Shown here: piece after piece, positions 1-64,000 of the stretch | Numbering within the stretch: position 1 is the first letter of the stretch | Layout: each line of letters opens with the position of its first letter | Assembly: GCA_010909165.1 (NCBI GenBank) | Contig: VJWM01000202.1 | Span: forward strand, 248,001-312,000 | Direction of reading: 5' to 3' | Length of the DNA stretch: 64,000 bases | From: Anthoceros angustus | Taxonomy: Eukaryota; Plantae; Anthocerotophyta | The notes under the pieces: generated by a model | Seen by the model: the letters and a program-made list of their open reading frames with translations, nothing else | Database searches by the model: none | Told to the model about the DNA's origin: nothing | Made by a program: the position numbers and the translations under genes

Positions 1-38
1 TATTCTGAATCTGGCCTGAGAACTAGTGACGTGAATCA

Positions 39-1340
39 TTATGTAATGTCAAGCATGTTGAACTCTTGAAAATGTTGAGTCCGCTTCTCCCACGTTTGCT
101 TTAGGCATACACCTACAGAAATAGGATCATGAAAAGAGAAAAAGCGGAGAAGTGAAGATCGTGCTGTTGTAAATAGAGGGATAAAATTCCCCCGAATATC
201 TTCATAGATGTGACAGAGGAACACAAAGTGTTCTTCAGTCTCCACCCCTTGTTGCATAACCTGTTGATTCTGGACTTCTTTGGTGGCTTAGGACGTAGCC
301 ATCTATCCGTCTCAATCCTAAGACGGTGAGACCCGACACGAAGATGGCCTATAATCATCCTTAATTTGAAAGACATAGGGGTGCGAAGGTAAAGAGGGAG
401 CACTGGTTTCCCAGAATTGGATGAAGTACGAAAATACTGTTTATAAGTGTCCAGCCTAGGGGATAAGGGAGAGAGAGGAGACCAAGTATAGGACAAGTAT
501 GTAGTCTGCAAATCAAGGCGGATGGACTTATTTGGAGGAGGTGGCAAGAACTGGAAACGGGGATGGGCCGGAAGACTCTCGGGACAGAATCTAAATTTCT
601 GCTTGGGAGTGGAGTGTAGCTTGGGCTCATTGGGCTGCTGACCCTCCCGAATTGCGGCCATGTGTGGCATATATCACCTCATCCCAAGATCATGTCATGC
701 TTCTTATTTGCGGGAGGGAATAAATTTCTTCAAGGTGGAGGTGCGGAAATTGGGGCAGTAGAATCTGGATCATGTATATGGGAGCCTGTGCGAGCCAGTT
801 TGCCTTGGTGGCCAGATCAGCACTGCCATCCGTAATCAGCCTGGGCACTCGGTGACGGAGTTCTTCCGTTGTTGGACACTGGGCAGGAGCCCGGATTGGA
901 ACAGGAATTGAGGAGCTTTGGGTGGGAACAAAGGCTGGGCTGGCGGACCTTGCAGAGGCAGAGACTGTGCCCGTGGGTTTGTGTTCTATAATTCCACGGG
1001 CTTTGGAGAATGTGCTGCCCGCGGGCCCGGGGGTATCCGCTTCATGTTCGAGGGGAACCGGGCAATGGTGGCCTATCCAACTTTCCACCTGAGTGCAAAG
1101 ATGGAGTGGGAGCTACGAGAGGCTTTCCCATTTGTGTTGGCGACGTGCTACCTCTTCTCAACTCCATCCTAGAGGTGCATTGCACCTTGTTTGGGAGTTT
1201 TCTATACTTGTTCCAGGTGAAACACTTGACTAGGCGTCTGACTGTGCAAGTGCAGCAAGCAAGAGGAGTGGAGGAGAGCCGGAGGTTGGAAGAAGGGGTC
1301 CTCGTGGGCTGTAGGTATCCAAGTGTCCTCCGCCTCAAAG
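39..1340 (-). mobile_element. Non-LTR retrotransposon (LINE) ORF2 3' remnant, frameshifted
   Basis: Overlapping minus ORFs 113-670 and 39-257 give GHLRVGSHRLRIETDRW...RLCN...ETEEHFVFLCHIYEDIR, the typical Cys/His C-terminal motif downstream of LINE reverse transcriptase. The upstream extent is approximate. Confidence 0.65.
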
Positions 1341-2829
1341 ATCCATAGTGAGTGGCATGAGAGAGAATTTGGTCATGGGGAGACCGAGTTCATTATATAC
1401 ACTGAGAGAAACTGCTGGGCCCTTCATAAAATGGACTCACTATGACAGCAAGCTTCTATCTACACTTTCCTTACCGGGTTCATAAAACTGGGCCATGTGC
1501 AAAGTGGCGGTCATACAGTCCATGCAGTGCATGCGGAGCCTTTCCTTGAGTGGTTGTTTACACGCGTACCAGTGGACGCATGGCAAGAAAGCCCCCCCGT
1601 CCTCCGAGGCAATCAGAGGACACTCGTCCTCGGATTTCTCGTAGTGACTAGCAATGATCCTCCTGCATCTCCAGCTGTGTTTTGCACCTAAGCCATTGCC
1701 TGGAACATTGCGAAAGAGCCCAAAGAAGCATCCCGACCAAAACTCCAAGGAGGTTCCTTTCACGCTGGTAACTACAATTCTACTCCGACGGAGGCATCCA
1801 TAGGCTTGTTGGAAAGCCCACATAGAGCTTGGCAGTACCCTATCTTCTCAGAATTAATATCTGATCACAGCGTTTACAAAAAATTAAAAACCACTATGGT
1901 TGAATTTCTCAGAAAATAGAGGTGGTTGTTTAGGGGTTAAAACATTCAACACAACTACATCTCCTTAAGTGAGATAATTGATTTTTCTATTAAAAATAAT
2001 AAAAAGAATAGAGAATAGTAATCGAATAGGTTTCAAATAGGTAGCTAATCAGCATTGTCATTTTACCCTGAAGCCTCGCAATGCTGAAGCTTTTGGCATT
2101 CAGGGCTATCATGTTTAAACCTTTGGCAATTAGGACCCATATCCTCATAAATATATCCATTTAGCCCTCCCTAACTGGGACTACCTACTCTAGACCGGCT
2201 TTAGAGGTCCCAATTATGGGAGGTGTCCCACTTAGATTTTTCATAATTTAAAAAATAAATAGATAATAAAATATCTAAAAAAGGGTGAGCTATCCTAGTT
2301 TTTAGTGAAAAGCGATCTGGTTGAGGTGACAAGTTACCGGTTTTCCGCCATATACCCCGACGATGAGCGGACGTGCATGGCCACGACGTGCAAGGCGCCA
2401 CTGGGCTGAAACGCCCTACGAGATAGGCGACGGATAGACGACGCGTGCATGGCAATGACGAACGCAAGGCCACGAGCTACGAGCCTACGAGATAGGCGCG
2501 ACAGATAGCCGTGCTGGATGGGCCTTCCAATCGTCAGGAACTCCAGGATAGGCCGTCTGCAGACTCATCTGGCCATGTGCGCCGCTCGCCTGCACATCGG
2601 ACGGCCCTACATCGCCGTGAACTGTGATAGGCCGCCGCACTCATCTGGCCATGTGCGCCTTCCGTTCAGCTTCCGTACCATCGGGACGGCGTCCTACCTC
2701 ATCGTGACTGTGCTCCCATCATAGACAAGCAGTCCGCATGATGCCCCCAAATGTCTAGGTCGTCCCATGCTCTGCTCCGGCCGTCCAAACCCATATTTGG
2801 CCATCTACCGACTTTATTAGTCTTGTTGC

Positions 2830-3510
2830 ACTCCTCATACGACTTATGAAACCCAAGACAAAAAGAAATCCACACAAAACCATACTAGGAAGAGGTCGCC
2901 TAACCATGTGGTACTCCACAATGCTGAAGTTAAGGAGCTCAAGGCCAAGAAGATGTAGGAGTCAAGTTGGGAACTGAGGGAGCTTGGGGATGATTCCACG
3001 GAGGTACTTGAAGTGCGTAAGAAGGTGTTGTTGGAGGACAAAAGAAAGAAATGCCAATTGGAAGAGAGGGACAAGCCAGTCAAACTTCTTACAACTTGCT
3101 TGATTAGCTAGTAGAGCCGGTGAAAGGAGGATCCCATGTCCAAAAAAAAAAACATGTTACGAGGCCAAGAAAAGAACTTATCGGACGAACTTTCAAAATA
3201 GAAGTCGGAACTGGTGGTTAGGAAATCTCCAAGGGGTTTGGCAGTTAACGTTGAAAATATATAGCTTTTATCCAACACATACCAATGCATAGGTATAATG
3301 TCTCAAGTTGATGCAGAATAGTTGACCCTATAGCTTTAAGATGTGTGAAGGTGATTCTATTGAAAATCATCTAATTAAATTCAGAAAGCTCCGTGCTTAT
3401 TTTATAGTATTGACAAAGCTCCAGGCTGCCATCACTTTACTTGCATTCTTACCTGCTAGTTATATAGGAATAGCTTCACCCTTGTTCTACATAGGTATAA
3501 GCTTTTCAGA
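2830..3510 (+). mobile_element. Ty1/copia gag (UBN2-type) remnant
   Basis: SFKMCEGDSIENHLIKFRKL...AAITLLAFLPASY (ORF 3341-3529) matches the copia gag pattern F.M.EG.SI..HL..F..L...LL..LP.SY. Confidence 0.55.
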
Positions 3511-3517
3511 CTTTACA

Positions 3518-3949
3518 ATAGGAGGATAGGAGGATAGGAGGATAGGAGGATAGGAGGATAGGAGGATAGGAGGATAGGAGGATAGGAGGATAGGAGGATA
3601 GGAGGATAGGAGGATAGGAGGATAGGAGGATAGGAGGATAGGAGGATAGGAGGATGGGAGGATAGGAGGATAGGAGGATAGGAGGATAGGAGGATAGGGA
3701 GGATAGGAGGATAGGAGGATAGGAGGATAGGAGGATAGGAGGATGGGAGGATAGGAGGACAGGAGGATAGGAGGATGAGGAGGATGGGAGGATAGGGATA
3801 GGAGGATAGGAGGATAGGAGGATGGGAGGATGGGAGGATAGGAGGATAGGAGGATAGGAGGATAGGAGGATAGGAGGATAGGAGGATAGGAGGATAGGAG
3901 GATAGGAGGATAGGAGGATAGGAGGATAGGAGGATAGGAGGATAGGAGG
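3518..3949. repeat. 8-bp tandem repeat (GGAGGATA)n, about 54 units
   Basis: Directly visible, with occasional variant units such as GGAGGATG. Confidence 0.98.
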
Positions 3950-4779
3950 CGGCACACCAATGCATATGGAGGCATAAAGTCTGTCCTTGCCTCATAAGAA
4001 AAGCTTGGAATCCAGCATGGCAAGGAGGAGAGGGTTGTGCAACTAGTTGGATGTTGATGAAGCGTGATCGGTTAAGCATTGGGTTGCACTATCCCTTCAT
4101 CCTGCCGGGTGGGCAGTGTCTATTAAAAGGAGAGCCCTCATAGTGGGCTGCAAATCTGAAGGTCTTTAAAGTGCCATCATGTTGCTGCGCAGCCCTCAAA
4201 ACAAATAGATCTGGCTGCCCTCCCATCCATGCGCTGTGACACAAGGGGACACGGCCATCCAAAATGTCCCATTTAAAGTGCGTGCTGCTCGCGGTAAATC
4301 GTGTCCTCAATCGCACAACACAGCTTGTTGCCGTAACATGATGCCACTGATGATATTGAGTTCGGAGAGCTATCTATTGAATTCTCTTGATGTTCGGAGA
4401 GAGATTTGTTGGGAAATATCGCAGTTAACCACAACACCAACTTCAACACCATGACAAAAAATTGCTACCCATCTGCCAAAGTTATCACCAAACCTGAACC
4501 TACTAAGACATCGCCATAAAAATAGCCAATAGCACCATGGCCTTTTCAAAGTACGGCATGAGAAGATATAAGAAGATTATGGTACCTATAGGACATAGAT
4601 CGAGATGTGGATATGAAATTTGAATACTCTATTATAACTTTTATATCGTTTAGACTACATAACATAGAGCATGTCACATTTAGTAAAAGAAATAGAGCAT
4701 GACATAGAAATGCGAGGAGCACTCCGAGGTCAAGCCGGAAATACATACTCCACTAAAGTCAAACTTACAAGTCAGGCAT

Positions 4780-7018
4780 CTAGAATACAGCATCCAGTCG
4801 AAGATCTGTGGCACAACCGTAAATGACCCTATTATTTCCCCTAATGCACCCACTATCAATTTGCCTCCACTCCGGTGTTTGTTTGGAAAGATCGCAAATC
4901 ACAACAGGAGTGCTGAAATTCTCATAAATGTAAATCAAATCCGAACAACCCACCCCTTGAATCTTTCTTAGAGGCATTCGCGCAAAAAACTTCTCGGGCA
5001 TGCGTGCTATCTCCACCCATGCACTGCCTCCACTGTTTAACTCCCAGATTGCGAGCCCGTCCTCAACGACGCGTCTCTCATTGTCTACAAACCCTATCAT
5101 CAGAAGTCTTCCTTTCGACTCCACCAGAAAGGGAGAAATTCCACTGTCAGGATCAAGGGCCGGAGGACACGGGGCCTGTACATGACTCCAGGTTCCACTA
5201 CTCATATTGTAAGCTAAAAGCTTGAACCTCCACAACATGTAGTAGAGGTTCCCATTGCAGAAAGCTGTTCTGACGTAGGGGCCCCATCGGATGTGACCAC
5301 CGTCGTCTGTGATCTTATCACAGGTTTTTCTCCAGCAGTTTGCTCTAGAGTGGAAAATCTCAGTGGAGTACACCTTTACAGGGCATGGTTGCAATAGATG
5401 GTGTCAGGTAGCTTAGATTACCAGCCTCCTGACGGCCAATGGCAGGATAAGCCTTCCAGCCCACCCTCTAAACGACTACTCGTAACCTGAGATGGAAAGA
5501 GTGCACAACGGAATTGGGGAGTTGCTTTGCAAGATGTGCAGATTTCGTCGTGTGCAGTCACCATACCTTATGCATCACAGAGGGCTTGGAGAGACCGCCA
5601 GCCACAACAACGATGAAATCTCCCCTTTGAGCTGAGCTTTCGCAGTCTTGAAACACTGCCACCACTGGCTGCACTCTCTTCTCATTGAGAGGAGGAAACT
5701 TTCTCCATGCCCTGGTCACCGGATTGCACAAGCACAGCGCAATGTACAGGCGGGCAAAGTACTCGAAGAAGAGCAGCCCACCCACTGCGCCAACAATGTG
5801 CAACGGTCTCTTGACATGCTCGTGGGGAATGAAGCCAAGCGGGATCTTGTACCACCTGTCCAGCCTTGGATTGTAGGCGTGGGAGTCATCCTCAATCCAG
5901 CTGTCCCAGGTGAAGAGCCAGGGTTTCTCTGGGGGTATGGCAGAGTAGACAGCCAGAAATCCGCGGTCTTCCATGAGAGTACGGTTCCACTTTCTGCAAA
6001 CTGCACGGCAACTCACAAGGCATGGAAGGGGAAGGCAGGCCAGAATCCGTTCCACCAGATCGTACGGCAAAGTGCTCCACAGAGACTGCTCCAAATCACA
6101 GAGTCTCAGCCCTGCCCCTCCAGCGAGTCTCACGGACGGGTCTTCGTCAGGCGGTTGCAACTCCTCAGGTCCAAGGGGCTTGGCCACCGAACCCAATGTC
6201 GCCCCTGGCTCAAACGCCACATTCTCCTGCATCGGCCTCATCTCTATGGTTTCCCCAGGCACCCTCTCCCCCACGGCCTGTGCACCATGCTCCACAAGCT
6301 TCTCCGAGGGAATCTTCTCCCTCGACTCCTCACTGGATCCAACTCCTGCTGATCTGGTCGCCACAGAAAGAGCGTCATCCGCCACCGCAGGGCTTGAAGG
6401 CCCCACCAGCGAGTCCCTGATCTTCTTCACCTTCTCCAGGGTAACCGACATGGCCTCCCTGGCCCGCGAAGGCTGCTCCCTCCAAGCCGTGCCATGTCTC
6501 ACATGCAAACTAGAGAATTTGCGCTCGGACGTGATCTCCTTCAAGGAATAGTAACTCGATCCCTGGCTACCCTCCGCTGCCGGAGAATGGCCCCTTCCGG
6601 AGGAGGAAACCTCATCCACCATCAGCTTCATCGAGCTTCTTGAAACCTCTTTCTTGGAAGAGCTTCCATCTCCACAAGCAGCCACAACTTCATCCAACAG
6701 TTCCTCCAATACAGTTCTTGTGGTAGACAGATCCCCCATAATCCTTGCGTAGTTAGCCTCAAGCTCAAGTTGCTGCACCTCGGACCGCACCTGCTGCAGA
6801 AGGGAAGTTTCCCTTTGGAGGTCCTCCTTAGGATTGGAAGCAGAAGAGTAGGAACACACGGACGTGCTGCAGCTCTCCTCCTCCGAGCTCGAGCGTCCCC
6901 CGCCTCTGGTCTGGAAATCATCCTCGCATTTCACAAACGAATCAGGCGGCACGTAGGATGGAATGTCGGGATCTCGCAGCCCCATAGTATAGACGAGTCT
7001 TCTGCGGGGCCGCCTCAT
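4780..7018 (-). CDS. F-box/kelch-type protein, 2 exons (5567-7018, 4780-5373), about 681 aa with a long low-complexity N-terminal extension
   Basis: F-box LPYDLVERILACLPLPCLVSCRAVCRKWN is followed by plant FBX-kelch motifs (GAVGGLL, LCNPVTRAWRKFPP, LVESKGRLLMIG). A GT..AG phase-0 intron at 5374-5566 joins ...SVMHK|VYSTEIF... in frame. First in-frame ATG is at 7018; an upstream exon is possible. Confidence 0.9.
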
Positions 7019-7783
7019 ATTCTGTCGCTGACCATCCAGAACCACCCAACAAGAACAACATGTAGCCTGCACTACACAAGTCCGGAGGTCTGCAGCAGCA
7101 GGTTGAAGGATAGAACGTGCATTTGTTGATCCACACCATGCCACCCAGGCTCACATCACCCACATGGGTGGAGCTGATCCAAACCACCAAAGGGTTGCGA
7201 GGATGCATTGCCGGCCCAAGCGACAAAGACAAAGACGCACCTCTTCACCAGGCCGTCTTCAGCTGACACTCAGGACATCCAAAACTAATAACAAACAAGG
7301 ACACAACATACCGCTACGCAACACAAGGTCATGCTAAACCGCACACACCTAGGGCCCGCAATTGCTCACGACGCCAGAAATCATGGCCTCCGTTCTCAAC
7401 TCGGGAAGCCTTCCCCACGAGCAGAAAAACCGAGAATGTGGTAAGAAAGGGGCATTTGACTACTTCCTTCCTTTTTACTCCCCATCTGTTCTACGTGACT
7501 CGCTACATTACAAGGTGGCCGGGACAGGACAGCAGAGGCCTGGCCCGGCGCTGAATCACAGCTCGCGCCTTTGCTTCTGGAGGCTCGTGATCCTGCCTCC
7601 AGCTGCGGTGGGTGACACCACAACCCGGAACTGAGGAGCCTCCGCAGATCTTTACTACAGCGGTGCGAGATTTTCGCAGGGCGGAACAGTCCTCTCACCT
7701 TAGAATGGAGTGCCATTGATCTGGAATTCAGGAGGGCTGGGTTGTCCAGACGGTGGGAGTGGTGATCTGCTCCCGGAGACACG

Positions 7784-9197
7784 ATGAGAGGAGGGAAAGT
7801 CCCGTCGCATCTGGTGCTGGTTGTGGTGGGCTTTGTGGTCATGGGGGTTATAGGCTTCCAGGCCATATCCGAGAGGGTCAAGCTGAACGCTACTTACCGT
7901 CTCCTTGAACAGAAGGACGAACAGAATGAGAAGCTCAGATTGCGGCTAACTGTGAGCAACGCCTTCCCGGCACTTGAATTTTGCCATAGGCTGTCAGCTG
8001 GTGCCTGCTGCTGTTTTTGTATTTGGAAGGCCACCTTACATGTAGGTTCAGGGGCCGGCCGTACCTTCTCCCCGGAGTGGTTGTTGGGCAGTGGGGAATG
8101 TTTCTGCTGAACCTGGTCTTTGTGATCTGGTCTTAAACTGACTAAGCCAGCTCAGCTGGGGCTAGGATCTGTGGGTTGTTGTATGGTGTCGTGGTTCTCT
8201 GGTTTTCAGTCATTGCTTTTCAGCTGGACGAGGCTTCGAACTTTTGTTGGCCTGATCGTGGAAAAATGCAATTTGATGGCATTGAGGGTGGCTCAGAGAT
8301 TTAGGATGTGCTGTGATTTTCTTAACTGCAGATTCTGTCGTGACTCTCGTGTCTTTTGTCATTCAGTCTGCAGTTGAAAAGCACAGTACAGAGGTGGGAA
8401 GACTTACAGACGATAACTTGAAGCTGAGCTCTGAGAAGGATGAACTGCGGAAGCAACTCACTGATTTGGGCCTCACCGCACAACGACTCCGTCAGCAGCT
8501 GGACAAGCAAGCCCGGCTGAAGGAGAAGGAGATCAGGTCCTTGAAGTTGCTGCACAAAAGCAAGCTGGAGAACAGAGAGTCCGCCGTTACGGCGCTGAGC
8601 AATAAGCTTCGAAAACGAGAAAAGGAAGTGGAGGTCGTGAAGTCAGAGGTGGTCACTGGAAGGGAGAAGAAAGAGAAGGAGCTTTCAGCCTTGCAAGAAA
8701 AGAATGTGGCATTGGCCAGTGAGATTGAGAAGCTGCATGAGGAGCTAGAAAGGCTGAAGGGAAGTGTGAACAAGTCGCCAGAAGGGCTGAACGAAGTTGT
8801 TGTGGAAAGCACAAATAGGACGAGCACGGTAGCAGATGAAGTTCCTGCTATCAAGCCGAAGAAGAAATCTTGGGCTTCACAGATATTTGGGCACGCAGAC
8901 GGTGAGGATTTGGAGGAGGAAGAACAGCTGCCGAAGGGTAGCGGTTTCTCAGATGATGGCAAGGATACAGGCAAACAGGAAGATTCCGAGGAGGAAAACA
9001 ATGGTGAGCAGGGTGAGGAATCGTACGCTGAGGATCACTCGGATTTGGAGAGCGACAAGGAGCAAGATGATAAACCAATTGATGATGATGGGGAGGAGGC
9101 TGGAGAGGAGGTGGTCGAGAAACGTCCCAAAGCAGATGAGGAGGAAGCAGGATTTGATGACCGGGATGATACTGATCTGCTTGAGAACACAGAATAA
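7784..9197 (+). CDS. Type-II membrane (signal-anchor) coiled-coil protein with acidic tail, 2 exons (7784-7951, 8367-9197), about 332 aa
   Basis: Basic N-terminus plus hydrophobic anchor (HLVLVVVGFVVMGVIGF), a GTGAG..TTCAG phase-0 intron joining LRLRLT|SAVEKH, a long heptad region and an E/D-rich C-terminus. Resembles an uncharacterised land-plant family often annotated 'micronuclear linker histone polyprotein-like' (recalled, unverified). Confidence 0.85.
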
Positions 9198-9769
9198 TTG
9201 TAGCAGCATCCATCTGTACTACATCTGGGACAATAGAGTTACATATCCTTTCAATTAGGACCGCAAGTACAAGCCAGAGCTAAGTGTTGTGCTTTTTGTC
9301 CTTGCCACACCACTGTTGTTCTTAAACGTAGGGCAGCCACCGGCAAAGGATTCAGGCTGACGGTTGTCAAAACTGCTGTTGTTCAGTAGCAACTCACGTA
9401 GTCGGCTGCCCTAAATTACAAATCCTCCTGACGGCTCTTCAAACCAATCCTGCTCATCACGGCAGATAATTTTTGATCTCTTGAGGCACTCTTTAAACCC
9501 AATGCCTCATAGATTGGGCCGTAGAGCTAGCATCAGAGAGGGACTGGTACCTATGTAAGGCGCAACCTCAATCCAGATAGTCTAAGCTAACGGGATTGAG
9601 GGTACTCGTCAGAGAGCGCAACCTTCAGCTTCTGAAGAGGATTCCAGGAAAAAAACTGAGAAAAATCTTTGCACATCTCCTGACGAGCTCCAAATTCAAT
9701 AAAGCTGAACATTTTTCTTTGCTCCGACCCTTACGCACTGTGCAAGCCAAATTTTGAGTAGACATCTAT

Positions 9770-11980
9770 CTTAGTCTAACTCTTAGCTGAAGGCGGCAGC
9801 AGGTAGACGTCACTGGCACAGTAAAGGTTTGGCCATGAGTTTTGTCTTTGTCTTGGGCGGATTTCACTCCAATGTTGCACCAGCCTGCTGACTTTGAGCT
9901 GAATGTGGAGCATTGCCAAGCCCATCCCAGGACAGACCCGCGCCAGTTTGAATGGGGATCATTGGTGCTGGGGTCCTTGGTTCCAGTGATGTTTGTAGGC
10001 CCCTCCAAGAACATTTCTGGAATGAATGTCAAGGCCTTGGGCTCCACGGACAGCTTATACTGGCAGGCCGTCAGCTCTCGCTCTTGGGAATGTGGCATCC
10101 TGCCACGTTCTCCTGCTCCAGAGGCTTGTGAGTGATCAGAGAGTGGGTTGTTGGGTTACTGCATGTTGCCCAGTGGCTTCTATGGATTCCTGCAGGCATA
10201 TTGATTGCAGTAAGATTGTGGTGACAAGGAGGGGCTGCAGAGAACCTGCCCTTCCTTGAGTGGGAGTCCATTTAGGCAGGAGGTTCTTTAGCGAATCTGG
10301 TGCAAGTGAATGGAAGCTGATGTTCCAGATGGTGAAGAGACTCCTTGGTTGACCCGTATGCAAAGTGTCAGTACTTGGAACAGGCACGCATCTGAGGGGA
10401 TTTGACGGATTGCCCACAAGAGATGTGGGGAACTGGAAACCCGTTGACAGCAGTATATCCTTAACAGGGGCTGAGTCAAAATGCAGTGTCTATGTATGCA
10501 AGAATGCAACAGGAGGGGCGGGTTAGAGTATGCGCAAGGTGATGTGGCGGCCCATCATGCATGCGAAATTGGTTGCACCAACTTGTGTCATCCGTGTGTG
10601 TTCTGCAGGCCTGTTGAACACTGGAACTGCATGCCAGGATCATTCAGCGCAAATAGCTTGAGACTGTGCAACCAGATGTCAGAAGAATTCATGTAGCCGT
10701 TCTAGCAATTCCCTCTGTCCGCAGCATTTTCTGTGGCTGGCCATTTCTGGGTATCGTGATTGACATATCAAGCTGTCCATGTTTTCTGCCGTCACAAATA
10801 ATTCAGCACATGTGGCAGTATGCGGTGTGTTGGCAGCATGACTTGTGGACTCGTTTGTGCTTGCGAGGTCATTTGCTGCATGTGATACGGTGACATGTGA
10901 GCGTCTGCTACCAGCCCCAGCGTTCTTGTGTAGTTTTGAAACATTCCTGACCCTATATATTCCAATGGAGGAGAGTGCGTGTTGAACAAGTTTTTCTTTC
11001 CTCATACTATCAGCCTATTGTCTGAGGGTCGTACTGAGCCTGCACAGGCAGTTGGGTGGCTTTCAATGTCGTCGATGCATCGCTACTGGCTGCAGACCAC
11101 AAGGATCGATGCTGAAATGGCTGCGGGCACAAAGTAAGCAGAAGGTTGTATTTTGTCCTTGTGTAAAGGTGCGAGCCATGCAGTGGTGTTGACACCTTCT
11201 CCACCCAGCTGGGTTGCTTGCAGAGGGTGGGCATGTATGCACTGCAGGAGAGGTGAGATCCTGCTCCCTTGGCTCCTATCTCTAGCCAGTGATGTGTGTT
11301 TCAGCAGCTCTCTTCCCTGGTCTTTCCCAGAATGACGTAGTGAGCTGGATGTCACCACCTCCTCTGTTGAGTACTATTTGTGCTCCTTGTTACTTAGTGC
11401 CTCTGGCTCCATCCTCCAATGCGGGTCTGCTGTGAGGATTGCATATTTTCAGGGCACTGGTCATTCCAACAGGGTCACTTATGTATGTGTTTCAGCGCTG
11501 CTAAAGTGCCGTATTCACTCTGCAGTGAGATTGAAGCGTCTATCAGGGATAGGGCAAGCATATGAGAACCAAATTCTTGGGTTCCATAGACCCATAGCCA
11601 TGCAGTTCATGAAGTAGGGTGTACAGTACTGCAAAGGTAAGAGCAGACGTGCGCGCCACCATGTCACATGAACTTATAATTGGGGGTGGAGATGCCGCGC
11701 GCCTGTGGTTCACGACAGGCAGAGCAGCTGAAGTGGTTTGTGAGTTCTGATACCAGACAGAACAGGTTTTTGGTGTTGAAACACCCACACGGAGAGCAGA
11801 GGTGACGAGCAGTGTTGCTGTAGTCAACTTGATTTTGTGGCAAGGTCTTGCTTCCCAATGAAGTCGTAGATTATGGATTTGGCGTACTAGACAATGGGTA
11901 AGGAATAGAATTCCCTTCACCCAAATGTTAAGATCCACATCGTCACAAGGGCAGGCCAAGTTCTGCCTGACAACGCAGAG
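9770..11980 (-). pseudogene. Probable degenerate KDZ (Kyakuja-Dileera-Zisupton) transposase with CxC domain
   Basis: Stitching across frameshifts gives CSPCGC...FSCSAC then TSALTFAVLYTLLHELHGYGSM (CxC-like), SCCQH-ILPHVLN-FVTAENM (KDZ CCRH..N..GE-like) and CCQRVSS (DGE.CER.WS-like). Confidence 0.45.
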
Positions 11981-12016
11981 CACAACAGCATCAAGTTACG
12001 TAGATCTTATTATAGC

Positions 12017-13786
12017 TCAGTAGGGATATGGCTCTATGAGCTGTCTCTCATAAGGGCCAATGTAAGTTTGGCCGCTCACCTCGCCGCTTCCTTGGGGAGT
12101 TTTGTCGGCCGCAAGTTTGTCAGCGTTGAGGCGGAGGAAGACATTGTGAAGGTCGGGGATGCCGGAGTTTAGAAGCCTCAAGGAATGGCTTGTGAAGCCG
12201 TCTACGCTGTTCAAGCGCACTGTGAACTTGGTGCGATTATGCACAGTCTTGACTGGGTAAGTACGGCCGACGCCTCTGGGGTGGAAGGTGGGGCTGTCGG
12301 CACTTGGTTTCTGTTCTTCGGACACAGTGGGATCGAGGTGCAGATACTGGTTGAAGAGAAGCGACTTGATGGCGTACACCTCCCCTCCGTCGGCGGTGAG
12401 ACCCTGCAGAACTAGCTGGAACCTTTCGTAGGTGAAACGACCCACTTGCAGATTCACCACACCCCCCGACCCGTCGATGCGGAGATAGGCGTTTGGTGTG
12501 CCTGTGGAGCGGATGGACACGGGGATGCCGAAGGGCCGTGCATCCGGTGGAGGCGACGGCAACTCGAAGTGGAATAGGTTGGTGGCGGTGTTGCCGGGGA
12601 AGTTCCAGGTGCCGTCAATCACCTGCTTGCCATCCTTGAAGGCTAAATTGCCGGTGTAGAGGACGTCGGGGTTGGCGGTGGGTACGACGTTGGCGTGGAG
12701 GTACTGCTTGCGGAGGACGACCTGGTCCTTGCCCACAAGTTCACCTGCAGGCAGGGAGGCGGCAGGTAGGTAGGCAGGTAGGCATGCTTAAATATTCGTC
12801 GTCATTCGAAGCAATTGCATGGATGATGGATTGATAGTCAGTTCTCTTGAGAATTTTTGGTTTTTGGTCATTAGAGCAAGGTGTGTCACAAGTGGAAGGT
12901 GGTGGTTATACAAACCTTCTCATATGAATTCACCGACGTCGTCGTAACCATGGCCAGTGTAACTGGAGCCTGCCACATCCAAGTTGAAACTGGTGCCGGG
13001 GTGTTGCTGCCCATCTTGCACATAATGTCCTGTCCAGGGTCCTGTGTAAAGCGTTCCCTGCCACGTTTCCGAATCACGAAAGGTGGATATTGCAAGAAAT
13101 CTAAAGCAAGTCTACAGCAAGCAAATGAATTGATGTGTGGAGCTGAATTCAGAAAACGAATGAATTCAACGCTAGCCTTCGGTTTTTAAGCTTCATTTAC
13201 CTCGACCCCAACGAAGAATTTGTTGCTGGCAGAGGCATCGCCCCACAAACCTTGAATCACATTCCGGCCATTCTCAAAAGACTTGGTGCCAGTGTAATCG
13301 AAGGATACTGTGGAGTCGAGGTAGAGTTTGTGAAGTGTGACTTTGCCGGTAGTAGGATCAAATTCACCTGCGGGGCTCCGAAGGAGAGCATCAACCATGA
13401 ATTTGACGAGTTCTCAGATCCAACCCACTCGAGGGCGCACAGGCGCATTGACAAGCAACCGACCTAAACATTTGCTTGGTAAGAACGTAGGACAGCTCCT
13501 GCTGGGCGTACCGGTCCATATGAAATCCCCTTGATCGTCGGAGCCACTGCCGTAGATCTTGGTAATGTGGCTTGCCACCTATATACCGCTTCACAAGAAC
13601 CACATTCCGGCTGCTATCGATCTGGCCTTTCCAAGTCCAGGAGCCTAGGCCGTCGATACCCGAACCGGAGAGCGTGACGCCATCGGCAGCGGTGATGAGG
13701 AAGGTGAACTCGGATCCCACAGAGATGGGCTCTTTGGTTCCGTCTTGCTCGTACCAGCCAGCCCAAGCTTCCGTGGTCACACCCAT
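12017..13786 (-). pseudogene. 4-exon gene: three repeats of a ~110-aa beta-rich domain plus a C-terminal fascin/ricin-like beta-trefoil; carries frameshift(s) and one TGA
   Basis: Exons approx 13512-13786, 13201-13367, 12916-13100 and 12017-12744 with GT-AG ends. The repeat motif W.G.Y.QDG...G.G.D..G.F.W.G...V.L.K.Y...Y.G...G.W recurs three times. Trefoil blades: NAYLRIDG..VVNLQVGRFTYERF, NQYLHLD, NVFLRLNA..GQTYIGPYER. TGA at 12920-12922 sits where W is expected. Confidence 0.7.
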
Positions 13787-15521
13787 GGGTATGTCCGTGT
13801 GCAGGTAGTCTATCCACAGAGGTTCAGGTCAAGATCACGAGCAGAGGTAGCTGGCCGCATTGATCTTCCCATCACATTGCTGCTTCTTTGTAGCCAGCGC
13901 GGCATGGGAGGTAAGGGGTAGGAACGAGAGGCAAGCTGGTAACTCGATATGCACTAATCAATAAAATAAGGTTTCGTCACCATGTAGCACAAGCAGCTTC
14001 CTTCCTGGATATCCTTTTTTATTACACCTTTATTGTATATATTAAAGAAACTTAGAGGTAGCTTCTCGGGGTCCTTCCTGGAAAACCAGATCAGGAGATT
14101 TCTTGTTAGTGACCTTTTGATGCTCAACAAAGAACATACGAAGAACGTATGTCCTACGCAAGCTTTGTCCCCGACAGTGGCGCTCTTGCATACTTCATTT
14201 CGTAGTTCATTCACCTTTTGTGCCTTTTGTGCAGATCCTTTTCATGTCAGACACCAGTTGATTGAGGACGAAATTACGGCCCCTCGAAATGCTGAGGACC
14301 AAGCAAACAAAGATTATTATTACAACAAGGAGGCCTTTAGGGTAGGTTAATCCTTCCTGGTTGCCATCATTCATCTGTACATCCAGGACAGCTGCGTAAA
14401 TCCTCTTTATCTGTTTGTACTGATACAGGTCAGACGAAAGTATTTCTATAATATCTCTTCGATGAAAAATATGCTTCAAGAATTCATTCCCAAGCTGTCT
14501 CATCCTGCCGACGAAGTGATATTCCAAGTAATAAGTATATTGTTACGATTAAGGCCAACTGTAAATGCCCTTCTAAGGAATCTGAACATTTCTCTCCATG
14601 CTGTCTTGGGCAGGATTGGGATGGACCGTATGTCACAGGACCAGGTGAAGGTTTTCTTCAGTGGAAGTTCATGCATCACATTGATTTCCTGCTGAAGGTG
14701 CTCGAGAAACCGCCCGTGGATCTGGAGCATTTTTCTGACCGTAGACCATGCTTAGTCCTCTTGTGACCTGCTTCACTAGGTTTCACCCGGTCAAGGCCAA
14801 CCGCATGTCTATTTGGTGGAAGACGGGGACAAATTAAAGGAGGTGGCAGTCAAGCTTCTGACGTTTCCTGGTAAGCTACTTCTTCAGATCGTTTCACCTC
14901 ACAAGCTGTCCCCGCTCCTCCTCTGCGTAATTCGTCTTTCTGAATAGAATCTGCGGATGGACAAAAGCTGTCCAACAAGGTTATCAAATGTGCGTGGCAT
15001 CCCATTGAGAAGAACTGGAAAGTTGTGGACACGCAGACAGGAAAGAAAACGGCAAGTTCCTGGACGGAGTACCAGAAGGTATGTTAGGTCTCTCGAACTC
15101 CGAACAAGAAACAGTGCTTCTTGGCATGACTACCCTGAGAAGCCCAGTTAAGCTTCAAACCCGTTGCATCACAGGTTCTCGAGATGGTTGCAAAGACATA
15201 TCTCAGACAAGCTTGATTGCTGATCTTGCGAACCTGTCCAGGAGCCGCCTCTATGTTGCCAGAGACCGCCCCTATGCCGAAGTTCAGAAACGCTGAACTA
15301 CTTCAGGGACGTACGCGTAGACCCTCCCTGAAGATCATTCGGCTTCACTGGATGTAGGTAGATACTCCCATGCTGCATGCCACTGGTGCAATCATAAATC
15401 ATCCTGGGGTAGAAAGCCACAAATCACCGCATCCCAATGGGGTTTGTTGGAAAGTCACAAATCGCTGCATCCCACTGAGGCTTTTGGGAAACCGGTGAAC
15501 TGTAAGGAAGACACTTGATCA

Positions 15522-15662
15522 CCATGTCCAACTCCTTGCTCAACGAGTCTAACTGCTGCCCCTGCTCACCGTGTCCAACTCCTTGCTCTGCCCTGCTCAC
15601 CGTGTCCAACTGCTGCCCTGCTCACCGTGTCCAACTCCTTGCTCAACGTGCCCAACTGCTGC
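15522..15662. repeat. ~45-bp imperfect tandem repeat (CTGCTGCCCCTGCTCACCGTGTCCAACTCCTTGCTCAACG), also present at 16327-16425
   Basis: Both copies read directly from the sequence. Confidence 0.9.
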
Positions 15663-15959
15663 TGTTCATCTAGTTGTTCTTGCATATTAGTTATCTTCTG
15701 CTCCATACCTTTTGCATGAGTTATCTTCGGCTCCATACTGAGGTCTCCTCAAGAGGTGGAGTTAGTTGGGGTCAGTCTCAAGAGGTGGAGTTAATTGACT
15801 GGCATCCACAGAGGCGAGATGAGAGAGTAAATTTACAGTGCCAAATTTACACGCATGGCGCCAGTACTGCCAATGGAGTGTCTTGGCTTACGAGTAGAGG
15901 TCGTCACGCTGCAGTACATTGACATGTATACATAATAGCTTGCAGAGTCGCATGTTGCA

Positions 15960-17249
15960 GGCACACCACCTGGTACGCCTACGCTGCCGGCGCCGGAGTG
16001 GCAGGGACAACGGACAAAAACTACCCCGGCACCTGGTGGCAGGTGGGCTTCGACTCCGCGGGGCCCAACCTCGTCACCTTGTTCAACTCCTACAGCGATG
16101 GCATCCTCTCCAATAACCGGGACTCCCAGGTGGTGGACACCACCAAGGTGTACGGAACGCGCATCTGGTGGTACTTCTATGAGACCACCCAATCCGGCCA
16201 AGCTGCGTACAACATCGCTAACGTCCAGGGCAAGCAGGTGTTGTACGAGTTCTTCTCCTTCAACGGCGCCTACACTCTGGATGGCGCTACTGCCTTCACC
16301 ATCGTCACCTCCACCTGGTACGCCTACTGCTGCCCCTGCTCACCGTGTCCAACTCCTTGCTCAACGTGCCCAACTGCTGCCCCTGCTCACCGTGTCCAAC
16401 TCCTTGCTCAACGAGTCTAACTGCTGCCGGCGCCGGAGTGGCAGGGACAACGGACAAAAACTACCCCGGCACCTGGTGGCAGGTGGGCTTCGACTGCGGG
16501 CCCAACCTCGTCACCTTGTTCAACTCCTACAGCGATGGCATCCTCTCCAATAACTGGGACTCCCAGGTGGTGGACACCACCAAGGTGTACGGAACGCGCA
16601 TCTGGTGGTACTTCTATGAGACCACCCAATCCGGCCAAGCTGCGTACAACATCGCTAACGTCCAGGGCAAGCAGGTGTTCAAGGAATTCCTGTCATTACG
16701 GGCGTGTACACAAAAGAGGGGGCCACCGCCTGGACCCTGACCGGGGTCACCTGGGCGACGCCTCCTCCGGCCGGCACGGTGGACATCAGGGGCCGGGTGG
16801 GCACGGGTCCCATCCAGCTCGCCTACGTTGTGGGCACCACCACCTGGTACGCCTACGCTGCCGGCGCCGGAGTGGCAGGGACAACGGACAAAAACTACCC
16901 CGGCACCTGGTGGCAGGTGGGCTTCGACTCCGCGGGGCCCAACCTCGTCACCTTGTTCAACTCCTACAGCGATGGCATCCTCTCCAATAACCGGGACTCC
17001 CAGGTGGTGGACACCACCAAGGTGTACGGAACGCGCATCTGGTGGTACTTCTATGAGACCACCCAATCCGGCCAAGCTGCGTACAACATCGCTAACGTCC
17101 AGGGCAAGAAGGTCGCCAACCAGTTCTTCTCCTTCAACGGCGCCTACACTCTGGATGGCGCTACTGCCTTCACCATCGTCACCTCCACCTGGTCTTCTGC
17201 GCATGCTGGCCTGTCCCCTCTGAGCCTCAGGGGAGCTGCGGACGTGTGA
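15960..17249 (+). pseudogene. Tandem beta-trefoil (ricin-B-like lectin) domain gene, three near-identical ~270-bp core copies, disrupted
   Basis: Core TTWYAYAAGAGVAGTTDKNYPGTWWQVGFDSAGPNLVTLFNSYSDGILS...WWYFYETTQSGQAAYNIANVQGK occurs at approx 15965-16233, 16425-16670 and 16840-17107. A full unit is ~145 aa with three W-containing subrepeats. Acceptor ttgcag at ~15960. Confidence 0.6.
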
Positions 17250-17309
17250 GTTTCGCCTTCACTTCCTACTCCGTTCCTGGTACTTTACTACCACCTAATG
17301 ATATAGCTT

Positions 17310-17660
17310 TCAATTGTTTAATTGGAGTTGGCGTGGAGCCCAAGTTCCCAGTCCCATGAAAACCGTTGAAAGCTTGCATAGAATGTTGGAAACTGTTTCG
17401 AATGTTTTCCTCCTGCCGACGTTCCCAGCACAGTGAACATTCAGGCTCTCCAGTACCACGGCCTTCAGCTGCATGCAGCAGAGGCTCGAGGATGTGCTGG
17501 GCCACAGGCCCGCCCCCGCATGCACACGCATCTGACGTAGCTCCTTCCCGTTCACTAGCTCTGCCAGCGTGAACTGAGTGGCGCTGCCCGGGGTGTCTGT
17601 GCCAGCGTTCAGTAGAAGCTCTGAGCATACAACAATGTAGGATCTGCAGGTCGCCCAGAT
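17310..17660 (-). pseudogene. Cytochrome P450 fragment (I- and K-helix region)
   Basis: ELLLNAGTDTPGSATQFTLAELVN (AGTDT I-helix motif), LKAVVLESLNVH (decayed ExxR K-helix) and STVFMGLGTWAPR. Confidence 0.7.
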
Positions 17661-17769
17661 GCAGCAGCCCCTGCACATATCTGCCTCCCCTGGCTGCCGG
17701 ATTCCCTGTGATGGGAGGGAACACAATTATTTCAAGGAAAGGCTGCCTGGACGTTTGCCTGCATTTCCC

Positions 17770-18410
17770 ATTGGGGGCTCACCAGCAAGAGAAGAAAATT
17801 ATGGGATTTAGTCCCCCATGTGTCTTGGAATCCAAGCGACGGACTTGGTAACCAACTCAAATGTCAGCAATCCGCAATCTCGCCTGCTTGCATTTCTCGT
17901 TGTGAGCCTTCTTTAAGGGCTCACCAGCAAGCGAAGAAAAGCGAACGACTTGGTAATCAATTTTAATGTCAGGCAATCGGCAATCTCGCCTGCTTTTCGA
18001 ACCTCCAACCCCTGGATGTAATCTGATATATTCTCATTGGATGCAACTGGCAAGTGTCATGCCGTGTGATACTAATCTCTGCACTTGGGTTTAAGTGTTT
18101 GATTAGCATTAACTAATCTAATTACTTATCTTTAAGTAAGTAATTAGTGTTAATTAATCCAAGATGTTTATATTAATTAAGCATTAATTAGTGTTATTTA
18201 ATCTAAGGTGCTTATGTTAATTAAGCATTGATTAGTGTTAATTAAACATGGTTAGCAATAGCTAAGTGGATAAGCTCAAGTAATATGCTTGGCATATTCC
18301 TTGCATATTATAGTATATTCTTAGAATACAATAGCTAAGTGGATAAGCTCAAGTAATATGCTTTGGCATATTCCTTGCATATTATAGTGTATTCTTAGGA
18401 TATTTTACAT
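17770..18410. repeat. AT-rich region with small tandem duplications (~130 bp x2, TTAATTAAGCATTAATTAGTG-like units, ~72 bp x2)
   Basis: GGGCTCACCAGCAAG..GACTTGGTAA..CAATCTCGCCTGCTT occurs twice; CAATAGCTAAGTGGATAAGCTCAAGTAATATGC occurs twice. Confidence 0.85.
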
Positions 18411-18719
18411 ATCTTGATGCCAATAAGATATCTTAGAATATGTCATGCGGTCTAGTATATATAGACCCTTTCATTGAGGATAAAATTTCCATCGTAGGCA
18501 CTGCAGATATGTCTGGTGTTGTGAGGAGGCCAAAGCATCAGGAGGCGATGTGTGAGAAATTTTCTTTGTTATTCTCGTGGGAGTATGTTTGTCTTGCGTC
18601 AGCTACTCACTCGTGGTTCGCATATCTAGGTGCGTGTGGATTTGTTTGCTTGGTTGTTGATCGAGGAAGTGCTTATATGAATTCAAGTGCTTACCTCGTG
18701 CGACACAAGTAACTGCTCA

Positions 18720-21250
18720 AACCAAACCAGAATCACCTTCCCAAGGATGATTGGGACCAACAGAGAGAGAACTTGATTTCCTACCCAAGACCTGACATTC
18801 CCCTATCTAAGCACCCATGTTGAACCATGTATTCTTCATATCTTCCTCATATCTCCTTTCCCCGCAGTATACTGTGTCCTTGCTCCAGGTGATCGCTACC
18901 CGCCCTTCCCTTATCTTCGGATCCCAGTCAACTAGTTTGAAGTGTATCTCCTTCCAAGTGTAGTTTTGTCCGAGCGAGTCCCGGACGCCCCAAGATTCGT
19001 ACTCTGAGGTCCGCGGGCTTGATGACCACGAAGTCCAATGTAGGTGCCCTCGCTATGGTTGCTTGGACTCGGACAACTCCTCACGTGGGCGTATGTCCGC
19101 CATCCCGAGGGTTTTGGTGATGGCTCAAATGTTGTGAACCCTAACCGCCTTCTCTCCTTGATGGCCTCCGTGATGAGGTTGACTCGACCGTGTCCAGGTA
19201 CGCTTTTGATCACGGACCCGCCGATTTCATTCAACCACCACCACGGTCCAGATGAGATACCACTCTTACGCCCACGTTTGGTCTTACGACCCGAGGCGAC
19301 GGGCGTGGTTGTGTCTCCTTGATGGCCTCCGGACTTCGCCGATACTGGATTGTCTCTTAACAATCGGGAGTGACACTGTGTGTTGTTGGTCCATCATCAA
19401 GTCGCCATCTTTCATATCTTCCTCATCTCCTTTCCCCGCAGATATCGCGTCCTTGCTCCAGTGATCGCCACTGCCTCTTCCCTTATCTTGGATCCCACCA
19501 ACTAGTTTGAAGTGTATCTCCTTCCTTCCAAGTGTAGTTTTGTCCGAGCGAGTCCCAGGACGCCCCAATCAGTACCCGTGAGGTCCGCGGGCTTGACCAC
19601 GAAGTCCAATGTAGGTGCCCTCGCTATGGTTGCTTGGACTCGGACAACTCCTCACGCGCTGGTGACATACGTCCGCCATCCCGAGGGTTTTGGTGATGGC
19701 TCAAATGTTGTGAACCCTAACCTGTCAGGCCTCCGATGAGGTTGACTCGACCGTGTCCAGGTACGCTTTTGATCACGGACCCGCCGATTTCTACCGAACC
19801 ACCGGCTTCGGTCCGTGATGAGATACCACTCTTACGTCCACGTTCTTGGTCTTACGACCCGAGGCGTATCGGCGTGGTTGTGTCTCCTTGATGGCCCTCA
19901 TACTTTGATTGTCTCTCAACCGGGTTTGAGTGACACTGTGTGTTGTTGGTCCATCATCAAGTCAGCCATCTTGAAGGGCGTGGGCGGCTCCGCTGAGTCG
20001 CGTGTCCGCCGTGATTCTTTCTAGCGCTCCGCCACTGCTCCCCGGACCCTCCGCTTGATCTCCTCAAGCATCTCCGCTACTTCAACTATCCGGTGGAAAC
20101 CGGGTGTTGCCTTAGTGGGTCCGCCCTCCGCGATCGCTTTCAAAAGTTTCTTCTCGAGTGATTCCTGTGTAGCTCGCCCGATCCAACTCGCCTTCCTTGG
20201 ATGGCTCCCCCACCTTCGCGAGGGGTCCGTCCTCCGTATCCGTGGTGCTCTCTCCATTCTTCTTCCTCTTTAATTGCCTTCTCTCTTTTCGCTCCTTCCG
20301 GCGGCTTCAGGTTGACACCTCCAGTACCTCCAGGGCTGCCTTTTCCTCCTTAGTCGAACCCGTTTCGTACCACTCCGCCCCAAGTTCCCTTGGCGCCTCC
20401 TCCCACTCCGCCACTGCCCTGCATCTCAATCAGGCAGATCGGCTGGGCCTTAGGGAGAGGGGTGTGGGGGTCGGGTTTCCCCCAAACTGGGTGGTACAGC
20501 AAGACCGCCTCGAGCGAGGGTTGGACACAAGGTATGCCATATGTCCCCGCCTTGCAATCCCCACACAGCGCTCAAAATCCCGTTACCTTGCCGAGTGGGT
20601 ATGGGCACGCATTGGAGTAGTGCCTGGTTCCATTAGGCCCGCGAGACCACCGCCGGAGAATTCCGAAGGCTCCCATGCGCCGCATCGGGGTCGATGCATG
20701 GATGGTCCGCCGAGGGTACATCGTCTTTGGATACTGCCTGGCAGATGCTTCCTCGCACTTGGTACGTGCCTCGCACGCCTCGACTCTTCCCGTAGTCGAC
20801 TCCACCGGTTTACGGGTCCGGAGGCGCTTTAGGGCCTTCTTGAATGCCTATGCCGGTGGCACACCGCACACCATAGATGAGTCCGAATCAGTAGTACGCC
20901 TTCCGCCGTTCTCTATCCTTCACCTGGTTGATCGTCAATTCTTCCACCCTCTTCATTACCCGCTCCAGATCTTCCCTCAACCCCGCTACTTCTTTCAAAG
21001 GGGTTGGATCAGTCGGAACCTCCTCGCCTGTAGGCATCACGACCTCCTTCTTCTCGACCCTCCGCTTAACTGCGGGCTTTTTCTTCTTATTCCTTCGGCG
21101 AGGTTCCTCCTCCTCCATGGCATCCTCGGATTCTTCTTCGGAGTCCTCCTCGGAGGAGGACTCCTTAGGACTGGTGACGGCTCCTGGTCACTAGTTGGAA
21201 GGGTGGACACCGGGTCTAAAGGTTCACAAAAGCCACCCAAAACCATGTTT
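18720..21250 (-). mobile_element. Ty3/gypsy-like gag-protease remnant containing a ~575-bp tandem duplication (approx 18832-19410 / 19405-19970)
   Basis: Protease C-terminal pattern VRVQATIARAPTLDFVVIK...RILGRPGL is present in both duplicate units; upstream charged gag-like segments (EEEEPRRRNKKKK..LREDLERVMKRVEELTINQ). Confidence 0.55.
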
Positions 21251-22739
21251 TCCTGATTTCATTAAAAAAATCAACTCCTGAAACTAGGAGCAAATCATAG
21301 AGGGATCTGTTTTCCCGTGTTTGTATGTCCGCATCTCATATTAGTTTGGCTAACCAGGTACATTGCCTATAAACGCAGATTTGAAAATCGTGGCAATTTT
21401 GTATGGACAACAAAAGGCAACGCCAATGGAAAGTCCACGTGTGTTGCACGGTGTCCACCGTCATGGTCGCCGCCTGCATTAGTGGGAGGGTCGTGGTGGC
21501 ACCGGACGCCTGCATAAACCTTGCATCTCCGCCCAATGTCGCGGAGTGGAGGAAGATTTCGACGCCTACCGCTCATGTCTCACACCGAGCGACCCCGTCT
21601 GCGAATCGCTTGGAAGTGGCTTGCCACGGAATTTTGCAAGCGATGGAGACCCCACCTCGGCCGACTCATCAAACGAGAATTCCACATGGGCGATGGAAAT
21701 TGGAAGTTGCCCACCGGTGGCAATCACAACATGGGCAGTTCCTTTCAAGCACGCTGGAGTGATCCCCGCTTCATTGCTTGGTCCTTAAGGAATTTCGGTT
21801 GAGGCGGAGTCGGTGCAAACTCGACATCAAGGTAACGTGTTGATCAACACCGGATTCCACTCGGGTTGGAGCGGTGAATGGTGTGGAGGGCAAAGGAGCA
21901 CCGACATGTCCAGTGTACTTACCGTGGTCAAGGATAAAATTGGAGAAAGTCATATTGCTACATGTGTGTACCGAGGCGGTGTGTTAGTGCAAATATGTGA
22001 AAGCGTTGAACATCGTTGTTTCAAGTTGGATTGTCACATGACATCCATTGTCATCTTCGACACCGTGTTTTATCTCGTGGGTTTACAACATACATAGTCT
22101 TCCTAGGGAGATTAGGAAACGATTTGGCGATTGTATTGATCTCGCTGCACGAATGGACGCACGCTTCTTTGAAAATCGGTCCGTTGTTTCGTGAAATCCA
22201 TACCTTGCCTCGACATGCACGCCCATGATCTCGCTCATCAAACACCCGGCCAATCACCGAACACATTCTCGAATCGCCACCACTCCCATGCTTCCTAGCT
22301 TGCGTGCTCCACCAGACCGTGTTCGTTGTCTAGGTCTCGCCTGGACCTTGCACGATGTGTTTGTTGTGTTCATAGCCCGCTTGCATGCACGTTCTACCAG
22401 TGCGATACCACCGGTGTCCGGTGCTTAAGACCCCACACCGGTCCTCCTACCGTAATCCTCGAAACAAACACGTAGCCTATCCACCGTCCGCACGACACAC
22501 CTCGATCCGTGAAGCAAAGTTTTCCAATCCTACATCCCCACCATCCGGGCCGCTACACACCCGAGGAGGGTGCTCTTCGCCTCCTTCACTTGCCGCCCGC
22601 ATCCCCAAGGACCATTGAGTTGTCGCTGCATGCTTCACCACTTGCCATATGACCCTTGGTCTCGGGCTTCCTCGTTGGTCTCGCTCAACGACACATATGA
22701 ACCCCGAGCACCGCCCATGTTGTTCACCATGGGCTCCTT

Positions 22740-25700
22740 ATTGAACGCCTTTCCGCCTCCATAGCTCCTCGCCCACCTCCTCCTCTTCCGGCCACCGTCC
22801 ATGGAATTGATTCAAGGTCCATGAATTGAGCGCACTGGGATCCACATCAATGTAAATGACATTACGGCATAACCGAATGCTATCATACCCGATCCTGCGC
22901 CCAAAGACCCAATCTCCCTCATCACATACAATCAATCAACCTCTTCAAGAGTCTTAGGGGCTTCGATAGGGGAAACAACCCGATCATCCGCAGTGTTGTA
23001 ACACAATTTTAGTTCCACCGCACGCTCGCAAACATGTTGTCACTCCACCGCCAAGTTGCGCTTCTCGAGCACAAACGGTTGAGGCACACAATCCTTATCC
23101 AAGCTCCGCGCAAGTGAAAAGTCCTCGCATCGCATACGTCTCGACAATCTGTCACATTGGTTTTATGCCAAGAATATGTCGTCACACGCACGCTTCCATC
23201 AAGACTTCTCTACCATAGATGTGTCATCCGGAGAATGGAAGACCACAATACGAAATACCGGATGTGGTGATGCCTTTGAACCGCATGATGACCCCTTCAA
23301 ACTCGCCTTGGTAAATCTTGTGTCATACTCGTGATTGGGGATCTAGATCCAAGCCTGGGAGGTCTAACAACAACAAAGCATACGGTCGGGGCTCTACAAA
23401 CCGGGCCATGTTCACTATGTTCCCCACACGATCCCGACCTTGCTGGGTTTTTCCGGCTTGGAGTCGTTCACGATTGTCATCACCTTATCCTCGTGTGGTC
23501 GATTTCAAGGCACGTTGCGACTCCTCCATCCTTCCAAGCCCGCCTTGAATATGTGCTCCTTGAAGTTCTCGTAGGGCACCCCACTCAAGGCAAGTGTTGG
23601 CACGCGCACATGAAAGACACATCCCCACCAACAAATGCAAGGACGTTCACCGCTCGAATGCGGTGAATGCCTCCACTTTCCATGACTTATAAGGACAAGA
23701 AGCGCAAGAGAGAAACTCGATTTGGGTATAGCTAAGTGTTCATCGAGGACCCAGATTTTTGAAGGCTGGAAGTTACTAATGATTCACCATGCGAATCGGG
23801 ATATCGTTCTGAACCTCTTCAAATGTCTCACGTGCAAATGCTTGGCGTCACATGGATGAGGTTGAGTTTTTGGCCTTGTCCACCCACACGAACATTTGTT
23901 TCAATGTCAATTCTCCACCAGGACTTTCATGCATCTTCTTCAAGTTGTTGTTCCCATTGCAGATGCTCGATGCCGAAACACTTCCATACCCTCACCGTAT
24001 ACTAAGCTCCTTTGTGTCAATGACCAAGTTTGCTCTAACTGCTTTGTCTTCCTTGAATTCCTCGGCCTTCGACTGCTTTGAGAGCCCGAGCCGCTTCCAC
24101 CGCCAGTCAACTGCTTGCCTCCACTTCTCAAAGATTTCATCCACGCATTTCCACACCTCATCATCAACCTTCGCAACACAATAATCCAAAGGTCCGGTAT
24201 CCACGAGGCGGTGATAGTGACCTTAGGTCCATGCTTGGTCGCATCCCACTTAGGAACCCCGCCACCGGGCATATATCTCCAACTTCCATCTAAGTCACAC
24301 TTCACCCATCACTAGCTGGCCTTCATCTCGCTCGATGTACCTCACGGTCGATGAAAGTAAAAGTCTTCCGGCATCCGCAATGGTGTTGTGATCTGGCAAC
24401 TAACCTCATCTCCTCATTTGTGAGGCCAAGAACATATGCATCCATCCACCGTACTCTTTTGAACCAATGGATACAAGTCGGCTAGTCTAGATCGCTGGAA
24501 GGAATGATTCCTCAATACATAAAATTTGTACACCCCGATCCACCTTATCCATGTCAAAGAAGTTCTTGTTGGGACCTGGGCCGGGTCTACAATGACAATC
24601 ATGGGCACACCCACCACGTGGAATGCTTCATCTTTTGCATCAAAGCCTCCACCCAAGCCAGTCTAGCTTACGTACCTTGCCAAACCGACATAGTTCTTCC
24701 GGAGGTCTACGCTGATGGACAGCTTTAACGTGGACTCCCATACTCTCTTTCCCGCAATTGCCTCCTCGCAACATCTCTCCCGCCCCTCGTCCGCTAGCTC
24801 CGTCATCCGTGGCTACGACGCCCTTGGCCTTCTCTATGAACTTTGGGAGCTCCGCCCCTCTCGGACATCATGTGCCATTCGTCGCCGCACACTTGTTGAC
24901 CCTCCACCCCGTCCTCCACGCGATTGCCCGACTCTCAATCCCTTCCCTCTTTTTCCTCGATTGTCTACCAATCGGTGGCTTGAACCCTTCGCGTGCCATG
25001 GGAGACCCAAATCGGTCCGTTGCATCCACCGCCCCATCGTCATCTTCCACGTTCGCCGTCGGGCTGGATATGATCCACCGGCCCGGGCCATCACCGAATG
25101 CCATCGCCAAACCCCTCATTGTCTCGGTCCCCACCCGCATCCTCATCTTCGTCTTCACGGCTAGAGAGGTTAGGGTGACATCATCGCGGCGGCCATGGGC
25201 TAGGAAAAACCCGCGGCTCGGAGTGTGGGCGGACCTGTTGCTTGGACTCGAAGCACCGGACGTCCCGTGGCTGCAACCCCTCTTACCAGCAGGCTTTCAT
25301 TTCGCAAACTAGTTGCTGAAACGTGTCCCGCGGAATTATATTTTGTGCCACCACCTTTTGTTGCAGTTTCACTTCGCGGCCGCAGATCATGCATATCGGT
25401 GGCGGTTGCCAACGACACTGCCTGCAGGCAGATGGATTTGCCTGATCCCATTCCGGGCACTAGGAGTTGCCATTTGATTTCCACTCGGCGCAGATGCCAT
25501 GCTAGGGGCCTTCTCTGCAACAGTATGCCCTTTCGATGTAAGCAATGCATCATCCCGCACACCTTCTAAACATTGCTGGTGCAAAGCCTTGTGGAAGACA
25601 CGATGTCCATCACCGTGTCGCAATGCCTCCAAAAGTTCTTGCCTTTTCCGCTCGTTGGCACGCCACAATGTCAAAGTTCTTCACCGCAAAGTAGACTCTC

Positions 25701-26100
25701 TAATCCATTGCGGGTCCGCATTTAAGAGGCTCCTTGTGCTTGAGCCGATCGAATATGACGTACACCGCTCATCCTTCATGATCGATCGTGAAAACAATCG
25801 CTCCCGCACATTTCTTTTGGCTGGTGTGGTTCGATCATCCTCCATCGACACATACAAGAAGAGCAAGTCTTGATTGGGTCGTTGCACCGCCCAACTTCTC
25901 TTTGTAATGTCAAATGGCGAGATCATCTTGTACATCCGTGGATCAAGTCAATATCGGACCGCTTGTAAGGACTCGGAAAGATGCCTTGGTCGGCGGGATG
26001 CTCTTGTGGAAAGACCCGCATCGTGGCGCAGCTTTGAGTTGTCCTTGGAGTCCGGCTGGGTCGCCTGCCGCCTCGCTCAAGGCCCGTGAGTCTGCTCCTC
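22740..26100 (-). pseudogene. ParB-like domain + beta-class N4C/N6A DNA methyltransferase (N6_N4_Mtase-type), frameshifted
   Basis: Read on the minus strand across indels: RQLRERE..HVK and AFHVVG(G)AH (24600-24770, ParB/Srx-like), YVLGLTNEEMRLVARSQH, ALLLLDLP-GL (23350-23385, motif IV DPPY-like), FRIVVFHS, YSWHKTNV, then VVSP.EKPLRLLKRLID..DEGDWV..GAGSGMIA..LCRNVIYIDVDP (22840-22965, motifs X-I-II). Confidence 0.7.
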
Positions 26101-26661
26101 CGCCTTTTTTTCTCCACCGAGCGCCCCGCGATTTGTTGGAGTCATTCTTCCGCCCGAGCTCGGAGGAGCCATTCTGTATGCAACTATGAAAGAAGTGAGA
26201 ACACAGAAGTGTTTAGATTGTTAAAAGTCGACACTGCATGAGCTGCAACTTCTCGAACACGGACGTGCAAGCGGAGTTGAAGTTGATGCTCCTGACTAGC
26301 CCACCGGCCGCACTCGAGCAATGTAATTGCACGGCGATGAGGAGGTCGATGTCTCGACATCCGCATGCCGCCCGCCCGCCGATGGACAAAGTGCGGTGAG
26401 TGTGAACGACCTGCTTTTCTCGGCGCTGCAATCTCTTGCTTTTCCGCCCACACATAAGCTAGATGGAAATACACATCTTCCCGCCAAAGCGAGAATGAAT
26501 CTATACCATCCAAAGGGGAAGGTGGGGTCCGTCATGAAGGAAGACACGGCAAGGCGTGCTCGTAATCAAGCAACTCCTTAAATGCTTTGTCGCGGCGTGT
26601 TTTGCCATTGTCCGGCTAATGTGGCAAATGCAAATTTGAGCATATTCTAAGGTATATGCTA

Positions 26662-26698
26662 GTTATGCCACGCTAAAATAGTGTTCGCGTGGCATAAC
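26662..26698. promoter_or_regulatory. Perfect 12-bp inverted repeat with 13-nt spacer in the divergent intergenic region
   Basis: GTTATGCCACGC (26662-26673) and GCGTGGCATAAC (26687-26698). The repeat is directly seen; a regulatory role is inferred. Confidence 0.5.
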
Positions 26699-26899
26699 GA
26701 TGGGCACCTAGAGTGATTCAAAGATCCACTAGCTACCGACATGTACCGCTTCCTGCAAAGTGGGCATCGACTTCATTGCCAGATTTAAAGGCTTATTTCG
26801 CACCAAGCCCGCGAATTGTATCGAGCCTTGCGCATCCACTTCTCATCCACCTTGCGCATCCCTCCTCCTCACGGACGCCACGCCGCGGTGAGAGCAATG

Positions 26900-29800
26900 G
26901 CCAACGACAGCAGCGACGGCGAAGGCGTGTTCGATTTTGCAAATTTCAGCCGCGGTCGATGCATGTCATTCCCGAAGGTGGCCATGAGTCTGACGACTCA
27001 ATTGTTGATCTCACGATGATGCCCGCACAACGTCGTAGTTTTAGAGGATGATTCACGGCTATGGCGGCGCGCCGAGCATAGTCCTTGAAGAGACACTGGT
27101 GAAAGCACTTCACAACGGTGGAGAGCGATGACGATGTGCGTGTTCCATATGGGGGGAACGGAGGATATGGTTGCCGCTTTTCCGACGATCCGAATGCGAT
27201 GCAGGCGGAGAGGATCGTGCACAAGAGGAGCTCGTGACGTTTAACCGGATGTCCGGTCGACGCAGACGGCGACGAGGCCCGACTGCACCCACGAGGCGAC
27301 TGCACCATCCATCCGGACTTCTTCGGATCACCGGGCGGCGCATCGCGAAGATGTACCTCACCGGCGACGGGCGTAAACCGATAACACACCGGACGCCGGC
27401 GACAAGGTCGGCCCGGCGGATCTGGGCGGGTCCTGTGAATACTATCGAGAATGTGCTACACGGCGAACACCGGGCAAGACTCGATGGAGAGTGTTGCGAG
27501 TCTCCGGACTTTGGTGAGAAGATCCACATTGTTGATTTTGGGCTTGGCTTGGAAACAATATCGCACGCGGTGATGGCGGAGTTGCACCGGGAGTCGCCCA
27601 AGAGCTAATGTGGTCCGTGGTCCCGGATCTTTGTTTGGTGATTGTGATGCCATCCGCTTGGAGTTGCTCGAGATGATGCCTCGCGCACATCCGCCAAAGG
27701 TGAGGATCTGCGTAACGAGCACCGACGCGTTAAGCGTAAAGTACCTCCGGCCGAGCTAGAATGGATTTGGTCTTAGAGAAGCATTGTTCGACCAAGTTGT
27801 GCGATTTAAAGCGGCATTGTTGTGACAAAAATGTTTAGAGCGTGTTGGCCATTCAAATTGAAGGTGATTCGTAGCATTCTTCCGCATGACAAAAGGAGAG
27901 CAGGAACAGCATTTGCAAGACCATCGGATCCGATCAAGAAAGAGGAGTTGTTGCCCATAGTATGGATAAACCGGATTCCACATGGGAAGAAACAGGTGTG
28001 TGTGAGGGCTCGGGTTTTCGCATTGGGTCACTAAGATACAAGAATGCAAACCAGGTAGTGAAAAATGTTAGATGGACCGTAGGCTACGGTCTCAGCAGCC
28101 AACGCCATATGGATTACACGTCATGTGGATGGACGTTTTCTTCAAAGGCGGGAAAGATCCGAATCGGAAGTCTTCAACTTGCGACTCGACACGAAAGAGG
28201 AGATCTTCATTGAGTATGCCAGCGATCGGTGTGCTATGCTTGTTACTGTACTTTTGCAAGCTTTGGATGAAGTATTTCCGTTAAAATACCAGTGCAACCG
28301 GTTTTCGATCTGCATCGATGACCTAAAGAGGAAAATAAAAGACGAGTGGTCGGATCACGACAAGGTGAGATGGCGGTCCTTATTCCAGTGCGGTCACGGA
28401 TGTCCACCGAACTTTGGCGCAACCCCATGGCCTCACACCCTTTTCTTGCGAATGAAGGCGGGCTTGAAACAAACTGTGTGCACATTGCCGACGCCTTATT
28501 GTTGCGCAGTGACAAGAATGTGGAGCCGCCGACTCCAGAGAACAACAAGGAGAGCGAAAATGGCGCGGCACCGCACAAGTGCTTCGGCAAAGTTCATTGG
28601 TATTGCCATAGATGGTATGGACCAAAAAAAACAGAGTTGCCCCATTACCGCAGATTGCCAAAGACGGTTGATTCGGAGCCCTTGTCGGGCTTCACGTTCT
28701 AGGTGTGCTGGTGTTCAACTACTTGGTGCGCACAGTGTATTTGAGTTTCGAATGTGAGAAATGATCCGGAATCAGGTGATTGATGTTATCAATACGGAGG
28801 GGCCGCTCCCCTATTCTATACTTGCGGATGGACAACATGCTCAAAACAAGAATCGGAGGTATTGGCATATCCCATGCTTGTGGCGAAAGGTATCTTCAAA
28901 AATCAAGGTGGGGTTTCTTCTTGTTGGCCATACCCACGATCGATTGACCAAATGTTTTCGAGGTTCTCGGTTGTGCTAGGGTTGAAGGATGCTTTCACAA
29001 AATGATAGGGTTCTTTGGAGCGTACACCCCATCACCGCAGATTCACATCTTGAAGGAGGTGCCGGACTTCAAGACCTATCTATGGCGAAGGGGATCGTCG
29101 CGTATGACTTGCATAATCACGTTTTCAACACCCAAAATAACAAGGAGAAGCTATCGGAGAGGACGGATGCTAAGATGCAAGGAGTTTTCAAGTTCGATCA
29201 CCGGTCACCGGAGGGTGGTGTGGCTATTACGTTGTGGGTGCCACCACGGGTGATTGTGCCCATTGTTGCCGTTGGTCCCATCACATGCCCAAGGTAAAGG
29301 AAAGGGACAAGCAAAGCGGAAGGATGCCTCGATGCCCCGCATGGCGGTAGTGGTAGTGTAGTGGCGAGTCCATGAAGTAAAAGCGGGCCTAGAACGCACG
29401 GCACATATGAATGTGGAGCAACTATCATGGTGGGATACGTGGGATGAACAGTAGCAATAGCCGAGAGACTAGCAGCATTCCATTCCGTTGGAGACAGAAT
29501 GGTCTTGGTACACTCGCGATGAAGAAAACGAGGTACCACCAGAGACCCTCCAGACTCAACTTTGGTTGATCCCAATGGCCGACGGATTTTTGGACATGGT
29601 GGAGGTGTACGGGGCACAGGGCGCGGAGGGAGGGCAAGGCGAGGCTCGGTCGAGGTTGTGTGAAGGAGATTGAGGAGGGAATGATGGTTGTGTCAAGCTG
29701 GGATGATCCAGAGGCCCATTACGCTCGCAAAAGTGGTGGAGGTGGACCATGATGGTCCCTTTCATGATAGTTCATTGGTGGACGAGAACAATGATGCATT

Positions 29801-29950
29801 CGAGGGAAGGTACATGGAGGAGTTTGTGATACGGAAGCGCCCACCGTGTCGAGGAAAAAGTGCGGCGATCAAAGAATGGAGGCAGAGGGCGTCGGAGAAG
29901 CATTTGCAAAGCCTCAACTTCCGAGACAAATGTGCGGCCTATGATTTGTG
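26900..29950 (+). pseudogene. Sola-like/DUF7869 DDE transposase, frameshifted
   Basis: Ordered motifs: RHCCDK, KQVCVRA, FP...RFSIC, IAIDGMDQKK..P, LADGQHAQNKN (QLDN..ENKN-like), KIKVGFLLVGHTHD (VGHTHEDIDQ-like), and a C-terminal RPITLAKVVEV segment. Confidence 0.8.
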
Positions 29951-32599
29951 ACAAGGAACAAGACGCTGGAGGACGACAATGAAGCGATAAAGACCAAAGT
30001 CTTTGAGTTGTCGAGCTGATGAACCGGCGAGACTTCCGCCAGGTGACACGAATGTCATGCCCGAAGACATGATTGACTGGAAGACCTCGACAATGTGGAA
30101 TCAACGGATGAGTCCACAGCGTGGTGGTGGACCACCGGATGGTCCGGACTCGGAGAGGAGCCGAGAGGCAACCTAATATTGTCAACTTTCCGCCTTCCTT
30201 GTACCAGACCGTTATGTCCCCTCTTGAATGCGTGGATTGTTTTCGTCTTTTCGGAAAGGTTTAACGACCGCCATCGGCATCATCTGTAGGAAGTTGACGG
30301 TGTGATAATGTCCGGAGCATGTAACGGGCGACTATGTCGAAACCGATCCCAGCAATGTGGTGCTCTAATTTTCTAACAATGTTCCGTGGTTTTGTCCGTT
30401 GAGAGGCAGCGCGAGGTTTCAATGGTGATCATGCGGTCATCTATGTTCGACCTTGTGGGCGGGTGTTCCCAGAGGATGGCCCAGGGATGTCCGTGGCAAG
30501 TATGCCGCCGCAAGCGCAATGTTTGTTTTTCTTTCTAGTTCCGGGACCGCCTAATGACTATGGGGTGGAACGGGACGGGGGTCCACTCGGGTGGCTTGAG
30601 TAACGGACGCACACGGCGAAACGGTGAGTACCAAGACGGGCTCAAAAGCCTCCACCGCTTCCACCGCCACAGAGGTTGTCTTCCACCTCCTTTGTGGTTT
30701 GTGCACGGCCATCCCTCCTCGGCGAGAGCCGTCCTCACGCCATGCTCCTCCACCTCCTTCCGACCTCGACCGTTGTCCGGGTTTTGCCTGTTGTTCCGCC
30801 CCTTCTCCTTACGTCCCATCCATCCAACCTTCCTTGAACTAACTCACTGCTTGCAGCCCTTCCGGATGAGGACTGCAGAGGTGGCTACGAGTCACCACCT
30901 CGTATCACAAGGGAGGATGTGGAGGCAAAGCGAGCCAAGGCGGAGAAGGATGGAAGTTGCCCATCCAGGACTTGTGTGGAGGCCATTTGGGTCTCCAAAG
31001 TGCGTGAAGGGGAAAGACGGTATGGCTGTGGCCATCTCCTTCCATGCGAGGGTGGCGGGCATCAGATTTTGCTTTAGGGAGGTAGGAAAAAGCCAAGGAA
31101 GAGGACTATAGGATAGCGAAGGAGGGGTTCCGGAGGCGAAACGAAGGGTGCAGAACTCGGCTGCGCAGAGGAAGGAGGGTGAAGGAAGAGCGAGGACTGT
31201 CCCGGTCCCAAAGAATTGTTTAGAGCTTCCGTGACCTTGCCGCCTGAGTCCATGCAATGACGCGAATGAAGGCTGCAGGAGGCTGCCGCCGGGAGCGGGA
31301 GCGGGTGGAAGTGAAGGAGGAGGCAAGCACTTACCTCTTTTCGCCTTGAGAGGAGTTGAGCATGGTTGTCAGCATGCACTAACGGGCTGTTCATTGTGGC
31401 GAGACAGTGATGGGGACACCCTTGGCAAAACCGGAGGAGCATTGGAGATAGGAGCGTGAAGTGGGTTACCTAGGTTTTTGCAAGCGATCAGACTAGAAGG
31501 GGCGGAGGGGAAGAGAAAGGGAGGGAGAGGGGTTGGATGCTTCGTAGCTTTCTCGTGGCTTCACGGAGTTGGGGACGCAATCACATGATTTTGTGTATGT
31601 CAAGTTTTAGCCTGTGCAAGCCATGGTCTGCCAAGTGTGAAGCGGAAACGGGGTTTGAGTTTGGGGAATGCCTGATTCGGAATGTTTTGTCACACGGACA
31701 GGGTGGCTATGAGCCAACGGTCAATGTCACATGGCATGGACTAGAGGCGGTTACATGTGAACTACACCATAGCGGTTTTCCAATACTTTATTAGCGAGAA
31801 ATGTATTCATCGCATACTTTGTACCTTGGGATGTATATTTGAATAATATTATTCCATGTATTTTACATGAATAACCCTAAGGCCCACAAACAGTGAGCCC
31901 GCTAGTGATGCATTCTCCAATTGTGTAACATGACTGTACACTTTTCCATATGCCGGTTTGTAAAGGTAGCTTTGGTCGTAATGTATCCCAAAAGTGACAG
32001 ATTGAAATAAAGCCTAAATAAATGTTCTAGTCTCACGCCATAAATTTATAAGGATCTCTACTTTTCTCCCGAATGCCTCTTTTGTTTAACCATGAGACAT
32101 CGAGGTGTGGAAATATTGCCAATAAATTTCAAGTTTTGATGAAGTGGAATGGGTTTTGTACATGTGAGTTGTATTTTTAGCAGCTGCTTTCTACAAACCT
32201 CAAAATCAACTGTGGAAAAAAGTTTGGGTAACCAAACAAAAGAGCCCAAGACGAACAAGTTTGATTTTTTTTGGCTAAGAACGATTGAAGAGGAGCATGC
32301 CAAGAAATTTTCTCGAGAATCTTGAAGCCGGAGTTGTAGGATATTGTTAGGAAGGCAAAAGGATATCCCGTGAGGAAGAACGTCGACCCCCCGCAGAAGG
32401 CCCCGGGGCGGTAGGTCGGCACTACCGCCGTAGGGTACACTACCACGAGAAAAGCGCATCACGGTAGTAATCTCGACAAAAAGGAAATTAGAATAGGGAT
32501 ATCCACTATATATGCTCACCAATAGGGATAAATATATTAGCAAGAGATTAATTAGGCAGTAGGAAAATAGGTATTATAGATAGATTAGGATTTTGGAAT

Positions 32600-35500
32600 G
32601 ATGAAAAATCTAGGGTTGTGTGGCCGTGTGCCATCCAAAGTGTGCGCTTTGGGGCGCCGCCAACTTCCTTCGAGCTAAGAACTCACCCCAAGAGACGGAT
32701 CAAGCCGGAGCGAAAGAGAGGGAAGCCGCCAGCCGCCGCCATCCACGAACGCAGAGGAAGGCGCGCGCCGGGGAGAAACTAGCGGGAAGGAGAAAGAGGA
32801 GGCAAGAAGGAGCGCCCAGGCACCGAAGCTCTTCAACACCGGGAAGAGACACATTGAAGGAGCCACCGGAGAGAGCGAGTTGGAGCACCGGAAGAAGGTG
32901 AAGGAGAGTGAGAGTAGAAGGAGGAAATCGCGACTACCCAAGCGCCCCGAGAAGAAATCAAGGGAGGAAATTGGCAGGCTCAAGATGTGGCTAACGTGTG
33001 CTTGTGCCTCAGAAGGAGGAGAAAGGAGTGTTTGAGGAAGCTGAGCACACAAGCTGAAAATTGGGAAGTAATCCTCTGCTGAGCGGGAGTAAGGAAGGTG
33101 CCATGCCTCGATGGAAAGGCAAGGGAAGGAGCCGCCCGCAAGGGCTCCTCGCGAGAGGAAAAGGAAAGAAAAGGGAGCTCGCCCGCTGTGAGGAGGTGAA
33201 CTTGTGATGCCCCAATTCACTTGCTTTGTCGGGCATTAACCCCGAGATTTGGTTGATTTTCCAAGGGGCGAGGAGGAGAACATCCACAGGATGGGTGTAT
33301 GGCCGCCAATGGGCCTACACCAATTTGGAATTGATTGAGGAGTGTTACATCAACCTCCATCAATCGGAAGCGCCCGCCGCCAAGGAATGCTAGAACGGAT
33401 CTCTGGACCGTGAGAAGTATTCGATGTGTATGGAAGACCGGAGGAAGAGAGCTGAATTGCTCTCCTCGAAAGGTTGAATGGGGGGAAGAGGACAGCCCTC
33501 ACCGACATCCCGCAGAGTTCCTCGACATGATGGATGGAGGAGTGAAGGCCCACGCCAAGAATGGCTGGAAGACCGAGAGCATCAAGGAGTCAAGTGGAGG
33601 CTCTTCGCAAAGATTGTGCTGGGGTTGGTAAATTACCAACGCACTCTTATTTCAAAGCACCAACTTCCTCCAATTTTTGTGGAAGATTTCCATGGGAGCC
33701 AAGCCGGATTGGGGACTATCATGTATGAAGGACATCCACCATCGAGAAGCTCCTCAAGCCAAATTGTGGATGAGGAAGGACCAAGGCTGCTATCTTAGCA
33801 CCTATTTGGTGCATTTATGGGAAACCGAGGGACTTCTCACAAGCAAGGAGCTTGAAGATGCATGGCATCCCTTTGAGGTCATCCATCTCCAAAGGTTGGA
33901 AAGGCCTTTGCCTTTGCATTGAAGACGGTGGGAGGTCGACTCCACAAAATGCTAGAGCAAGAGGAGAAGATGAGGCAACAAGTTGCCGAGTGGGAATCCT
34001 TTCCACTGTGAGCAAGCAAGGAGAAGAGTGAAGCCCGAAGGCCGATGGTGGTCTATGAGAGAAGGACCACAGAGGGGTGATCCCGAGAGTGGGGAGTCCC
34101 CACCATCTCCTTTGTGCCTACGAGAGGCACCCTACTCACTCCCGGAGGCGCCCACCCAAGGGGTGGGCACCATCGGGTAGGCGCCCCACCATGGTAGGCA
34201 TCACCACAGGGGGAGCAGCCACCAGAGGCGGGCACCCCACGCCAAACAAATTACCAAGGTGGAAGGGAAGGAGAAGCACGAGGTGCGCGCGCCACCACCT
34301 TCCGCGCTGTGGGAGAGCGGATGGAGCGAGTGAAGGGACGGCCGGCTGGCGATGAGAGGTGTGAGAGCTGGAGATTTCCAAGAAGAAAGAAGGTGGAATT
34401 AGGACCCCTAGGAGAATTGGCCGGGTGCTTGTGAAGCACTCACCGTGGATTTGAAGGCTAGAGACCTCCTTGTGGGCATGCCAAGAAGTGAAATCTCAAG
34501 ACATGGCCGGAGGAAGGCAGGACCAAATGGCAATTGGAGGCCATGGAGTCCGAAAAAGGCAGCCAAGCCGAAAAGGTCAGGAGAAGCTCCACACCTCATG
34601 GATCACGCATGGAGAAGGTCTTGAGGGAGGTTGTCAAACCAAGAAAGAGCCATTCCGAGCAACCACCCAACGGACTCATGGAGGCATATGAGGAAGAGCA
34701 TTTTGCCCAATTAGAGCAAGAGCGAAGGGCAAAACAGAGGCTCTAGGAGAAGGTAGCGTCCAAAGAAATGGACGCCAAGAATGTGTGTGATGGCTGCAAA
34801 GCCATCCGATCCGGACATGAAGGAAGAGTTGAGAAGACCCGCAATTTGGAAGAGAAGCGAGCTGAAATTCAAGACCAAGAATGGAGCCGGAGCGCGAGAG
34901 ATGCTTGGCAAGCGAGAGAAGGGCTTGCTCAAGAATAGAGGACTTGGAAGGAGGTCAGAGGAGGAGTACCACAAGAAGGTGGTACATGAATGCGGGTAGT
35001 GAAGGAAGGTTTTGTGATTATGCCCTTCAAAATTGGCCACCAAATCAAGGAAGCAAGGGAGGAGAATGTGACCTCCATGTCAAGGTGGGGAATTGACCAC
35101 CTCAAGGGACGCCTACAAAGGTAGGTGTGAAGATGGAGAGTGGCCCACGGAGATTGATGATCTCCAAATGCAATATCATAGCTTGGGGCCCACCTCCACA
35201 ATAGAATTTTGAAGGCCAACAATGAGATCTTACGTTGGCCAAGAGGAGGACATTGGGTCCTCATGATGATGACAGGAGCCGCAAGTGCAGCCAGAGGCCT
35301 CCGATTTTGATGAGGCCATAAATGGACTCCGAGGAACTGAGGAGTCGAGACGAAGGAGCGGCCGTGAGCGCCAAAGGTAGAAGGAGAGCAAGGAGGGGGA
35401 AAGCCCACCTCCGGGGGTCACCAGAGGTGACACCACGGTAGTCCGCTGACACTGCGGTAGACCACCCACCGTAGTCCGCCACTACCGGGTAGGGCAGCCT

Positions 35501-36100
35501 GGGGTGGAGATGCTGGGAGTCGCCGAGGCCCGGCCGAGATGAAGGAGCCGGGGTCCGAGTATACCCCCGGAGGAGCAGCTGGGTGGTGGGAGAGACAACC
35601 CCACCGGAGGAGACTAAGGACGGTCCACCCGGCCGAGGAAGGGGAGGGTGAGAAGTTCCCCCACGAGCAAGGGAGGAACCGGACCAGGAGGAGTCCAACG
35701 CAAAGAAGGCCCCGAGAGTTAGATCATGGTGGGGAAGAAGATGAAGATGCTCTATGATAGGTATGGACAAACCAAACAAAGAAGGAGCAATGAAGATCTC
35801 ACCCAAGAAACCTCACCGAGAGGTGGAAGAAGGAGATAGGTACGACTACCATGGTAGTCACCTACCCCGTAGTCCGCCATCACCGGTAGGGTGCGATGAA
35901 CGCCACCAGCGGTGAGGCCGGAGAGGGGGCGCCAGGCGGAGGCGCGACTGGAAGAGGAATCAGGCGCCGCCATGGAGATGGAGGAAGGGCAAGATTGTAC
36001 TTGCCCCACATTAGGAAGGCGACAAGATCCGGGAAGGGCAAGAGCAAAAGGAGGGCGAGGGAGCCAATCCAAGGGACCATGCCACCCCAAAGATGAAGAC
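32600..36100 (+). mobile_element. Degenerate Ty3/gypsy-like gag region
   Basis: Purine-rich, charged, heavily frameshifted ORFs (e.g. HLWETEGLLTSKELEDAW, AYEEEHFAQLEQERRAKQRL); only weak gag-like motifs. Confidence 0.4.
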
Positions 36101-36830
36101 TAAGAATGGTCAATGACCATAAATGAGCTGGGAACGGAAGGATAGGTGATGAACATCCTTCAAGGATGGTCTTAGGTGAAGTTACTAGAATAGAATTTAC
36201 CAAGGATCTAATAGATTTAGGTGCCATTAAATGTCAGGGAAATAATAGAAAATTGGAAAAGGTGACCGCAGAGGGTCACCCAAGGGAGGTTGTATGTGGA
36301 AGGCCTCCTATAAGAGGAGGAGGATTTCACAAAGTATCATGTCTTGCGCCCACACCATCGAGTCCTTTGCCATTACAGAGGAATTTCGTGGCCGTGAGCC
36401 AACACAACACCGGTAGAGAGGAAGTCATGTGGTCGAGTGTTGGTGGAGGACTTGCTCACGCAAGTGCCTAAACGAGTTGCCCCTTGTGAATGGTTGCTGA
36501 AATTGCTTTGCTTTGGGTGTGTGGCAAATGCCTGAGAACTCTCGGCTTGAGGGTAGACTACAGTGGAAAGACTCGGAGGTTCTCGTCGTGTCAAACTCAT
36601 AGCAACCGCCCAAGGAAGAACTTGCTGGTGGAGGCGACCCTGTGCAGCTTGTGCAAGGGCGAGTCAAAACCAAGAAGCCCGAATCGAGGTTAGACTAGGA
36701 GGAAGAGGATGAGGAGATGAGAAGATGAGTAGAGGATTAGAGGTGTAGGTGTTAGTGGAAGGCCACAGTGCAGAGCCTAAGGGACGAATCCCAACTGCAA
36801 GTAAAAGAGCGCCCCGAGTGGAGAAGAGTA

Positions 36831-37140
36831 GTCTTAGAAGTAGGGACGAATCGGTGTGAACTGGGGTCCCCGCCTGTGGTAGGCTCTTGTCAGAGGTGAC
36901 TCGCAATTGTGTTGTGTCGTTGTAGGTCAAGTTTGGTCTTAGAAGTAGGGACGAATCGGTGGAACTGTGGGGTCCTCGCCTGGTAGGCTCTTGTCACGAG
37001 GTGACCCGCAATTGTGTTGTGTCGTTGTAGGTCGTTTGGTTTTAGAAGTAGGAAAATCGCGTGTGAACAGTGGGGTCCCCGGGCGTGGTAGGCTTTGTCA
37101 CGAGGCGTAACTACAATTGTTTTGTGTCGTTGTAGGTCGA
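36831..37140. repeat. ~103-bp tandem repeat x3
   Basis: TTAGAAGTAGG..GGTAGGCT..CAATTGT..GTGTCGTTGTAGGTC recurs at 36831, 36936 and 37039. Confidence 0.9.
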
Positions 37141-37760
37141 GGATTGGCGATTAAGCAAGTGGTGCACACCACTGTGAGAGGAGAGTAGTGGGCGCCTTGC
37201 TTGAGAAGGCCGAGAGTGAAGTCGACGGTACCTGTGGAATGATACTATTGAAGACGAAAAGCAAATGGAGGAGAACTGATAACTTGAGGCGGAAGATATG
37301 GACCGCCCGGAATATGGCGGTGGTTCTTGACTCGGTCGGTGCAAGGCATGGATGAGTCCCTGTGCCACACTCTTCAATGAGTATTGTCGATGCCGATGAC
37401 CACTCCCTCCCTTTAGCGTATGTTTGTTGCAATGTTGTTACGACGACAAATGGGACTCCTCTAGTACTGTGATTGTTTTATTGTGTTCCACCACTTCAAA
37501 GTAAAAGTTTTGATTGTACTAAACATATGAAATGGCAGCCCTCTAAACATTCTACAAAATGCACGGGCCCGTGACCCCACCGTGCTCCATTTCTAGGTGT
37601 TCACTTGAAAGTGTGGCATTTATCACCGGTATGACCTCGTAAAGGTGTGCATTATCAAAGTAGGGGCTATGCCGCTTTTAGGTAAGGTGTTCTTCGTGAC
37701 TGTAAAGGTGGTTTGATCATCAAGTTAGTATATTCCCCTTCAAAATTATCGTGTTTCTAC
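37140..37760. repeat. Dispersed ~620-bp repeat, copy 1 (copy 2 at approx 41250-41860)
   Basis: Shared GATACTATTGAAGACGA..GAATATGGCGGTGGTTCTTGACTCG..CCACCACTTCAAAGTAAAAG..GTTCACTTGAAAGTG..CCCCTTCAAAATTATCGTGTT. Confidence 0.85.
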
Positions 37761-37829
37761 CACAAGGTGGTATAGAAGGTGGAGAAGCCTGGATATCGAG
37801 GATGATGAAGAGGAGCAGATCAAAGAATC

Positions 37830-39122
37830 CAAGAGGACCCACGACCGCATCGTGAGATCATCAAGGCGATGGAAACCTTCGTAAAATTTTGGAGTCCATG
37901 AATGCATGCAAGTAAGAGGCTATGTTGGCATGTCGATGAGCCGAAAGCTTGAAGGAAGCCTTGAAGGCCAAAGGCTAAGGAGTGGAAAGAAGTTGATAGT
38001 GAGTATAACTCACTTATCAAGAACAAGACTTGGGAAATCACTCTCTACCCCAAGGAAGGAAGTGCATAGGATCCAAATGGGTGTTCAAGATCAAACTGGC
38101 AGATGGGAGCATAGAGCGATACAAAGCAAGTACGGTGGGGAAGGGATATACACAAGTGCTGTATTGACTACACCGACACTTTCTCCCTCCGCTGTTAAGA
38201 TAACATCCATTCGTATACCTTAGCAATAGCGCTACCATGGATCCGGATGGAGATACATGACATCCATGTCCAAATCAAGGCTTCAATGGAGATTTGGAAG
38301 AAGAGATCTACATGAACCAACCAAGGGTATGAAGTGCTGTAGGAAAGTGAGGTATGTAAATTGCTAAAGGCACTCTATGGTCTTAAGCAACTGCACTTGC
38401 CCTCGGTATGTTAAGATCGACAAGTTCTTCCAAGCTAGAGGTTTCAAGAAACCAATGGAGATTGGAACATCTATGTGAAGAGAGGAGAGTCCATGATGAT
38501 CATTGCTGTCTATGTGGATGATCTAATCCTTGTTTGCAATGATTTGGAGCTCTTAGAGAGTACTAAGAAGAGTCTTAATGATAGTTTTGATATGAGGGAT
38601 CTAGGTGAACTTCATTACTTTCTGGATAGAAGTAATGAGAGACAGTGGCTAACAAGAAGATCTTTGAGCCAAAGGACATATGTTGAGAATGTCCTCAAGC
38701 GCTTTGGAATGCAAGAGTGCAAGCCCCGAAGACACCAATGGTGCTTAATGAGAAGCTCTCAAAGGAGATGAGTCCTACAATCAAGAAGAGAAGTAGAAGG
38801 TAGATAAAACTCTCTATCGGTGTCTGTTGGATGCCTCACCTATTTATCTACACAAGGCCCGGCATACTGCAGGCAAGCTGGAGTTGCAAGTCAATTTATG
38901 GCTAACCCCTCGACAGCCAAGCCAAGAGGATAATGAGGTACTTGAGTGGTACAAAGCATTGGAATTTGGTGTATCACAGTGTTAGAAGTCCGAGTGGTAG
39001 GATATTGTGATTCGTGATCGGCAGATATGTTGATAGTCGCAAGTCTACGACGGATATGCATTTATGCCGACCGGGGAGCCTCATGGAATAGTAGGAGACA
39101 ACCCATCGTGGCTTTCATCTCT
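37830..39122 (+). mobile_element. Ty1/copia RT / RNase H fragment, truncated
   Basis: NGDLEEEIYMNQP, LLKALYGLKQ, IIAVYVDDLILV, FDMRDLGELHYFL, and DSRKST..SWNSRRQPIVA. Confidence 0.88.
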
Positions 39123-40199
39123 ACGTAAATATATATGGCAACATGCTCACAATATGGAGGCGATATACATGGTTGAATAAACTGGACTTCTCCTCCAAAA
39201 TAAGCTGGGCTTGTTTTTTTTTCGTGTGAGGTATGGAGTGTAAATAAGGCGGAAAGGGAGGAATAAGCACGACGTGATCTGCACCTGTCTCGGACACCCT
39301 GATCGTGTAGGAGGTACCGGAGCTCACTCCTGTGGACCCCACTTTAACCAGTATCGGATAAGTCCCGACCCCACCCGTCAAAATGGGATAAGTAACAAGT
39401 AAAGTAATTAGAATTTGAGCCGTGAGTTAGACAGGCGCGCCACGTGATGGTAATCGAGTGGTGCCTGCATGCAGCAGCCAGACCGTAGGGGTTGCCAAAG
39501 GGGTCATATGGTGTATTCATGTTCGGCACAAGGCGGCAGTAAGGCCAGTAAGCCAAGCGTAATGAGGTTGGCTTCTCGATGGGCCACGGGATGAAGAGCC
39601 GCCTTCCGCCGATGCTACTTCCGACGGAGAGAGGCAAGACGAGGTCATTCTTCCAAACAACTCAAGGACAGATTCTCGCGCCGACACCGGCTCGGGCGTT
39701 GTCTTGATCGCCAGCACCCTTTGGCGCAGCCTGACCAAGGTAGGGAAGCAAACCCACACCCCGCGGGCCGAGACCGGAGATCACGCCAACAAGGAGGAAG
39801 ATGGGACCCAAGAAAGCGCGAGGCGCGTGAGTCATGGCGCTTGGTGGAGCGCAACATCGTCACTGCGCCACCCGGACTTTGGGCGTGTGGGTAAGGAGGC
39901 GGAGGAGGCTGGTGGAGCGAAACATCGCTACTCAAGCGCTACCTGCACTTTGGGCCGTGGGCCGGAGGAGGCGGAGGAGTCGGTGGAGGAGTGGCACCGG
40001 ACATTTTCAGCCGGTGGAGGTTAGCCTACTTGAATTTTCGATGGAAGTGCCGGTGGGGTGCGTGAAGGAGGGCCACAATGGCATCGCTGGAGGGAGGGCG
40101 CCGTCGGCCGGCGCCTCGTCAGACCCACCGAGCAGGCATAAAGGCCGGTGCGTACGCTCCGCCTCTTGCGCCTACGCCGCAGACATCACTGTGATGCCC

Positions 40200-41030
40200 G
40201 GCTGGTGGCGTGTCGGAGGGAGGGCCACGCCTTTATCCGCGGCGCACCACCTGCTGGGCTTACAGGGGCGAGGCGCTGGCGCGCGGCGCCCCCACCTCCC
40301 CACCACCCACCGATGCCCGATGGTGGCGGGGAGCGGGAGCGCCTCCCTCCACGCACCACCCCACGTACCCACCGACGGTGGTGCATGGAGGGGAGAGCGG
40401 CGGCCGTCCCTCTGTCGCCACCACCCGTCGGGGTTTACGGTGTGGTGCGTGGCGAGGGATGGCGCCGAGCCGGCGCCCGCCTCCACACCACCACCGTGAT
40501 GGGTGGAGCGAACGGGTGCAGCCCGTGGGCCGCCTCCCTCCACGCACCACCCATACGTGGCCCACCGACGGGTGGCGCGCTGGAGGGAGGCGCCCGGCCG
40601 GCGCCCGCCAGGCGCACCACTGTTGCCCACCCACGGGTGGTTCGGGTAGGAGGCGCTGGGCCGCGCCCACACGCCACCCCACGGCAGGCCACGGCAGGGC
40701 GGGCGCGCCTACCGGCGCCCTTAGCACCACCTGGCTGGGTGAAGGGTGGCGGGAGCTAGGGAGGCGCGGCCGGGCCGGTGCCCTCCCAAGATCCTGGTCA
40801 TGGGCGCGGCCGGCGCCCCTAGCACACCGCCCATGGGCGCGGCCGCGCCCAACACGCCGCCCGCCCATGGGCGCCGGTCCGAGCGCCCTCCCTAGCACAC
40901 CGCCCATGTGCGCCTGCTCGCCGCCCCCTAGCACACTAATCGGGCCGCGCCACGGGCCGCCCCTTGCCGGCCGCCAGCCCCTCCAGCACACCCCCCCTAC
41001 CCATGCGCCGGCGGCGCCTCCTCATAGGCC
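40200..41030. repeat. Very GC-rich array of imperfect direct and inverted repeats
   Basis: For example CTCCCTCCACGCACCACC (40343-40360) / GGTGGTGCATGGAGGGAG (40377-40394); a second similar hairpin at 40532-40591. Confidence 0.8.
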
Positions 41031-41249
41031 GCTTTTAAGAAAATCAATATGTGAGTCAAGAAGTTTGTAACTTGGGATTTTGATCTAGTGTTTGGCGGTT
41101 CAGCCATGTAGTAATGAATCAAGTTCCGGGTTCAAAACCCATATCTTTTAACAACTCAACTTTGTTTTTAATGGATGCTTGCATGGGCGCATGGGCAACT
41201 AACTTTGTTCATTTTAAGAACGGCATTGCCTTAAAGCCCAAGTGGTTGC

Positions 41250-41860
41250 ATTGAGTGCCGAAGGTTGAAGACTACGATCGGGCGACCTTTTGGATGAGGG
41301 CCGCAAACCCTAGACGTTGTGTGGGCACTGTCACCGCCGATGGTGGGCCGGGAATGATACTATTGAAGACGAGCAAGCAATGGAGGAGAACGATAACTTT
41401 GAGGCGACGATATGACCGTGATCCGAATATGGCGGTGGTTCTTGACTCGCTGTCGATGCAAGGCATGGATGAGTCGCCAGCCGCACTCTTCAATGACTAT
41501 TGTCGATGCCGATGATCACTCCCTCCTTAGCGTGATGTTTGTTGCAATGTTCTACGACGACGAAAAATGAGACTTCTAGATGTGATTGTTTTATCAGGTT
41601 CCACCACTTCAAAGTAAAAGCTATTGTAATAAACATATAAAATGGCAGCCCTCAAACATTCTACAAAGTTGAGACGCCCACACCCCAATCGCGGCTCCAG
41701 CTCTAGGGTGTTCACTTGAAAGTGCGCCTTTATCATCGTATGACTCGTAAAGGGTGTGCATTATCAAAGTAGGGCACATATCTTTGTTCTAGGTAAGGTG
41801 TTCGTGACAAGCGGTGCTGATGACCGGCATAAAGATATCCCCCTTCAAAAATTATCGTGT
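41250..41860. repeat. Dispersed ~620-bp repeat, copy 2
   Basis: Co-linear with 37140-37760. Confidence 0.85.
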
Positions 41861-42391
41861 TCAAGCTCGGCGACGAGACGGGCCACAGCCGACAACACGC
41901 CCAAATGGCCGAGCACCTGAGGAGGGAGTACTGTGCTCCGGGCCCATGTGGAGGAGGCAATTCAACAAGTCGACCGACTTTGCCTACTAGCCGGAGCTCA
42001 AGGCACCGGAGGTGGCGCCACCCCAGGGCAGTGGACGATTTTCCGCATCGGGTCCGAAGGAGGAGCGAGGGAGGAAGGCCCCAGACAAGACAGCCACGGG
42101 ACCTTAGGAGCCCTTGTTTGGCATGGCGGCAGCGGCGGGGAGTAGGCGGAGGATTTAGGGAAGGCGGCCCTGCACGTGGTAAGCACTCAGCACTCACCAC
42201 CAAGGAGGAGGAGGGCCCTGGGGGGTCGTGGAAGGCGACTGCAGGCAGCGAGGCGGCGGAGGACTCAAAGGGTGAACCACCCGAGAAGTCCAGCGAGCTC
42301 CAGTGTTCGTGAGTCCGGACTTTGTCCTGACCTCCGAGCCGGACCAGGGGTCCGCCTCCTGAAAGTCCGGACTCATGGGTCCATACTCTAG

Positions 42392-43574
42392 TGTGGCAGA
42401 CCCGGAGACTGGTCCGGACTCAGTCTGGACTTAGGGTCCAGACTCTAGTGAGACCGGACCCCGAGGTCCGACTCAGTACGGACTTAGAGGTCCGGACCCC
42501 GAGAGACCGGACCTGGTCCGGACTCGGGGTGAGGCGGACCTCAAGTCCACTGGAGGCGGAGGGAGCCACCAATCACCAGCCCCAACAGTTATTCTGGAGG
42601 GCCTCAGCCAAGGCCCGTACCAAAGAGATAAGAGGATGGGGAGGAGGATTTAGTGGTACCGCCGGCTGCCGTCGCCGCCACGGTGAGCGTACCGACAGAG
42701 TCTTGGGGAGAGGTAGGGGCCCGCCCGCGATCATCCGATTGCGTTGTCGTATTGTCAGTGGCTGGTCCTGACCGCACCACATACCATGGGAAACCGGCAA
42801 CCCCACCACTACCTGGCGAGATAGGTGGAATAAAGGAAACAGTAGGTGGCCGATTAGCGACCGGAAATGGCCACCGCCCTAATAGGGTGTAATAAAGACG
42901 CCAATTCGCGGTGAGTATAAGAGGGCTGGTACGGCAAAAGTATCTTTCTCTTGGTGTTGATGCGTCTTCTTGCGGCCCTTGTGTGCCTTCTTACAGCGTG
43001 AGTCTCGAGTCACCGAGCAGCCCGGCTCCTGAGAGACTCGACTGGTCCCGTAACGGACCCTAACGTGTGGTGGTGTGTGCAGGAAGGCGACTCCGGACCC
43101 TTGCCGTCTCCCGAGCAAAATTCAGCTGGTCACGATCGACTGAACGCTGAAGCCGAGGAACCCCTGAGGGCCAGTCAGAGCCCGGACGGAGAAACTGGCG
43201 GCGGAGGAGGTCCGGACAGCGGTGCACCCAGCGATTTTCCCGCGATAAATACCGAGCAGGCTGAAATTTAATGCTGATAACCGACTCAGAGGACGAGTGA
43301 CAAACTTGAATCCATACCACTAACTAGTCCGTCTCAAATCGTCAATTGACTACTTCAAGGCCCGTCTCGGCCCGAATGTTGATTTGAAGTTAGTCGAAAT
43401 CAACAAGAATGTGCGCTGGAGTCCAAAACGGGTACCACGCAGGTGAGAAACGATTGAACGTAATAACCGGAGCTCTTATCATTCTTTGGGAACAAAATTC
43501 CTCCTTACTACAACGACACGGATTGTGCGGCTGGGGTACCGACTGAGGGAAAGTCGCCACATTTTGGCGCCGTT
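42392..43574 (+). mobile_element. Ty3/gypsy (Athila/Tat-like) 5' LTR (42392-43561) and PBS
   Basis: TGTGGCAGAC...GTCGCCACA inverted termini, a TATAAG at ~42915, immediately followed by TTTTGGCGCCGTT (Athila-type PBS). Confidence 0.7.
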
Positions 43575-44889
43575 CTTGAATGAGATCACTCCGTAGCCTA
43601 GTGTTGGATACAAAGCAAACCTATAGTTAAGCAATGCTAGTTAGGGTTAAGTGAAGCGTTATTAAGTCAAGTATAAAAGGCACATCTCAAACACATTTTT
43701 GTATTCATTCTTTATTTGATGAAAGTTTATCTTGTACGCTTATCAGCTTACAAAACGATCATGGTATCAGAGCCATGCTTGATCTACCATATAGATCCCT
43801 AGAAAATGCCGAGATCGGGTAATCGCCGAAGGGAGGCAACTGGAGAGTGCGTGGCGATTTGAGGGCTCTTGCCCGTAAAATCCTACCTACCTACCGTGGA
43901 CACATTGTCTGGACCTCAGACGGGGATTACCCGCGTCTCGCTTAGAGATCTTGCCAATAGACATTCTGTCCAAACCGCTCTAGACCTAAATTTCCCTATC
44001 CAACCGTGACAGACGCTTTGTTTAGGCACGTCATCGAGAGCCCAAAATCCAGATTTGTTCTGAAGACCGGAAACTCGAGTTGAGACAATTCTTCTGCCTC
44101 AACTGCACAACAGGACAAGAGATCAATCTCAAGGCAAAGCAGATCAAGGTTGCCCTTCAATCACGGTGGCCACGAGAGTTGAGAGAACACTTACCTGCTG
44201 CTATCACAGAATCTTTGAACACGATGTTCAAGACATCGAGGACAAAGATTCGGCAGAGGATTAACAATTTGAACACGTAATTGAAGATTGACATCGCCGC
44301 GAGATGAGATGATGAACCAATTGAATTTCAAAGTGTCGTTTGAGTGCATCCTTGGCCCCAGAGCGCCAAGAATCGCCTTTGAAGCTTCCGCAGAAAGTTG
44401 AAACGCGAAGGAGAATCGAACGCTGCTTATTGCCAACAAAGGTGTGAAGGATTTCGCCGCCACTCCAAGGCACCGCCTCGACTCTTCAAGCCTTCCGCCT
44501 CTACACCGTGTGCCTTGCCACATGAGAAGGACACACCGCGATTAGGGAACAAGATTCTACGTTTGGTTTTCACTAGTTAGGGTTTCTAACCCCATTTCGC
44601 ATTGGCTTCTACTTTTCGTTGATTAACCCTTGCAGATGCCGGAGGCGAGACGAGGGCGGAGCAGCCCACATGATCATGTTCTGACCCAAACCAAGACCGC
44701 CGCGCCTCCCTCGCATCGCCTAGGTTAGTAACGAGTAAGGCCCCACAAATTCTCTGCCTGCATAAGAGTTTGAAGGCCATCAACTAACTCTGATCATAAT
44801 CACGAGTGTGTGTTAGCCTGTCTCACTCTTATCAGTAGCTCTAGTCTCTAGAAAGAAAGCATCCTTCCCAGCTTTACCTTGCACTTGGG

Positions 44890-46549
44890 ATGGGTACTCG
44901 GGCACCGAATCCCACATATACCTCAGAATTAAAGGAGAAGGATCGGTTTAATGGGACCAAGTTTCCTGTCTGGAAGGTCCGCATGAAAACCACCTTGATT
45001 GGCAGAGGGGTATGGGAAGTGGTAGATGGGACATATGCAAAACCTGATCCCAATGCCACCCCGCCTCGCAATATAGAAAAATGGAATCGGTTAAATTCCA
45101 TAGCGCAAGATTAGTCCATGGTCTAGATGAAGTCCTCGACGATGTGGAGTACCACACCGGGAAGGAATTTGGGATCAACTCGTAGCCACATATGATGTCC
45201 AAAACATGCATGCTTACAACATGCGATGGAATTCTACTCACTTCGCTTATGCGTGAAGGTGAGAGGTTGTTCCTCATGTCACAAAATTTAGGCAGCGAGC
45301 CCAAATGAAGGCTTTTGGATCCACCATCGAAGTTGAGGTAGCGACCGCTTGTTAACCTCCCCGCCACCCTCATATCAAACCTTTATCAAGAGCTTCAATG
45401 CCCCTATCCGGACTCGTAGTGTGCTCCTCCCTCCATCACGAGAGGAGATCATCGGTGCCTGCTTCGTGAAGAACAGTATTAACTCGCAGAGGACATAAAA
45501 CCAAAGGTGACAAAGTCCTTGTCAGAAATTTCGGACCAGCACTGGAAGGCAAGTGGAGGTCGAGCAGATTCATCTTCCGTTCGCCTCCCCGCTGCTTAAC
45601 CGGGAATTGCAATCGGTGGTGTGGCTATATTGGGCTCGTGAGTGCTGGAAGAAGGCCGGCGACCCACGTAAAGTCTCAAAGCCGACACGCTGCGCCAAGG
45701 AAAAGGGAGAAAGCCCCAAAGGCAGAAAGATTCTTACCGCTTGCCTCGCAAGCTCTTTGCATGATGTCGGATGTTGGTACTGACTCGGTGCTACCACACA
45801 CATCCGCAATGACAAGCACCTTTTTCAACTTTAACATTATGTAACATGAAAGACAAGGTGTTGCTTGGGGATGAGCGGAGTGATACTAACTGCGAGTTGA
45901 GGGTCATGGCACTGCATTTCCTCCTTGATGATGGTTCGACCCTCGCACCCATGGTGTACTTTTGTCCCGAGATATGGCCAAGAACCTGTTGTCGTTGAGC
46001 AAACTCATGCAGCCCTGCCTATATGAGATGCGGGTTGATAGTGAGGGCTGCTTCTACAAGGTGGGCCATCCAACAATCAGGTCTTCAAGGGAGTACCGGA
46101 GCATGATCTGTACAGGCTTGCTGTATAGTGTGTTCGGCCCCTGCCTATTCTACAGAGCAGCTCTTTTGAATTCCCGGTGGCATCTTTGTGGCATGCGCTT
46201 TAGGGCATGCTAATCGGCACAAGCTCATAGACATGTCCAAGCTTTCCGCCACCGAAACCCTTGCCATCCTTTAAGGATCTTCCGTTATGCAGTCTTGTAT
46301 TCTCAAGCTGGAGCTCCTGCTCAAGAATGCACATAGAGCAACAGTCTGTGGAGTTAGTCCATGCAGATATCTCTGGAAAAATTCACCAGCCCTCACTGGG
46401 TGGTGCCCTCTATTATCTAACAATTACAGATGACTTCAGCAGATATTCGTGGACTTATCTTATGCATCTTAAGAGTGACACTCTAGGCTATTTCCGGGAA
46501 TGGTTACCTGTGGTGCAAAGGCAGTCCGGCTGTCCCTCTCAAGGTACTT
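44890..46549 (+). pseudogene. Copia gag - pre-integrase - integrase N-terminal part (frameshifted)
   Basis: DRFNGTKFPVWKVRMKTTLIGRGVWEVVDG, zinc-knuckle region, KNLLSLSKL, ELVHADISG..GGALYYLTITDDFSRYSWTYLM..VQRQSGCPLKVL. Confidence 0.9.
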
Positions 46550-47439
46550 CATCACAAAACTGGATAACCATGTTTTTCATGTGGAAATCATATGGCGCCA
46601 CGGCCCATGCAGTCGGCCATGGAAAAAACCATATGAAAATAATATCCTCAATGGGTAAGTATTTTTATTTTTATTTCCTACTTGTTCTATATTATTTATG
46701 TTTGAGTCCTACAAAGAGCTCATATATTACTCATGAAAGGACAATATACTCATGATATAAATTTCATTCAGTGTCTATGTAGTTTAATTATCTCAATATA
46801 TAGGTGCACTTATATGAAATCTCTTATGGATCTATGAAAAATAAAATAAAAAATATTTACGTCATTAAATTTTATGTCCTTCATACCAATCTTATATGGA
46901 TATTTATGAACTAAATTTATTTTTTTAAATGATTACATATTTTTATTATATGAAAATATCTAATAATATAAAAATATGATAAGTACATCCAATAAAATTC
47001 ATATGTATTTTAATACCATGTATCATGTGTAAAATAATATAAAGAACATGTAGGTAGGGTTCATGCAGTCGGCCATGAAAAAAGGGCATGAAAATCATAT
47101 CCCTATCAGTTTTTGATTTATGTCATTCCTTGTAAAGTCTTTGTACCCATTTGGTTTTGAGTCCTACAAAAGAACTTGTAAAATACTCATGAAGGTGCAA
47201 GTGTCCTTCTATTTTGTGTGTCATGCTAAATGTATATACTTTCTTTATCTCAATATATATGTACATTTATATGGAAATCTGTATGGATTTATGTGAAAAT
47301 TGATATAAGCATCATACACGAATTGATATGATTTATATATGCCTTTCACAATTCCTTTATGAATATCTAGTACCTGAGTTTTAAATTTCTTGTATATATA
47401 CATATATGCATATATATATATATACATATATATATATCG

Positions 47440-50400
47440 TATATATACATAATAATTAATCTTTAGTACAAATATTATGATTAAAAATACACTATATTTA
47501 TAACTTTAAAATAATTATAATCATTCAACAATTACAACATCTAGCTTTTAAGCGAATCCAAGCTAGGGCTTCTTGTGCACGATTCTCCGGCTCGGGACGA
47601 GCTATCGGGACCATGATCCCTCCCCATCAATACGAACTCACAGGTCAAATTTTTCTTGCAGGTGCGCCTAACATATACATTCAACCCATACACTACAAAG
47701 TTGAAGAGCCCCTGCAATCAGAGATGTAAGAGGCTATCATACGGGACCGGAGACTGAAAATCACACCAAGGCAGGGTGCTCTTACCATGAGACCTGCTGT
47801 GCCAATGTGAAGGCAATACAGCCAGAACAGCCGTTGATGTGGTTTCACAGAATCATGAATTCGGTTGATAGTTCCATTGAACAGTATAGCTCCCCATAGA
47901 GGTACACAGAATGTGATAGACCGTAGCACCTGGTACCAGAGTTTTGATAGTTGGCATCCATGGTTGCACAGTGGTCCTCCCACACTGCAATTGAAGAAAA
48001 CCACAAAGTTTCCGTGACATTTCCTGTAGTTGTCTCTGTCCTGACCCAACACCAAGCACCAGCCGGTCCATACCCATTTGAGCTGCAAATGCTAATAAAT
48101 TGACCACTGCACTAGGAAAGATATGAAGATCACCACTAGCCTGTCCAAACTTGAAATTGCAGTCCTTCTTGGATCACCAATGCATTAGGCCACTCCCAAA
48201 TGCATCTTCCAGTGCCTGAACGGCACACAAGAGAACCTTTAGATGGTCCAGAAAACTATACAGTATGGCAGATTGTCGCAGTAACATATGTCAGTCAGTG
48301 CAGGGATGACTACACCTAGCTGACATGCCGAGAATGAACAGGAGCGTACCAACTGAAGTTCAAACCGTGGGTTTCAGGACTTCCATGTCAGCTAGATTGT
48401 CTGCAAGGTAACGCCATTCTCCATTCACAAGATGGGCAATTAATGCAAACATGGCAGCCTGATGCTTCTTCTCCATGCGACAAAGCAGGCTAAAGTCCAA
48501 GTACCTGTACCAGCTAGCTAACAGTCGATGAAAATCCAGTGTGACAAGATTCAGCACGCCTCATTTTGCCACCTACCATCGGCACGAGATGTCGCTTTGC
48601 TTCATTCTGATCCTCAACACTAGCCTGCTGACCACTCGACGATGCCCTCTGCAATTAGTTGCATGTCCCCAGGTCGTATATATACATAATAATTAATCTT
48701 TAGTACAAATATGATTAAAAATACACTATATTTATAACTTTAAAATAATTATAATCATTCAACAATTACAACATCTAGCTTTTAAGCGAATCAAGCTAGG
48801 GCTTCTTGTGCACGATTCTCCTGGCTCGGGACGAGCTACTCGGGACCATGATCCCTCCCCATCAATACGAACTCACAGGTCAAATTTTTCTTGCAGGGTG
48901 CGCCTAACATATACATTCAACCCATACACTACAAAGTTGAAGAGCCCCTGCAATCAGACGGATGTAAGAGGCTATCATACGGGACCGGAGACTGAAAATC
49001 ACACCAAGGCAGGGTGCTCTTACCATGAGACCACAGCTGTGCCAATGTGAAGGCAATACAGCCAGAACAGCCGTTGATGTGGTTTCACAGAATCATGAAT
49101 TCGGTTGATAGTTCCATTGAACAGTATAGCTCCCCATAGAGAGGTACACAGAATGTGATAGACCGTAGCACCTGGTACCAGAGTTTTGATAGTTGGCATC
49201 CATGGTTGCACAGTGGTCCTCCCACACTGCAATTGAAGAAAACCACAAAGTTTCCATACTTCCTGTAGTTGTCTCTGTCCTGACCCAACACCAAGCACCA
49301 GCCGGTCCATACCCATTTGAGCTGCAAATGCTAATAAATTGACCACTGCACTGGAAAGATATGAAGATCACCACTAGCCTGTCCAAACTTGAAATTCGGC
49401 AGTCCTTCTTGGATCACCAATGCATTAGGGCCACTCCAAATGCATCTTCCAGTGCCTGAACGTGCACAAGAGAACCTTTAGATGGTCCAGAAAACTATAC
49501 AGTATGGCAGATTGTCGCAGTAACATATGTCAGTCAGTGCAGGGATGACTACACCTAGCTGACATGCCGAGAATGAACAGGAGCGTACCAACTGAAGTTC
49601 AAACCGGTGGGTTTCAGGACTTCCATGTCAGCTAGATTGTCTGCAAGGTAACGCCATTCTCCATTCACAAGATGGGCAATTAATGCAAACATGGCAGCCT
49701 GATGCTTCTTCCCGTGACAAAGCAGGCTAAAGTCCAAGTACCTGTACCAGCTAGCTAACAGTCGATGAAATCCAGTCGATGACAAGATTCAGCACGCTCT
49801 CACTTTGCCACCTACCATCGGCACGAGATGTCGCTTTGCTTCATTCTGATCCTCAACACTAGCCTGCTGACCACTCGACGAATGCCCCTCTGCAATTAGT
49901 TGCATGTCCCCAGGTCGTATATATACATAATAATTAATCTTTAGTACAAATATTATGATTAAAAATACACTATATTTATAACTTTAAAATAATTATAATC
50001 ATTCAACAATTACAACATCTAGCTTTTAAGCGAATCCAAGCTAAGGGCTTCTTGTGCACGATTCTCCCGGCTCGGGACGAGCTACTCAGGACCATGATCC
50101 CTCCCCATCAATACGAACTCACAGGTCAAATTTTTCTTGCAGGGTGCGCCTAACATATACATTCAACCCATACACTACAAAGTTGAAGGCCCCTGCAATC
50201 AGACGGATGTAAGAGGCTATCATACGGGACCGGAGACTGAAAATCACACCAAGGCAGGGTGCTCTTACCATGAGACCTGCTGTGCCAATGTGAAGGCAAT
50301 ACAGCCAGAACAGCCGTTGATGTGGTTTCACAGAATCATGAATTCGGTTGATAGTTCCATTGAACAGTATAGCTCCCCATAGAGAGGTACACAGAATGTG

Positions 50401-51164
50401 ATAGACCGTAGCACCTGGTACCAGAGTTTTGATAGTTGGCATCCATGGTTGCACAGTGGTCCTCCCACACTGCAATTGAAGAAAACCACAAAGTTTCCAC
50501 ATTTCCTGTAGTTGTCTCTGTCCTGACCCAACACCAAGCACCAGCCGGTCCATACCCATTTGAGCTGCAAATGCTAATAAATTGACCACTGCACTGGGAA
50601 AGATATGAAGATCACCACTAGCCTGTCCAAACTTGAAATTCAGCAGTCCTTCTTGGATCACCATGCATTAGGCCACTCCCAAATGCATCTTCCAGTGCCT
50701 GAACGTGCACACAAAAGAACCTTTAGATGGTCCAGAAAACTATACAGTATGGCAGATTGTCGCAGTAACATATGTCAGTCAGTGCAGGGATGACTACACC
50801 TAGCTGACATGCCGAGAATGAACAGGAGCGTACCAACTGAAGTTCAAACCGGTGGGTTTCAGGACTTCCATGTCAGCTAGATTGTCTGCAAGGTAACGCC
50901 ATTCTCCACTCACAAGATGGGCAATTAATGCAAACATGGCAGCCTGATGCTTTCTCCATGTGACAAAGCAGGCTGAAAGTCCAAGTACCTGTACCAGCTA
51001 GCTAACAGTCGATGAAATCCAGTGTATTATAAGATTCAGCACGCTCTCATTTTGCCACCTACCATCGGCACGAGATGTCGCTTTGCTTCATTCTGATCCT
51101 CAACACTAGCCTGCTGACCACTCGACGAATGCCCCTCTGCAATTAGTTGCATGTCCCCAGGTCG
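47440..51164. repeat. Tandem triplication of a ~1.24-kb unit (47440-48676, 48677-49917, 49918-51164)
   Basis: The junction CCCCAGGTCG|TATATA occurs twice; the TCG microhomology is shared with ATATCG|TATAT and GGTCG|ATGACC. Confidence 0.95.
50119..50760 (-). pseudogene. GCR1: Captured GCR1 (plant 7TM receptor) fragment, internally deleted; further copies at approx 47640-48280 and 48870-49510
   Basis: GAWCWVR, VLRSITFCVPLWGAILFNG|TINRIHDSVKPHQRLFWLYCLHIGTAGLM, an intron, then GAFNFVVYGLNVYVRRTLQEK. These match the GCR1 motifs TFYAPLWGAILYNG, GTINRIHD and GLFNSIAYG. Confidence 0.85.
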
Positions 51165-51490
51165 ATGACCTTGCACCCATTCCATAGTCAGGACCCTCTT
51201 GGTAGTCGTAGGAGGCAGGGTACGAGGAACCACGATGTACTTCAAGTGAGCACGTGCTTCCTACAAGGAAAAACCACCAATTGTGATCCAATCAACCAGA
51301 GACCAAGCAATAAAGCTGCCAGAAGGACGGCTACATGTAGCTCTGGAGCAACTGCTGCTTGGACAATCCAAAAACTTCACGAGAAAACAGTTCGATCCAT
51401 ACTCAAAATTCTTCCACATTTGTGGCCTCGACGTTGTAGTCAAGCTCCCATGCAGACCCCGTCCAAGCTCATCAGCCAAACCTAACCCTG
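50800..51490 (-). pseudogene. ABC1K: Captured ABC1/UbiB atypical kinase fragment with introns; partial copies at approx 48320-48676 and 49555-49917
   Basis: ADELGRGL.GELDYNVEATN, YIVVPRT..KRVLTMEWVQG, EAKRHLVPMV, YLDFSLLCRMEKKHQAAMFALIAHLVNGEW. Confidence 0.85.
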
Positions 51491-52129
51491 CCGCAACAAA
51501 ACCACCGCCAATTCAACAAACAGGACGAACACCAAAATGATCTTACAAAACAGAACAACAAAGCCGCACGCATCATCCTTTCAGAATGAAGCCAGTCTCG
51601 GCAAGTAAACTCCGTCGGACAGCACCAGCCGAAAGCGCTCCTGCGAGGTGGAATTGCTCCCGATCGCCTTGATGTCAATCACCGGTGCCGCCATCGCCGA
51701 TCTTGCCGCACCTGGCCGAGATTTCTCCCTATGCTGCTACCCTTGCTGGAGTCCGACCCGGCGGCGCTCACCGCAGCCGAGCAATATGTGTTCATACACT
51801 GAAATCTGCAATCATACAGTGTACATGGCAACGCAGCCAGCATGCCCCCCCTTCCCTCCCGCAATTCCCAAACCCCATCCCAAAGCCTACCCGGGAATCC
51901 AAATCCGTAGCAGTGAAACATCTATCACAGGCAAGTACCTTGTGATTACATTTGAAACGACCACACAACAACCAGCATGGCACCTAGTGCCAGCAGTGGA
52001 CTTGCCATCTAAACCTCCAAAAGAACATTTAGGAAGCCTTCCAGGACTGTAAAAGAACATTTAGGAAGCCTTCCAGGACTGTAAAAGAATACACGTTCAA
52101 TCTGGCAGTTTATCATGTTTTACGATTCT

Positions 52130-53470
52130 ACACGAATAGTGATCTTCGTTAGACTCGGCATCCAAGCGATGATCTTTTCTTCCAGGGCATCCATATCCTC
52201 ACGATGTTCTTCCATTTGTGTTGGTATGAGAGTCTTCCCCTCCATCGCCAGGTCCAACTACAAGGAAACAACAATAACATCAGCTACTACCAGTTATCAT
52301 TTAAAACAACAGGGAGGAAAGTTATCGCATAGAACTGAACAACATGGAGGCACCTTACCACATAAAACAGAAACTTTGCTTGATCCATGTTCATTTCTAT
52401 GACATCGTCGGCGGAGAAGTGCATGGCTGCTCTTAAGGCAGCAATAACTGCATCTGAGCCCCAGGGGTCCAACACACCTGTATCAGCATCCAAAACTTCC
52501 CTCCAACTATCATCTGCTCTAAGATCAGCCAGTTTTTCTCTCCAATACTGCAAATTTTCGTCCTTAGCAGGTTTCGGACATTCCAGCTGCTGATAGAAGG
52601 TGGTCCTCAAAAGCTTTGTGAAAAAAGACCGCTTGCTCCTAGTGGCGTCAAGGACTTTCCTCCTTAACGCTCCTCTCCAGTTCTTATCAAACTCTGATTG
52701 GTCGCTCTCGGTTACTCCAAACGCAAGAATTAATGCTTGCTTGAGGCAAGCCTCACTTGGATAAAAAGTCTTCTCCAACATGATGTCAGTCAGAATGTTG
52801 GAAAGTACCTCAGCAAAAACCTTGTTAGTCATATACTCCGGCTTCGCTAGAGGGGAAGCCTTTAATGCTAATTCAGCAGTTCGTTGTAAAGCTTGCATCA
52901 TCGAATTCTGCTTCTTCAGCTCATCCCGCAACATTGCAATTTCAATTCGGTCAACATTTGTGGTAATTACCTCCTTCTCCTTTGCCTTGTGATGCTTCCG
53001 ACTCTCAGATCTATAACTACCATTCTCCAACGTCTCCGCATCCTTTCCGTATCTCCGAGAGAAGGAAGTTGGCCGATATGCCACCTGCTGCTTCCTTCCT
53101 CCATAAAAGACTTCTCCAGTGAAATCGTTCACTATTCTATTCGACTCTTTCAAAGGAAAGAGATCTTGCACATGCTTTGTTTGTGAAGGAGGACTCGGAT
53201 CCTTCCGAGAAGATCCAATCGGCTGAGTAAGGGGATCAGGCCGATCTTCGGCTTGCTGCTTCCTTCCTACAGGACCGGCTTCTTTTGCAGAATTCGATGA
53301 CCGTCCAACTTGTTGTTCCCTTGTTCGATTCGCATCTTTCGAGGGAGAGAGATGAACGGTCTCCGAAGCTTGCTCCTCTCCCCTGCTCGAGTCCTTCATT
53401 TTCTTGCTTGGTGGACCAGACGCAACAGGTGGCAATCCAGGCTTCCTTCGACTTCCTCTCTGCATATCTG
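52130..53470 (-). CDS. Plavaka accessory protein (low-complexity N-terminus, coiled coil, helical C-terminal domain), spliced
   Basis: Long open frame 52287-53534 with an acceptor near 53470 and donor FYV|gtaag near 52350, plus a short terminal exon at approx 52130-52240. Same strand as the transposase, inside the TIRs. Confidence 0.65.
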
Positions 53471-53899
53471 TGAAGGCGGAAAAGGACATAAGATCATTAC
53501 AAGATGTAGCACGAGGACATTTACAGGAAATCAAATGTGAGACATACCGGAAAATTTATAACGCAACAAGGCGCAACACACCGGCGTCAGCTGGCGGATC
53601 AATTCGCACGAAATGATGTTCAGCCGGCTGCACGCCGCTGAACACCAACACGCTGTAGCAGATGTCCACACGCCGTAGCAGACTGACTGCAGCTGTCCAG
53701 TCGATTGGTTAGAAACTGCGCTCAAACGCTAAGGCAGAATGGACAGGGAAACAGAAAATTGTCACGGGAAAACTTCATTAAGGTAGGGTAATGCAATTTC
53801 ATGCACCCCTGCCCGAACTACCCCTGCCCCCGGCGTTGATCCTTAACAAAATAGATGTGCAAAACGAATCCACAAAGCACAAGAAAGCATACCCATGCT

Positions 53900-54290
53900 C
53901 CTTTTGAGAGATAACAACTTCCATTCACGAGAATGACTGAGAAGGTTTGCAAACCGACGCAGTCCCACATGCCTGCCTGAGCATAAAAGGTTCCCATGAG
54001 CACAAAGGCGGAAGGGTGTTGTGGTTCCAGAGCCCTTGCGCAATTGAACATACACCTTCCCAGCTGCACATTGTTATGTTTCCAGCAAGCATTGCTGGAA
54101 GCAGGTGCTTTTCTAAAGCAAGCAGGTGCTTTTCTAAAGCATTTCACCTTAACAATGACATCTCCGAATTGTTATACACAGCTGAGACACTTTCATGATG
54201 AATGCAAGTCAGGCCCACCAATTAACCATTGTCATGGGAACTTACAACAAACCAATCCCAATGCAGACCAAGGGTGGTAACCTAGATCAA
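53900..54290 (-). pseudogene. PPR (PLS-E class) C-terminal fragment
   Basis: ACWKHNNVQLGRCMFNCARALEPQHPSAFVLMGTFYAQAGMWD is an E-motif. Confidence 0.8.
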
Positions 54291-54301
54291 ACCTGTCCAC
54301 A

Positions 54302-57300
54302 TCAAAATTTATACTTGTTTATGAACCACCTATTTCTAGCATTCCAATTTGGCACGAGGTGATGTGCCCTAAGAATGCTGGCTGTCTCCACTACTAAATA
54401 TCCAGTGCATCCACGAGTAGCATCAGCCCATGCTAATTCCTTACACTTTGACAATCTACTTAATGATGAAGCTGGTAACTCCTTGTACAGTTTCACAAAA
54501 GCTAAATCAAGTTTAGAGGCTGATCTATCTTCATCTTCCACATCCAGTTGAAATAGTAGACGTAACTGCCCATACCAGGTTTGCTCTAGTTGAGCTTCTC
54601 CCTCCATTTGGATACTGACATCAGAATACCATGGCCTTCTATGGAAATTGTACGTTGCACGGAGGTACATTGGCCAATCCCCTAATCTATCTCCAGGGCC
54701 AGCAGCAACAGCAAGAGCTCCCTTGGTCATCAACGCTCTCCCCTACAAGTACATGTTGTCACCAAAAGGATCACTTATTATACCAGCTTGTCCTCGCAAC
54801 AACAAAAATATTGCAAACTGCTGAATGTAGTAAACTATGAACAAACCTGTTGACGGGTTAAATGCCAGTCATTGAGATAAATCTGAACTTGCGACACCAA
54901 ATGTTGTTGAAGCTCAGGTTGGGCTTCAAATAAGCGGGCAACCTGCACAGGCAAGTTGACAGTTGTACTTGCTAATAGCCATTTCCATTTGATGCGTACA
55001 CTATGCCCACAAAGCTTTCTTTTCCCCGTTCGCACTGCCTACAAACATTTAAACAAAAAAAGGTCAAAACTTGGGGAAGAGTCTGCAATACGCATGTACA
55101 GAAAGCTAACTAACCGGAAGCTCAAAGCCATGCCAAGATGTTTCAGCCTCAACTTAAACTAGTACCTCATCCAAAGGGGTGACCCTCTCAACTTTAGGCT
55201 CAAAGCCTTCCATGTTTTCTGCCTCGCTTCTTAATGCCTCCAACCGTTTATGATGTTGCACAATCTGATCAGTAAATCTTCGCCTATTGCTCGCGCGATA
55301 TGGCATCTTCATGAGCATAATATGCATGTGTTCATACATATTTGCACTGTACTCCCATGGTAGCCCGGAGCGTCGAATGCAATCTGAAAAGTGTGTCATT
55401 GCATGCACTTTGACAGTATCAAAGTTTGATGCTTGAAAACCGCCCAAAATACTCTTCATGCTGGTGACAGCACTGTGACATTGACATGGCAACAGAACTA
55501 TGTGATATACTCTAGGCTACCAAACTGTCATCAAAAGCCTACTAGGTAGCACAAAATTACTAATGTGATTTTGATTCAGACCTAAAAATGACATCATTGC
55601 AACACAATACAAATGCTGAACAAATATAAAGCTGCAAACTTGTACCTAGACATCTGATCCTCCATTTGTTGTAGCGTCTCTTCATTGTGCACTCCGCTTC
55701 GACAAGCTAGCTTGTACCAATCCAAAAATTTGACAATTACCTGGATAACACCAGGAGAAAAAACTCCAGGCATGCAAAGTACCAACACTTGCATGACTGC
55801 TCTGTGTTCGAAGGCAGCAAAATTTGCATTGGAGATGAAGTAACCATGGCTGTTGTTCCCTGGGATACGAAATGCTGAATATCGATGTTGAGTCTGAAGG
55901 ACCCGCAATCGTTGATCCAGTACCTCAAGAGGCTTTTGCGTTAAGCACAAGCCTGCCGCAGCAACTCCTCGCAAAGCTGCAACCAGCATTTTAGCAAGTC
56001 CCAAGTCTGATTCATGGAGAATCTCAACTTGAATTGCTCGAAAGCAATTACCGAGCTCAGTGTCACCTCCATTAAATCCTAGTAGGGCACACTGAAGGAC
56101 AAGAAGTTCAGGAACCATCACAACTTGATGTAAGAAAAACACTAAACCTATCATTACTCCAGATTTGGTACCTTAACAGGATGAACTGAAGATTCTGAGG
56201 AGAGTCGATTCGCAGCTGCTACCTGCCCAACATCAATCATCTCGGCAAGCTGATTCTGCAGAACTATCATACTTGCTTCGGTCCGCCATTCATGCTTCAA
56301 ATCGACTCTACTCAAAAGATTTCGGGGACACAAACAAACGCTGCAAGGGAAAGCACATTTATTTGTGTCGAATGTGCAACTGACCTGCAAAAACATCACT
56401 CCTTCAATCATATATACAACATGAAAAAGAAAGTATTGCAGGCATGAAAACTGTGATCACATCAGTACTAGTAGCCAGTCTTGAGGATAATAGAATTTAC
56501 TTTGCATCCTTCAGGATGATCTGCTATGTAAGAATAGAGCATAGGGAAAACCCACTGGTGACAACCAAATGGATCCTTCAAGTGCAATCCTTTAAAACTC
56601 GCCTCCTTCAGTGGTTGCAGTATCAGCTCCAAACATTGCTGAAAAATCTCCAGTTTCTTCAATCTTGAATTGGAAGCATGGAGAACCACAGGATCATTAC
56701 TACCAATTGTTGGCAAAATCGCTAGAAGCGCATGTCCATGCTCCAAAGACCTCGTCGCACATGCAATATTGCCCAATGACATCACAAGCGGATATCCACT
56801 AGTTCTTTGATCATGTGAGAGGCTTGTAGCATCTGAGTACAAAATGATAGGTGCTATTACAGCCCCTTCACAACCTACATGTTCCTGCACCCAGACGAAA
56901 ATAAACGAATTTAATATGAGCATGCAGCATACTCATAGACTTCATAATGATCTCAAAGTACCTCCATTTTTCGCCACCACAAACCGGTTTGCGCAGTTGT
57001 GTACTCTTCAGTTCCGGAAACCTCTGGTTTCAACACAAATTCCCTCCTATTCTTTCGTGCCGAAAAGAGCTTTCCAAGAACACCAACTGGATCTCTGTAC
57101 CTTAGTTTTAGGTCACTTTCTCCTGGACAAACTAGAACTTCCTTCCACTCGTATCCATCTTCTGTTTTAACTTGGGATGTGCGGATCAACTCTTTCTCGT
57201 AAGCCTTAAACTCTTGAAAACTCCTATACCTCAATTCTTCCAATCTAAACGAAGGGTGAAATAGCATAGCAAACAACGAGGTAATATCCTTTTGTGATAG

Positions 57301-57768
57301 CCCTGCAGAGTTCCTGCAATGCCGAATAAAGTGAGCAAGATGAAAGCTAGAATCAAAATCCTTGGTCTGCCCCATCCATATGTCTTCGTTGCCAGTGCCT
57401 CCACAGCTGGTACTACCACTCCTATTGCCATCTGACTCACCTCCAGAGCTAGTACTACCACTCCTATTGCCATCTGACTCACCTCCAGAGCTCGTATTAC
57501 GATGCCTACCACCATCCGACTCGCCTGTAGAGTTGCTAGTACCACCACTTCTATTGCCATCTGATTCTTGAGTATCAACCTGCATCTGATCATCTTCTGC
57601 ACCTTGCCAATCATCCAAGCTTGCCCCTCGAGGAGAAGCTGGGATAGGACTGGTCCTTTGAGCAGCTTTTTGTAAACGTCGACACCTTGAATTTCTGCTC
57701 TGATGGCTGCCTAGACTTCCTCGATGGACAAATCCTGTTGCCCCACAATACTCACAATCAAATGCCAT
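54302..57768 (-). CDS. Plavaka transposase, about 7 exons
   Basis: N-terminal CEYCG..HQ zinc finger, LRYRDPVG..TGLWW, PIILYSDATS..GYPLVMSLGNI, YIADHPEGCK, FPCSVC, ILHESDLG, KVHAMTHFSDCIRRSG..YEHMH, and C-terminal WYGQLRLLF..LAFVKLY..SILRAHHLVP. Exon ends largely GT-AG. Confidence 0.9.
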
Positions 57769-58044
57769 CTTGGATGGGCCAAGATGGATAAGCCTTAACC
57801 TTGGATGAGTGCAGGATCGGAAATGGCCCTCGTTACTGCTGTTACGGTGAGCACGTTATGTCAGCAGGGGAAGCTTTTTGAGGTCGTTCAAGACCTAGAA
57901 TCTTGTCAGCAGGGGAAGCTTTTTGAGGTCATTCAAGACCTAGAATCTCTGGCGCAGACAGAGTCTGCCATTTCCTAGTCTCTAATGTACACTGTGCTGA
58001 AACTGTGTAGCAGCTAAGAAGGATTTGGTTGTGGGGCATCGAGT

Positions 58045-59220
58045 TCATGATATCACTGCCAAACTTGGGCAGGAGTCGAGTGCCTTCTCGGGAACCATAT
58101 CTTGCGCATGAATGCATGCGAAGGTAGGCTGCAGGAGACCATGGACGTGTTCACCAGGGTGGGCGAACCAAACGTCTTCATGTGGTTTTCCGTAATCTCT
58201 GCACATGCCAAGCACGGAAAACCGAAGGAGGCCATACAACTCTACCACGACAAGTGTATGTAGGTCCGAGGTGAAGGTGAATGGTCACGTCTTTGTAGCT
58301 GCCCTTCAGGCTTGCGCACTTGCCGCCGACTTGGAATCTGGTAGACGATGGTCTCCACATTCCGCCTCCTCCCGCACTTTCCATTGTGAAACCCAACCGT
58401 GAGCTATGCCGATGCAAGCGACGCCAAGCCCAGCAACAGGAGGATCGTGAAGCAAGTCCATCTCACCTTGCTCCTGCGCAGCAAAACCAGGAGTGAGAAT
58501 CGTGGATCACTCCAAGCCCCACTAGAAGAAGAGAGACACAGTAGAGAGCTTCGCAAAACTTACGAGACGGATGCAGTCGCGTGCAGCTAGGGCAGGAACG
58601 TCCGCGCAGGACACAAGCCCAGGGCACTTACTTTCGCCAGACGCTTTGATCGTGTCAATCACGTCGAATCCCAGAGCAAGTTTTGTTGGGAAGAGCGTCC
58701 TTCTCACTGTCAGCAGTATCCAGGAGGACGGAGGCATCGCACCCCTACACGAAATTGTGTGCGGCAGGCGAGACTGATTAGGATTACTGTACACGAGCAT
58801 CATGCCTACAATCTGCTCGCAATCCAGACTGATTCGCCAGCGGCTCACCTGGACGAAGCAGTGGTGGAAGTGGTGCCGAATCAAAGAAGCACAGATCGTT
58901 CAGTCGGCCAGGTACGCCTTCTTCACCCCCTGCCAGCAAGGGCTTGGACATGAGGCGCTTGTTCTGCATGGACAAATGGAGCAGGAGGGCCTCAATTTGA
59001 CAAACAATTTTACTTTTGCTTGCCTTCTCAATGCAACCACTGGTGCCATATAGAGGGGCAGGCAGGTGCACTCAGAGACTGTCAAAAGAGGACTGCTGGA
59101 AAATGTCGTGTTGGGCAACTGTCTGGTGGACATGTATGCCTTTTACTTGCCTTCTGAAGGCCTGTGCAACCACTGGTGCGATACAGAGGGGCAGGAACCC
59201 CTACGATGAGGTGAGCGGGA
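58045..59220 (+). pseudogene. PPR repeat fragments (approx 58045-58400 and 58890-59220) split by a peroxidase fragment
   Basis: NVFMWFSVISAHAKHGKPKEAIQLY, VNGHVFVAALQACA, QGLGHEALVLHGQMEQEG..FTFACLL, GRQVHSE..NVVLGNCLVDMYA. Confidence 0.8.
58564..58890 (-). pseudogene. Class III peroxidase fragment (end of exon 1, intron 1, exon 2)
   Basis: ASLIRHHFHHCFVQ|gtgag (58848) ... tag|GCDASVLLD..EKDALPN..GFDVIDTIKASGESKCPGLVSCADVPALAARD|gtaag (58563), with the canonical PRX intron positions. Confidence 0.9.
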
Positions 59221-60456
59221 GCCCCTTGGTAAAAATCCTTGTACGCACACCAATCTGTTAGGTGCCCTTGAACCCTCCTGCCGGAGTTCGAGAAGCGAGG
59301 AGTCATGGAGCTGAGTTTCCGGGAAGTGAGCGCGCTGCCTACAAGGAAGCTTTATAACATTACTTATCGAATACCATATAAATTCAATATAATAAAATAT
59401 AATACCTACATGTAAATCACGTCAGATTCCTATTATTTAAGTATAAAATGATAAAATAATTATTATTATATAATTTTAATAACATCATAAATATAATATT
59501 TTTATACATATATTTATCGATATCTTATAATATTCACGTTAAACCGTGGCAAACACTCATTGCCTAGCCATAAAAACATTAGAAGATCGATACATCCTCA
59601 ATATCTATATTACATCTAGAGAAATTTGATGATCATATATATATATAGAATATCAATAATATTTATAAGATATCTAAAAAATATAAATATAAATATAAAT
59701 ACTATAAATATTAATAAACAGTATACTATATACATATAAAATATTATAGGACAACATGTGTAACTTCCATATGAAAAATACTCTATATTAAAAATATAAT
59801 CATACGTATTTTATCTTGATAATATGGATAAAATAATTGTATGAAAAAAATTATGATTACCTTATAACAAACACGTCTCAAGAAGAATGTTATTTCATGT
59901 AAGAACCTTAAAACATCCATAGAGGTATGAACATATGGTAAATACTTGGATTAAAAAGAAAAATTTTATTAACCCTATATCAGAAAAATTATCATGTTAG
60001 TATGAACTATATGCATATACAAGCCATGTGAATTTTGATATCTTAATCTAAGAGCAAAACTTATACATCAAAATATATGCGATGTATACTTTTACACATA
60101 TATAATATTCAATATACTAATATTCAGTTACTCATTGTTACTTGTGACATGCATATGGACTCCATATAAAATGTTACTATATGTAAACTACATGATACCA
60201 TCACATAATATGATATCAGACTCATATAAAACACATCATGACTTAAGAAGTGTATTTATGCATGCAATTCATATTATCGCATACAAATGCCATATCCTAT
60301 AAATATAGAGTCATTATAAAATAATCTCACATTAGAACTATAGGAAAAGTATATTATAATTATAAACTCAAATAATATGGAGATTGTATGTTTTTAATAT
60401 ACTGTGGATTCCATATGGTCACGGTATGAAAAACGTGGCCCTTCAATTTTGTGATG

Positions 60457-62760
60457 TTCGCACGGATAATGGTACTGAGTTTGTGAACACTGCTTTCGAC
60501 GCATTTCTCCAGGAGCATGGAATCCAGCCACCGATCGTGCCCTACACCCAACATGAGTTGGCGTAAAAATCGGACTTTGCTCTCAATGACTCAGATGCTC
60601 TTGTGGGCCTAGCTTACCTCGGGACTTCGGCGAGGCCACATCGTCACCGCCACCTATATCCTCAGCAGTGCTTACCTGTCACTGGCAAGACTCCTTTTGA
60701 AGTCTTGGCGTAAGCCTAGTCTCCTTCATCTTCGGCGTTTTCGGTTCCGAGGCCTATGCTTATATCCCTGCCGAGAAGTGGAAGAAATTGGACAAGGGGG
60801 CTTTCCTCTTTCTGGTACATTAAGCTTGACCAAAACATAAGTTATATGATGCTCGCTCTCGATTACCCTTGCGTAGTGTTACTTTTATCAGGCCGTCCCA
60901 ACTGTTGATTCATCCCCTCTTGGCGCTCTTGCGCTCGGAAGAGTTGGGCCGGTGGGCGACGACTCGATGTCTGTGGTATCCCCAAGATGATGAGCCTCTG
61001 CTTTGTACTGTTGTGCCACCCATGGCTCCTACCGCTCGGAGGATCTCGCATCGAGGGAAGGCAGTCAATCGAGGATGATAGCCATAATAATTCGACAATG
61101 TTGTCCCAGTGAACATCTGGATGATATTGACTTGGCCAAATCCGACTCCTCCGAACTTGCGCAACTGAGCATGTGGCGAACCGAACACGAACTTCGCGTT
61201 CCACTAGGCACGGACCTCCTCACGAGGGATGGAAGGAGCCTCCATATGCCTCTATTGGTGGAGGACTTTTGGAGCTATAGTCGACATTTTACGGCTCTTG
61301 AGCCTCGCTCCTACAAAGAGGCCATCTCATGCAGCGGTCTCAAGTGGAAGGTGGCCGCCGAGGGCGAATATCAATCTCTTATTAAAAAGCGAGACTTGGG
61401 TCCTCACGGATGCACCACAAGGGAAAGCCGATATCTTGTAAGTGGGTGTTCAAGCTAAAATTAAATGCAAAGGGGAAATTGCTAGATACAAAGCTAGACT
61501 TGTAGCAAGAGGCTTCACACAGGTTGAAGGCTTGGATTACCGAGACCTTCTACTGTAGTGCGAACACGATCCATTAGGATCATACTTGCTTTACTGAGCA
61601 CTTGGATCTACAAATGGGCGTGTCTGACCTTCCTCTCACGACACTTGATGAAGAGATTTATATGATGCGACTGAGGATACCGGGACAAGCGTTATCTGGC
61701 AAAGTCCTAAAACTCACTGAAATGCATATATGGGCTAAAACAAAGTGGAAGGTATGGTATATTACCATCCACATTTACTTACTTGAGATTGGTTTTGTTC
61801 AAAGCACGGTGACTCAGCGTATATCGCCTTAGTGAGTGTTGATTTTGTTCTTGGCCTTATGCGTGGGCGGCGTAATTCTATAACAAGCAGTCAAGGCATT
61901 AGCAGAGTTAAGGATATCTTGAGGACCCGATATGACATGAAGGATATCGGGGGCTCGGATACTGAATCTGAATACTTAGGAACGGACATGAAGGTGCAGT
62001 AATAATCCATCAACACAAGTACATAGGAGAAATCCTGCGTAAGTTTAAAATGGATCAAGCCAGCTGCGTCCACTCCATATCGGCGAGAATGAAGCTTACG
62101 ATGGCGATGTCGCGATCGAGAGGAGATCAAAGACATATACGCTATTCCCTATAGGCCTGTAGGCGATCTCATATTTATTTACAAAGCTGGACGGGCGGAT
62201 ATCCAATATCTTGGTTACCGTCACAGTTTACGGCGACAGGAAAAGCCCTTTGGGTTGCGATCAAGCGTGTGTTCGAGATATTTGAAAGAAAACATATGCG
62301 GGCTTATTCTCTGAGCGATGGGTAAAATGCTTACTGGAAGGATTCACGGACGTGGGCATCCGATAGTGATTCGAAGAAAAGTCTCTCAACCTCGCTTCTT
62401 CCTCTCTTGATCAAGCTGGTCTTGTAAAAGCAAACATCCATAGCACTCTCCTCCCAGGAGGCGGTACAAATCACTTAGATGCTTCCAAGGAGGCGGTGGG
62501 GCCTTGACTTCCTCAAGGACCTTGACCGAGCGGATGGCACCTACAAAGTTACATTGTGACAATATGCATTGTGGCAAATCCTAGATTTCATGCACGTACT
62601 AAACATATTGAAATTGACATCACTCGTCGGGGATGTGGTCGAGAGGTGGTTAAAGTGGACTACGTCCATCTGAGAGGACAACGTGCGAGACATCCTCAAA
62701 GGGCTTGCCAAAACACAAGCACTATACATCTTGAGGGTCTTGGGTTGGATTACTACGCCG
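60457..62760 (+). pseudogene. Copia integrase core/C-terminus - RT - RNase H (frameshifted)
   Basis: RTDNGTEFVN..FLQEHGI..VPYT, EPRSYKEA, KARLVARGFTQVEG, LDEEIYM, and ANPRFHARTKHIEID. Confidence 0.92.
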
Positions 62761-64000
62761 CTTGAGGATGGGTCATAGGACTTACTCGGTGGGAGGCGGG
62801 GCCCACAAGTTCCCTAGGTGTGGTGTGGAGTGTCAGTTCACTGCACACCACGTGCATGCACCACAAGCTCATCGGAGGAGTCTAGGATACACGTTAGGTC
62901 ACTTACATAGCGTTGCACACTCCACAGGGAGGCCAGGATGGATGAAGCTAACCTTAGGATTAAATCATCCGTCTTGGCTCTTCAAAGCGGGTTTCACATC
63001 TTGGCTCATCGGTGACAGCAGGATCGGTGTCGGCGGTAACTCGACTCACAATCTGTTCGTGGCAGCCTCAACTTAGGCTGCAGGGCAGGGCTGCATTCGA
63101 AGCGTGGCGTCTTTGGGGTCCTTCGCCACGGAAGCTCCAGCGGGTATGTCCCAGGCGCTCAGGAAGCTATTTAATCTCGACAAGTTCCTCCGGTGAATTG
63201 CGACCCATTCTTGCGCGGTCTGCGCTAGCCCTTGTTCCTGCTGGCGTGGCGTCTCCTTCTCCTTGCCACGTTCTCACGCACATGGCCTCGTCCAGTGTCT
63301 CTTCCGGCTGCGAGTCCTCATGGCGTTGAGGCGGCAGTGCGTGGTGGGCGTGCTCGTGGTGGGAGGCCAAGGAAGATGCCGCAGCAAGCATGTAGTGGAA
63401 TGCCCCGTGCAGAGGTTGGGTTTCGCACAGCGACGAGGCGGTGACAAGGAGCGCTAAGGGTGATCAGGGCAATGTGAACCTCCATTATGCATACATCACT
63501 TACCTAATAGGTGCTTTAGAGGAGTGTTGGATACAAAGCAAACCTATAGTTAAGCAATGCTAGTTAGGGTTAAGTGAGCGTTATTAAGTCAAGTATAAAG
63601 GCACATCTCAAACACATTTTGTATTCATTCTTTATTTGATGAAAGTTTATCTTGTCGCTTGACTTACAAAGCGATCACCTAGTGGGAAGGTAAGTGTGGA
63701 TGCGTGGAGGGCGTCAAGGTAGTCAGAAACGGGTGGAGCGGACGTTGTGGCCGAGGCGCTCGGCGAGCACGTGAGGCGGCAGGCTCAACGTGAGAGCTCC
63801 GGCCAGCCAGTGCTCCAGTGACTTGCCGGATCGTGAGGAGGAAGCACAAAGTCGGTGGCGTGGGGGTGGTTCTCAACCCCGCAGCCGTGACGATGGCAAC
63901 AGATCGACCAAACAGCGTACTCTCTTTGGAGGTAAGAAGGAGAGGGACGGAAACCTTCGTGGAGGATATGTCGTGTCTCGAGGCGAACTTCAACGGAGAA

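Follow-up and report, generated by a model that had tools for sequence, protein, structure and literature searches.

A decayed remnant, probably of a Sola1-associated DNA amino-methyltransferase gene, in a multi-copy repeat of Anthoceros angustus

The minus strand between positions 22740 and 24812 of the window (the whole stretch of Anthoceros angustus DNA that was analyzed, 64 kb in length) is probably the dead remnant of an accessory amino-methyltransferase gene that belonged to a Sola1-type transposon. This assignment is based on the relic of a Sola1-type transposase in the same window, the published architecture of such elements, the position and strand of the window's highest methylase-like score, and the support that other copies of the sequence give to part of the frame path. 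The stretch is close to fully decayed, and a working enzyme cannot be encoded by it.

The preliminary description of this DNA had reported a series of ParB-like and methyltransferase-like strings on the minus strand between 22740 and 24770, and all of them were found to be present as claimed and in the order given. Read along the minus strand, these are RQLRE (24749–24763, frame class 1), FHVVG (24609–24623, frame class 2), ALLLLDLPGL (23350–23379, frame class 0), WHKTN (23156–23170, frame class 1), SKPLRLLKRLI (22934–22966, frame class 1), DEGDWVFG (22900–22923, frame class 0), GAGSGMIAFGYA (22866–22901, frame class 2), and RNVIYIDVDP (22837–22866, frame class 0). The strings are scattered over all three frames, and at least 4 to 6 frame hops are needed to read them as one protein.

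A 65-codon frame on the minus strand (22741–22935), which contains DEGDWVFG and RNVIYIDVDP, is the candidate for motifs I and II of a beta-class amino-methyltransferase. This frame is free of stops, while the other two frames of the same DNA contain 6 and 2 stops. GAGSGMIAFGYA is found in another frame of the same DNA. To read GAGSG, one must leave the open 65-codon frame and return to it after 12 codons, by two frameshifts that compensate each other. These two extra hops are doubtful. When 22741–22935 was compared with columns 210–250 of a YhdJ-type profile (GDlVlDpF.GsGTT...gRrfigiE), the two could be aligned only after frame hops. The candidate motif X of a beta-class methyltransferase (HP..KP..L..LI) is contained in a 95-codon frame of the minus strand with a single stop (22925–23209), which includes WHKTN and SKPLRLLKRLI and terminates near 22935 in a slip-prone (TTGA)n run. 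The hop from KRLI to VCDEGDW falls in this same (TTGA)n run, a plausible site of slippage.

A motif-IV-like frame with NIVNMARFVEPRPYALLLLDLPGL extends over 23212–23484 of the minus strand. Motif IV is represented here by D-L-P-G (23353–23364), and the signature [DNS]-P-P-[YFW] is not matched. A minority variant among the paralogs, with an additional C behind 23356, is still without an aromatic residue in motif IV. The middle region (23851–24399, minus strand) shares its frame class with motif IV, and no function or homology is assigned to it. The region that had been called ParB/Srx-like (24394–24812, minus strand) contains FHVVG and RQLRE, and the designation is putative only.

The decay of the sequence is extensive. 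The most plausible path through the frames is broken at least 4 times, and its approximately 690 codons include approximately 16 stops. No stop-free piece of a plausible coding path is longer than 76 codons (23995–24222). In the supposed frame of 23212–24399, 12 stops were counted in 396 codons versus approximately 15 expected, a density that is not below that of the other frames or of the window. The proposal that a relic open reading frame can be recognized here by a long, stop-poor frame was rejected, since the stop density there equals the background.

Other copies of the sequence were found in the sequencing data. With a minimum likeness of 80%, 227 contigs from the DNA run of the organism match the stretch, and the summed word depth reaches approximately 550; the stretch therefore belongs to a multi-copy repeat family. 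No second copy was found within the 64-kb window. The word depth is approximately 500 over 24394–24812, which is a part common to many copies. The copy in the window has a 1-nt deletion at 23211/23212, and an extra A behind position 23211 is found in most of the other copies (depth 81.9 of 88.8). Insertion of an unknown base at 23211 unites the motif-IV frame with the frame of WHKTN and SKPLRLLKRLI to give 187 codons with three stops. The extra A thus provides independent support for one of the hops made in the preliminary description. In and beside the putative ParB-like region, other copies have an additional CC behind 24512 and two additional nucleotides at 24393 or 24342, which suggests another frame path through 24400–24660. 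All of the listed indels between copies (12 of 12) are not multiples of three, as expected under neutral decay. Contig cover is nearly absent over the C-terminal block at 22831–23061, and the support that the paralogs give to the hops is limited to positions elsewhere.

None of the contigs from one RNA run of the same sample were found on the stretch, which shows no sign of expression in this run. A working host gene for a ParB-methyltransferase protein, in which the frame breaks would be introns, is extremely improbable. Motif blocks of different frames abut or overlap one another and leave no room for introns, and the in-frame stops (approximately 16), the lack of an RNA contig, the multi-copy word depth, and the 12 indels, none a multiple of three, all argue against such a gene. 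The preliminary description had gone further and proposed that the sequence points to a route for 4mC or 6mA marking. For this copy the proposal is contradicted by the same stops, the four or more frame breaks, the DLPG in motif IV, the lack of RNA contigs, and the location of the stretch in a multi-copy repeat by a Sola1 relic. The stretch is not a candidate 4mC/6mA writer.

The conserved domains of the presumed protein were not recovered by database searches. Pfam searches of 40 stop-free pieces, with E values up to 10, returned no N6_N4_Mtase, MT-A70, or ParBc domain. Two read-throughs were constructed with X at the breaks, a 60-aa sequence (FPLSKPLRLLKRLI-X-VCDEGDWVF-X-GAGSGMIAFGYA-X-CRNVIYIDVDP...) and a 131-aa sequence that extends from WHKTN to NSWTLNQF, and neither matched any Pfam family. 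A comparison of the corrected translation with the N6_N4_Mtase profile had been suggested in the preliminary description, and no Pfam match was obtained, an outcome that had been named there as refuting. Five queries, including both read-throughs, were used in a phmmer search of the PDB sequences, and no methyltransferase and nothing else of relevance was returned. The best pieces, all of them heavily decayed as queries, gave no match in protein collections of 5.8 billion and 1.8 billion sequences. No homologous protein was found for the 76-aa middle piece, a 224-aa transposase piece, or a 73-aa DUF7869 piece, all of them queries that are disfavored by decay; the 224-aa transposase piece, which is strongly decayed, gave zero matches among the 1.8 billion proteins. 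A search of the ESM Atlas with two pieces returned only noise, and scans of metagenomes with the 65-aa C-terminal piece and a degenerate KDEAFHVVG pattern returned nothing. An intact relative of the presumed gene was thus recovered from none of these sources (the protein collections, the ESM Atlas, and the metagenomes).

A local N6_N4 profile was built from 80 relatives in bacteria and archaea together with three enzymes of phages and YhdJ of E. coli. A custom local alignment that tolerates frameshifts and stops was used to compare it with the whole window on both strands. The highest score in the window was determined to be 29.4 bits, on the minus strand at 23290–22825; the second highest score was 24.8 bits, and the mean for 2-kb bins was 18.9 bits. 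A null set was simulated with a third-order Markov model; 29.4 bits was reached by 2 of its 512 bins of 2 kb, and a Gumbel fit gave a p value of 0.002. The p value of the 29.4-bit score is therefore approximately 0.002–0.004 per 2-kb bin and approximately 0.2–0.35 for the whole window. The signal is suggestive for a place specified in advance and is not significant for the whole window, and still less for a scan of a genome.

The traceback of this alignment indicates that the score is carried by the C-terminal part alone, KPLRLLKRLI..EGDWVF..(GAGSG)..RNVIYIDVDP, or approximately 25–50 residues. The row for the window reads KPLRLLKRLI / LIVCDEGDWV--F / LGAGS-GMIA / IRLCRNVIYIDVDPSALN, and the row for the profile reads KPEKLLERII LASSNPGDVVLDPF MGSGTTCVVA KKLGRRWIGIELNEEY. 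The p value for FPLSKPLRLLKRLI against the profile segment hptqkPekLleriil was 0.03 alone and 6e-4 to 2e-3 together with EGDWVF. When hmmsearch was used with the read-through that has X at three junctions, a score of 6.2 bits was obtained with a nominal p value of 3e-4, for a path that had been picked by the alignment. With a single junction at the (TTGA)n slip site, the scores were 3.7–5.1 bits (p values of 6e-4 to 2e-3). The candidate motif X and then the candidate motif I are found C-terminal to the motif-IV-like string, which is the correct permuted order, and the alignment requires 1–3 frame hops. Single pieces and single-frame tiles with X at the stops gave nothing with hmmsearch against the local profile. 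A second beta-class profile, of the CcrM (IWHKPNPM) type and built from 80 viral contigs, gave no signal, and motif IV, WHKTN, and everything upstream were recognized by neither the YhdJ-type nor the CcrM-type profile.

These results must be weighed against a chance likeness, in which the DNA would be decayed internal or non-coding repeat sequence, possibly within a Sola1 element, and the strings would arise from a free reading of three frames. This explanation is the main rival, less likely than the relic, and it is contradicted by no database-level test. There is no database-level match of any kind, the window-wide p value of the local profile signal is approximately 0.2–0.35, 2 of the 512 simulated bins score as high or higher, only approximately 25–50 residues are aligned, profile support is lacking for motif IV, WHKTN, and the ParB strings, and the stop density is near background. 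The location of the signal argues in the other direction. The best score of the window falls exactly at the place and on the strand that are predicted by the published architecture, beside the transposase relic; one of the hops is confirmed by paralogs and another lies within a slip-prone repeat. With this location taken into account, the beta-class assignment made in the preliminary description can be kept in part. The ancestry is most likely that of a beta-class amino-methyltransferase, on the basis of the context and one weak local profile signal, and the assignment has no database match. We infer a methyltransferase gene as the ancestor of the motif block and a ParB-like part that once stood upstream of it.

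A relic of the MT-A70 type (similar to Ime4 or METTL4) rather than the N6_N4_Mtase type was also considered. In one reading with two breaks (23211 and the (TTGA)n run at approximately 22935), DLPG, WHKTN, KPLRLLKRLI, WVFGR, and NSWTLNQ follow one another, and the GAGSG excursion is unnecessary. The motif order in the MT-A70 proteins METTL3, METTL14, and METTL4 is DPPW, WVKTN, KP.E.Y..IE, ELFGR, and gW..GN(E/Q), and the five strings are look-alikes of these motifs in the same order. The spacing of the last motif is atypical: WVFGR and NSW are separated by 23 residues here and by approximately 6–8 residues in MT-A70 proteins. The 131-aa read-through had no match to Pfam MT-A70 and none to METTL3, METTL4, or METTL14 in the PDB. 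In addition, the published Sola1 cargo gene is described as being of the N4C/N6A (N6_N4) type (PMC12477816), and an MT-A70 origin is accordingly improbable. The MT-A70 enzymes and the enzymes similar to M.MboIIA form one permuted group (PMC4738411).

The ParB-like part of the preliminary description fared less well. It had placed a ParB/Srx-like core at the start of the presumed protein, and no Pfam match was found on the pieces from 24300–25115 and no match was found in the PDB. For the ParB/Srx N-terminal domain (PF02195), there is neither a profile match nor a box of the GxxRxxA or DGxHR type. The string FHVVG(G)AH, on which the core was partly based, needs a hop at approximately 24610 that is absent from the listed indels of the paralogs; these indels imply a path from frame class 2 to 1 to 0. 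A search for a phage or plasmid methylase that is fused to ParB turned up only unfused enzymes. Some beta-class amino-methyltransferases are encoded in phage ParB-terminase loci.

The transposase relic is found on the plus strand at 28611–28958, where a Sola1-type (DUF7869) DDE transposase core was identified by Pfam and tblastn. The core strings DGMDQKK (28611–28631), QNKNRR (28842–28859), and VGHTHD (28923–28940), all on the plus strand, are in the order expected for a Sola1-type core. Pfam DUF7869 was matched on 28758–28976 with an E value of 2.3e-5 and a score of 24.5 bits, which is just below the curated cutoff of 26. With the transposase core of the Ectocarpus element Sola1-1_Ec32 as the query, taken from the supplement of PMC12477816, tblastn gave a match to 28815–28958 with an E value of 4e-4, by far the best in the window. 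The relic is on the strand opposite to the methylase-like relic and divergent from it, at a distance of 3.8 kb from the presumed 5' end of the latter. The highest methylase-like score of the window has the position and strand expected of the published Sola1 accessory gene, of which this place is a candidate remnant. Other segments of the transposase are no longer detectable in the window. The terminal inverted repeats and 4-bp target-site duplication of a Sola1 transposon were not recognized. No convincing inverted repeats were found flanking 21–32 kb, where the best is 29 nt at 76%, so that the element has no defined ends. Palindrome arrays and further Pfam domains were not found in 20–33 kb.

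Sola1-1_Ec32 of Ectocarpus is 21.5 kb in length with terminal inverted repeats of 282 bp and intact genes, and it carries a gene for a 1104-aa protein, ParB-like with an N4C/N6A methyltransferase, on the strand opposite to the transposase (PMC12477816). The family is high in copy number with mostly degraded copies, and the best blastp match of its transposase is Sola1-1_PPa of Repbase (PMC12477816). With the methylase-like relic taken as the putative cargo, the layout on opposite strands is the same in the window; the transposase core can be aligned (E value of 4e-4), and the cargo was compared by its description. The two differ in that no terminal inverted repeats were found here, the presumed element is approximately 9–10 kb, and both genes are destroyed. 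The suffix PPa presumably denotes the moss Physcomitrella patens in Repbase, and if so, the presence of Sola1 in land plants is not new. A search of the literature found no paper on such a cargo gene in land plants.

The order of the candidate motifs (IV ... X ... I ... II) resembles that of the beta-class enzymes of bacteria and phages (PF01555; E. coli YhdJ), and the block P..KP..L..LI....GD.V...G.GSG....R..I.I resembles the YhdJ-type profile. The relic differs from the PF01555 enzymes by the absence of a Pfam match, by its DLPG, by a likeness that covers approximately 50 residues across three frames, and by the blank result with the CcrM-type profile. The bdelloid N4CMT (PMC8885841) and the Marchantia DN4MT1 (bioRxiv 10.1101/2021.02.12.428880) have in common with the presumed gene that a bacterial-type beta-class amino-methyltransferase is found in a eukaryotic genome. 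These two are intact, expressed host genes with motifs of the SPPY type (TSPPY in DN4MT1), whereas a dead multi-copy relic with DLPG is found here. A host gene acquired by rare transfer, similar to N4CMT or DN4MT1, was rejected in favor of transposon cargo beside a Sola1 relic.

Related combinations have been described in other elements. In the red alga Bostrychia, the PAG2 and PAG3 proteins of Plavaka carry an N6A methylase with SET and a ParB with a 2OG oxygenase on separate proteins (bioRxiv 10.1101/2025.02.11.637652). Fusions of ParB-HTH with Dam are found in chlorophytes and chytrids, and the chlorophyte family is of the Dam type and not beta-class (PMC4738411). The idea is the same in that ParB-like binders with DNA-modifying enzymes are carried by elements and may mark the DNA of the element itself. 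The transposon superfamily and the domain combinations are different.

Intact elements of this type carry a transposase gene and, in divergent orientation to it, a gene for a DNA amino-methyltransferase of the bacterial, circularly permuted beta class that also has a ParB-like part for DNA binding. The cargo protein may bind the DNA of its own element and mark it. Both genes in the window would have been eroded by point mutations and small indels, and the sole survivor of the cargo gene would be the most conserved block of the methylase, which runs from motif X into the beginning of motif I (P.SKP..LL.R.I....EGD.V). The segments G.GSG and R..I.ID.DP may perhaps also survive.

The kind of element described here has already been published, as cargo in a brown alga and as ParB/methylase accessory genes in green and red algae, and the locus taken alone is a fossil of little weight. 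It carries the lesson that a free reading across three frames can make fully decayed DNA resemble a clean domain architecture. The question of interest is that of self-marking by such transposons, with 6mA or 4mC as the mark, and this question bears on intact copies. It is a long shot that intact, expressed members of the family persist in this land plant and encode a ParB-like/amino-methyltransferase protein, non-canonical in its motif IV, by which the DNA of the transposon itself would receive 6mA or 4mC. If true, land plants would have a kind of self-marking system that has not yet been shown in them, and the copy in the window would be only a fossil of it. The locus adds to the evidence that Sola1-type transposons with DNA-methyltransferase cargo may once have been active and abundant in this plant genome.

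The exact junction between two reading frames of the methylase-like relic, a decayed minus-strand stretch (22740-24770) that we are inclined to read as the dead accessory gene of a Sola1-type transposon, is occupied by a (TTGA)n/(TCAA)n run at positions 22926-22945. The frame at 22925-23209, which contains KPLRLLKRLI, and the frame at 22741-22935, which contains DEGDWVFG, meet at this run, and it is plausible that slippage within the run produced the shift from one to the other. Just downstream of the relic, a stop-free minus-strand frame of 99 codons (PKESSSEEDSEEESEDAMEEEEPRRRNKKKKPAVKRR...) was found at 20891-21187; Glu, Lys, and Ser are abundant in its translation. A Pfam search with this frame returned zero matches, and a perfect 12-nt hairpin lies at 21140-21164.

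Three copies of a 437-nt tandem repeat are located on the plus strand at 15964-17249, with identities to the reference copy of 98% and 75%. The frame is open through these repeats and encodes a repeated unit of approximately 145 amino acids (GTTDKNYPGTWWQVGFDSAGPNLVTLFNSYSDGILSNN...IWWYFYETTQSGQAAYNIANVQGK), for which zero family matches were obtained in Pfam. The G+C content was determined to be 0.61 at 40001-42000, compared with approximately 0.5 in the surroundings. An Arg/Gly/Ala-rich ORF of 221 codons is found on the plus strand at 39834-40499, and it also gave zero matches to Pfam.

Two further repeat regions were identified. For a long array with a period of 8 nt at 3444-3900 (repeat family D1), the repeat analysis used a 154-nt reference and listed 53 copies of it, which overlap. 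At 47437-51164, a unit of approximately 1.24 kb (repeat families D3-D11) is present in three head-to-tail copies that are 97-100% alike.

Follow-up and report, generated by a model that had tools for sequence, protein, structure and literature searches.

Intron-containing ABC1K and GCR1 fragments in a tandem triplication within a PlavakaB-type transposon of Anthoceros angustus

The Plavaka-type element and its insertion site

The analysed DNA is a window of 64 kb from the genome of Anthoceros angustus. It contains a Plavaka-type (PlavakaB-like) element of 13.9 kb on the minus strand (46550..60456), the termini of which read CATCACAAAA...TTTTGTGATG. CATCACAAAA has only two matches in the 64-kb window, at 46550(+) and at 60456(-), and alignment of both ends gave an imperfect terminal inverted repeat (TIR) of 46 nt, identical at 34 of 46 positions. 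The termini have the form 5'-CATCA..TGATG-3' and are bordered on both flanks by a 2-bp TT duplication (46548-46549 and 60457-60458). For PlavakaB, 5'-CATCA..TGATG-3' termini and a target site duplication (TSD) of 2 or 3 bp have been described (PMC12730594), and the present element agrees with this description in both its termini and its TT duplication. The left flank corresponds to positions 4-64 of the rve profile and the right flank to positions 71-94. Since the two flanks continue one another within a single Copia integrase domain, the insertion has split a Copia integrase, and the cargo described below either arrived as part of the element or was added to it afterwards. A frame slip of 1 nt is found about 15 nt upstream of the insertion site. 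With its clean ends and an insertion site that can be reconstructed from the Copia integrase, the element is a good reference copy for annotation of the family.

The transposase gene region (54305..57855, minus strand) was identified by a match to the Pfam family Plavaka (PF18759) on 56471-56923(-), with an E-value of 8.6e-26 and 91 bits (cut-off 26.3), covering profile positions 105-235. In addition, the C-terminal end of the ORF at 56956-57855 gave a weak match to positions 41-99 of the same profile. Introns and/or indel noise break the transposase ORF up into at least six pieces. Scraps of five ordinary host genes, ABC1K, GCR1, RPA1, a peroxidase and a PPR E motif, are spread along the element on either side of the transposase, and all five share its strand. 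The RPA1 (replication protein A 70 kDa) scrap is N-terminal, lies directly upstream of the ABC1K fragment (51581..51694, minus strand) and matches Pfam Rep-A_N with an E-value of 1.4e-5, slightly under the gathering score. An ORF of 415 amino acids upstream of the ABC1K-GCR1 cargo and adjoining it is also encoded on the minus strand; a protein word search aimed at other copies of the element found no relative of it at all. On the other side, the cargo is followed by the element's own AT-rich terminal region (46550..47436, minus strand), in which the subterminal motif CATGGCCGACTGCATG occurs at 46606 and 47062.

Structure of the ABC1K-GCR1 cargo

The fragments of ABC1K, an atypical ABC1 kinase gene (ABC1K/UbiB/aarF), and of GCR1, a 7TM receptor gene (Dicty_CAR), form a chimeric unit of about 1.24 kb that is present three times in tandem on the minus strand (47437..51164; unit A 47437-48676, unit B 48674-49917, unit C 49915-51164). 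The trinucleotide CGA is common to every unit boundary. Because RPGDM, where the repeat unit begins, is internal to an ABC1K exon, an extra 5' part of ABC1K is kept in the upstream copy alone; this part is single copy and lies outside the repeat (51165..51487, minus strand). This 5' part comprises the stretch LGL|ADELGRGLHG.ELDYNVEATNVEEF (51487-51403), which shows a gap of 13 codons relative to Riccia and a frame slip of 1 nt, followed by an intron of about 142 nt (51402-51261) with the acceptor ttgtag and by the start of the EARAHLKYIVVPRTLPPTTTKRVLTMEWVQGH exon. The ABC1K part of unit C (50602..51164), the layout of which is the same in units A and B, consists of the exon tail RPGDM..HLVPM (51164-51063), a 74-nt stretch GTAGGT..ACAG (51062-50989) in which a stop codon is found and the HADPHPGN catalytic segment is missing, the exon YLDFSLLC..HLVNGEWRYLADNLADMEVLKPTGLNFSW (50988-50834), a retained intron (50833-50699) and the exon piece ALEDAFGSGL..LNFKFGQASGDLHI (50698 to about 50602).

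Pfam and NCBIfam were run on all ABC1K ORF pieces. One exon scored, with Pfam ABC1 matching on 51039-51260(-) at E=2.1e-6, above the gathering score and over profile positions 125-163 of 244; none of the other ABC1K pieces did. The ABC1K part also matches the UbiB profile TIGR01982 at positions 215-252. When ABC1K proteins obtained by a HMMER search were used as tblastn queries (P0013, P0020, P0022 and P0032 for unit C), E-values of 1e-19 for the exon that scored in Pfam and of 1e-8 to 1e-9 for the next exon were obtained, and in the best matches the exons are about 55% identical. The HMMER top matches P0012, P0016 and P0019 were repeat proteins (CARDB, FG-GAP, AIR9) that aligned on a low-complexity stretch; these were dropped together with P0021, which carries no Pfam family. 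A PDB sequence search with two ABC1K pieces gave chance matches only. The fragment does not hold a complete ABC1 domain, as the HxDxHPGN catalytic segment is absent or degenerate and a stop codon is present in all units. The intron that follows ..KPTGLNFSW has the same position as the intron between residues 777/778 of the Riccia sorocarpa ABC1K.

The GCR1 part occupies 50123..50601 in unit C, with equivalents at about 47642-48119 in unit A and about 48877-49357 in unit B, all on the minus strand. In unit C it begins with the ABC1K/GCR1 junction and the tail of GCR1 intron 3 (about 50601-50589), followed by exon 4 (50588 to about 50501), intron 4 (about 50500-50415), the 5' part of exon 5 (50414-50356) joined directly to the 3' part of exon 7 (50355-50269), intron 7 (50268-50193, GT..AG) and exon 8 (50192-50123). 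The unit is closed by an AT-rich tail (49915..50122 in unit C, minus strand) that starts as GCR1 intron 8 (GTGAGT...), and past unit A this tail runs on into a (TA)n tract (47393-47451). Ahead of the AT-rich tail each unit contains a short palindrome, CTAGCTT..AAGCTAG, ending in CTAG. The GCR1 protein of the liverwort Marchantia paleacea (P0001) matches every unit in a tblastn search of the 64-kb window, with E-values down to 8.8e-23, over its residues 127-153, over 154-172 and 226-255 in direct succession, and over 254-278. Equivalents of residues 127-172 and 226-278 of the 310 amino acids are thus all that is present, a full seven-helix ORF is not found and exons 1-3, 6 and 9 are absent from the cargo. 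Introns 4, 7 and 8 occupy the same positions as in the M. paleacea gene. The join between exons 5 and 7, FNG|TINRIHD, is found in all three units (47873|47872, 49113|49112 and 50356|50355) and had no exact match in metagenome contigs.

At the protein level and counted by eye, the cargo exons are 67-84% identical to Marchantia GCR1. In a protein database search for the parental gene with the M. paleacea query, about 120 GCR1 proteins were retrieved, to which the GCR1 exons showed at most 57-65% identity, with one match of 71% over 76 aligned residues; exons were compared singly, by reference or tblastn. No close relative of the fragment was found among these proteins, and the search with ABC1K likewise gave none.

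Self-BLAST aligned 47437-49917 with 48674-51164 at 97.2% identity over 2510 columns and 47437-48676 with 49915-51164 at 97.4%, and the mean column identity in a three-way alignment of the units is 98%. Units B and C differ in 32 columns, A and C in 38 and A and B in 48, and a CT insertion at alignment columns 785-786 is common to B and C. Among the units 23 indel events were counted, of 1-3 bp and only five of them in homopolymers, versus about 7-10 isolated substitutions. In the best reading, the tandem triplication is young. The differences, being mostly small indels, look like long-read noise, which leaves fine details of the frame, and perhaps the copy number, uncertain.

Origin of the cargo

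The initial annotation had made several claims for this locus: that an ABC1 kinase fragment lies upstream of a GCR1 fragment on the strand of the element's own genes, that both lie inside the TIRs and are triplicated head-to-tail, that an internal deletion joins FNG to TINRIHD and that retained introns indicate capture at the DNA level. Each of these was borne out. The array lies between the CATCACAAAA ends with their 46-nt TIR and TT flanks, both fragments are on the minus strand like the PF18759 transposase, and the three units are about 97% alike by self-BLAST. The introns, at M. paleacea GCR1 positions and at one R. sorocarpa ABC1K position, have GT..AG ends, and because they are still present the gene pieces were copied as DNA. 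The breakpoints of FNG|TINRIHD fall inside exons 5 and 7, which points to a genomic deletion or a template switch and not to splicing. Further internal joins inside exons are LGL|ADELG and the one at which the kinase catalytic segment is lost; all structural oddities recur in each of the three units and are hence older than the triplication.

We consider it probable, judging from the sequence features described above, that gene pieces were captured at the DNA level into a PlavakaB-type element and then triplicated in tandem. A cut-and-paste transposon of this type, now situated inside a Copia integrase gene, would have picked up DNA of two unrelated host genes, namely the middle of an ABC1-family kinase gene and the middle-to-3' part of GCR1, reaching from the intron 3 tail into the start of intron 8, and the two pieces would have been joined in one orientation. 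The patchwork may have arisen by repeated template switching or microhomology-mediated repair during transposon gap repair (transduplication), the route proposed for Pack-MULE and Pack-CACTA elements. Later, a segment of 1.24 kb reaching from the interior of the ABC1K exon to the start of the (TA)n tract would have been duplicated in tandem to give three copies. The 3-nt CGA at the junctions suggests that slippage or end-joining came first and unequal exchange afterwards.

It is possible, if unlikely, that the cargo goes back to one capture of a single contiguous segment, from a source genome in which GCR1 closely followed ABC1K in the same orientation. The 3' half of ABC1K, the intervening spacer and the 5' portion of GCR1 would then have been lost through subsequent internal deletions, and two separate captures would not have been fused. 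The co-orientation of the fragments, upstream gene followed by downstream gene, and at least three other internal deletions in the block with exon-internal breakpoints are consistent with such a history. However, the 4 kb upstream of the M. paleacea GCR1 contained no ABC1K gene and the 0.5 kb following the Riccia ABC1K no GCR1 gene, both being weak tests with small flanks.

Similarly, the RPA1-ABC1K-GCR1 block may have been another mobile element, e.g., a non-autonomous Helitron, or a ready-made mosaic of scraps that landed in, or recombined into, the Plavaka element, in which case the capture would not be the work of Plavaka. Helitrons typically bear chains of gene fragments on the same strand together with RPA-like sequence, and in the present block the N-terminal RPA1 scrap stands at the head and each unit has the palindrome ending in CTAG. 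An inverted-repeat search found no inverted repeats that bracket the block and nothing convincing around the cargo, although a carrier lacking TIRs, such as a Helitron, would be invisible to this search. As there is also no clear Helitron 5' end upstream of the block, and host scraps occur elsewhere in the element too, on both sides of the transposase, we regard a nested carrier as quite improbable.

An equally doubtful explanation concerns only the repeat, which could be wholly or partly an artefact of noisy long-read assembly, the true locus having one or two units. In favor of this, the units differ chiefly by 1-3-bp indels with few isolated substitutions, and the two Copia LTRs show a like pattern, differing by 7 gap columns versus 2 mismatches. 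However, single long reads can span the 3.7-kb array, the differences shared between units form a nested pattern, as exemplified by the CT insertion of B and C, and the CGA junctions are clean and recur exactly. Even if the repeat were an artefact, the capture would be unaffected.

Finally, a functional cargo, in which the chimeric ABC1K-GCR1 exon array is expressed from the element as a new protein, or small RNAs regulate the parental genes, is highly improbable: read-through is conceivable with the transposase and the upstream 415-aa ORF on the same strand, splice sites are kept and the exons resemble Marchantia GCR1 to the extent given above, but in all units the ABC1K piece carries a stop codon and lacks the catalytic motif, the reading frame does not continue from the ABC1K exons into the GCR1 exons at the junction and the repeats are direct only, with no hairpin. 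Without the catalytic motif and most of its length no kinase is encoded, and without TM1-3, part of TM5-6 and the tail no receptor is encoded. Judged by its coding content, the captured DNA cannot encode either protein and is passenger DNA. Effects through read-through transcripts or small RNAs would be speculation.

Comparison with other gene-capturing transposons

In rice Pack-MULEs and maize Helitrons, exon-intron mosaics of several genes, often co-oriented, can be transcribed as chimeras. These share the mosaic cargo with the present element but belong to other transposon superfamilies with other mechanisms (reviewed in PMC13317346), and no Mutator or Helitron features were found in the present element. 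A closer likeness exists to the Pack-CACTA/Pack-TYPE elements of Arabidopsis, rice and other plants (PMC6379663, PMC8903248; review PMC13317346), which are likewise TIR transposons of the CMC (CACTA-Mirage-Chapaev) group and in which the TIRs enclose chimeras of fragments from unrelated host genes that retain introns and were captured at the DNA level. In contrast to the CACTA termini and 3-bp TSD of CACTA elements, the Plavaka element has CATCA termini and a 2-bp TSD, and unlike in Pack-CACTA the host is a seed-free land plant and the cargo is tandemly triplicated. The name 'Pack-Plavaka' given in the initial annotation fits loosely: host fragments (ABC1K, GCR1, RPA1, peroxidase and PPR E-motif) do lie between the TIRs at 46550-60456, whereas Pack-TYPE elements are non-autonomous by definition and the present element has a Plavaka transposase gene at about 54.3-57.9 kb.

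Fungal PlavakaB (PMC12730594) and the giant Plavaka elements of red algae (bioRxiv 10.1101/2025.02.11.637652) have the same PF18759 transposase, the same termini and a TSD of 2-3 bp, and are also large elements bearing extra genes of outside origin; the giant red-algal elements carry the accessory genes PAG1-3 (bioRxiv 10.1101/2025.02.11.637652). Accessory whole-gene capture by Plavaka is already known. The cargo described for those elements consists of whole, apparently useful genes (TET/JBP dioxygenase, methylase-SET protein, ParB-like oxygenase), whereas that of the present element consists of dead scraps of ordinary host genes. On the plant side, the Spirogyra genome paper reported Plavaka in algae and one moss only and stated that it was lost in land plants (PMC13519894).

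Capture of gene fragments is an established feature of the related CACTA elements, and what is seen here is ordinary gene-fragment capture for which our literature search found no earlier report in the Plavaka lineage. No paper containing both 'Plavaka' and 'gene fragments' was retrieved, in line with the statement of the initial annotation that no such description was known, and a review of gene capture in plants from 2026 contains no mention of either Plavaka or bryophytes. That transposase-bearing Plavaka elements of this plant lineage are active exon shufflers, with repeated capture in sense orientation and internal amplification, is an unlikely extension of these data. If it were true, this would be the first time that transduplication is seen in the Plavaka lineage and for a CMC element that is apparently autonomous and resides in a bryophyte-grade plant, and the orientation bias would suggest a capture step linked to transcription or selection for read-through chimeric transcripts.

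As the cargo looks dead, the individual locus is of modest interest. Capture of gene fragments is among the ways in which transposons bring about exon shuffling and give rise to small RNAs directed against genes of the host, and it is well documented in seed plants for MULEs, CACTA elements and Helitrons. Capture by Plavaka would add a further branch of the CMC group, and a seed-free land plant, to the range of this phenomenon.

Ends and insertion site of the element

The Plavaka-type transposon of 13.9 kb carries a Pfam Plavaka transposase match at 56471-56923 (E=8.6e-26) on the minus strand, which is also the strand of the cargo, i.e., the pieces of the host genes for an ABC1 kinase (ABC1K) and the 7TM receptor GCR1. 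The sequence CATCACAAAA occurs exactly two times in the window, at 46550 (+) and 60456 (-). The element ends form a 46-nt imperfect inverted repeat (34/46 identical), and TT is found next to both of them. When the flanks were translated and compared to the rve (integrase core) profile, the left flank matched positions 4-64 and the right flank positions 71-94. The reading ..PLKVL/RTDNGTEF.. continues locally across the site if a single TT is kept, with a 1-nt frame slip about 15 nt upstream. Therefore, the element is an insertion into a Copia element, the LTRs of which lie at 43600-43761 and 63523-63677. For the PlavakaB lineage, termini of the form 5'-CATCA..TGATG-3' and a 2-3-bp duplication have been described as marks (PMC12730594). 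The cargo is situated well within the element; the AT-rich sequence between it and the nearer terminus measures about 0.9 kb, belongs to the element and contains a subterminal repeat. The proposal of the initial annotation that the cargo lies inside the TIRs, on the strand of the element's own genes, could be confirmed. In the N-terminal transposase ORF a 42-nt tandem repeat with four copies (57398-57568, minus strand) encodes the repeated ESDGNRSGSTSSGG.

Three further host scraps are present in the element, all on the cargo strand. A class III peroxidase scrap (58525-58899; PF00141, E=7.8e-13, profile positions 15-93 of 237) is located upstream of the transposase gene within the element, and a PPR E-motif scrap (53821-54171; PF20431, E=4.5e-4, under the gathering score) directly 3' of the C-terminal transposase ORF (54305-54742). 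The third, an RPA1 N-terminal scrap (51581-51694; Rep-A_N, E=1.4e-5), lies about 90 nt upstream of the ABC1K fragment in a short ORF that has an ATG of its own. It could come from a host gene or be what is left of a Helitron-type RPA gene. An uninterrupted ORF of 415 aa (52287-53534, minus strand), located between the PPR and RPA1 scraps, matches no Pfam family, and none of 8000 word-sharing candidates reached E<=0.001. Elsewhere in the window, an apparent host gene at 4783-7144 (minus strand) comprises a 528-aa ORF with an F-box domain (E=1.5e-8) and, behind it, part of a KIB1-4 beta-propeller (E=5e-6).

Gene structure of the captured fragments

A 181-aa ORF in unit C, one of the three repeats of the array, matches plant GCR1 proteins (Pfam Dicty_CAR/7tm_2), with Marchantia paleacea as best hit (E=3e-11). 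In a tblastn against the window the M. paleacea protein matches the three units only (E down to 8.8e-23). The M. paleacea gene was retrieved and its nine exons were mapped as reference structure. Of intron 3, the cargo retains a few bases at the 3' end. Exon 4 (..GYGPAGAWCWVRTETTTG) is complete, and intron 4 behind it is short. Exon 5 is represented by its first 19 codons (VLRSITFCVPLWGAILFNG), which run straight into the final 29 codons of exon 7 (TINRIHDSVKPHQRLFWLYCLHIGTAGLM). Intron 7 (76 nt, GT..AG ends), exon 8 (GLFNFVVYGLNVYVRRTLQEKFDL) and the start of intron 8 (GTGAGT) follow, and exons 1-3, 6 and 9 are missing. As both breakpoints of the FNG/TINRIHD join lie within exons, it derives from a genomic deletion or a template switch and is not a splicing product; it corresponds to the internal deletion noticed earlier. 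An exact-match scan of metagenome contigs for this junction gave 0 hits.

One ABC1K exon (..IVVPRTLPPTTTKRVLTMEWVQGHRPGDM..) passes the Pfam ABC1 cut-off (E=2.1e-6; 27.5 bits, cut-off 22.9) and also matches positions 215-252 of the UbiB profile. Because searches of Pfam, NCBIfam and PDB gave no identification for the remaining pieces, this exon was used as query in a HMMER library search, which returned plant ABC1K proteins; among those of full length, P0020 from Riccia sorocarpa is the best hit. Repeat proteins among the matches were discarded as false positives. The closest relatives of the exon (about 55% identity; P0013, P0015 and P0017) are ORFs of 110-157 aa on short Logan and JGI contigs of 1-2 kb; they end where the exon in the window ends (..LDDLV), probably since the ORF calls run into an intron.

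Based on the plant proteins and the Riccia gene structure, the ABC1K fragment extends from 51487 to about 50602 (minus strand). Its 5' end is an exon start (cag/G TTA GGT, LGL), and 13 codons ahead of ADELGRGL are absent. A 142-nt intron at 51402-51261, which is absent from Riccia, has a clean ttgtag acceptor, and the reading continues through ..HLVPM. This is followed by a 74-nt stretch with a stop and without the catalytic segment HADPHPGN, after which coding resumes at YLDFSLLC(R/H)MEKKHQAAMFALIAHLVNGEWRYLADNLADMEVLKPTGLNFSW. An intron has been kept where the Riccia gene has one between residues 777 and 778, and the 3' end (ALEDAFGSGL..LNFKFGQASGDLHI) lies a few bases ahead of the GCR1 intron 3 tail.

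The positions of the three GCR1 introns are those of the liverwort introns. Together with the ABC1K intron at a liverwort position, this bears out the proposed DNA-level capture: the cargo pieces are genomic DNA of host genes and not cDNA. No close database protein was found for the GCR1 or ABC1K fragments in the protein searches, in which the cargo exons were compared singly.

Tandem array and assembly quality

The head-to-tail triplication reported before was reproduced by self-BLAST. The array (47437-51164) consists of three units of about 1.24 kb, A (47437-48676), B (48674-49917) and C (49915-51164), with 97.2-97.4% identity to each other and 98% mean column identity when aligned; B and C resemble each other most. 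TRF, which is limited to periods of up to 500, misses the array for this reason only. Wherever coding sequence can be recognised, it lies on the minus strand. The repeat unit starts at RPGDM inside the ABC1K exon, therefore only the upstream copy has kept the part at 51165-51487. CGA is found at the left edge (GGTCAT-CGA-CCTGG), at every junction between units and also at the right edge, where a (TA)n tract follows. The structural defects of the cargo are common to all three units.

The units differ by 23 indel events (5 in homopolymers) versus roughly 7-10 isolated substitutions. Natural divergence would show the opposite ratio, and the pattern is in line with consensus noise of long reads. 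The Copia LTR pair is likewise indel-heavy (7 gap columns versus 2 mismatches in 162), suggesting an unpolished long-read assembly. Single-copy frameshifts should therefore not be taken as decay, and the units may in reality be nearly identical. The copy number of three is given as assembled and needs read support.

Possible origin and comparison to known elements

Repair-linked copying with template switches has been proposed for Pack-MULE and Pack-CACTA (PMC6379663, PMC13317346). In a similar way, the host pieces would have been copied in while the element was repaired, with several template switches. The 1.24-kb segment would then have been duplicated through a microhomology event at CGA, and unequal exchange may have expanded the array to three copies.

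In seed plants, TIR transposons of the CMC group are well known to capture gene fragments (Pack-CACTA, Pack-TYPE; PMC6379663, PMC13317346). Plavaka elements of fungi (PMC12730594) and red algae (bioRxiv 10.1101/2025.02.11.637652) carry whole accessory genes, whereas the cargo here consists of truncated host-gene fragments. In agreement with the initial annotation, our literature search found no paper linking Plavaka to captured gene fragments. According to the Spirogyra genome paper (PMC13519894), Plavaka occurs in algae and a moss and has been lost from land plants. In A. angustus the ends of a Plavaka element enclose a chimeric, truncated cargo, and the locus is a real, well-delimited example of the already known capture of gene fragments.
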